Of a stretch of DNA of 64,000 nucleotides, positions 1 through 64,000 are shown piece by piece. This DNA comes from Macrostomum lignano. Lineage: Eukaryota. A model generated the notes under the pieces. It worked only from the letters and a program-made list of their open reading frames with translations. It did not search any database and had not been told where the DNA came from. A program made the translations under genes and the position numbers. The stretch is from assembly GCA_002269645.1 (NCBI GenBank), contig NIVC01001634.1, positions 124,001-188,000 on the forward strand. The letters are read 5' to 3'. The first letter of the stretch is position 1. Every line of letters starts with the position of its first letter.

Positions 1-275
1 CGTCCGGACAGAAGTTCACCACCGAGGATGAGGAGCCGCCGCTGCAGTCTCCGCCAGCGCTGCCGCCGCCTCCGCCGATGACTGACGCGGCGTCGCACAT
101 GCAGACGGGCCGGCCGTCTGAGGGTCGCACAGCGAACTGATCGCCTTTGCGCAGTTGGGCGCCGCAGGCAGCGCAGACGAAGCAGGCCAAATGATAGGCG
201 TAGCTGTGCGCCCACATGGCCAAGTCTTGGGTAGCGATTGGCTGGCCGCAAGATTGGCAGCGAATACCGTGGCGC
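1..275 (-). CDS. LIM-domain (probable LIM-homeobox, Lmx1-like) gene, exon 3, second LIM domain; runs off the window edge
   Basis: Not in the ORF track. After acceptor CAACCGCAG (AG at 277-276) it reads RHGIRCQSCGQPIATQDLAMWAHSYAYHLACFVCAACGAQLRKGDQFAVRPSDGRPVCMCD, a C-x2-C...H-x2-C-x2-C-x2-C...C-x2-D LIM pattern. QLRKGDQF resembles Lmx1. The homeodomain is not visible in the window. Confidence 0.9.
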
Positions 276-516
276 CTGCGGTTGATTACGAATGCGTGTT
301 TTTCACAATTTTATTTAGCTTTAAATATATTAATGATTGGCATGCGCTACTTCACCTACTAGTAGTAGCAAAACAAGGAAAACGTGTAAGAGTTTTTATA
401 ATTTAAGGAGACGATAACATGGATAATGCCAAGCTGTAAATATAAGTGTTTAGTGCGTTATTGCGAGTATGAAAGTGCCAGGTCTAGGTGTCATAAAGGC
501 GCTAAATGTAGATTTT

Positions 517-870
517 AAATGGCGCCAAATATAGAGATGTCGGATGGTGCCAATTATGAGTCAGAAGGCGCAAATATATAGAGATGTCAGATGACTCAGA
601 TGGCGCCAAATAAAAAGGTGTCAGAAGGCGCCAAATAAAGGTGTCAAATAATGCCAATTAAAAAAGGTGTCAGATGACACCAAATAAAGAGGCGTTAAAT
701 GGTGCAAAATAAAAAGGTGTCGAATGGCGCCAAAAGGAGGTTTCAGATGGCGCAAAATGAAGGTATCAGATGGCGCCCAAAAATGGGTGTCAGTGTCAAA
801 TGGCGCCAAATAAAGAGGTGTCAGATGGCTCCAAATAAAAAGGTGTCAGATGGCGCCAAAATTGTCAGCA
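517..870. repeat. Degenerate ~25-bp minisatellite (AAAAAGGTGTCAGATGGCGCCAAAT) in the LIM GC-AG intron
   Basis: Repeated AGGTGTCAGATGGCGCCAAA motifs are visible directly. Confidence 0.8.
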
Positions 871-907
871 AAAGCGCTAAACCATATATACCAATAATCA
901 GTCTTGC

Positions 908-1145
908 CTGGCATAGTCGTGAGCACAATACAGTCGATTATCGCGCACAAAGCAGCCCTCAGTCAACTGGGAATTGCAGATGCAGCAGGTGGCGCACTGT
1001 TCGTGCCAGGCCAGAGATCTGATGCGCAATAAATATTTGTCAGTAATCCCTGTTTGACAGCCAAAGCAGGTTTCAAGAATTTCTGCCGCTGTTGAAGCAG
1101 TCTGCTGCTGCTGCTGCTGGTGTTCAGTCTCGTGGCTTATTGGAT
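908..1145 (-). CDS. LIM gene exon 2, first LIM domain
   Basis: Acceptor TTGATGCAG at 1146. Reads DPISHETEHQQQQQQ...CFGCQTGITDKYLLRIRSLAWHEQCATCCICNSQLTEGCFVRDNRLYCAHDYAR. Ends AG|GCAAGA (GC donor), in phase with exon 3. Confidence 0.9.
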
Positions 1146-1899
1146 CTGCATCAATGATAAAAATAATGGTAGACACCATTGAGATAAAAAACATTGCCAA
1201 ATTTAACAATCATACTTTATATAGCTAGTTGAATAGAATCAGAATATTGAAAAAACGCCTTCATTTAAAAGGTTAAAAAGCATCAATCATGATCAATCAC
1301 TAGATCTTGATCTAGTGATTGATTTTTGAAATTTTGACTTTTTTCTTGATTGAATCTTGATTAAAAAAAGTACCAAGAATCTGATATATATAAAACAGTA
1401 AAATAAAGAAAGAGCCTTAGGTTGAATACCAATCTTTTGAATATAGCATAGATAACCTAAAAAATCAACAAAAAATCAACTCATTATAGTGTCACCCATA
1501 TTAAGGGATTTAGGATTTAGCCATATTTGAAAAAATAATGCACCCAAAAATTTCTATGCTTTTTACAAATTAAATGTTATGATTTTTACCAAAAGTGCAC
1601 AAAGTATACATTTATTATAATATATAAAATTAGTTTTTTTTAGAAAACTGCTTTTTTAGTTCTTAGCTGTCTAATCTGAATAAATATCTCGAAATCTTGA
1701 TCAAATCTCTTATTGTATCATATGTTTATCATATGTTTATCATATACATGTATCATATATATTGTATTGTTAAAATCAATCAATGACCCTATCATTGAAC
1801 AAATAAGGTATAAATTTTGCCTTCAGATATAACTAACTAGATCATAGTTAAAAGTACTATATAGTATAAAAAAATAGTTAATATACTAGTCTTTATTTT

Positions 1900-2151
1900 G
1901 GCAATGGCTACGGATCCGGCAGTGCCATTATAATATAGATGGAACATTATATTTTTCTTTCTTCAGGTGGCCGATATTGAGATTTTATTCTAGATTAAAA
2001 TTTAAGACAATATGATAAGATTCGGGACGAGATGCTTCTAATATTCAGACTTAAGATATGTTCTTAGCAGTCTTTATATGCTTCTATACAGCACTGCCGG
2101 ATCCCTAGCTGTTAGAAAATGGGTTCCAGTGCCGGAACTCTAGCCATTACC
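1900..2151. mobile_element. 252-bp MITE with Merlin-like termini
   Basis: Imperfect TIRs GGCAATGGCTACGGATCCGGCA / TGCCGGAACTCTAGCCATTACC. Exact 9-bp direct repeat CTTTATTTT at 1891-1899 and 2152-2160. An extra inverted subterminal copy sits at ~2091-2110. Confidence 0.8.
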
Positions 2152-2565
2152 CTTTATTTTATTTACCATGAAAATTGATTTATTGAGTAAAAGAGAAAAT
2201 AATAATATTTTATATTAGTGCTTTGCTTGTTTATCTGAAAAGTGTCTAAAAGAATTATCTGAATTGAAAAGAAGTGTCTTTTGATACATATCCATATCTA
2301 CCTAACTACTATATAGCATATTTAGATAGTAGTTGTTGCACAAATAATTGTTGTCCCTATATTTTTCATAAAATTTAAAGAGTAGCCCTAGCAAGAAGTG
2401 TTCTATAGTTGATAATCAATAAAAAATTATTGGTAATGCCAACTAAAAAATCAAACTTACAACTTTACACATGTGACCCTAAGTATTAGGCTATGATACC
2501 AGAAAAAACTTGTTAGCACTTGCTATTGCTAATATTGCTATTTGAATTGGTAGATATCAATTTCT

Positions 2566-3882
2566 GGCAATTTTCCTTTTCTGTTCGTTAAATTATTTTT
2601 TCAATGGAAACGTATTGGGAACATTGTGAAACACTCAAAAATGATGTAACTTTTCAGCCTGATCATCGTATCTTGAACAACATGGCTGGACGCCCTGCTG
2701 CACCAACGTTTATTGTGCCCCCTCATACATACGCAACCTCCAAAATTTGGTAAGCCATGCGACTTAGTTTTAACAAAATGCAACATAGTTTTTTGCCAAA
2801 ATTCCGACTTACATGTTAAAAAAACTCTAGCATAAGTAGTGTAAAGAAAAATTAACGCTACTTTGGGTAAACGGCAGGAGTAACTATGACTGTCTTATTA
2901 AGTCAAAATGCCTCGTCAGCTACTTAGTACTACTACTTGGGTATTTTTTAGGTGGGCATTTTTGCGACTTCCTTGTTTGGCTGCCAAATCAGTCGGCCAG
3001 ATCGGCCGACTCGGCCGACTGTTGCGCATGTATGTGCCCCCTGCTCAAGTGCGACCAGCAATGGGGTTGACAAAAATCAATTTTACCATGCGTAACCTAA
3101 TCTGGTAGTAGGCAACTGATGCAAAGCAAAGTGAGTGCCAACGCCAGAGCAACATTGGCCACAAGGCAATTGTCGATTGGCAGAACTTCATTCGTGATAT
3201 CTGCGCCCAATTCCTTATGGACCATCCCATTGAGCTTGGTGGCCCCGGCCGCGAAGTGGAGATAGACAAATCATACTTTTTCCACTGCAAGTTCCACCAA
3301 GGAGCTCACCATGATGGTCAGTGGGTGCTTGGCATGATAGAGCATGGGGCCAGGAAGTGTGTACTTGTGCCAGTTGCACAATGCAATGCTGCCACCCTCT
3401 TGCCACTCATCCAACACCACGTCCTTCCTGGAACTTGCGTCATAACAGACGGATGGCAAGCTTATGCCCAGCTTCAGGCTGCAGGTGTGAACCACCAAGT
3501 CGTGAACCACTAGCTAGCATTTGTTAATCCTCAGGACCCAATGGTGCACACAAACCTCATTGAGGGGACGTGGGCGCACTGCAAGGCCAAATTTCGTGCC
3601 ATGCATGGTACTAGTAAGGCTCTGTTTGAGTCCTACCTAGAAGAATTCATATGGCGCAAAATGTATCCCACCAACACCTTTGGCAACATGCTCTACTGGA
3701 TTGCCCACTACTACGTTGTGTAAATACCACTGCAGAGACCAGAGTGCTGAGTGCTGAGTGAACACTAATCAACATTACACTTGTTCTGTTCTGTTCTGTT
3801 ACATCATTTTTGAGTGTTTCACAATGTTCCCAATACATTTCCATTGAAAAAATAATTTAACGAACAGAAAAGGAAAATTGCC
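2566..3882 (+). mobile_element. Merlin-superfamily (IS1595/ISXO2-like) DNA transposon, decayed, in LIM intron 1
   Basis: 85-bp TIRs (2566-2650 and 3798-3882, one mismatch) starting GGCAAT. 8-bp flanks CAATTTCT / CAATTTCC. Internal ISXO2-type transposase remnant. Confidence 0.92.
3160..3723 (+). pseudogene. ISXO2/Merlin DDE transposase pseudogene
   Basis: Reads VDWQNFIRDIC...GGPGREVEIDKS...GQWVLGMIEHG...TLLPLIQHHVLPGTCVITDGWQAY...VNH*LAFVNP..VHTNLIEGTW..YLEEFIWR. In-frame TAG at 3511-3513 and further stops upstream. Confidence 0.9.
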
Positions 3883-4114
3883 CAATTTCCCAATCAGGTT
3901 TTCGGCAAATCAACTTTTCGCAAAAAGGTAATCAGCATATCAATTTCTGGCAGAAAGGTTTTTGGAAAATCATCTAGTAGGCCTATTCACTATTCCTGGC
4001 ATGAGTCTGTCTGTCTGCAGACTTTAGTTAGTGTCTCAACCTACTTGGAAAAAATATGTCCTTACAACTAGCCAAATGCCAAAAAAGCAATTTTAAATAA
4101 GAAAAACAACTTAC

Positions 4115-4154
4115 CGCTTTTCAATGGGCTATGACTTTGAGATTCATCAAACAT
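4115..4154 (-). CDS. LIM gene probable exon 1 (MFDESQSHSPLKS)
   Basis: ATG at 4154, then 13 codons plus 1 nt, followed by a perfect donor GCG|GTAAGT. Phase 1 matches the exon 2 acceptor (G|AT = Asp). Confidence 0.6.
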
Positions 4155-5149
4155 TATAAATATAGAAATTTGGTAGGCTAAGCAACAGCAAGTCTGACTA
4201 CTAAACTATTGTCAGAATAAAATCTATAGTTAAACTTGAATAAAAAATCTGAAGAAAGTGCTTTTGTTTTAGTCTTTATTTAAAATTTTGTAAAAAAATG
4301 GACGGGAAAATCAGCTTTAAAATGATAGTTCGAAATTCGATCTTTCAAGTTTCAATGAATCTCAAAGATTGTGGTTGTGGCGTCTAAACTTCTAGTCTTG
4401 TATGTATAAATGTACTAAATAAATAATACACAAAAATATGTTTGCGTATAATCATTCATCAAGGATACTGAATTTTACTGGTCGCAGCTTGAAGTCTTCA
4501 TCATGCAATGGCAATGCTATGCTATGCGTCTTGACTCATTGGGCATTAAAGGGACAGGTTTTTAACATTAACTTTCTTAGAAATAACTATGAAAACTATT
4601 TTAATTCGAAGCTTTACTAGTGTTATGTGTTGTTTCATTTTTTACAAAAGTTTTCCTAATATATAAAAGTTTTAAAGCTTTCATTTTAGAAAGCTTTTAT
4701 TTTGTGTTAGTTATAGTTATAAAAAAAACTAACTGTGTTAAAGCGTTTTAAATTTTTAAATTTTAGATAAAAGTAACACATTTTTCGTAACATATCGGTT
4801 TTTATTATTATTTATATTTACAACTTTTTTCGGATATTCAACCAAATTATCGATCAAATTAACGATAGTCACTTAGTTATTGTATGAAAAAATGTCCAAT
4901 CGTTGTCAAAAATAATTGCCAAGTTGTTTTAGTTGTCGAATTCTGGAGATAAAAAATGTAGGTGATGCACATAGGACCCCTTGGCTTTCTTGGATGTTTC
5001 GGCATGTGTGAGGCTTCATGGGCCCTTCTGGAGCACATAGGGTTCGTGAAAAATATCTAACACTAGCTATCAAAATAATGAATGAATTAGTAGACGTTTA
5101 TCAGTATTCGACCTAAAGATAAATGCAAAAAACTAATGCAAAAAAGCTA

Positions 5150-5257
5150 TGTCAGAGGTGGGATTTGAACCCACGCATCCTTTCGGATACCAGAACGCTC
5201 AGGCAGCTAAGGTTGCACCCTTGAGTCTGGCGCCTTAGACCACTCGGCCACCCTGAC
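5150..5257 (-). tRNA. trnL-CAA: tRNA-Leu(CAA) with a 24-nt intron
   Basis: GTCAGGGTGGCCGAGTGGTCTAAGGCGCCAGACTCAAG[GGTGCAACCTTAGCTGCCTGAGCG]TTCTGGTATCCGAAAGGATGCGTGGGTTCAAATCCCACCTCTGACA. A and B boxes intact, long variable arm, A73, T6 terminator downstream, TATA-like TTATATT about 30 nt upstream. Confidence 0.95.
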
Positions 5258-5589
5258 TTGCTTACTATGGGCTGCCGTGCTGCAATATAAAGGCATGTTC
5301 TAAAAATAACCTGAACAGGCAAGAGCTTGCCTTGCGCATTGCTTCTTGCTAATACGCGTTGCCTTCGAATACATTGTGTGGATGTATTTTGTTTTTAATT
5401 TTTTGAAAAAGGAACAGAACAGATCTAAACTGTGAAAATTTCATAACTGAGTCGAAAACAACAGACTTATTCATTCGAATGCATAGTATGTACATGGTCA
5501 TGGATGTAAATTTTTTATAGCTGTGACAATTACTGTTATATCACTTGTACCTAACAGTCAGCAGAAATGAAGAAGACATTCGCTGCTTG

Positions 5590-6185
5590 TCCAGAAGAGA
5601 GGAGAGGAGAGGAGGAGAGAGAAAGAGAGGAGAAGAAGAGAGGAAGAGAGGAGAAGAGAGAGAGGAAGAGAGGTCGAGAGGAGAGGAGGAAAGAGGAAGA
5701 GAGGAGAGGCGAGGGGGGAGAGGAAGAGAGAAGAGGAGAGAAGAAGAGATGAGAGGGGGAGAGGAAGAGAGGAGAGGCGAGGAGGAGAGCTGAGGAAGAG
5801 AGGAGAAGAGATGAGAGGGGGAGAGGAAGAGAGGAGAGGCGAGGAGGAGAGCTGAGGAAGAGAGGAGAAGAAATGAGAGGGGGAGAGGAAGAGAGAAGAG
5901 GCGAGGAGGAGAGCTGAGGAAGAGAGGAGAAGAGATGAGAGGGGGAGAGGAAGAGAGGAGAGGCGAGGAGGAGAGCTGAGGAAGAGAGGAGAAGAGATGA
6001 GAGGGGGAGAGGAAGAGAGAAGAGGCGAGGAGGAGAGCTGAGGAAGAGAGGAGAAGAGAGGAGACTGGAGAGAGGAAGAGAGGAGAGGAGAGGAGAGAGG
6101 AGGAGAGGAGAGGAGGAGAGACGAAGAGAGGAGGAGAGAGGAAGAGAGGAAAGAGGAGATTAGAGAGAAGAGAACTGAGAAGAGA
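5590..6185. repeat. Purine-rich (GA) repeat with a ~62-bp unit
   Basis: GAGCTGAGG recurs at 5787, 5849, 5911 and 5973. Confidence 0.85.
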
Positions 6186-6659
6186 TGTAAAAATTCAGTT
6201 CAAGCGAGCTGGATTGCTAAATGTGAAGTTTCACCGAGGGCCGGATTCTGAGGCTAATTGCGGCACATGTGCTCGTGGGCCGGGAGGGAGTCCGCTGACC
6301 CCTGCCCTGCCGTAACCCAAGGTCCACACGTGAGTTTTTTCTGACATAAATTACGACACAAGGTATCATAGCTCATATCTCGTCATTCTCGTAAAATATA
6401 CATGCATTTATTTTCGTATTGGGGGCGGGTAATTGTAGTAATGTGCGGGTTGCATGCCCCAGGCAAAAGTGAAAAAAATGGAGTCTGGGAGGGAAGGCAA
6501 TACTTGTGAAGGGAAGGATGGAGAGCTATGGATATCATGTTTTTAGGAGCTCTCACTTATAGGGTGTGTCATAAGTAATGTCACTGGGAGGAAATTAACT
6601 GCATGACTAACTGGTAATCGCAGATAAACAAAAACTGTTATTAATCAACAGCATATTAT

Positions 6660-7190
6660 ATCTATAGTGTCCCCAAATATCAATCACCTCCTCTGGCAGT
6701 GCTCGTATAGCTTCTCTAATCTCAGCTTTTCCGGATTTACTAAACTTCTCTCGGTCGGCCTATAGAATCTCCAGCTCCCAGCCAGTAGCTTTCTGCTCTT
6801 GCCATCCAGGTGGAGCCAGCTGGTCTCATTCTGGCCATTTTGTAGATGGAGATCCGATCCGTCAAGATGCGATGGACTAGCTTAAAATAAATCTGATCCA
6901 AGCAGTCCGCTAGCTCCCTGACAGACTGCCGCGGGTTGTCCTTAAGCAGGTCGCTGATGACATCAATGTTCTCTGGCATTTGTCCATGGTTGAACATGGC
7001 CGACCAGATCTGGCGTCATCTTCCGATTCGACCCCATATATGGATCAGTATCGTGCTGGAACCACCTGTAAATTGTCCTGACAGTTGGGCAGTTGTCTGC
7101 TGCAGACTTTCCAAGCTTAAAGCGAACGAAAGCCAAGCCCCAGGATGTGCGGCTTGTCGTGAATTTCATTTTAACAAACTGCACTAAACA
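6660..7190 (-). mobile_element. Degenerate, internally deleted Tc1/mariner transposase remnant
   Basis: Frameshifted HTH-region motifs: FVRFKLGKSAAD..PTVRTIYRWF and PENIDVISDLLKDNPRQSVRELADCL..LVHRIL. No DDD domain or TIRs found. Confidence 0.6.
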
Positions 7191-7839
7191 TGATAAGCAT
7201 GAAGCAGTCGTGTCGTACACATCAATCAGTACTTTTAGACTTTTAGACGCGTACAATCGCTTTGTAGCGATTGTAGACTCTTGCTTTTCTGAAGCTCTGC
7301 TGCAAATCCAAAGTCTGTGCACTTTTTACCTCATCACCAGGCCAGCAATTTGCATGCTTCGTAGACGCAATTAAGTCGAATGACTTAAAAACTAATTGTG
7401 TTTAAATGTTTTCGTTATTTAAATTTCGTGCACATTTAAGACAGTATTTATACATGCTTCAAAAAATATCGGATTCTGTTAATTCATATCTGTCACTTTC
7501 TTCCCACATTTACTAAATTCAACGGCCAAATTAGCCATATACTCGCCTGTTTATCGACTGAAAGTTGTCAAATAAATGGTTTGATCTTTAGTGTCTCGAC
7601 AAATATGTGAATGAATTGTTGTACAGTGGATGCTTCCGCAGAGGCATCTAATTGTAGATGTTTCGGCTAAAGCCTAAGAGATTGTGAGGCTCATGGGGAT
7701 TTCTTCTGGGGGTACATGGGATTCGTTTAAAATATCTAACAATACCTAGAAACTTAATGACTCGTTACTTTTAACTCGTACATATAAAAGTTGATCCTAT
7801 TTGGCGTAATTGATACAACAAACAAATACAAAAACGCTA

Positions 7840-7994
7840 GGTCAGAGGTGGGAATTGAACCCACGCATCCTTTCGGATACCAGAATGCTCAGCGAACCTC
7901 AGCCAGCCCAGCGAATTTTTAGTAGGAAATTTTGTTGGGCCAGCCATGGTTGCACCCTTGAGTCTGGCGCCTTCGACCAGTAGGCTACCCTGAC
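7840..7994 (-). tRNA. trnL-CAA: Divergent tRNA-Leu(CAA) copy with a 71-nt intron (probable pseudogene or non-canonical tRNA)
   Basis: Same body as 5150-5257, but the D-arm reads TAGCCTACTGGTCGAAGGC, the discriminator is C instead of A, and the intron is expanded. T5 terminator and upstream TATA-like motif are retained. Confidence 0.8.
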
Positions 7995-8990
7995 TTGCTC
8001 ACTGAGAGCTGCCATGTTGCAATATAAGGGCATATTCTAAAAATAAACCCGCACAGGCGCAGATATCATGTTACATGTAGCAATTTTCACCTCTGCTCTG
8101 CCTCGATCTTGTTACTTGTCGTGAACACTCATGCCATTATTGAGTATTTACAAAGTAAAAATTACAGAACAGATAAAAACTGTAAAATGATCATATTATT
8201 AAGTCGAAAGTCGTTTCTATTGCATGTCTATTTTATTTTTTATTTATAGCTTTACATTATAGGTTTCAAATTACATGTAACATGTACTGTAATACAAGGG
8301 AATCTCAACTCAATTACGAGCTCATTAGTTGCTACCTTTTGTGGATTCTATTGTGTATTGGCGACCGATTTAAAGTAGATGTACATGTAAAGACTCAGAG
8401 TTTGAACAAAAATCCACAAAAAAACTTGTTATAATAAAAACAATCATTTATCTTTCAATCAATTTAAACTATTAAACTACATGCGTGAATTTTACTACTA
8501 AGTAGTATAAATGACGCTTTTTGTCTATATCTATCACAAGTATGCAAAGGCTGAGAGAAAGAGAGTTGAAATGCGAACGCACGTATAGAGCAAAGATGTA
8601 CATTGGGTTAGAGGGAGAGTGGATATAGGAAGGCAATAAGGCGAGAGGCCAGTCTATTGGGCGCCGGTCCTTCCTGCCCCCCCCAGCCCCAACCCCCAAA
8701 AACGACCCCCCAGCCAGTTCACTGCTCATTCCCGCGTGGGCTTTCTCCTTAAGCCTCCCCCACTTATTATAGAACACATGCGAGGCGCGACCTGAACTAA
8801 AAAAGTAAAGGAAACCCCAAGCATTAGTTAGTTAGACTTAAAGCGTCTTTACTACTCCTTCTCCCTTGCGACCCTCGCCCGTGTTGGACAAGAGAACGAG
8901 ACGTGTTAGCCTTACTATTAAGCTTCCAAATAGAATAATTAAACACTTATCGAATTAAAAAGCGCATTCAATCGAATCGACATAGTAATT

Positions 8991-9378
8991 ATGACATCAT
9001 CCTCGCGATTAGTTGAAACTGTCCAATTAAACTTTGAAGATTTCTCCGAATCGTTTCTTACCTGTGGCACCTGTCTAACCCTGTTCGACAGTGGCGAGCA
9101 TCAGCCAAAACTGCTTCCATGCTCGCATACACTTTGCCGAGCCTGCCTACAAAGGATTGTACCTAATCCAGCATCTTCCTCAGCCTCATCGTCAGCAGCA
9201 GCAGCAGCAGCGGCTGCATCCACGCTCGGCACATTTCGCTGTCCGATATGTCGGGAAGGCATCGCCGTGCCTATCGGTGGTGCGGCAGCTTTTCCTCCAT
9301 CGTTTGTTGTCAACCAATTATTGGATTTGATGGTGTCCCAGCGCAAAGATCTGGTGCCGAAATGTTCCATTCATACTG
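8991..9378 (+). CDS. TRIM-NHL (TRIM2/3-like; RING, B-box, coiled coil, filamin, NHL) exon 1/7, RING finger
   Basis: MTSSSRLVETVQLNFEDFSESFLTCGTCL...PKLLPCSHTLCRACL...FRCPICRE...FPPSFVVNQLLDLM..QRKDLVPKCSIHT. Ends TG|GCAAGC (GC donor). Model join(8991-9378,10617-10768,11766-12035,21591-22133,22586-22765,23169-23615,24330-24485) = 2136 nt, 711 aa. Confidence 0.92.
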
Positions 9379-9501
9379 GCAAGCGAAACTAATCGATGTT
9401 TTGTACTCTTTTAATGTACTTTTAAAGTTGCTAGTGTACTTTTACGACCTGAATTAGCCGCCTTTTATTGAGGAGGCTTTAAAATGCGCTTAGAATAAGC
9501 T

Positions 9502-24329: not shown

Positions 24330-24485
24330 GTGTACACCCGACCGCTTGGCGAGTTCATCTGCGACATTCTGCCGGAGGAGCAGGAGCGCCTGCGGCGTCC
24401 CGGAGGCGTCTGCTGCCTGCCCGACGGCTGGCTTGTGGTGGCCGACACTGCTGGCAATACGGTGAAGAAATTTCGCTACACTTGA
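24330..24485 (+). CDS. TRIM-NHL exon 7/7, last NHL repeat and stop
   Basis: TTTCCTCGCAG|VYTRPLGEFICDILPEEQERLRRPGGVCCLPDGWLVVADTAGNTVKKFRYT*. Not in the ORF track. Confidence 0.9.
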   Translation: MYTRPLGEFICDILPEEQERLRRPGGVCCLPDGWLVVADTAGNTVKKFRYT

Positions 24486-24599
24486 TGACCTCGACAGGAC
24501 CTTGCTTTGTGGAATTGCTTTTTGAATGAGTCGATTTTTAAAGATAATATTCGCCCTCCCTTGATGAGATTCGTGGATTTTTAGTGAGACTCATCGATA

Positions 24600-25550
24600 T
24601 GGGTGAGATTAGTCTATCTGTAGTGAGATTCGTCCATTCTGGGGTGAGATTCGTCCATCGGGTGAGATTCGTTCGTCTGGGTGAGATTCGTTCATAGAGG
24701 TGAGATTCGTTCATAGAGGTGAGATTCGTTCATAGAGGTGAGATTCGTTCATAGAGGTGAGATTCGTTCATAGAGGTGAGATTCGTCCATCTGGGATAAA
24801 ATTCGTCCATCTGGGATGAGATTCGTCCATCAGAGGTGAGATTCTTCCATCTGGGGTGAGATTCTTCCATCTGGGGTGAGATTCTTTCATCTGGGGTGAG
24901 ATTCTTCCATCTGGGGTGAGATTCGTTTATCTGGGGTGAGATTCGTTTATCTGGGGTGAGATTCATCCATCTGGGGTGAGATTTATCTATCTGGGGTGCG
25001 ATTCGTTTATCTGGGGTGAGATTCGTCCATTTGGGGTGAGATTCATCCATCTGGGGTGAGATTTATCTATCTGGAGTGAGATTCGTCCATCTGGGGTGAG
25101 ATTCGTCCATCAGAGGTGAGATCATCTATCTGGGGTGAGATTCATCCATCTGGAGTGAGATTCATCCATCTTGGGTGAGATTCGTTTATCTGGGGTGAGA
25201 TTCGTCCATTTGGGGTGAGATTCATCCATCTGGGATGAGATTCGTCCATCTGGGGTTAGATCATCCATCTGGAGTGATATTCATCCATCTTGGGTGAGAT
25301 TCGTTTATCTGGGATGAGATTCGTCCATCAGAGGTGAGATTCGTCCATCAGGGGTGAGATTCGTCCATCAGAGGTGAGATCATCTATCTGGAGTGAGATT
25401 CATCTATCTGGGGTTAGATCATCCATCTGGAGTGATATTCATCCATCTTGGGTGAGATTCATTTATCAGGGATGAGATTCGTCCATTTGGGGTGAAATTC
25501 ATCCATCTGGGGTGAGATTCTTTCATCTGGAATGAGGTTCGTCCATCTGG
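24600..25550. repeat. 20-bp minisatellite GTGAGATTCGTCCATCTGGG downstream of the TRIM stop (possibly 3'UTR)
   Basis: Direct tandem array. Confidence 0.92.
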
Positions 25551-26924
25551 AGGGTGGATTTTGTTTATTTTATTTTATTTAGTTGCCTCATCAAGTGAGA
25601 TTTCTCCAAACTGCGTAAAACCTCACTGAGAAATGTGCACTAAATGTACTCAATTAATTTGAATTGCTTGATTGAGATGTTTAGTTATGCATAAAAAAGT
25701 TTTTAATAGTTTTTCACGGTTCGAATTGCACCTTTGAAAACTAGTTGTTTTTCTGTTCTGTTGAGAACATAGTCAGCTAGAATTAATATTGATTGATTGT
25801 GATTTATGCTCAATTCTTATAGTTGTTGCCATAAATAATTTGTGCAAACAGAGCAGATTTTTTACCTTTAATCTTTCGTTTAATTTTTTTCATTTTTTTT
25901 GTTATCATTTGCAATCCGGCACTTTTTTAATTTAGCGCCTTTTTAAGTTAGTCCTTTACCTTAACAGCCTACTGACTTGCTGATATCAGTAGACAACTAA
26001 GCGCACCAACGTTATTATTTGCTCATTCCGCCTTCATTTAGTAGATTATTAAATTTGTTTTTTTTGTTTATTCTTTCGCTAGTGCAAAGCCAGGTAAATA
26101 AACTGTAAAAACTGCTTAAACCACCTTTCTTTATCCGCTGAGGAGCAGGACAGGCTGGAATTTTTTTTTAAGTTTTATCAACTTTGATAAAATAAATACA
26201 CAAAATTGTCTGCGCCTGCGCACCCGCTTAGTTAAACAAATTATAATTTGGGTGTTGCTGTTGAATTTTAAATTATTTACTCGACATATCGGTAGGGTAT
26301 TGTTGGAACTGAACTGAATTTGGTGCAGGACTGCTTTGCCCCCTGTAAAGCCCACAACAGTCACCTTTCCACTTCTCTCTCCCTTCAATTTTTTCAGCAA
26401 TGCAGTGCGGTTATCTTCTCTTATCTTGCACGAGAGTCAGTTGCGGTGATTACGTAATCTGTCGCGCTTGCTTCGTAACATATATGGGATAGGTTAGCAG
26501 GTGAGCCAGGCTGCCTGATATCAATATACTACGATAGCGTATATTGGTATTAATAACTTTACTAAATATAATACTGCAAAGTATAAATCTTTTATCTGTA
26601 GTTCTGAAAGCCTTTTAAAGATTATAGCTTAGAACTATATTATTTTAGTATAGAAATTACCAAATTTGGTATGTTCAAAAGTTGAAGCAAAATTTAAGAA
26701 TGAACAACCAATGAATTATATGTTATATATTTATAATTTTGTAGTGTAACACGCTAATAGAACACATTGGCGGGCTAAAAAAGATGTTGAGCAAAATAAC
26801 AATGGTACATGATGCAATATTGACTTCGATTTTGTGAAGAAAACTTGATAAGTATTTTTTAATGAAACGAAACTTATATTTGCCTTGTGTTTATGAAAAT
26901 TATGCATGAGATACAAAAAAGTTG

Positions 26925-27135
26925 CTATGATGTTGTCGCTATGCCGTTGCTATGGTGTTGCTATGCGGTTGCCATGCTGTTGCTATGCGGTTGCCATGCT
27001 GTTGCCATGCTGTTGCCATGCTGTTGCTATGCAGTTGCCATGCTGTTGCTATGCGGTTGCCATGCTGTTGCTATGCTGTTGCTATGATTTTGTCGCTATG
27101 CCGTTGCTATGCTGTTACTATGCTGTTGCTATACC
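26925..27135. repeat. 11-bp repeat GCTATGCTGTT / GCCATGCTGTT
   Basis: Direct. Confidence 0.85.
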
Positions 27136-27560
27136 GCTGATATGCTTTTTCCGGCATTTTTATAAGATAATATTGGCAACTCAGAATCAATTCTACGAGT
27201 AGTTAAAAGCATTCACAGGGTACGCCATGCGAAATTATGATTCAAAAACATTTCAGAGCAAAATAACAAACGAACGAACAAAAAATAAAATAATAGAAAT
27301 TAAATCCCAGCAATATTTGGGGATAAATCAAGCAGCAAATTCACCGCTCAGGTACAGTTTGTAAACCGGGTACTGATTGAGAAGGAGATTAAAAAAGACT
27401 GCAATAACGAACACCTGAGTGAGTCCGTGAGTGCCCAGAAAAACTCATTTAAATTATCTTGAATTAAAAGTCTTTGTTAATAGTATACGAGCGAACAGAT
27501 TTAAGTACTTAGATTAGCAATCCATTTTATAGTCCCAGATATAACAGATTACCCGAACAG

Positions 27561-28242
27561 TCACAGGTGTGGACTCCTGGCCAGGTGGATGAAGAACTCC
27601 AGCCGGTCACGTGACTCCACCCCGCAGCGGCCGCATCTGAAAGGGTTGCGGCCTCTGCTGTGGAAGGCCATATGCAGGTGGTACATCAGGCTGTCCCTGA
27701 ACAGCATGCCGCAGTGCCGACACTCGCCAGCCTCGACGTCTGGAGGCGTCGACGAGGTTGAGCAGCCGGACGCTGATGAAGAACAGGATGCTGGTGCCAC
27801 CTGCTGCTGTTGAGTAGAAGCAGACTGCAGCTGCTCGAACTGCTCAATCAGACGCTTCTTCTTGATGTGAGACGGAGAGGACTGAGTGGCCGGCAGCTTG
27901 GCTGACAGGTCCAACGGGTGCGTCGCGCTGGCCTCCTCGGTCGGCAGCTGTGGCATCGGCGCCGGGCTGAATGCTGCGACTGCGGCGCTCTGATCGGCGC
28001 CGAAGGGAAAACTTAATCCTCCACTGAAAGGGAGGCCCGGCTGCTGATGAGGCGGAATCAGTGGCGGATGCTGAGGCTGAGGGACTAGCAGAGGTGGTTT
28101 AGGTGCACTGGCGACTTGGTGCGGTTGCCAAGGGGCTGGCAGAAGATGCTGTTGCTGTGGCTGCTGAAGAAACATGACCTGATCCTGCTGTTGACTCAGC
28201 GCGTCAGAGTCTAGCTTAGTTGCTGGGTACACCGGGTGACAC
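27561..28242 (-). CDS. hb: hunchback exon 4/4, C-terminal zinc-finger pair
   Basis: TTGCAG| then ...PLDLS..KKKR..ECRHCGMLFRDSLMYHLHMAFHSRGRNPFRCGRCGVESRDRLEFFIHLARSPHL*. Hunchback-type terminal fingers. Model join(33575-33499,33360-32798,30045-29400,28242-27561) = 1968 nt. Confidence 0.92.
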
Positions 28243-28295
28243 CTGCAAGTTGTAGTGATGGGGTATTGTATTCTAATAAGAATGGGGAGACAGGA

Positions 28296-29360
28296 TGACA
28301 GGACTGAGAGAGACAGGACTGAGAGAGACAGGACTGAGAGAGACAGGACTGAGAGAGACATGACTGAGAGAGACATGACTGAGAGAGACAGGACTGAGAG
28401 AGACAGGACTGGGAGAGACAGGACTGGGAGAGACAGGACTGGGAGAGACAGGACTAAGAGAGACAGGACTGGGAGAGACAGGACTGGGAGAGACAGGACT
28501 GGGAGAGACAGGACTGGGAGAGACAGGACTAAGAGAGACAGGACTGGGAGAGACAGGACTGGGAGAGACAGGACTGGGAGAGACAGGACTAAGAGAGACA
28601 GGACTGGGAGAGACAGGACTGGGAGAGACAGGACTGAGAGAGACAGGACTGAGAGAGACAGGACTGAGAGAGACAGGACTGGGAGAGACAGGACTGGGAG
28701 AGACAGGACTGAGAGAGACAGGACTGAGAGAGACAGGACTGGGAGAGACAGGACTGGGAGAGACAGGACTGGGAGAGACAGGACTGAGAGAGACAGGACT
28801 GGGAGAGACAGGACTGGGAGAGACAGGACTGAGAGAGACAGGACTGAGAGAGACAGAACTGGGAGAGACAGGACTGGGAGAGACAGGACTGGGAGAGACA
28901 GGACTGGGAGAGACAGGACTGGGAGAGACAGGACTGAGAGAGACAGGACTGAGAGAGACAGGACTGAGAGAGACAGGACTGGGAGAGACAGGACTGAGAG
29001 AGACAGGACTGAGAGAGACAGGACTGAGAGAGACAGGACTGAGAGAGACAGGACTGGGAGAGACAGGACTGGGAGAGACAGGACTGAGAGAGACAGGACT
29101 GGGAGAGACAGGACTGGGAGAGACAGGACTGGGAGAGACAGGACTGGGAGAGACAGGACTGGGAGAGACCGGACTGGGAGAGACCGGACTGGGAGAGACA
29201 GGACTGGGAGAGACAGGACTGAGAGAGACAGGACTGAGAGAGACAGGACTGGGAGAGACAGGACTGGGAGAGACAGGACTGAGAGAGACAGGACTAAGAG
29301 AGACAGGACTGGGAGAGACAGGATTGAGAGAGACAGGACTGGGAGAGAGAGGACTGGAGA
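28296..29360. repeat. 15-bp minisatellite GAGAGACAGGACT(G/A)(A/G) (hb intron 3)
   Basis: Direct. Source of the RDRTG and SPVSP ORFs. Confidence 0.95.
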
Positions 29361-29399
29361 GAAAGACAGGAAGGGTTGAGTCCCTCAGCAATGCCTCAC

Positions 29400-30045
29400 C
29401 TTTCAGTGGGTGCCGCAGCCGCCTCCAGCTCAGGCTGCACCTGCAGCTTCAGCCTGGCCTTCTGCTGCCGTCTCCGGGACTTGGCTGCCGAGGCCGCCTG
29501 TTCCTCAGGCATGCTGCCATCCGGGTTGAGGGTTGCCGCTGGCTGGTGGCCGTACTTGCGCAGGTGCTGCCTCAGCGAGTGGCAGTACTTGCTAGCATAT
29601 CCGCAGTCCCGGCACCTGTGCTGATAGACATTGGTGTGGGACTTGAGATGCGAGTTGAGCATGCTGCGGTTCACGCACTGGTAGTTGCATTTGCCGCATT
29701 TGTAGGGCTTGGAGCCGAAATGATTGCGGATGTGGTACTCAAGGTGGTGCTTGTACTCGGTGACGAAGGGGCACTTGGGGCACTGCAGCATCCTGTCGGC
29801 CTTGATGTGCGACCTGGCGTGCTCCCAGAAGGCGGTCTTGTCCTCGGCGGTGAAGTCGCACTGCTTGCAGCGAAGCACCTTCGGGCAGGAGGCGCGGCCA
29901 GTGTAAGTCGGCGGCGGCACCACGCTGTGAAAGTCGCGCACGTGACGACGAAGTCGGCCGCTTGTGCGACATTTGTAGTCGCATTGGGGGCACTGCTGAT
30001 CATAGTGGGTGCCCATGTGCTGGCGGAACGTCTCGCGACTCACGC
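29400..30045 (-). CDS. hb: hunchback exon 3/4, central DNA-binding fingers
   Basis: ...[22 protein letters not shown]...[95 protein letters not shown]. This is the diagnostic Hb finger array. Donor AG|GTGAGG. Confidence 0.97.
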
Positions 30046-30077
30046 CTGAAGGTTTGTGGGTTCGTTTGGAGGGCGTC

Positions 30078-31530
30078 TGACTGTCGTGTCCAACAGGTAA
30101 CTGTCGTGTCTAACAGGTGACTGTCGTGTCTAACAGGTGACTGTCGTGTTTAACAGGTGACTGTCGTGTCTAACAGGTGACTGTCGTGTCGAACAGGTGG
30201 CTGTCGTGTTTAACAGGTGACTGTCGTGTCTAACAGGTGACTGTCGTGTCTAACAGGTGACTGTCGTGTTTAACAGGTGACTGTCGTGTCTAACAGGTGA
30301 CTGTCGTGTCGAACAGGTGGCTGTCGTGTCTAACAGGTGACTGTCGAGTCGAACAGGTGGCTGTCGTGTTTAACAGGTGACTGTCGTGTCTAACAGGTGA
30401 CTGTCGTGTCGAACAGGTGACTGTCGTGTTTAACAGGTGACTGTCGTGTTTAACAGGTGACTGTCGTGTTTAACAGGTGACTGTCGTGTCTAACAGGTGA
30501 CTGTCGTGTCGAACAGGTGGCTGTCGTGTCTAACAGGTGACTGTCGAGTCGAACAGGTGGCTGTCGTGTTTAACAGGTGACTGTCGTGTCTAACAGGTGA
30601 CTGTCGTGTCTAACAGGTGACTGTCGTGTTTAACAGGTGACTGTCGTGTCTAACAGGTGACTGTCGTGTCTAACAGGTGACTGTCGTGTTTAACAGGTGA
30701 CTGTCGTGTCTAACAGGTGACTGTCGTGTTTAACAGGTGACTGTCGTGTTTAACAGGTGACTGTCGTGTTTAACAGGTGACTGTCGTGTCTAACAGGTGA
30801 CTGTCGTGTCTAACAGGTGACTGTCGTGTCTAACAGGTGACTGTCGTGTCTAACAGGTGACTGTCGTGTTTAACAGGTGACTGTCGTGTCTAACAGGTGA
30901 CTGTCGTGTCTAACAGGTGACTGTCGTGTCGAACAGGTGGCTGTCGTGTCTAACAGGTTACTGTCGTGTCTAACAGATGACCGTCCTGTCTAACAGGTGA
31001 CTGTCGTGTTTAAAAGGTGACTGTCGTGTCTAACAGGTGACTTTCGTGTTTAACAGGTGACTGTCGTGTCTAACAGGTGACTTTCGTGTCTAACAGGTGA
31101 CTGTCGTGTCTAACAGGTGACTGTCGTGTTTAACAGGTGACTGTCGTGTTTAACAGGTGACTGTCGTGTCTAACAGAGACCGTCCTGTCTAACAGGTGAC
31201 TGTCGTGTCTAACAGGTGACTGTCGTGTTTAACAGGTGACTGTCGTGTCTAACAGGTGACCGTCCTGTCTAACAGGTGACTGTCGTGTCTAACAGGTGAC
31301 AGGTGTGTGACACTGTCCTGTCTAACAGGTGTGTGACACTGTCTAACATGTGTGACACTGTCTTGTCTAACAGGTGTGTGACCCTGTCTAACAGGTGTGT
31401 GACACTGTCTAACATGTGTGACACTGTCTAACATGTGTGACACTGTCTTGTCTAACAGGTGTGTGACACTGTCTAACAGGTGTGTGACACTGTCTAACAT
31501 GTGTGACACTGTCTTGTCTAACAGGTGTGT
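30078..31530. repeat. 20-bp minisatellite CTGTCGTGTCTAACAGGTGA (hb intron 2)
   Basis: Direct. Grades into a TGTGACACTGTCTAACA variant. Confidence 0.95.
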
Positions 31531-32034
31531 GTCAAGCTGTTTTGCATCCGAAGTAAGGTCCCTTGCTAGTCCATGAACTTAATTTAAGATTTGGATAATT
31601 TTCTCGCAAATAAGTTTTCCAACCAGCTGAAAACGGATACAAAAGACTGTGACGCAACCAAGGCAAGACTGATGCGGAGAAATCAGCAACAAGGAGCTGC
31701 GTGACCAACTGACCACTTGATAGACCGGACTGACAGAACCGCTAATTCAATGGGACTCCGCAGCCCTCCCAGCACACTTCACAGACCGCCAGAGCCCTTG
31801 TTGGTCGTGGCAACAGAACATTTTTCGAATCCCGGAAAGTTTTACTCGAAAAGGTTGGTTAAAAAACTGAAATATCCCCGAGAAATTCAGCCGGCAAATT
31901 GTGGATTTCAGCATTTAGTCACGTTTTGACTTTATTTTTGCCCAGTAAGTTTTAAAGAACAGAAGAATCACGTTTTGAAATTCAGGATTCATAATTTAGT
32001 GAACAGCTGTTCAAAAGAATTTCTGGGGATATTG

Positions 32035-32730
32035 CAGACCCACTAGGGATGTCACAGACTCACTGAGGGATCCAACAGACTCACTGGGGATGTCACAGAC
32101 TCACTGGGAATGTCACAGACTCACTGGGAATGTCACAGACTCACTGAGAATGTCACAGACTCACTGGGGATGTCACAGACTCACTGGGAATGTCACAGAC
32201 TCACTGGGAATGTCACAGACTCACTGGGAATGTCACAGACTCACTGGGAATGTCACAGACTCACTGGGAATGTCACAGACTCACTGGGAATGTCACAGAC
32301 TCACTGGGAATGTCACAGACTCACTGGGGATGTCACAGACTCACTGGGAATGTCACAGACTCACTAAGAATGTCACAGATTCACTGAGGATGTCACAGAT
32401 TCACTGAGGATGTCACAGATTCACTGAGGATGTCACAGACTCACTAGGGATGTCACAGATTCACTGAGGATGTCACAGATTCACTGAGGATGTCACAGAC
32501 TCACTAGGGATGTCACAGATTCACTGAGGATGTCACAGATTCACTGAGGATGTCACAGATTCACTGAGGATGTCACAGATTCACTAGGGATGTCACAGAT
32601 TTACTGAGGATGTCACAGATTCACTGAGGATGTCACAGACTCACTAGGGATGTCACAGATTCACTGAGGATGTCACAGATTCACTGAGGATGTCACAGAT
32701 TCACTGAGGATGTCACAGACTCACTGGGGA
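32035..32730. repeat. 20-bp minisatellite TGTCACAGACTCACTGGGAA (hb intron 2)
   Basis: Direct, in two variant blocks. Confidence 0.95.
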
Positions 32731-32797
32731 TCACGGATGACGATCACAGACTCTCTGGGATCACGGATGATGATGACAATATCCCCCAAGGTCTCAC

Positions 32798-33360
32798 CGG
32801 TGTAGTTGCACAGGTGGCAGGCGAAGATCCCGTGAGCATCACCGTCTGCAGTCGCCGCGGCCGCCTCCGCTTTGCCCACCGCGGCCTCCTGATCCTCGTC
32901 CACCTCATCATCGAGGTCGTCAAGATCCTCAACAACCTCGTCTTCTTCCAGCTCGTCAGCAAGTTGATCCTCCTCGTCAAATTCAAAGTAGGCCACTGAT
33001 GTGGAAGTCGCCGCTGCATCCGTCGGCTGCTTCGTCTGCTTCGTTGTCTCCGACGACCCGGTTGCCATGGAAACGCTTGTTGTCGCTGTCGGAGTTTTCG
33101 GCGGCGACGAGCCGGACTCGATCGAGAAGGCGGCCAGCTCGACGTCAGCGCTGAACGTCCGCTCTTCGCACGAGCGACCTCGTTCTGGTTCGGGGAAATC
33201 CTCTCGAGTCTTGGGATCATTTGGTCGCAGCCGGTGCTCCGCATTTTCGTCCGGGTCATCTTGGCACGATTCCGAATCTGGCGAAGCGGACTGCGCTGAT
33301 TGGCTGGCTGTGGCCTGCGATGCAGATGACGTGGCAAACGCTGATTGGTTGGTGCAGCGC
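32798..33360 (-). CDS. hb: hunchback exon 2/4, acidic region and start of the N-terminal finger
   Basis: TTTTCGTAG|...DEEDQLADELEEDE...GIFACHLCNYT G|GTGAGA. Splices to exon 3 to give [21 protein letters not shown]. Confidence 0.88.
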
Positions 33361-33498
33361 CTACGAAAATATATTGATTGGTAGAAAAAACGATTGGATA
33401 CGCGTATCGAATAATGGTTAAATTTAGTAGCGAGCATTTCTTAGTTTGTCTCAATAGAAAAGTAACAATAAAAATCGACTTGATCATTAAAAGCTTAC

Positions 33499-33575
33499 TT
33501 ATCCGCGACATCGTGACGCAGCTGCCTCGGATAATTTCCATCATCGCGAGTGCTCTGTCCGTGAGCTAGAAACAT
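33499..33575 (-). CDS. hb: hunchback probable exon 1 (MFLAHGQSTRDDGNYPRQLRHDVADK)
   Basis: ATG at 33575. Donor AA|GTAAGC in phase 2, matching exon 2. 138-nt intron. No homology support. Confidence 0.55.
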
Positions 33576-33954
33576 GACTTTAGGCGCAGGTGCGGCTAAA
33601 GGTGCGGTAGTTCCTATATGCCTTATGATATTTCTGCTAATAACTCTGCAGCTCACTCTTCTGCTTTATCTGTCTGCTTCTTTCGTCTCTCCTGTTCTCT
33701 CTTTTTCTATCTTTAGCAGAAATTCAAAACCCCGGTGGTCAATCCCCCCCCCAGTTCTATTTTGCTGGGCTACCGCAACCTCTCCTCTCTCACCGCCGTC
33801 AGCTCCTACGCAATCGCCCTCAGACCCCATGCGGGGGTGCTGTGACGCAACACTGGCTGACCAACCAAGCGGGGTTGGGGAGGCAAAACACAGTTTATTG
33901 GCCAGCAGTGCAGCGGTTGACTGAACTGCTTCTGGTCTGCTCTGGGAGTCTGTC

Positions 33955-34530
33955 CTAGTGTCTGTCTCAGTGTCTGTCCTAGTGTCTGTCTCAGTGTCTG
34001 TCCTAGTGTCTGTCTCAGTGTCTGTCCTAGTGTCTGTCTCAGTGTCTGTCCTAGTGTCTGTCCTAGTGCCTGTCCTAGTGTCTGTCCTAGTGTCTGTCCT
34101 AGTGTCTGTCTCAGTGTCTGTCCTAGTGTCTGTCTCAGTGTCTGTCCTAGTGTCTGTCCTAGTGCCTGTCCTAGTGTCTGTCCTAGTGTCTGTCCTAGTG
34201 TCTGCCGTAGTGTCTGCCGTAGTGTCTGCCGTAGTGTCTGCCGTAGTGTCTGCCGTAGTGTCCTTCCTAGTGTCTGTCCTAGTGTCTGTCCTAGTGTCTG
34301 TCCTAGTGTCTTTCCTAGTGTCTGTCCTAGTGTCTGTCCTAGTGTCTGTCCTAGTGTCTGTCCTAGTGTCTGTCCTAGTGTCTGTCCTAGTGTCTGTCCT
34401 AGTGTCTGTCTCAGTGTCTGTCTCAGTGTCTGTCCTAGTGTCTGTCCTAGTGTCTGTCCTAGTGTCTGTCCTAGTGTCTGTAGTATCTGTCCTGTCCTAG
34501 TGTCTGTCCTAGTGTCTGTCTTAGTGTCTG
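33955..34530. repeat. 12-bp repeat GTGTCTGTC(CT/TC)A
   Basis: Direct. Same unit as 37440-38815 and 40300-40385. Confidence 0.95.
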
Positions 34531-35164
34531 CCTGCGCTGGCATCTGTGCCTATCAGACAAGCTGTGTGCAGGCCAGAAATGAAACTGAGAGAAAAAAATT
34601 CTTTTGCAGTTTTTACTTCTTTTTCATCAATTGCAAATAAAAAATGAAGTCCTTGCGGACGTGGGTGTTCTCTGCGCATTGCGCAACAGAATTATTTAAG
34701 AACGGGGAACAGGATTGCGAAATCTTCAACGTCTCAATGGCCTCATCTTTTGTCTTAGATTTCAATTTTGCTTCTAAGTTTTCATACACCGTTTTTTATT
34801 ACGGGAGAAATTCGTTGACGCAAAAAAGTGGAGGAAAGAATGACAGAGAGGCTCTGATTGATTGATCAGTGTTGTTGCGACACACCTTGCCATGTCTGTT
34901 GAGCAATCAGCACCCCATGCTGTCTGTTTAATAACTGCGATAGAATTTCTCTCGAGTCTAGAAGCATTTCACAGTTTAATTACGAGCGTAAATCTTTTAA
35001 CGTTGGGCAATTTTTTATTTAATCAATTTTTCCTGTTGCTTAAATAGACTTGGGTCCGCTGTGCTGTTGCGTAATTGAATTGTGAAACGTGAAAAATCTA
35101 TAATTTGTTTTAAAGGCTTATTTTGAGTGAGTGCTTAACATAGGAAAGGACAGAGGGGGAGATC

Positions 35165-35893
35165 GGGAGGGAGAGGAGGAGAGAGCGGAAAGAAGAGAAG
35201 GGGAGAGTGGAAAGAAGAGAAGGAGAGAGCGGAAAGAAGAGGAGAGAGCGGAAAGAAGAGAAGGAGAGAGTGGAAAGAAGAGAAGGAGAGAGCGGAAAGA
35301 AGAGAAGAGAGAGCGGAAAGAAGAGAAGGAGAGAGCGGAAAGAAGAGAAGGAGAGAGCGGAAAGAAGAGAAGGAGAGGGCGGAAAGAAGAGAAGAAGAGA
35401 GCGGAAAAAAGAGGAGAGAGCGGAAAGAAGAGGAGAGAGCGGAAAGAAGAGGAGAGGGCGGAAAGAAGAGAAGAAGAGAGCGGAAAAAAGAGGAGAGAGC
35501 GGAAAGAAGAGAAGGAGAGAGCGGAAAGAAGAGAAGGAGAGGGCGGAAAGAAGAGAAGAAGAGAGCGGAAAAAAGAGGAGAGAGCGGAAAGAAGAGGAGA
35601 GAGCGGAAAGAAGAGGAGAGGGCGGAAAGAAGAGAAGAAGAGAGCGGAAAAAAGAGGAGAGAGCGGAAAGAAGAGAAGGAGAGAGCGGAAAGAAGAGAAG
35701 GAGAGAGCGGAAAAAAGAGGAGAGAGCGGAAAGAAGAGGAGAGAGCGGAAAGAAGAGGAGAGGGTGGAAAGAAGAGGAGAGGGCGGAAAGAAGAGAAGAC
35801 AGAGCGAAAAGAAGAGAAGGAGAGAGCGGAAAGAAGAGAAGGAGAGAGCGGAAAGAAGAGAAGGACGGAGCGGAAAGAAGAGAAGGAGAGAGC
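35165..35893. repeat. 19/22-bp purine-rich repeat GAGAGCGGAAAGAAGAG(AAG)GA
   Basis: Direct. Confidence 0.92.
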
Positions 35894-36519
35894 GGGCAGC
35901 GGTAACCCCTGCAGAACAGGTGCATCAGCAGCACGCACCTGCTTATCAGATCTCAGCGCAACCACTTGTAAACAGTTGCTTTAAAGAAGTTTGCAAAGCC
36001 ACCCAACCATGGGCGCCTAGCGGTCTTACAAACTTGAAACTGGACACTGACTAACCTTTACGCAACACAATTGCTGATGAAGCTGACTCGAGGAGCCTGG
36101 ATAGATTGGGGGGGGGGGGAGACAGACCCCCCGTAGAATGACGTTTGAAAATTTTCAGTTCTGTCCTTCAGCCACTTGTAATCAGGCAATAAATCATTCA
36201 GTTTGCGCAATGCAGGTTGCCAAGCGACTGTGCTGTTGCGTCATCAGAATACTCTCTGGTTTCGACTTTCGACTTTCGCTGTAAACAGGGCAATGAGTGA
36301 AACAATTAATTTTATCGCACTTATTTTTAATTATTTATATAACTATTTCCACCTGTCCAGATTAATTAGATCTTTTCAAACAGTTGCGGTTTTAAGACAC
36401 CTGCAGCTTTTCAACTGCTATATTTCTAGCCCAAAATTTCCCGGAATGAACCGCGTATTGCATGGAAAACTTGCACTGCACACCTTGACCTTTGGGTTTG
36501 ATAATTATCACATTGAATT

Positions 36520-36935
36520 TATCTACTCTCAGCTGTCTACTTATCTACCCTCAGTTGTCTACTTATCTACCCTCAGCTGTTTACTTATCTACCCTCAGTT
36601 GTCTATTTATCTACCCTCAGTTGTCTATTTATCTACCCTCAGCTGTTTACTTATCTACCCTCAGTTGTCTATTTATCTACCCTCAGCTGTTTACTTATCT
36701 ACCCTCAGTTGTCTACTTATCTACCCTCAGCTGTCTACTTATCTACCCTCAGTTGTCTATTTATCTACCCTCAGTTGTCTATTTATCTACCCTCAGCTGT
36801 CTACTTATCTACCCTCAGTTGTCTATTTATCTACCCTCAGCTGTCTACTTATCTACCCTCAGCTGTCTATTTATCTACCCTCAGCTGTCTACTTATCTAC
36901 CCTAAATTGTCTACTTATCTACCCTCAGCTGTCTA
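36520..36935. repeat. 22-bp minisatellite ATCTACCCTCAGCTGTCTACTT
   Basis: Direct. Confidence 0.93.
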
Positions 36936-37439
36936 TGCATCCCCCGAATAGCTATCTACTCACACTGTCTAGAGCTCTTTCATTCAACCTTCGAATGTCT
37001 TCTAGCTGACCTTCAGACTGAACTGCAGTCTGTTTTAACCGACAAACAATGTAAAAATGAATGACAAAAAATTCTCGAAAAAAGGCTGCCAGACCACCAA
37101 AAGGCTCGTAAAATTACAGGCCGAAGCGCGTCAAACCGAGTTCGTTTTTGGTTTTAGCAGTTTCAGCCGCCTCAGAATTTTTTCCGAACAATTCGAATAC
37201 TGCTTCGAGTCGAGCTCGCTATTACGTAATCGAATGCTGGATACGAGAGACTCGGTATGAGACAGAAACAACAACGAAGAAATGAAGATTAAGTCTGGCA
37301 AGTGTCCGACCGCGCAAGAAGGGCCGCGGCTGCGCCAGGGACTACTATAGAAAGCAATCTTGATGCTGGACTGGAAACCCGAAAATTTAGAAAAAAAAGG
37401 TGGACTATTGCGCGCTTATATATCTTTCATAGCATTAGC

Positions 37440-38815
37440 TTGTGTCTGTGCGTGTGTCATGGTGTCTGTCTTTATGTCTGCTAGTGTCAGTCTTAGTGTT
37501 TCCTATAGTGTCTGTCCTAGTGCCTGTCTTTATGTCTGCTAGTGTCAGTCTTAGTGTTTCCTATAGTGTCTGTCCCAGTGTCTGTCTTTATGTCTGCTAG
37601 TGTCAGTCTTAGTGTTTCCTATAGTGTCTGTCCCAGTGTCTGTCTCATTGTCTTTATCAGTGTCTGTCTCAGTGTCTGTCTCTGTGTCTGTCTCAGTGTC
37701 TGTCTTAGTGTCTGTCTCAGTGTCTGTCTCAGTGTCTGTCTCAGTGTCTGTCTTAGTGTCTGTCTCAGTGTCTGTCTCATTGTCTGTCTCATTGTCTTTA
37801 TCAGTGTCTCTCTCAGTGTCTGTCTCAGTGTCTGTCTCAGTGTCTGTCCTAGTGTCTGTCCTAGTGTCTGTCCTAGTGTCTGTCCTAGTGTCTGTCCTAG
37901 TGTCTGTCCTAGTGTCTGTCTCAGTGTCTGTCTCAGTGTCTGCCCTAGTGTCTGTCCTAGTGTCTGTCCTAGTGTCTGTCCTAGTGTCTGTCCTAGTGTC
38001 TGTCCTAGTGTCTGTCCTAGTGTCTGTCTCAGTGTCTGTCCCAGTGTCTGTCCTAGTGTCTGTCCTAGTGTCTGTCCTAGTGTCTGTCCTAGTGTCTGTC
38101 CTAGTGTCTGTCCTAGTGTCTGTCCTAGTGTCTGTCCTAGTGTCTGTCCTAGTGTCTGTCTCAGTGCCTGTCCCAGTGTCTTTATCAGTGTCTCTCTCAG
38201 TGTCTGTCTCAGTGTCTGTCTTAGTGTCTGTCTCATTGTCTGTCTCAGTGCCTGTCTCATTGTCTTTATCAGTGCCTGTCCCAGTGTCTTTATCAGTGCC
38301 TGTCCCAGTGTCTTTATCAGTGTCTGTTTCAGTGTCTTTATCAGTGTCTTTCTCAGTGTCTGTCTCAGTGTCTGTCTCAGTGTCTGTCTCAGTGTCTGTC
38401 TCAGTGTCTGTCTCAGTGTCTGTCTCAGTGTCTGTCTCAGTGTCTGTCTTAGTGTCTGTCTTAGTGTCTGTCTTAGTGTCTGTCTCAGTGTCTGTCTCAG
38501 TGTCTGTCTCAGTGTCTGTCTCAGTGTCTGTCTTAGTGTCTGTCTTAGTGTCTGTCTTAGTGTCTGTCTCAGTGTCTGTCTCAGTGTCTGTCTTAGTGTC
38601 TGTCTCAGTGTCTCTCTCAGTGTCTGTCTCAGTGTCTGTCTTAGTGTCTGTCTCATTGTCTTTATCAGTGTCTCTCTCAGTGTCTGTCTCAGTGTCTGTC
38701 TTAGTGTCTGTCTCATTGTCTTTATCAGTGTCTCTCTCAGTGTCTGTCTCAGTGTCTGTCTCAGTGTCTGTCTCAGTGTCTGTTTCAGTGTCTTTATCAG
38801 TGTGTCTCAGTGTCT
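37440..38815. repeat. 12-bp repeat GTGTCTGTC(TC/CT/TT)A
   Basis: Direct. Confidence 0.95.
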
Positions 38816-39582
38816 TTTTGTCCATCAGTGCTGAAATTTCGGGGTCCCCAAATGCATTTCAAAGCAAATTTACTGAGCTTCCAAACAAATGGTCACATGT
38901 GGATAATAGTAACGAAAAAACAGCCCAGTCCAGGTTAAAGTTTCAGGAGTCCATGAACTGCCTGTAAATTTTCTACATTTCCATGAATTTTGTAACAAAT
39001 CTACGTCAGGAGCAAGAGGTGGAGGGGTCAACAGGTGCATTCGTGCAGCAAGTTTAGGCGGGAGCTTCTGTTTATTATAGCAACACAAACAGCTCCTTTC
39101 TAAAGCTTCTTTTTGCAGACCTGCTCAACGGCTCTCGAGTCTGATGCAGAGCATGCTGTACAATCACAATGGTATTTTGAGTCAAGCTGTATAGGGTTCA
39201 AGATTGCGTAATATACGATAATATACGACCTCTGCACCTCACGCGCTATCTGTCTGCGTTTTGTTATCTCGCCTGCGCACGTGATTCATGCTTGAAAGCC
39301 GTGGTTAGCCCAATGTGTTTACGACGTAATGTTTTTCTGGAGGTTTAGTACTTTCTGGCGCCACCGGCTCTGACTCTTGCAAAGCCATAGACAAAACGCA
39401 TAGTAAACAGGTGACTGCCTCTTAAGTCCCAATGCCAAATGGGGACACACTTCAGTTGCTAAGCGGAACAAAGCTTGGTGACATGTTGAGCGATGATGCA
39501 ATCGAGGACAGCTCTCTCCACGATATTCGGACAGCTGACAGCTATGATTGTAGAACCTGTTCGTTTGTAAATATTCCTGGTG

Positions 39583-40385
<803 letters not shown>

Positions 40386-40749
40386 TAAAATAATTGAAAA
40401 ATACTGAGAAATGGAAAAGCCAAAAACGCACACACTAGAACACTAGTGAGGGGAGAACAAAGAGCTGCTATTTGACGGGACGTGCTCGCGGAGCCACGAA
40501 AAACCTCGCCGCCCCCGCTGCCGCCCCGCCCTCCTAGCGCGGTTCGAAAATAATTGGGATTTGCGCAACACACCTCCTGAGGAGGTAGGGCGTTGTGAAG
40601 CAGACGACGCCTCTCAATGCAACGCAATGACCCATTACAGTTATATTTATGCTTTAGTAGACTGAACAGGCCACAGAATAGCATAGGCTGTAGAGGATGT
40701 GGAATATTTCCATTTGTGACTGCTCATGGGAAACTGTTGGGTTTTTGGC

Positions 40750-43700
40750 ATACCTTCTCCCTCACTATCTACCTTGGTGTCTCGCCTCTCTCCCTCACTA
40801 TCTACCTTGGTGTCTCGCCTCTCTCCCTCACTATCTACTTTGGTGTCTCGCCTCTCTCCCTCACTATCTACGTTGGTGTTTCACCTCTCTCCCTCACTAT
40901 CTACTTTGGTGTCTCATCTGTCTCTCCCTCACTATCTACCTTGGTGTCTCGCCTCTCTCCCTCACTATCTACCTTGGTGTCTCGCCTCTCTCCCTCACTA
41001 TCTACCTTGGTGTCTCGCCTCTCTCCCTCACTATCTACTTTGGTGTCTCGCCTCTCTCCCTCACTATCTACTTTGGTGTCTCGCCTCTCTCCCTCACTAT
41101 CTACCTTGGTGTCTCGCCTCTCTCCCTCACTATCTACTTTGGTGTCTCGCCTCTCTCCCTCACTATCTACGTTGGTGTCTCACCTCTCTCACTCACTATC
41201 TACCTTGGTTTTTCACCTCTCTCCCTCACTATCTACGTTGGTGCCTCACCTCTCCCTCACTATCTACCTTGGTGTCTCACCTCTCTCCCTCACTATCTAC
41301 CTTGGTGTCTCACCTCTCTCCCTCACTATCTACCTTGGTGTCTCACCTCTCCCTCACTATCTACTTTGGTGTCTCATCTGTCTCTCTCTCACTATCTACC
41401 TTGGTGTCTCACCTCTCTCCCTCACTATCTACTTTGGTGTCTCACCTCTCTCCCTCACTATCTACTTTGGTGTCTCATCTGTCTCTCCCTCACTATCTAC
41501 CTTGGTGTCTCGCCTCTCTCCCTCACTATCTACCTTGGTGTCTCGCCTCTCTCCCTCACTATCTACCTTGGTGTCTCATCTGTCTCTCACTCACTATCTA
41601 CGTTGGTGTTTCACCTCTCTCCCTCACTATCTACTTTGGTGTCTCACCTCTCTCACTCACTATCTACGTTGGTGTTTCACCTCTCTCCCTCACTATCTAC
41701 GTTGGTGTCTCACCTCTCTCACTCACTATCTACGTTGGTGTTTCACCTCTCTCCCTCACTATCTACCTTGGTGTTTCACCTCTCTCCCTCACTATCTACT
41801 TTGGTGCCTCATCTGTCTCTCCCTCACTATCTACCTTGGTGTCTCGCCTCTCTCCCTCACTATCTACCTTGGTGTCTCATCTGTCTCTCCCTCACTATCT
41901 ACCTTGGTGTCTCGCCTCTCTCCCTCACTATCTACCTTGGTGTCTCGCCTCTCTCCCTCACTATCTACCTTGGTGTCTCATCTGTCTCTCCCTCACTATC
42001 TACCTTGGTGTCTCGCCTTTCTCCCTCACTATCTACTTTGGTGTCTCGCCTCTCTCCCTCACTATCTACTTTGGTGTCTCACCTCTCTCACTCACTATCT
42101 ACGTTGGTGTTTCACCTCTCTCCCTCACTATCTACGTTGGTGTCTCACCTCTCTCACTCACTATCTACGTTGGTGTTTCACCTCTCTCCCTCACTATCTA
42201 CGTTGGTGTCTCACCTCTCTCACTCACTATCTACGTTGGTGTTTCACCTCTCTCCCTCACTATCTACCTTGGTGTCTCGCCTCTCTCCCTCACTATCTAC
42301 TTTGGTGTCTCGCCTCTCTCCCTCACTATCTACCTTGGTGTCTCGCCTCTCTCCCTCACTATCTACTTTGGTGTCTCGCCTCTCTCCCTCACTATCTACG
42401 TTGGTGTCTCACCTCTCTCACTCACTATCTACCTTGGTTTTTCACCTCTCTCCCTCACTATCTACGTTGGTGTCTCACCTCTCCCTCACTATCTACCTTG
42501 GTGTCTCACCTCTCTCCCTCACTATCTACCTTGGTGTCTCACCTCTCTCCCTCACTATCTACCTTGGTGTCTCACCTCTCCCTCACTATCTACTTTGGTG
42601 TCTCATCTGTCTCTCTCTCACTATCTACCTTGGTGTCTCACCTCTCTCCCTCACTATCTACTTTGGTGTCTCACCTCTCTCCCTCACTATCTACTTTGGT
42701 GTCTCATCTGTCTCTCCCTCACTATCTACCTTGGTGTCTCGCCTCTCTCCCTCACTATCTACCTTGGTGTCTCACCTCTCTCCCTCACTATCTACCTTGG
42801 TGTCTCACCTCTCTCCCTCACTATCTACCTTGGTGTCTCACCTCTCCCTCACTATCTACTTTGGTGTCTCATCTGTCTCTCTCTCACTATCTACCTTGGT
42901 GTCTCACCTCTCTCCCTCACTATCTACTTTGGTGTCTCACCTCTCTCCCTCACTATCTACTTTGGTGTCTCATCTGTCTCTCCCTCACTATCTACCTTGG
43001 TGTCTCGCCTCTCTCCCTCACTATCTACCTTGGTGTCTCACCTCTCTCCCTCACTATCTACCTTGGTGTCTCGCCTCTCTCCCTCACTATCTACCTTGGT
43101 GTCTCGCCTCTCTTCCTCACTATCTACCTTGGTGTCTCGCCTCTCTCCCTCACTATCTACTTTGGTGTCTCACTTCTCTCCCTCACTATCTACCTTGGTG
43201 TCTCGCCTCTCTCCCTCACTATCTACTTTGGTGTCTCACCTCTCTCCCTCACTATCTACCTTGGTGTCTCACCTCTCCCTCACTATCTACTTTGGTGTCT
43301 CATCTGTCTCTCTCTCACTATCTACCTTGGTGTCTCACCTCTCTCCCTCACTATCTACTTTGGTGTCTCATCTGTCTCTCTCTCACTATCTACCTTGGTG
43401 TCTCGCCTCTCTCCCTCACTATCTACTTTGGTGTCTCACCTCTCTCCCTCACTATCTACTTTGGTGTCTCATCTGTCTCTCCCTCACTATCTACCTTGGT
43501 GTCTCGCCTCTCTCCCTCACTATCTACCTTGGTGTCTCACCTCTCTCCCTCACTATCTACCTTGGTGTCTCGCCTCTCTCCCTCACTATCTACCTTGGTG
43601 TCTCGCCTCTCTTCCTCACTATCTACCTTGGTGTCTCGCCTCTCTCCCTCACTATCTACTTTGGTGTCTCACTTCTCTCCCTCACTATCTACCTTGGTGT

Positions 43701-46700
43701 CTCGCCTCTCTCCCTCACTATCTACTTTGGTGTCTCATCTGTCTCTCCCTCACTATCTACCTTGGTGTCTCGCCTCTCTCCCTCACTATCTACTTTGGTG
43801 TCTCATCTGTCTCTCCCTCACTATCTACCTTGGTGTCTCGCCTCTCTCCCTCACTATCTACCTTGGTGTCTCACCTCTCTCACTCACTATCTACGTTGGT
43901 GTTTCACCTCTCTCCCTCACTATCTACTTTGGTGTCTCACCTCTCTCACTCACTATCTACGTTGGTGTTTCACCTCTCTCCCTCACTATCTACGTTGGTG
44001 TCTCACCTCTCTCACTCACTATCTACGTTGGTGTTTCACCTCTCTCCCTCACTATCTACCTTGGTGTTTCACCTCTCTCCCTCACTATCTACTTTGGTGT
44101 CTCATCTGTCTCTCCCTCACTATCTACCTTGGTGTCTCGCCTCTCTCCCTCACTATCTACCTTGGTGTCTCATCTGTCTCTCCCTCACTATCTACCTTGG
44201 TGTCTCGCCTCTCTCCCTCACTATCTACCTTGGTGTCTCGCCTCTCTCCCTCACTATCTACCTTGGTGTCTCATCTGTCTCTCCCTCACTATCTACCTTG
44301 GTGTCTCGCCTCTCTCCCTCACTATCTACTTTGGTGTCTCGCCTCTCTCCCTCACTATCTACTTTGGTGTCTCACCTCTCTCACTCACTATCTACGTTGG
44401 TGTTTCACCTCTCTCCCTCACTATCTACGTTGGTGTCTCACCTCTCTCACTCACTATCTACGTTGGTGTTTCACCTCTCTCCCTCACTATCTACTTTGGT
44501 GTCTCACCTCTCTCACTCACTATCTACTTTGGTGTCTCACCTCTCTCACTCACTATCTACTTTGGTGTCTCACCTCTCTCACTCACTATCTACGTTGGTG
44601 TTTCACCTCTCTCCCTCACTATCTACCTTGGTGTCTCGCCTCTCTCCCTCACTATCTACTTTGGTGTCTCACCTCTCTCACTCACTATCTACGTTGGTGT
44701 TTCACCTCTCTCCCTCACTATCTACCTTGGTGTCTCGCCTCTCTCCCTCACTATCTACGTTGGTGTTTCACCTCTCTCACTCACTATCTACTTTGGTGTC
44801 TCGCCTCTCTCCCTCACTATCTACCTTGGTGTTTCACCTCTCTCCCTCACTATCTACCTTGGTGTCTCGCCTCTCTCACTCACTATCTACGTTGGTGTTT
44901 CACCTCTCTCACTCACTATCTACTTTGGTGTCTCGCCTCTCTCCCTCACTATCTACGTTGGTGTTTCACCTCTCTCACTCACTATCTACTTTGGTGTCTC
45001 ACCTCTCTCACTCACTATCTACGTTGGTGTTTCACCTCTCTCCCTCACTATCTACCTTGGTGTCTCGCCTCTCTCCTCACTATCTACGTTGGTGTTCACC
45101 TCTCTCCTCACTATCTACTTGGTGTCTCGCCTCTCTCCCTCACTATCTACCTTGGTGTCTCGCCTCTCTCCCTCACTATCTACTTTGGTGTCTCGCCTCT
45201 CTCCCTCACTATCTACGTTGGTGTCTCACCTCTCTCACTCACTATCTACCTTGGTTTTTCACCTCTCTCCCTCACTATCTACGTTGGTGTCTCACCTCTC
45301 CCTCACTATCTACCTTGGTGTCTCACCTCTCTCCCTCACTATCTACCTTGGTGTCTCACCTCTCTCCCTCACTATCTACCTTGGTGTCTCACCTCTCCCT
45401 CACTATCTACTTGGTGTCTCATCTGTCTCTCTCACTATCTACCTTGGTGTCTCACCTCTCTCCCTCACTATCTACTTTGGTGTCTCACCTCTCTCCCTCA
45501 CTATCTACTTTGGTGTCTCATCTGTCTCTCCCTCACTATCTACCTTGGTGTCTCGCCTCTCTCCCTCACTATCTACTTGGTGTCTCACCTCTCTCCCTCA
45601 CTATCTACCTTGGTGTCTCACCTCTCTCCCTCACTATCTACCTTGGTGTCTCACCTCTCCCTCACTATCTACTTTGGTGTCTCATCTGTCTCTCCTCACT
45701 ATCTACCTTGGTGTCTCACCTCTCTCCCTCACTATCTACTTTGGTGTCTCACCTCTCTCCCTCACTATCTACTTGGTGTCTCATCTCTCTCCCTCACTAT
45801 CTACCTTGGTGTCTCGCCTCTCTCCCTCACTATCTACCTTGGTGTCTCACCTCTCTCCCTCACTATCTACCTTGGTGTCTCGCCTCTCTCCCTCACTATC
45901 TACCTTGGTGTCTCGCCTCTCTCCCTCACTATCTACTTGGTGTCTCGCCTCTCTCCCTCACTATCTACCTTGGTGTCTCGCCTCTCTCCCTCACTATCTA
46001 CTTGGTGTCTCGCTCTCTCCCTCACTATCTACCTTGGTGTCTCGCCTCTCTCCCTCACTATCTACTTGGTGTCTCATCTGTCTCTCCCTCACTATCTACC
46101 TTGGTGTCTCGCTCTCTCCCTCACTATCTACCTTGGTGTCTCGCCTCTCTCCCTCACTATCTACCTTGGTGTCTCGCTCTCTCCCTCACTATCTACCTTG
46201 GTGTCTCGCCTCTCTCCCTCACTATCTACCTTGGTGTCTCGCCTCTCTCCCTCACTATCTACCTTGGTGTCTCGCCTCTCTCCCTCACTATCTACTTGGT
46301 GTCTCGCCTCTCTCCCTCACTATCTACTTTGGTGTCTCACCTCTCTCCTCACTATCTACTTGGTGTCTCACCTCTCTCCCTCACTATCTACTTGGTGTCT
46401 CACCTCTCTCCTCACTATCTACTTGGTGTTCACCTCTCTCCCTCACTATCTACTTGGTGTCTCACCTCTCTCCTCACTATCTACTTGGTGTCTCACCTCT
46501 CTCCCTCACTATCTACCTTGGTGTCTCACCTCTCTCCCTCACTATCTACTTGGTGTCTCACCTCTCTCCCTCACTATCTACCTTGGTGTCTCGCTCTCTC
46601 CCTCACTATCTACCTTGGTGTCTCATCTCTCTCCCTCACTATCTACCTTGGTGTCTCGCCTCTCTCCCTCACTATCTACCTTGGTGTCTCGCCTCTCTCC

Positions 46701-49700
46701 CTCACTATCTACCTTGGTGTCTCATCTCTCTCCCTCACTATCTACCTTGGTGTCTCGCCTCTCTCCCTCACTATCTACTTGGTGTCTCGCCTCTCTCCCT
46801 CACTATCTACTTGGTGTCTCACCTCTCTCCTCACTATCTACTTGGTGTTCACCTCTCTCCCTCACTATCTACTTGGTGTCTCACCTCTCTCCTCACTATC
46901 TACTTGGTGTCTCACCTCTCTCCCTCACTATCTACTTGGTGTCTCACCTCTCTCCTCACTATCTACTTTGGTGTCTCACCTCTCTCCCTCACTATCTACT
47001 TTGGTGTCTCACCTCTCTCCTCACTATCTACTTGGTGTCTCACCTCTCTCCCTCACTATCTACCTTGGTGTCTCGCCTCTCTCCCTCACTATCTACTTTG
47101 GTGTCTCACCTCTCTCCTCACTATCTACTTGGTGTCTCACCTCTCTCCCTCACTATCTACTTTGGTGTCTCGCCTCTCTCCTCACTATCTACCTTGGTGT
47201 CTCACCTCTCTCCCTCACTATCTACCTTGGTGTCTCGCCTCTCTCCCTCACTATCTACCTTGGTGTCTCGCCTCTCTCCCTCACTATCTACCTTGGTGTC
47301 TCGCCTCTCTCCCTCACTATCTACTTTGGTGTCTCACTCTCTCCCTCACTATCTACCTTGGTGTCTCGCCTCTCTCCCTCACTATCTACTTTGGTGTCTC
47401 ATCTGTCTCTCCCTCACTATCTACCTTGGTGTCTCGCCTCTCTCCCTCACTATCTACTTTGGTGTCTCATCTGTCTCTCCCTCACTATCTACCTTGGTGT
47501 CTCGCCTCTCTCCCTCACTATCTACCTTGGTGTCTCATCTGTCTCTCCCTCACTATCTACCTTGGTGTCTCGCCTCTCTCCCTCACTATCTACCTTGGTG
47601 TCTCGCCTCTCTCCCTCACTATCTACCTTGGTGTCTCATCTGTCTCTCCCTCACTATCTACCTTGGTGTCTCGCCTCTCTCCCTCACTATCTACTTGGTG
47701 TCTCGCCTCTCTCCCTCACTATCTACTTGGTGTCTCACCTCTCTCCTCACTATCTACTTGGTGTCTCACCTCTCTCCCTCACTATCTACTTGGTGTCTCA
47801 CCTCTCTCACTCACTATCTACGTTGGTGTTTCACCTCTCTCCCTCACTATCTACTTGGTGTCTCACCTCTCTCACTCACTATCTACGTTGGTGTTTCACC
47901 TCTCTCCCTCACTATCTACCTTGGTGTCTCACCTCTCTCCTCACTATCTACTTGGTGTCTCATCTCTCTCCCTCACTATCTACCTTGGTGTCTCGCCTCT
48001 CTCCCTCACTATCTACCTTGGTGTCTCATCTGTCTCTCCCTCACTATCTACCTTGGTGTCTCGCCTCTCTCCCTCACTATCTACCTTGGTGTCTCGCCTC
48101 TCTCCCTCACTATCTACCTTGGTGTCTCATCTCTCTCCCTCACTATCTACCTTGGTGTCTCGCCTCTCTCCCTCACTATCTACTTGGTGTCTCGCCTCTC
48201 TCCCTCACTATCTACTTTGGTGTCTCACCTCTCTCCTCACTATCTACTTGGTGTTCACCTCTCTCCCTCACTATCTACTTGGTGTCTCACCTCTCTCACT
48301 CACTATCTACTTGGTGTTTCACCTCTCTCCCTCACTATCTACTTGGTGTCTCACCTCTCTCACTCACTATCTACTTGGTGTCTCACCTCTCTCCTCACTA
48401 TCTACTTTGGTGTCTCACCTCTCTCACTCACTATCTACTTGGTGTCTCACCTCTCTCCCTCACTATCTACTTGGTGTCTCGCCTCTCTCCCTCACTATCT
48501 ACTTGGTGTCTCACCTCTCTCCCTCACTATCTACTTGGTGTCTCACCTCTCTCCCTCACTATCTACTTGGTGTCTCGCCTCTCTCCCTCACTATCTACTT
48601 TGGTGTCTCGCCTCTCTCCCTCACTATCTACCTTGGTGTCTCGCCTCTCTCCCTCACTATCTACTTTGGTGTCTCGCCTCTCTCCTCACTATCTACTTGG
48701 TGTTCACCTCTCTCCCTCACTATCTACTTGGTGTCTCACCTCTCTCCTCACTATCTACTTGGTGTCTCACCTCTCCCTCACTATCTACCTTGGTGTCTCA
48801 CCTCTCTCCCTCACTATCTACCTTGGTGTCTCACCTCTCTCCTCACTATCTACCTTGGTGTCTCACCTCTCTCCCTCACTATCTACTTGGTGTCTCACCT
48901 CTCTCCTCACTATCTACCTTGGTGTCTCACCTCTCTCCCTCACTATCTACTTTGGTGTCTCACCTCTCTCCCTCACTATCTACTTGGTGTCTCATCCTCT
49001 CTCCCTCACTATCTACCTTGGTGTCTCGCCTCTCTCCCTCACTATCTACCTTGGTGTCTCGCCTCTCTCCCTCACTATCTACCTTGGTGTCTCGCCTCTC
49101 TCCCTCACTATCTACCTTGGTGTCTCGCCTCTCTCCCTCACTATCTACTTGGTGTCTCGCCTCTCTCCTCACTATCTACTTGGTGTCTCGCCTCTCTCCC
49201 TCACTATCTACTTTGGTGTCTCACCTCTCCCTCACTATCTACTTGGTGTCTCACCTCTCTCCTCACTATCTACTTTGGTGTCTCACCTCTCTCCCTCACT
49301 ATCTACCTTGGTGTCTCACCTCTCTCCCTCACTATCTACTTTGGTGTCTCATCTCTCTCTCACTATCTACCTTGGTGTCTCACCTCTCTCCCTCACTATC
49401 TACTTTGGTGTCTCACCTCTCTCCCTCACTATCTACCTTGGTGTCTCACCTCTCTCCCTCACTATCTACCTTGGTGTCTCGCCTCTCTCCCTCACTATCT
49501 ACCTTGGTGTCTCACCTCTCTCCCTCACTATCTACCTTGGTGTCTCGCCTCTCTCCCTCACTATCTACCTTGGTGTCTCACCTCTCTCCCTCACTATCTA
49601 CCTTGGTGTCTCGCCTCTCTCCCTCACTATCTACTTTGGTGTCTCACTCTCTCCCTCACTATCTACCTTGGTGTCTCGCCTCTCTCCCTCACTATCTACT

Positions 49701-52700
49701 TTGGTGTCTCATCTGTCTCTCCCTCACTATCTACCTTGGTGTCTCGCCTCTCTCCCTCACTATCTACTTTGGTGTCTCATCTGTCTCTCCCTCACTATCT
49801 ACCTTGGTGTCTCGCCTCTCTCCCTCACTATCTACCTTGGTGTCTCATCTGTCTCTCCCTCACTATCTACCTTGGTGTCTCGCCTCTCTCCCTCACTATC
49901 TACCTTGGTGTCTCGCCTCTCTCCCTCACTATCTACCTTGGTGTCTCGCCTCTCTCCCTCACTATCTACCTTGGTGTCTCGCCTCTCTCCCTCACTATCT
50001 ACTTGGTGTCTCACCTCTCTCCCTCACTATCTACTTGGTGTCTCACCTCTCTCCCTCACTATCTACTTGGTGTCTCACCTCTCTCCCTCACTATCTACTT
50101 GGTGTCTCACCTCTCTCACTCACTATCTACGTTGGTGTTCACCTCTCTCCCTCACTATCTACTTGGTGTCTCACCTCTCTCCTCACTATCTACTTGGTGT
50201 TCACCTCTCTCCCTCACTATCTACCTTGGTGTCTCACCTCTCTCCCTCACTATCTACTTGGTGTCTCACTCTCTCCCTCACTATCTACCTTGGTGTCTCG
50301 CCTCTCTCCCTCACTATCTACCTTGGTGTCTCATCCTCTCTCCCTCACTATCTACCTTGGTGTCTCGCCTCTCTCCCTCACTATCTACCTTGGTGTCTCA
50401 TCCTCTCTCCCTCACTATCTACCTTGGTGTCTCGCCTCTCTCCCTCACTATCTACCTTGGTGTCTCGCCTCTCTCCCTCACTATCTACTTGGTGTCTCAC
50501 CTCTCTCCCTCACTATCTACTTGGTGTCTCACCTCTCTCCTCACTATCTACGTTGGTGTCTCACCTCTCTCCCTCACTATCTACTTGGTGTCTCACCTCT
50601 CTCACTCACTATCTACTTGGTGTTTCACCTCTCTCCCTCACTATCTACTTTGGTGTCTCACCTCTCTCACTCACTATCTACTTGGTGTCTCACCTCTCTC
50701 CTCACTATCTACTTGGTGTCTCACCTCTCTCCTCACTATCTACTTGGTGTCTCACCTCTCTCCCTCACTATCTACTTTGGTGTCTCACCTCTCTCACTCA
50801 CTATCTACGTTGGTGTTTCACCTCTCTCCCTCACTATCTACCTTGGTGTCTCGCCTCTCTCCCTCACTATCTACTTTGGTGTCTCGCCTCTCTCCCTCAC
50901 TATCTACCTTGGTGTCTCGCCTCTCTCCCTCACTATCTACCTTGGTGTCTCGCCTCTCTCCCTCACTATCTACTTGGTGTCTCACCTCTCTCCCTCACTA
51001 TCTACCTTGGTGTCTCACCTCTCTCCCTCACTATCTACCTTGGTGTCTCACCTCTCTCCCTCACTATCTACTTGGTGTCTCACCTCTCTCCCTCACTATC
51101 TACCTTGGTGTCTCGCCTCTCTCCCTCACTATCTACCTTGGTGTCTCACCTCTCTCCCTCACTATCTACCTTGGTGTCTCACTCTCTCCCTCACTATCTA
51201 CCTTGGTGTCTCACCTCTCTCCCTCACTATCTACCTTGGTGTCTCACCTCTCTCCCTCACTATCTACTTTGGTGTCTCATCTACTCTCTCCCTCACTATC
51301 TACCTTGGTGTCTCGCCTCTCTCCCTCACTATCTACCTTGGTGTCTCACCTCTCTCCCTCACTATCTACCTTGGTGTCTCACCTCTCTCCCTCACTATCT
51401 ACCTTGGTGTCTCACCTCTCCCTCACTATCTACTTGGTGTCTCATCCTCTCTCTCACTATCTACCTTGGTGTCTCACCTCTCTCCCTCACTATCTACTTT
51501 GGTGTCTCACCTCTCTCCCTCACTATCTACTTGGTGTCTCATCTGTCTCTCCCTCACTATCTACCTTGGTGTCTCGCCTCTCTCCCTCACTATCTACCTT
51601 GGTGTCTCACCTCTCTCCCTCACTATCTACCTTGGTGTCTCGCCTCTCTCCCTCACTATCTACCTTGGTGTCTCGCCTCTCTCCCTCACTATCTACCTTG
51701 GTGTCTCGCCTCTCTCCCTCACTATCTACTTTGGTGTCTCACTCTCTCCCTCACTATCTACCTTGGTGTCTCGCCTCTCTCCCTCACTATCTACTTTGGT
51801 GTCTCATCTGTCTCTCCCTCACTATCTACCTTGGTGTCTCGCCTCTCTCCCTCACTATCTACTTTGGTGTCTCATCTGTCTCTCCCTCACTATCTACCTT
51901 GGTGTCTCGCCTCTCTCCCTCACTATCTACCTTGGTGTCTCATCTGTCTCTCCCTCACTATCTACCTTGGTGTCTCGCCTCTCTCCCTCACTATCTACCT
52001 TGGTGTCTCGCCTCTCTCCCTCACTATCTACCTTGGTGTCTCGCTCTCCCTCACTATCTACCTTGGTGTCTCGCCTCTCTCCCTCACTATCTACTTTGGT
52101 GTCTCGCCTCTCTCTCCCTCACTATCTACTTTGGTGTCTCACCTCTCTCCTCACTATCTACTTGGTGTTCACCTCTCTCCCTCACTATCTACTTTGGTGT
52201 CTCACCTCTCTCACTCACTATCTACGTTGGTGTTTCACCTCTCTCCCTCACTATCTACTTGGTGTCTCACCTCTCTCACTCACTATCTACCTTGGTGTTT
52301 CACCTCTCTCCCTCACTATCTACCTTGGTGTCACCTCTCTCCCTCACTATCTACTTTGGTGTCTCATCTCTCTCCCTCACTATCTACCTTGGTGTCTCGC
52401 CTCTCTCCCTCACTATCTACCTTGGTGTCTCATCTGTCTCTCCCTCACTATCTACCTTGGTGTCTCGCCTCTCTCCCTCACTATCTACCTTGGTGTCTCG
52501 CCTCTCTCCCTCACTATCTACCTTGGTGTCTCATCTGTCTCCCTCACTATCTACCTTGGTGTCTCGCCTCTCTCCCTCACTATCTACTTGGTGTCTCGCC
52601 TCTCTCCCTCACTATCTACTTGGTGTCTCACCTCTCTCCTCACTATCTACTTGGTGTCTCACCTCTCTCCCTCACTATCTACTTGGTGTCTCACCTCTCT

Positions 52701-55700
52701 CACTCACTATCTACGTTGGTGTTTCACCTCTCTCCCTCACTATCTACTTGGTGTCTCACCTCTCTCACTCACTATCTACTTTGGTGTCTCACCTCTCTCC
52801 TCACTATCTACTTTGGTGTCTCACCTCTCTCACTCACTATCTACTTGGTGTCTCACCTCTCTCCCTCACTATCTACCTTGGTGTCTCGCCTCTCTCCCTC
52901 ACTATCTACTTTGGTGTCTCACCTCTCTCCTCACTATCTACGTTGGTGTTTCACCTCTCTCCCTCACTATCTACTTTGGTGTCTCGCCTCTCTCCCTCAC
53001 TATCTACCTTGGTGTCTCACCTCTCTCCCTCACTATCTACCTTGGTGTCTCGCCTCTCTCCCTCACTATCTACCTTGGTGTCTCGCCTCTCTCCTCACTA
53101 TCTACCTTGGTGTCTCGCCTCTCTCCCTCACTATCTACTTTGGTGTCTCACTCTCTCCCTCACTATCTACCTTGGTGTCTCGCCTCTCTCCCTCACTATC
53201 TACTTTGGTGTCTCATCTGTCTCTCCCTCACTATCTACCTTGGTGTCTCGCCTCTCTCCCTCACTATCTACTTTGGTGTCTCATCTGTCTCTCCCTCACT
53301 ATCTACCTTGGTGTCTCGCCTCTCTCCCTCACTATCTACCTTGGTGTCTCATCTGTCTCTCCCTCACTATCTACCTTGGTGTCTCGCCTCTCTCCCTCAC
53401 TATCTACCTTGGTGTCTCGCTCTCTCTCACTATCTACCTTGGTGTCTCATCTCTCTCCCTCACTATCTACCTTGGTGTCTCGCCTCTCTCCTCACTATCT
53501 ACTTGGTGTCTCGCCTCTCCCTCACTATCTACTTGGTGTCTCACCTCTCTCCTCACTATCTACGTTGGTGTTCACCTCTCTCCCTCACTATCTACTTTGG
53601 TGTCTCACCTCTCTCACTCACTATCTACGTTGGTGTTTCACCTCTCTCCCTCACTATCTACTTGGTGTCTCACCTCTCTCACTCACTATCTACGTTGGTG
53701 TTTCACCTCTCTCCCTCACTATCTACCTTGGTGTCTCACCTCTCTCCCTCACTATCTACTTGGTGTCTCATCTCTCTCCCTCACTATCTACCTTGGTGTC
53801 TCGCCTCTCTCCCTCACTATCTACCTTGGTGTCTCATCTGTCTCTCCCTCACTATCTACCTTGGTGTCTCGCCTCTCTCCCTCACTATCTACCTTGGTGT
53901 CTCGCCTCTCTCCCTCACTATCTACCTTGGTGTCTCATCTCTCTCCCTCACTATCTACCTTGGTGTCTCGCCTCTCTCCCTCACTATCTACTTGGTGTCT
54001 CGCCTCTCTCCCTCACTATCTACTTGGTGTCTCACCTCTCTCCTCACTATCTACTTGGTGTCTCACCTCTCTCCCTCACTATCTACTTGGTGTCTCACCT
54101 CTCTCACTCACTATCTACGTTGGTGTTTCACCTCTCTCCCTCACTATCTACTTGGTGTCTCACCTCTCTCACTCACTATCTACTTGGTGTCTCACCTCTC
54201 TCCTCACTATCTACTTTGGTGTCTCACCTCTCTCACTCACTATCTACGTTGGTGTTCACCTCTCTCCCTCACTATCTACTTGGTGTCTCGCCTCTCTCCC
54301 TCACTATCTACTTGGTGTCTCACCTCTCTCCTCACTATCTACCTTGGTGTCTCGCCTCTCTCCCTCACTATCTACTTGGTGTCTCGCCTCTCTCCCTCAC
54401 TATCTACTTGGTGTCTCACCTCTCTCCCTCACTATCTACCTTGGTGTCTCGCCTCTCTCCCTCACTATCTACTTTGGTGTCTCGCCTCTCTCCCTCACTA
54501 TCTACCTTGGTGTCTCGCCTCTCTCCCTCACTATCTACCTTGGTGTCTCACCTCTCTCCCTCACTATCTACGTTGGTGTCTCACCTCTCCCTCACTATCT
54601 ACCTTGGTGTCTCACCTCTCTCCCTCACTATCTACCTTGGTGTCTCACCTCTCTCCCTCACTATCTACCTTGGTGTCTCACCTCTCCCTCACTATCTACT
54701 TTGGTGTCTCACCTCTCTCTCACTATCTACCTTGGTGTCTCATCTCTCCCTCACTATCTACCTTGGTGTCTCACCTCTCTCCCTCACTATCTACTTGGTG
54801 TCTCACCTCTCTCCCTCACTATCTACTTTGGTGTCTCATCTGTCTCTCCCTCACTATCTACCTTGGTGTCTCACCTCTCTCCCTCACTATCTACCTTGGT
54901 GTCTCACCTCTCTCCCTCACTATCTACCTTGGTGTCTCACCTCTCTCCCTCACTATCTACCTTGGTGTCTCACCTCTCTCCTCACTATCTACCTTGGTGT
55001 CTCACCTCTCTCTCACTATCTACCTTGGTGTCTCACCTCTCTCCCTCACTATCTACTTGGTGTCTCACCTCTCTCCCTCACTATCTACTTTGGTGTCTCA
55101 TCTGTCTCTCTCCCTCACTATCTACCTTGGTGTCTCGCCTCTCTCCCTCACTATCTACCTTGGTGTCTCGCCTCTCTCCCTCACTATCTACCTTGGTGTC
55201 TCGCCTCTCTCCCTCACTATCTACCTTGGTGTCTCGCCTCTCTCCTCACTATCTACCTTGGTGTCTCGCCTCTCTCCCTCACTATCTACTTTGGTGTCTC
55301 ACTATCTACTTTGTCTCACTATCTACCTTGGTGTCTCGCCTCTCTCCCTCACTATCTACTTTGGTGTCTCATCTGTCTCTCCCTCACTATCTACCTTGGT
55401 GTCTCGCCTCTCTCCCTCACTATCTACTTTGGTGTCTCATCTGTCTCTCCCTCACTATCTACCTTGGTGTCTCGCCTCTCTCCCTCACTATCTACCTTGG
55501 TGTCTCATCTGTCTCTCCCTCACTATCTACCTTGGTGTCTCGCCTCTCTCCCTCACTATCTACCTTGGTGTCTCGCCTCTCTCCCTCACTATCTACCTTG
55601 GTGTCTCATCTGTCTCTCCCTCACTATCTACGTTGGTGTTTCACTTCTCTCCCTCACTGTCTACTTTGGTGTCTCACCTCTCTCACTCACTATCTACGTT

Positions 55701-55745
55701 GGTGTTTCACCTCTCTCCCTTACTATCTACGTTGGTGTTTCACCC
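40750..55745. repeat. ~15-kb satellite with a 33-bp unit, CTCACTATCTACCTTGGTGTCTCGCCTCTCTCC (31-35-bp variants)
   Basis: Roughly 450 tandem units (length divided by 33). Explains the three ~5000-aa ORFs. Confidence 0.98.
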
Positions 55746-56184
55746 TTCTCCATCTTATCTTAACCATGAGAATCTTCAGCGCCTGATTGTCTCGTCTGAG
55801 CACTTCATCTGACTCTGCACGCTGTTCTCACACAGTCGAACTTCTTTTGAGCAGCTTCTGAATTCTCTCAAAGGCAAGCACTAGCTACTCCGCATCTCCT
55901 TTGTTTCAGCGAACAGAGAGACTGCTCAGTGGACCGGATTCAGCGGCTAATTAAAGACAACTCAAACCGCATCCAAAATCCCTGTGCAAGACTTGCGCAA
56001 TGGGCACTTGAAACTGCACAAAAATTCTAGATTAAAAATAGCTTCCCAGTATAACTGTCGCGGAATATGAACTCGTTTATTAAATCTTAAATCTGTCATA
56101 ACAATGATGAACACACTCGAGTTCTAAAGCGAAGGCAAGAAATGTGAAGTGTATGACTCACTGTCACTGATAAAACTGTAGACG

Positions 56185-56953
<769 letters not shown>

Positions 56954-57367
56954 AGAAATTCCTCATTCATAAATTCCAATTCCAAATAACCATGCATGCC
57001 CCTGGCGGCGAGTTTCCACAAAGCTGCCAGTCAGCCACTGATTCTTCATTACCTTGATACCCCATTATCGAGGCTCTAAGCATAAAAGGCAGCCATATGG
57101 GATTTGGCGCCCAGCCAAACACAGCACGGTCGGATCAACAATATTATTGGCTGTGTAAATCAAATCAAGATTACTGGATAGTCATTACGTCTGGTCTACT
57201 CGTATCTACTCACAGACACAAACATAAATAACAAAGCCATGCGGGCTGGAGGACACTTTTTCAGTCTCAGAGTCACTGGTTGCGCCGCTTGGCTACCCAC
57301 GGGCTGCCGTGGGATTGCATCACCTATGAGCTGCTGTTGTGGCGGCAGAATGAATTATCAGTGAATT

Positions 57368-57434
57368 GTCTGTCTGTCTGTGTGTCTGCCTGTCTGTCTG
57401 TCTGTGTGTCTGTCTGTCTGTCTGTCTGTCTGTG

Positions 57435-57481
<47 letters not shown>

Positions 57482-57482
57482 G

Positions 57483-57525
<43 letters not shown>

Positions 57526-57622
57526 GTGTCTGTCTGTCTGTCTGTCTGTCTGTGTGTCTGTCTGTCTGTGTGTCTGTCTGTCTTTCTGTCTGTCTGTCTG
57601 TCTGTCTGTGTGTCTGTCTGTG

Positions 57623-57661
<39 letters not shown>

Positions 57662-57702
57662 GTGTCTGTCTGTGTGTCTGTGTGTCTGTCTGTCTGTCTG
57701 TG

Positions 57703-57737
<35 letters not shown>

Positions 57738-57762
57738 GTGTCTGTCTGTCTGTCTGTCTGTG

Positions 57763-57793
<31 letters not shown>

Positions 57794-57794
57794 G

Positions 57795-57841
<47 letters not shown>

Positions 57842-57842
57842 G

Positions 57843-57935
<93 letters not shown>

Positions 57936-57975
57936 TGTCTATCCATCCATCTATCTATCAATCCATCCACCTATC

Positions 57976-58033
<58 letters not shown>

Positions 58034-58048
58034 CACCTACCTATCTGT
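57368..58048. repeat. (GTCT)n then (CTAT)n microsatellite
   Basis: Direct. Confidence 0.96.
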
Positions 58049-58689
58049 ATAAACAGACTTCAAGCCAGCAACAAAGGCCAGCAGGCTGAAGGGAGATCCC
58101 GCATAAAAGAATTGCGCAAGGCGGCCGCACCAGTTCGAACAGGGGCAACTGAGAATCAAAAAGAAAGCCAAGCCGCTGAAGAAGCCTAAGCAACCACAAC
58201 CAGTTGGAGCCCTTAGCGCCCCCTGACCCTACATTTCCCATCTGCAGATTGCGTCAGCCAGGCAGTCAGGGCACACACAGTAGACAGCATGATGCAAGCC
58301 CCTAGCATAATTTGAAAATCCAAGGCCAGATGTCCCAACCAGCATCTCGTATATAGCGTGAATTCAAATTTATTGTCCATAGTCTGAGACCCAATACAAA
58401 GTACGCAATATACAAATGATGCCGCTTCCAGTGAACTGCGTCGATCTAAGCTGACAGACACAGAGACTATTCTTGTTGCGTCACGACCACGCACGGCAGA
58501 GCAGACATGCTCGCAGAAATGTGACTGGGCTAAAGCCAGACCCCATCACTTGTCACGATCAATCAACAACAGAATTTTAACGATATTCGACACTGAGGCT
58601 GCTGCGTCAATTCATATCGAATTTCCTGTGCTCAGTGCGGTTACACTGCTCTCGGTAAACTCCTATTGAGAATTTTAAATCGGGATTCT

Positions 58690-59320
58690 CGGGATTGGGA
58701 TCAGTGCTTTGGGGATTGGGATCAGGATTCTGGGGATTAGGATTAGCGTTTTGGAGATTGGGATCAGGATTCTGGGGATTAGGATCAGAGTCTTGGGGAT
58801 TGGGATCAGGATCAGCGTTTTGGAGATTGGGATCAGGATTCTGGGGATTAGGATCAGAGTCTTGGGGATTGGGATCAGGATCAGCGTTTTGGAGATTGGG
58901 ATCAGGATTCTGGGGATTAGGATCAGAGTTTTGGGGATTGGGATCAGGATTCTGGGGATTAGTATCAGAGTTTTGGGGGTTGGGATCAGAGTTTTGGGGA
59001 TTGGGATCAGATTTTTGGGGATTGGGATTGGGATCAGTTTTAGGGATTGGGATCAGATTTTTGGGGATTTGGATTGGGATCAGAGTTTTAGGGATTGGGA
59101 TCAGATTTTGGGGGATTGGGATTGGGATCAGAGTTTTAGGGATTGGGATCAGATTTTGGGGGATTGGGATTGGGATCAGAGTTTTGGGGGTTGGGATCAG
59201 ATTTTGGGGGATTGGGATTGGGATCAGAGTTTTAGGGATTGGGATCAGATTTTTGGGGATTGGGATCCTGGGGACTGGAATCGGGATTCTGTGGATTGGG
59301 ATTGGGATCCTGGGGATTGG
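58690..59320. repeat. G-rich repeat GGGATTGGGATCAG(A/G)
   Basis: Direct, with dense GGG tracts. Confidence 0.9.
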
Positions 59321-60009
59321 GAACGGGACTATTAAGAAGTTTGTTTGCCAATTAAAACTCATTAAAATGAAATGCTTCACAAACACAGGTATCAGTTACA
59401 GTCATCAACGAGTTTATAATATCCAGTACACTGTATTCAATAATATATTATACTTAAATAAACAAACCATATGATTATGATTACAAAGTCAACAGAAACA
59501 ACTAAGTGTTTGTATTGTACAAGTTGTACAAGACACAAGCGGAGTAAATCAGCAATGGAGGACACAAAACGCAGGTAAGAAATCGCTGATAAAATTTAAA
59601 ACCCAGCCAGCATAGTCCAGCATGGCAATCGTCCTCGGTGAAGCGGACAGGCCAGCCAATTTATACAGCAAGGCTAGAAGCTTGAATTCTGATGCAAAAA
59701 ATAACGTTAAAAACCCTTACTTACCTACTGACAAGTTGTCTACTTAGTAGACTATTAAGCATATGCCAACTATATAATTAGTGGGTAGATATTAATATTT
59801 GGATCAAATTATAAACAAACAAGCACGTCACAGCGAGATGTGTAACAGAGGTTGATAATAAAAATAAAAGGAAGATTACTATATTACGTAGATAAGATAT
59901 AAAGTACATTGTACTTTTTAGACACATAAGCTTGTTCGTACATTTTACAATATTTAGTACAATTCTGATTGAATATCCTTATTTTTGATTCGAAGGTTTT
60001 TATTAAAAT

Positions 60010-60580
60010 AGAGTTCAGAGAATGGCGATCTTCCATTTGAAATGGGATTCAGAGAATGGGGATTTTACACATTTGAAATGGGATTCAGAGAATGGGGATT
60101 TTACACATTTGAAATGGGATTCAGAGAATCGGGATCTAACATTTGAAATAGGATTCAAAGAATGGGGATCTTATACACATTTGAAATGGGATTCAGAGAA
60201 TGGGGATCTTATGCACATTTGAAATGGGATTTAGAGAATTGGGATCTAACATTTGAAATAGGATTCAAAGAATGGGGATCTTATACACATTTGAAATGGG
60301 ATTCAGAGAATGGGGATCTTATGCACATTTGAAATGGGATTCAGAGAATGGGGATCTTATACACATTTGAAATGGGATTCAAAGAATGGGGATCTTATAC
60401 ACATTTGAAATGGGATTCAGAGAATGGGGATCTTATGCACATTTGAAATGGGATTCAGAGAATGGGGATCTTATGCACATTTGAAATGGGATTCAGAGAA
60501 TGGGGATCTTATGCACATTTGAAATGGGATTCAGAGAATGGGGATCTTATGCACATTTGAAATGGGATTCAGAGAATGGG
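60010..60580. repeat. ~38-bp minisatellite TTGAAATGGGATTCAGAGAATGGGGATCTTATGCACAT
   Basis: Direct. Ends just before the METTL3 stop codon. Confidence 0.92.
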
Positions 60581-60596
60581 GATTTTCAATTTGCTC

Positions 60597-60965
60597 CTAC
60601 CCAGCAGGTTTTGTCACCACCCCGTCGGGATACTTGGCTCTGAACTTGGCCACCACATCCGGGTCGATCAGTTTAACGCCGTCCAACTGATTACCAAGGG
60701 TGATCCAGTTCGGCTGAACATTATGAGGCCGACCAAACAGCTCCAGCTTCCTCGTGCCGGGCGACAGTCGCTCAATGATGCCGTAGATTTCGTCCGGTTT
60801 GTGCGAAGTGGCGCGGACTTCGCTAACGATGACGTCACAGTCCAGGCCGAGGTTGACATTCTTTGGACTGCCTTTAACTCCGATGATGCAGTGCTCCTTG
60901 CCGTGGTTGAGCCAGTGACCTGTGCGACCGGTGCGGATTATCCTCTGCAGCTGATTGGTCTTCAC
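60597..60965 (-). CDS. METTL3: METTL3 (MT-A70 m6A methyltransferase) terminal exon
   Basis: TTGCCAG|[32 protein letters not shown]...[55 protein letters not shown]...*. Confidence 0.97.
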
Positions 60966-61064
60966 CTGGCAACGGGGTGGGTGGGGGCGAAACAAATCGC
61001 TTTTTTTGGAGCTGCGATTGCAATTCACCCCATAAAATCTGTGGGGATTCTGAGATACGCTCGT

Positions 61065-61409
61065 ACTACTACTATTACTACTACTATACTATTACTACTA
61101 CTCTACTACTATTACTACTACTATACTATTACTACTACTCTACTACTATTACTACTACTACAACTACTATTACTCTACCACTGCTACTACTGCTACTACA
61201 ACAACTATAACTGCTACTGCCACTAATACTACTACTGCTTCAATTGCTACTACTACTACTACTCTACTACTACTACTACTACTATTCAATTGCTGCTACA
61301 ACTACTACTATTACTACTACATTTACTAGTAAACCTCATACCACTAATATTCATACTACTGCTACTACTACTACATAACTACTACTACCACTACTATTAA
61401 TACTACTAC

Positions 61410-61444
<35 letters not shown>

Positions 61445-61457
61445 TTAATACTACTAC

Positions 61458-61501
<44 letters not shown>

Positions 61502-61505
61502 TTAA

Positions 61506-61540
<35 letters not shown>

Positions 61541-61544
61541 TTAA

Positions 61545-61597
<53 letters not shown>

Positions 61598-61616
61598 TTA
61601 ATAATACTACTACTAT
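61065..61616. repeat. (TAC)n trinucleotide repeat (METTL3 last intron)
   Basis: Direct. Confidence 0.95.
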
Positions 61617-61659
61617 TTTTAAAACTCCAAAACAGAGAACAAGCAAGCAAAGCTCTCAC

Positions 61660-61964
61660 CCAGATAAGCTCCCCGATAATCTTGTAACCCCACAGTCGCA
61701 AGCAGTCACGGCCGGTCTCAATCGCTCGCCCGGTCACCCACAGGAAAATATAGCCGGAGTCTTGCAGACAGGGAATGTCCAAGGATTTCATCTCGTGGTC
61801 GGACATGGTGCCGTAGGGCAGCTCCATGTGGATGTCCCAGGGCGGGTCGCCCATGATGACGGCGAATTTGCCCAGAACGGTCATGTCAAGATGCCGGATG
61901 TCGCACTGGATCCACTGCGGCGGGTACAGGGTGATCTCGTCCTGGTAGTGGGGCTTCTGGGGCA
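61660..61964 (-). CDS. METTL3: METTL3 catalytic exon (DPPW motif)
   Basis: TTCCAG|...LYPPQWIQCDIRHLDMTVLGKFAVIMGDPPWDIHMELPYGTM...QDSGYIFLWVTGR...WGY..ELIW|GTGAGA. Confidence 0.97.
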
Positions 61965-62049
61965 CTGGAATTCGGTTTGGCTTGCATATTTGTAGCTTAA
62001 CTGTGCTAATAATCCAAATTATGACTTAAATTAGATTACTATGAACTAA

Positions 62050-62790
62050 ATAAAATAACTATGACCCATATTAAATAACTATGACCTATATTAAATGACT
62101 ATGACCCAGATTAAACGACTATGACCCAGATTAAATGACTATGACCCAGATTCAATGACTATGACCCAGATTAAATGACTATGACCCAGATTAAATGACT
62201 ATGACCCAGATTAAATGACTATGACCCAGATTAAATAACTATGACCCAGATTAAATGACTATGACCCAGATTAAATGACTATTACCCAGATTAAATGACT
62301 ATGACCCAGATTAAATGACTATGACCCAGATTAAATGACTATGACCCAGATTAAATGACTATGACCCAGATTAAATGACAATGACCCATATTAAATGACT
62401 ATGACCCATATTAAATGACTATGACCCAGATTAAATGACTATGACCCAGATTAAATGACTATGACCCATATTAAATGACTATGACCCAGATTAAATGACT
62501 ATGACCCAGATTAAATGGCTATGACCGAGATTAAATGACTATGACCCAGATTAAATGACTATGACCCAGCTTAAATGACTATGACCCAGATTAAATGACT
62601 ATGACCCAGATTAAATGACTATGACCCAGATTAAATGACTATGACCCATATTAAAAACCTATGACCTATATTAAATGACTATAACCCAGATTAAATGACT
62701 ATGACCCAGATTAAATGACTATGACCCAGATTAAATGGCTATGACCCAGATTAAATAACTATGAGTCTATGACCCAACTTAAATGATTGA
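62050..62790. repeat. 20-bp minisatellite ATGACCCAGATTAAATGACT (METTL3 intron)
   Basis: Direct. Confidence 0.95.
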
Positions 62791-63014
62791 CCTAAATTTA
62801 TTGACTAAGACTATAATTAAGTGACTATGACCCATATTTTAAGATTATCTACATGTACAAACCATTTATATGAATTTAAGACCTATTTTTGATATTCGAT
62901 ACTATGACTGTGACCCGTTTACTAAGAATAAGTCTCAATTAGATGTGACTTTTCACCTATATTAGATATAATTAGTGACCTAATCATTATACTATGACAC
63001 ATTGTAATACACAC

Positions 63015-63247
63015 CAGCAATGGCTTTAGAATCCCTAGCCTTTGGTTTGGCGGCCTCAGCCGCGGCAGCCTTCGCCTCTCTCAGATCGTCGGCATCGATC
63101 TCGTAGTGCACGTATTTGCACGTGTCGATGTGAAAGCAGGTGTTCAGAAACGAACAATCGCCCAATGATGTGTCCGTGTGGCTTTGAACTATACGGCGAA
63201 AGTGCAAATCAGAGCAGCGCTGGGGAGGCTGGCCGGTGCGACCGTGC
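63015..63247 (-). CDS. METTL3: METTL3 CCCH zinc-finger exon; upstream exons lie outside the window
   Basis: TTTGCAG|HGRTGQPPQRCSDLHFRRIVQSHTDTSLGDCSFLNTCFHIDTCKYVHYEID...KAIA G|GTGTGT. Phases match the next exon. Confidence 0.95.
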
Positions 63248-63284
63248 CTGCAAAGTTGAAGTGAAAATATTGGGGAGATGCTCA

Positions 63285-64000
63285 GGGTGGTTTTAGGGTA
63301 GATTCTCAGGCTGGTTTAGGGGAGATTTACAGGGTGGTTTAGGGAGATCCTTAGGGTGCTTTAGTGTAGATCCTCAGGGTGGTTTATGGTAGATTCTTGA
63401 AGTGGTTTAGGGTAGATACTGAGGCTGGTTTAGGGTTGATTCTCAGGGTGGTTTAGGGTAGATTCTTGGGTTGGTCTAGGGTAGATCCTCAGGGTGGTTT
63501 ATGGTAGATTCTTGAAGTGGTTTAGGGTAGATACTGAGGCTGGTTTAGGGTTGATTCTCAGGGTGGTTTAGGGTAGATTCTTGGGTTGGTCTAGGGTAGA
63601 TCCTCAGGGTGGTTTATGGTAGATTCTTGAAGTGGTTTAGGGTAGATACTGAGGCTGGTTTAGGGTTGATTCTCAGGGTGGTTTAGGGTAGATTCTCAGG
63701 CTGGTTTAGGGTAGATTCTTGGGTTGGTTTAGGGTAGATCCTCAGGGTGGTTTAGGGTTGATTCTCAGGCTGGTTTAGGGTTGATTTTCAGGGTTGTTTA
63801 GGGTTGATTCTCAGGCTGGTTTAGGGTAGATTCTCAGGCTGGTTTAGGGTAGATCCTCAGGGTGGTTTAGGGTAGATTCTCAGGCTGGTTTAGGGTAGAT
63901 TCTCAGGGTGGTTTAGGGGAGATCCTCAGGCTGGTTTAGAGTAGATCCTCAGGCTGGTTTAGAGTAGATCCTCAGGGTGGTTTAGGGTAGATTCTTGGGT
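63285..64000. repeat. 23-bp minisatellite GGGTGGTTTAGGGTAGATTCTCA containing TTTAGGG (METTL3 intron)
   Basis: Direct. Continues to the window end. Confidence 0.92.

What the first reader, a model, noticed from the sequence alone, without database searches (positions are those of the whole stretch)
2566..3882. CpG-deamination signature confined to the transposon, suggesting TE-targeted DNA methylation
Seen: the only TIR mismatch is CG (2611-2612) versus CA (3836-3837). The TSD mismatch is CC|GG versus CT|GG, a CpG formed at the junction (caveat: a similar CAATTTCTGGCA 16-mer occurs at 3937). I count about 12 CpG in 3217-3723 at roughly 50% GC, where about 30 would be expected, while hb and TRIM exons are CpG-rich. 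Established: ISXO2 motifs read IDES, RKxHRG, ERG and WxAY. Here they read IDKS (GAC AAA), CKFHQG (TGC, CAA), EHG (CAT) and WQAY (CAA), each one CpG transition from the consensus. Inference: the element was methylated in the germline while exons were not. That is the reverse of the usual invertebrate gene-body pattern, and notable if this is a flatworm, where 5mC is thought to be low or absent in many lineages.
Basis: partly seen in the sequence, partly recalled or inferred. Interest (0 to 1): 0.7.

Follow-up and report, generated by a model that had tools for sequence, protein, structure and literature searches.

The report
CpG-decayed Merlin transposon in Macrostomum
A broken "Merlin" jumping gene in the flatworm Macrostomum lignano has lost over half its expected CpG sites by the mutation type that methylated DNA produces, while neighbouring genes have not; this hints that the worm methylates transposons, but one copy cannot prove it.

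Summary
The element at 2566-3882 is a non-autonomous Merlin (IS1595/ISXO2-like) DNA transposon: 85-nt TIRs starting GG, an 8-bp TSD and a DDE_Tnp_IS1595 remnant with one stop and about 100 aa deleted. The host is Macrostomum lignano: the hunchback exon matches UniRef A0A1I8JMR1 block by block.

The core observation holds. The transposase remnant has 16 CpG against 39 expected (o/e 0.41). Pooled exons give 0.90 and unique non-element DNA gives 0.84. Six of 12 private replacements at conserved columns are CpG transitions (null 3-9%). The single TIR mismatch is CG versus TG. CpG sites in the window's minisatellites are not hypermutable.

Several details fail:
- HQG and WQAY are shared with the nearest relatives, so they are not decay.
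- The TSD mismatch is probably a T>C change in the right copy.
- The element's 5' third is not depleted (0.84).
- The AT-rich left flank is depleted (0.47), so the signal is not strictly confined to the element.

The papers read here state that M. lignano retains DNMT1 and DNMT3 and has low 5mC. TE methylation is therefore plausible, not paradoxical. One copy cannot show TE targeting genome-wide. Verdict: partly supported, moderate interest.

The parts
2558..2565 (+). Left copy of the 8-bp target-site duplication, CAATTTCT
   Evidence: It matches the right copy at 7 of 8 positions. The T at 2565 is shared with the paralogous unit at 3941-3948.
2566..2650 (+). Left terminal inverted repeat, 85 nt, starting 5'-GG(CA); it carries 2 CpG (2586, 2611)
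   Evidence: 99% complementary to the right arm; arm alignment.
2686..2752 (+). Remnant of the transposase N-terminus (MAGRPAAPTFIVPP...), in a different frame from the catalytic remnant and followed by GTAAG
   Evidence: translation. It matches the N-termini of P0001 and P0006 in alignment A1.
2751..3040 (+). About 290 bp with no counterpart in the intronless homologs (an intron or an insertion). It contains the GC-rich near-palindrome 2990-3021 and is not CpG-depleted (o/e about 0.8-1.2).
   Evidence: (I3).
3112..3720 (+). DDE_Tnp_IS1595 transposase remnant, 203 codons, with one in-frame stop (TAG 3511-3513). The DDE triad is retained (D52, D113, E151). About 100 aa upstream of the domain are deleted. 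CpG is 16 observed against 39.3 expected.
   Evidence: (PF12762, E=7e-23).
3721..3797 (+). 3' untranslated internal segment with no CpG (3.3 expected)
3798..3882 (-). Right terminal inverted repeat, 85 nt, ending ...GCC. CA at 3836-3837 stands where the left arm has CG.
3883..3890 (+). Right copy of the 8-bp target-site duplication, CAATTTCC
3936..3975 (+). Paralogous copy of the pre-insertion target unit (ATATCAATTTCTGGCAGAAAGGTTTTTGG...). It explains the 16-mer shared with 2554-2569.
   Evidence: (D1).

Best explanation
Window 2566-3882 is an internally deleted, non-autonomous Merlin-superfamily DNA transposon in the Macrostomum lignano genome.

Shown: its transposase remnant has lost over half of the CpGs expected from its composition, through CpG>TpG and CpG>CpA transitions.

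Inferred: the most likely cause is spontaneous deamination of 5-methylcytosine in the germline while this element lineage was CpG-methylated. The host is reported to retain DNMT1 and DNMT3. Neighbouring exons, unique intergenic DNA and minisatellites were not detectably subject to the same process.

Inferred: because the 85-nt TIRs are still 99% identical, much of the decay probably built up in the non-autonomous lineage before its last transposition. That would mean the methylation followed the element, not this locus.

Not established: that methylation is aimed at transposons as a class, and that gene bodies are unmethylated genome-wide. One copy cannot show either.
For: Identity of the element:
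- PF12762 at E=7e-23; 85-nt TIRs starting GG and an 8-bp TSD; these fit the Merlin definition in PMC8101967.

Host:
- The hunchback zinc-finger exon 29396-30043(-) matches M. lignano UniRef A0A1I8JMR1 in blocks that are each fully or almost fully identical, 153 of 215 residues in all; the gaps probably reflect mis-modelled introns in that entry.

CpG depletion:
- Remnant 16 of 39.3, o/e 0.41, TG+CA o/e 1.62.
- Pooled unique non-element DNA: 1051 of 1245, o/e 0.84. Pooled exons: 451 of 499, o/e 0.90.
- Poisson P = 7e-4 and 2e-4.
- The remnant is the second-lowest of the 609-bp windows of unique sequence.
- Intact homolog CDSs from other hosts have o/e 0.56-0.99 over the same aligned region.

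Substitution spectrum:
- Six of 12 private replacements at columns at least 75% conserved are CpG transitions (E53K, R59C, R78H, R91C, R109C, T144M). The null expectation is 3-9%; P = 6e-7 to 2e-4.
- Six of 7 C/G transitions lie in CpG against 21% expected under a context-free GC>AT bias; P = 5e-4.
- Conserved Arg columns changed in 5 of 8 cases, other conserved columns in 12 of 90 (Fisher P = 0.004).
- The only TIR mismatch is CG versus TG.

Control:
- In the window's minisatellite arrays (8 of the 21 tested have CpG in their consensus), CpG sites show 5.1% transitions (20 of 390) against 4.6% at other C/G sites (534 of 11543). There is no CpG hypermutability there.

Literature:
- DNMT1 and DNMT3 are retained and 5mC is low in M. 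lignano (PMC11292947, PMC10658182, PMC9246332).
Against: - Only one copy was available. There is no second copy in the window, and no M. lignano relative in the protein collection; the best hit is 68% identical.
- 'Private' changes are judged against homologs no more than 68% identical, from other hosts. Some could be old, family-specific states.
- The element's 5' internal third (2651-3111) has o/e 0.84, so depletion is not uniform along the element.
- The left flank 861-2565 is also CpG-poor (o/e 0.47) without a TpG/CpA excess.
- The homolog P0006 has o/e 0.56 in an intact ORF, so low CpG can occur in this family without pseudogenisation.
- No 5mC measurement and no DNMT search of the genome was possible.
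Confidence: 0.6

Rival explanations
1. Inherited composition. The CpG-poor, R>C/H-rich sequence was acquired before the element entered, or long before it settled in, the present epigenetic context. One route is horizontal transfer of an already decayed element from a host with heavy methylation. On this reading the signature says nothing about present M. lignano methylation.
For: The TIRs are 99% identical, implying a recent insertion, while the ORF remnant carries many changes, so most decay predates this insertion. The family occurs in sequence from many sources, including a sea slug protein and unnamed Logan and ENA assemblies. One intact relative, P0006, is itself CpG-poor at o/e 0.56.
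Against: A deleted, stop-containing element cannot move itself. It needs a related autonomous element in the same genome, so a resident history is the simpler account. The TIR mismatch, which arose after insertion, is itself a CpG transition. The host is reported to have DNMT1 and DNMT3 (PMC11292947).
Confidence: 0.14
2. Regional effect, not TE-targeted. A CpG-poor domain upstream of the LIM-homeobox gene (about 860-3800) reflects local methylation or local mutational and compositional bias, and the element merely sits in it.
For: The left flank 861-2565 has o/e 0.47 (19 of 40.4), and the window 1161-1769 has 0.22, the lowest in the whole window.
Against: The flank has 27-31% GC and no TpG/CpA excess (1.07 against 1.6 in the remnant). 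The element's own 5' third (o/e 0.84) lies between the flank and the depleted remnant. The right flank is near background (0.74). The amino-acid-level decay is measured against the family, not against local composition.
Confidence: 0.1
3. No methylation involved. The pattern is chance plus lineage-specific amino-acid replacements and codon or dinucleotide preferences in a short, 0.6-kb sequence.
For: The sample is small, and the comparison set is distant (no more than 68% identity). There is a general GC>AT transition bias in this window's repeats: 4.6% at C/G against 2.4% at A/T.
Against: The enrichment survives a context-free GC>AT null (P = 5e-4), and the composition test gives P about 2e-4 to 7e-4. 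The independent TIR mismatch is also a CpG transition. Minisatellite CpGs do not share the effect.
Confidence: 0.1
4. A RIP-like or APOBEC-like editing process acted on the repeat.
For: None specific. It was considered only because both processes target repeats or foreign DNA with C>T changes.
Against: The RIP indices run the wrong way: TpA/ApT is 0.60 and (CpA+TpG)/(ApC+GpT) is 1.59 in the remnant. The changes are in CpG context, not the CpA>TpA or TC/CC contexts.
Confidence: 0.02

Closest known systems
Merlin superfamily of eukaryotic DNA transposons (related to bacterial IS1016/IS1595; Feschotte 2004, as summarised in PMC8101967)
   Same: A DDE_Tnp_IS1595 catalytic domain with the DDE triad; TIRs within the 24-462 bp range with terminal 5'-GG; an 8-bp TSD; the superfamily is known from flatworms.
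   Different: This copy is non-autonomous. About 100 aa upstream of the catalytic domain are deleted, there is one in-frame stop, and about 290 bp are present that the intronless relatives lack. The nearest relatives found are only 63-68% identical, and none comes from M. lignano.
CpG decay of methylated transposons in vertebrates, plants and some invertebrates (mosaic methylomes with TE methylation; PMC11292947)
   Same: CpG o/e about 0.4 with a TpG/CpA excess. Arg (CGN) codons have been converted to Cys, His or Gln. The TIR mismatch is at a CpG. Neighbouring unmethylated-type sequence keeps its CpG.
   Different: There is no direct methylation evidence here. Only one copy was available. Depletion is uneven along the element. 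The host is reported to have only low global 5mC.
Canonical invertebrate gene-body methylation (molluscs, annelids, insects; PMC11292947, PMC9246332)
   Same: The same DNMT1/DNMT3 toolkit is reported in the host.
   Different: In this window the exons of four genes, including the MT-A70 (METTL3-like) methyltransferase gene, have pooled CpG o/e 0.90. That is no sign of historical germline methylation. The CpG-decayed sequence is the transposon.

Membership tests
Merlin superfamily (DNA transposon) | DDE_Tnp_IS1595 (PF12762) transposase domain | tested here: met
   E=7.2e-23, 81.7 bits against a cutoff of 27, covering profile positions 5-151 of 153.
Merlin superfamily (DNA transposon) | Terminal inverted repeats of 24-462 bp with conserved terminal 5'-GG | tested here: met
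   85-nt arms, 84 of 85 matching, starting GGCAATTTTCC. Definition taken from PMC8101967.
Merlin superfamily (DNA transposon) | 8- or 9-bp target-site duplication | tested here: met
   CAATTTCT and CAATTTCC, 7 of 8 identical. The reconstructed empty site aligns with a neighbouring paralogous unit.
Merlin superfamily (DNA transposon) | Catalytic D, D, E residues present | tested here: met
   D52, D113 and E151 are invariant columns and are retained in the window copy.
Autonomous (self-mobilising) Merlin element | Uninterrupted full-length transposase ORF of about 310-350 aa | tested here: not met
   stop at 3511-3513; about 100 aa of the N-terminal half absent; the N-terminal remnant is in another frame.
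Germline-methylated (5mC-targeted) transposon | CpG depletion relative to composition and to neighbouring DNA, with a TpG/CpA excess | tested here: met
   o/e 0.41 against 0.84 (unique DNA) and 0.90 (exons); TG+CA o/e 1.62. This holds only for 3112-3797, not for 2651-3111.
Germline-methylated (5mC-targeted) transposon | Substitutions enriched for CpG transitions relative to other contexts | tested here: met
   6 of 12 private replacements (null 3-9%); 6 of 7 C/G transitions in CpG (null 21%). The comparison is with distant homologs, not with same-genome copies.
Germline-methylated (5mC-targeted) transposon | The same signature across many copies or families of TEs in the genome | not testable with these tools
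   There is no second copy in the window. No M. lignano copy is in the protein or contig collections.
Germline-methylated (5mC-targeted) transposon | Direct detection of 5mC on the element | not testable with these tools
   This needs WGBS, EM-seq or nanopore data. Only literature statements of low global 5mC are available (PMC11292947, PMC10658182).
Germline-methylated (5mC-targeted) transposon | Host encodes maintenance and de novo CpG methyltransferases (DNMT1, DNMT3) | not tested
   Not in the 64-kb window. Reported for M. lignano in PMC9246332 and PMC11292947, both citing Wasik et al. 2015, which is not held in the library.
RIP-type repeat mutation | High TpA/ApT and low (CpA+TpG)/(ApC+GpT) | tested here: not met
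   0.60 and 1.59 in the remnant.

The most novel reading that the evidence does not exclude
Macrostomum lignano, a flatworm that kept DNMT1 and DNMT3, uses its low-level 5mC mainly on transposons and not on gene bodies. That would be a TE-centred methylome in a phylum where most studied members have lost CpG methylation. This Merlin copy would be a fossil record of it.
Probability: 0.3. Interest if true: 0.6.

Novelty: new member of a known kind. Interest (0 to 1): 0.4.

Why it matters
[quoted passage not shown] M. lignano is the flatworm model reported to retain both DNMT1 and DNMT3.

A sequence-only signature that separates a transposon (CpG o/e 0.41) from four neighbouring genes (0.90) gives a concrete, cheaply testable prediction: 5mC sits on TEs and not on gene bodies. 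A bisulfite data set is cited for this species and assemblies exist, so the test could be run on those.

If true genome-wide, it would bear on how TE methylation and gene-body methylation were gained and lost in Spiralia. As it stands it is a single-locus hint, and CpG decay of methylated TEs is a well-known phenomenon.

Tried and rejected
- Looked for other copies of the element in the window: none (blastn and tblastn).
- Exact look-up of the 98-aa remnant ORF in public assemblies: not on record. No same-genome consensus could therefore be built.
- Word-indexed protein searches with the hunchback C-terminal exon and the TRIM filamin exon gave no hits. The host was identified only with the full HMMER search of the hunchback zinc-finger exon plus a cluster look-up.
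- I suspected from memory that 6740-7322(-) was a mariner-type HTH remnant that could serve as a second TE. Pfam gave nothing even at E up to 10, so the idea was dropped. Its CpG o/e is 0.72.
I inspected stop-to-stop ORFs instead and saw no other TE-like ORF among those examined (the output was cut).
- The TSD mismatch as junction CpG decay was rejected as evidence. The paralogous unit points to T as ancestral.
- HQG and WQAY as decay states were rejected.
- RIP-like or APOBEC-like editing was rejected.
- Wasik et al. 2015 could not be read. What it says about where 5mC lies is unknown to me.

Full report
**What is at the coordinates.** Window 2566-3882 (1317 bp) is bounded by 85-nt inverted repeats, 2566-2650 and 3798-3882, that match at 84 of 85 positions. 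The arms start GGCAATTTTCC and are flanked by CAATTTCT (2558-2565) and CAATTTCC (3883-3890). The frame from 3112 to 3720 encodes 203 codons with one stop (TAG 3511-3513). It matches Pfam PF12762, DDE_Tnp_IS1595 (the ISXO2-like transposase domain), at E=7e-23.

Nineteen homologs were aligned; the closest is 68% identical. They show that the three catalytic residues D52, D113 and E151 are retained. They also show that about 100 residues upstream of the domain are missing.
- An N-terminal remnant (MAGRPAAPTFIVPP, 2686-2752) lies in another frame and is followed by GTAAG.
- After it come about 290 bp that the intronless homologs lack.
- TIRs with terminal GG, an 8-bp TSD and this domain are the defining features of the Merlin superfamily as summarised in PMC8101967.

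The element is therefore a non-autonomous Merlin deletion derivative. There is no other copy in the window.

**Host.** About 58% of the window is micro- and minisatellite arrays. Between the arrays lie exons of four genes:
- a LIM-homeobox-type gene (2-310 and 901-1209, minus strand);
- a TRIM-NHL gene (RING 8991-9392, B-box 10550-10780, filamin 21591-22151, NHL 22553-23700);
- hunchback (27564-28250, 29399-30076 and 32781-33440, minus strand);
- an MT-A70 (METTL3-like) gene (60600-63270, minus strand).

A full HMMER search with the hunchback zinc-finger exon, followed by a cluster look-up, gave two Macrostomum lignano UniRef entries as the closest named proteins. BLASTP shows blocks that are fully or almost fully identical to A0A1I8JMR1 (153 of 215 residues), separated by gaps that probably reflect mis-modelled introns in that entry. 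The window is therefore from M. lignano or something almost indistinguishable from it.

**Checking the observation.** The CpG count is right: 12 in 3217-3723 against 33 expected. Over the whole remnant (3112-3720) it is 16 against 39.3, o/e 0.41, with TG+CA o/e 1.62. The comparisons are:

| Sequence | CpG observed / expected | o/e |
|---|---|---|
| Transposase remnant 3112-3720 | 16 / 39.3 | 0.41 |
| Pooled unique non-element DNA | 1051 / 1245 | 0.84 |
| Pooled exons | 451 / 499 | 0.90 |
| Element 5' internal part 2651-3111 | 18 / 21.4 | 0.84 |
| Left flank 861-2565 | 19 / 40.4 | 0.47 |
| Right flank 3883-5606 | 36 / 48.7 | 0.74 |

The Poisson probability of 16 or fewer CpG is 7e-4 against the unique-DNA background and 2e-4 against the exon background. 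The remnant is the second-lowest of the 609-bp windows of unique sequence. Six intact homolog coding sequences from other hosts have o/e 0.56-0.99 over the same aligned region. The family is therefore not intrinsically as CpG-poor as this copy, although one relative (P0006, 0.56) comes close.

**Substitution spectrum.** Among 98 columns conserved in at least 75% of homologs, the window copy differs at 17. Five of these are shared with one of the three nearest relatives and are probably family states: K55Y, M57F, R63Q, I110V and N119A. Of the remaining 12, six are single CpG transitions:
- E53K (cGAA>cAAA);
- R59C, R91C and R109C (CGC>TGC);
- R78H (CGT>CAT);
- T144M (ACG>ATG).

Most of the sequenced homologs carry CGN at these Arg positions.
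- The expected share of CpG transitions among nonsynonymous changes is 3-9%, for transition/transversion weights of 1 to 4. This gives P from 6e-7 to 2e-4.
- Against a null that allows a context-free GC>AT bias, 6 of 7 C/G transitions fall in CpG where 21% is expected (P=5e-4).
- Conserved Arg columns changed in 5 of 8 cases, against 12 of 90 for other conserved columns (Fisher P=0.004).
- The single TIR mismatch is CG (2611-2612) versus TG in the same orientation. It falls on one of only two CpGs in the 85-nt arm.

CpG-specific hypermutation in this element's lineage is therefore well supported.

1. HQG and WQAY are not decay states. The nearest relatives encode Q at both positions.
2. The TSD mismatch is not good evidence. 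With the element removed, the site (ATATCAATTTCT|CAATCAGGTTTTCGGCAAATCAACT) aligns with a paralogous unit starting at 3936 (ATATCAATTTCTGGCAGAAAGGTTTTTGGAAAATCATCT). That unit has T at the mismatched position.
3. 'Confined to the transposon' is only partly true. The element's 5' internal part has o/e 0.84. The AT-rich left flank has o/e 0.47, although without a TpG/CpA excess (1.07).

**A within-window control.** I asked whether CpG sites are hypermutable in the other repeated DNA of the window. Units of 21 minisatellite arrays were compared with their majority consensus; eight of the arrays have CpG in that consensus.
- CpG positions show 5.1% transitions (20 of 390).
- Other C/G positions show 4.6% (534 of 11543).
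- A/T positions show 2.4%.

There is a general GC>AT bias but no CpG-specific excess in the arrays. Array variants are not independent events, so this is a qualitative control. It does agree with the exon and intergenic o/e values: the CpG-specific decay is a property of the transposon sequence, not of the region's repeats in general.

**Mechanism.** The established route from CpG to TpG or CpA at elevated rate is deamination of 5-methylcytosine. RIP-type mutation is excluded by the indices: TpA/ApT is 0.60 and (CpA+TpG)/(ApC+GpT) is 1.59. The sequence contexts do not fit APOBEC-type editing.

The papers available state that M. lignano retains DNMT1 and DNMT3 and has low-level 5mC in bisulfite data (PMC11292947, PMC10658182, PMC9246332, all citing Wasik et al. 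2015). [quoted passage not shown] I could not read Wasik et al. itself.

My best explanation (confidence about 0.6) is that this Merlin lineage was CpG-methylated in the M. lignano germline and decayed accordingly. Because the TIRs are still 99% identical while the ORF remnant is heavily altered, much of the decay probably predates the last, trans-mobilised insertion. That favours methylation following the element, not the locus. This last step is inference.

**Rivals.** The rivals considered are:
- decay before arrival, for example horizontal transfer of an already decayed element (about 0.14);
- a regional effect that includes the left flank (about 0.10);
- chance plus lineage-specific replacements (about 0.10);
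- editing processes (about 0.02).

None can be excluded without more copies or methylation data.

**Novelty and score.** CpG decay of methylated transposons is a familiar phenomenon, and TE methylation occurs in some invertebrates (PMC11292947). M. lignano is not a flatworm lacking the machinery.

What remains of interest is a specific, testable prediction for a model flatworm whose methylation landscape is reportedly undescribed: 5mC on TEs, with little historical methylation of gene bodies. Four genes here, including the MT-A70 (METTL3-like) gene, have o/e 0.90. That rests on one 1.3-kb copy and four genes. I rate interest at 0.4. The stronger reading, a TE-centred methylome genome-wide, has probability about 0.3 and would deserve about 0.6 if true.

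Noticed in passing
window 40752-55751: A 15-kb array of about 457 copies of a 33-bp unit (ACCTCTCTCCCTCACTATCTACCTTGGTGTCTC). It has extreme strand asymmetry (GC skew about -0.56, AT skew about -0.54) and is open in three + frames for about 5000 codons.
   Followed up: partly
whole window: About 58% of the 64 kb is tandem repeat. There are more than 30 distinct micro- and minisatellite arrays (periods 3-62 bp), many sitting between the exons of hunchback and the TRIM-NHL gene. The arrays show a GC>AT transition bias (4.6% against 2.4%) but no CpG-specific excess.
   Followed up: partly
window 2554-2569 and 3937-3952: An exact 16-mer, ATATCAATTTCTGGCA, occurs at the left junction (including the first 4 nt of the TIR) and 55 bp past the right TSD. 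Most of it is explained by a ~40-bp paralogous unit. The extra GG match with the TIR start may be coincidence or a target preference for end-like sequence.
   Followed up: partly
window 2751-3040, especially 2990-3021: About 290 bp inside the element has no counterpart in the intronless homologs. It begins with GTAAG just after the N-terminal remnant (a possible intron). It contains a GC-rich near-palindrome, CAGTCGGCCAGATCGG/CCGACTCGGCCGACTG, that holds 5 of the element's 37 CpGs.
   Followed up: no
window 60600-63270 (minus strand): Exons of an MT-A70 family (METTL3-like, DPPW motif) RNA m6A methyltransferase gene (Pfam PF05063, E=2e-30 and 9e-21). Their CpG o/e of 0.76-1.05 shows no gene-body-methylation signature.
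   Followed up: partly
window 27564-33440 (minus strand): The hunchback gene has N-terminal, middle four-finger and C-terminal two-finger exons separated by minisatellite-filled introns. The UniRef model A0A1I8JMR1 appears to skip parts of the zinc-finger exon, which suggests a mis-annotated gene model.
   Followed up: partly
window 861-2565: An AT-rich (27-31% GC) stretch upstream of the LIM1 exon with CpG o/e 0.47 (0.22 in 1161-1769) but no TpG/CpA excess. Its origin is undetermined: an old repeat, a promoter or intron, or a compositional effect.
   Followed up: no
loci L001, L003-L006 (Logan contigs): Each related intact Merlin element sits on a contig of 1.09-1.35 kb. Where I read the contig ends (L001, L003) they are inverted repeats of each other, as if assembly graphs break at the termini of multi-copy elements. 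Those terminal sequences are unrelated to the window's TIR.
   Followed up: no
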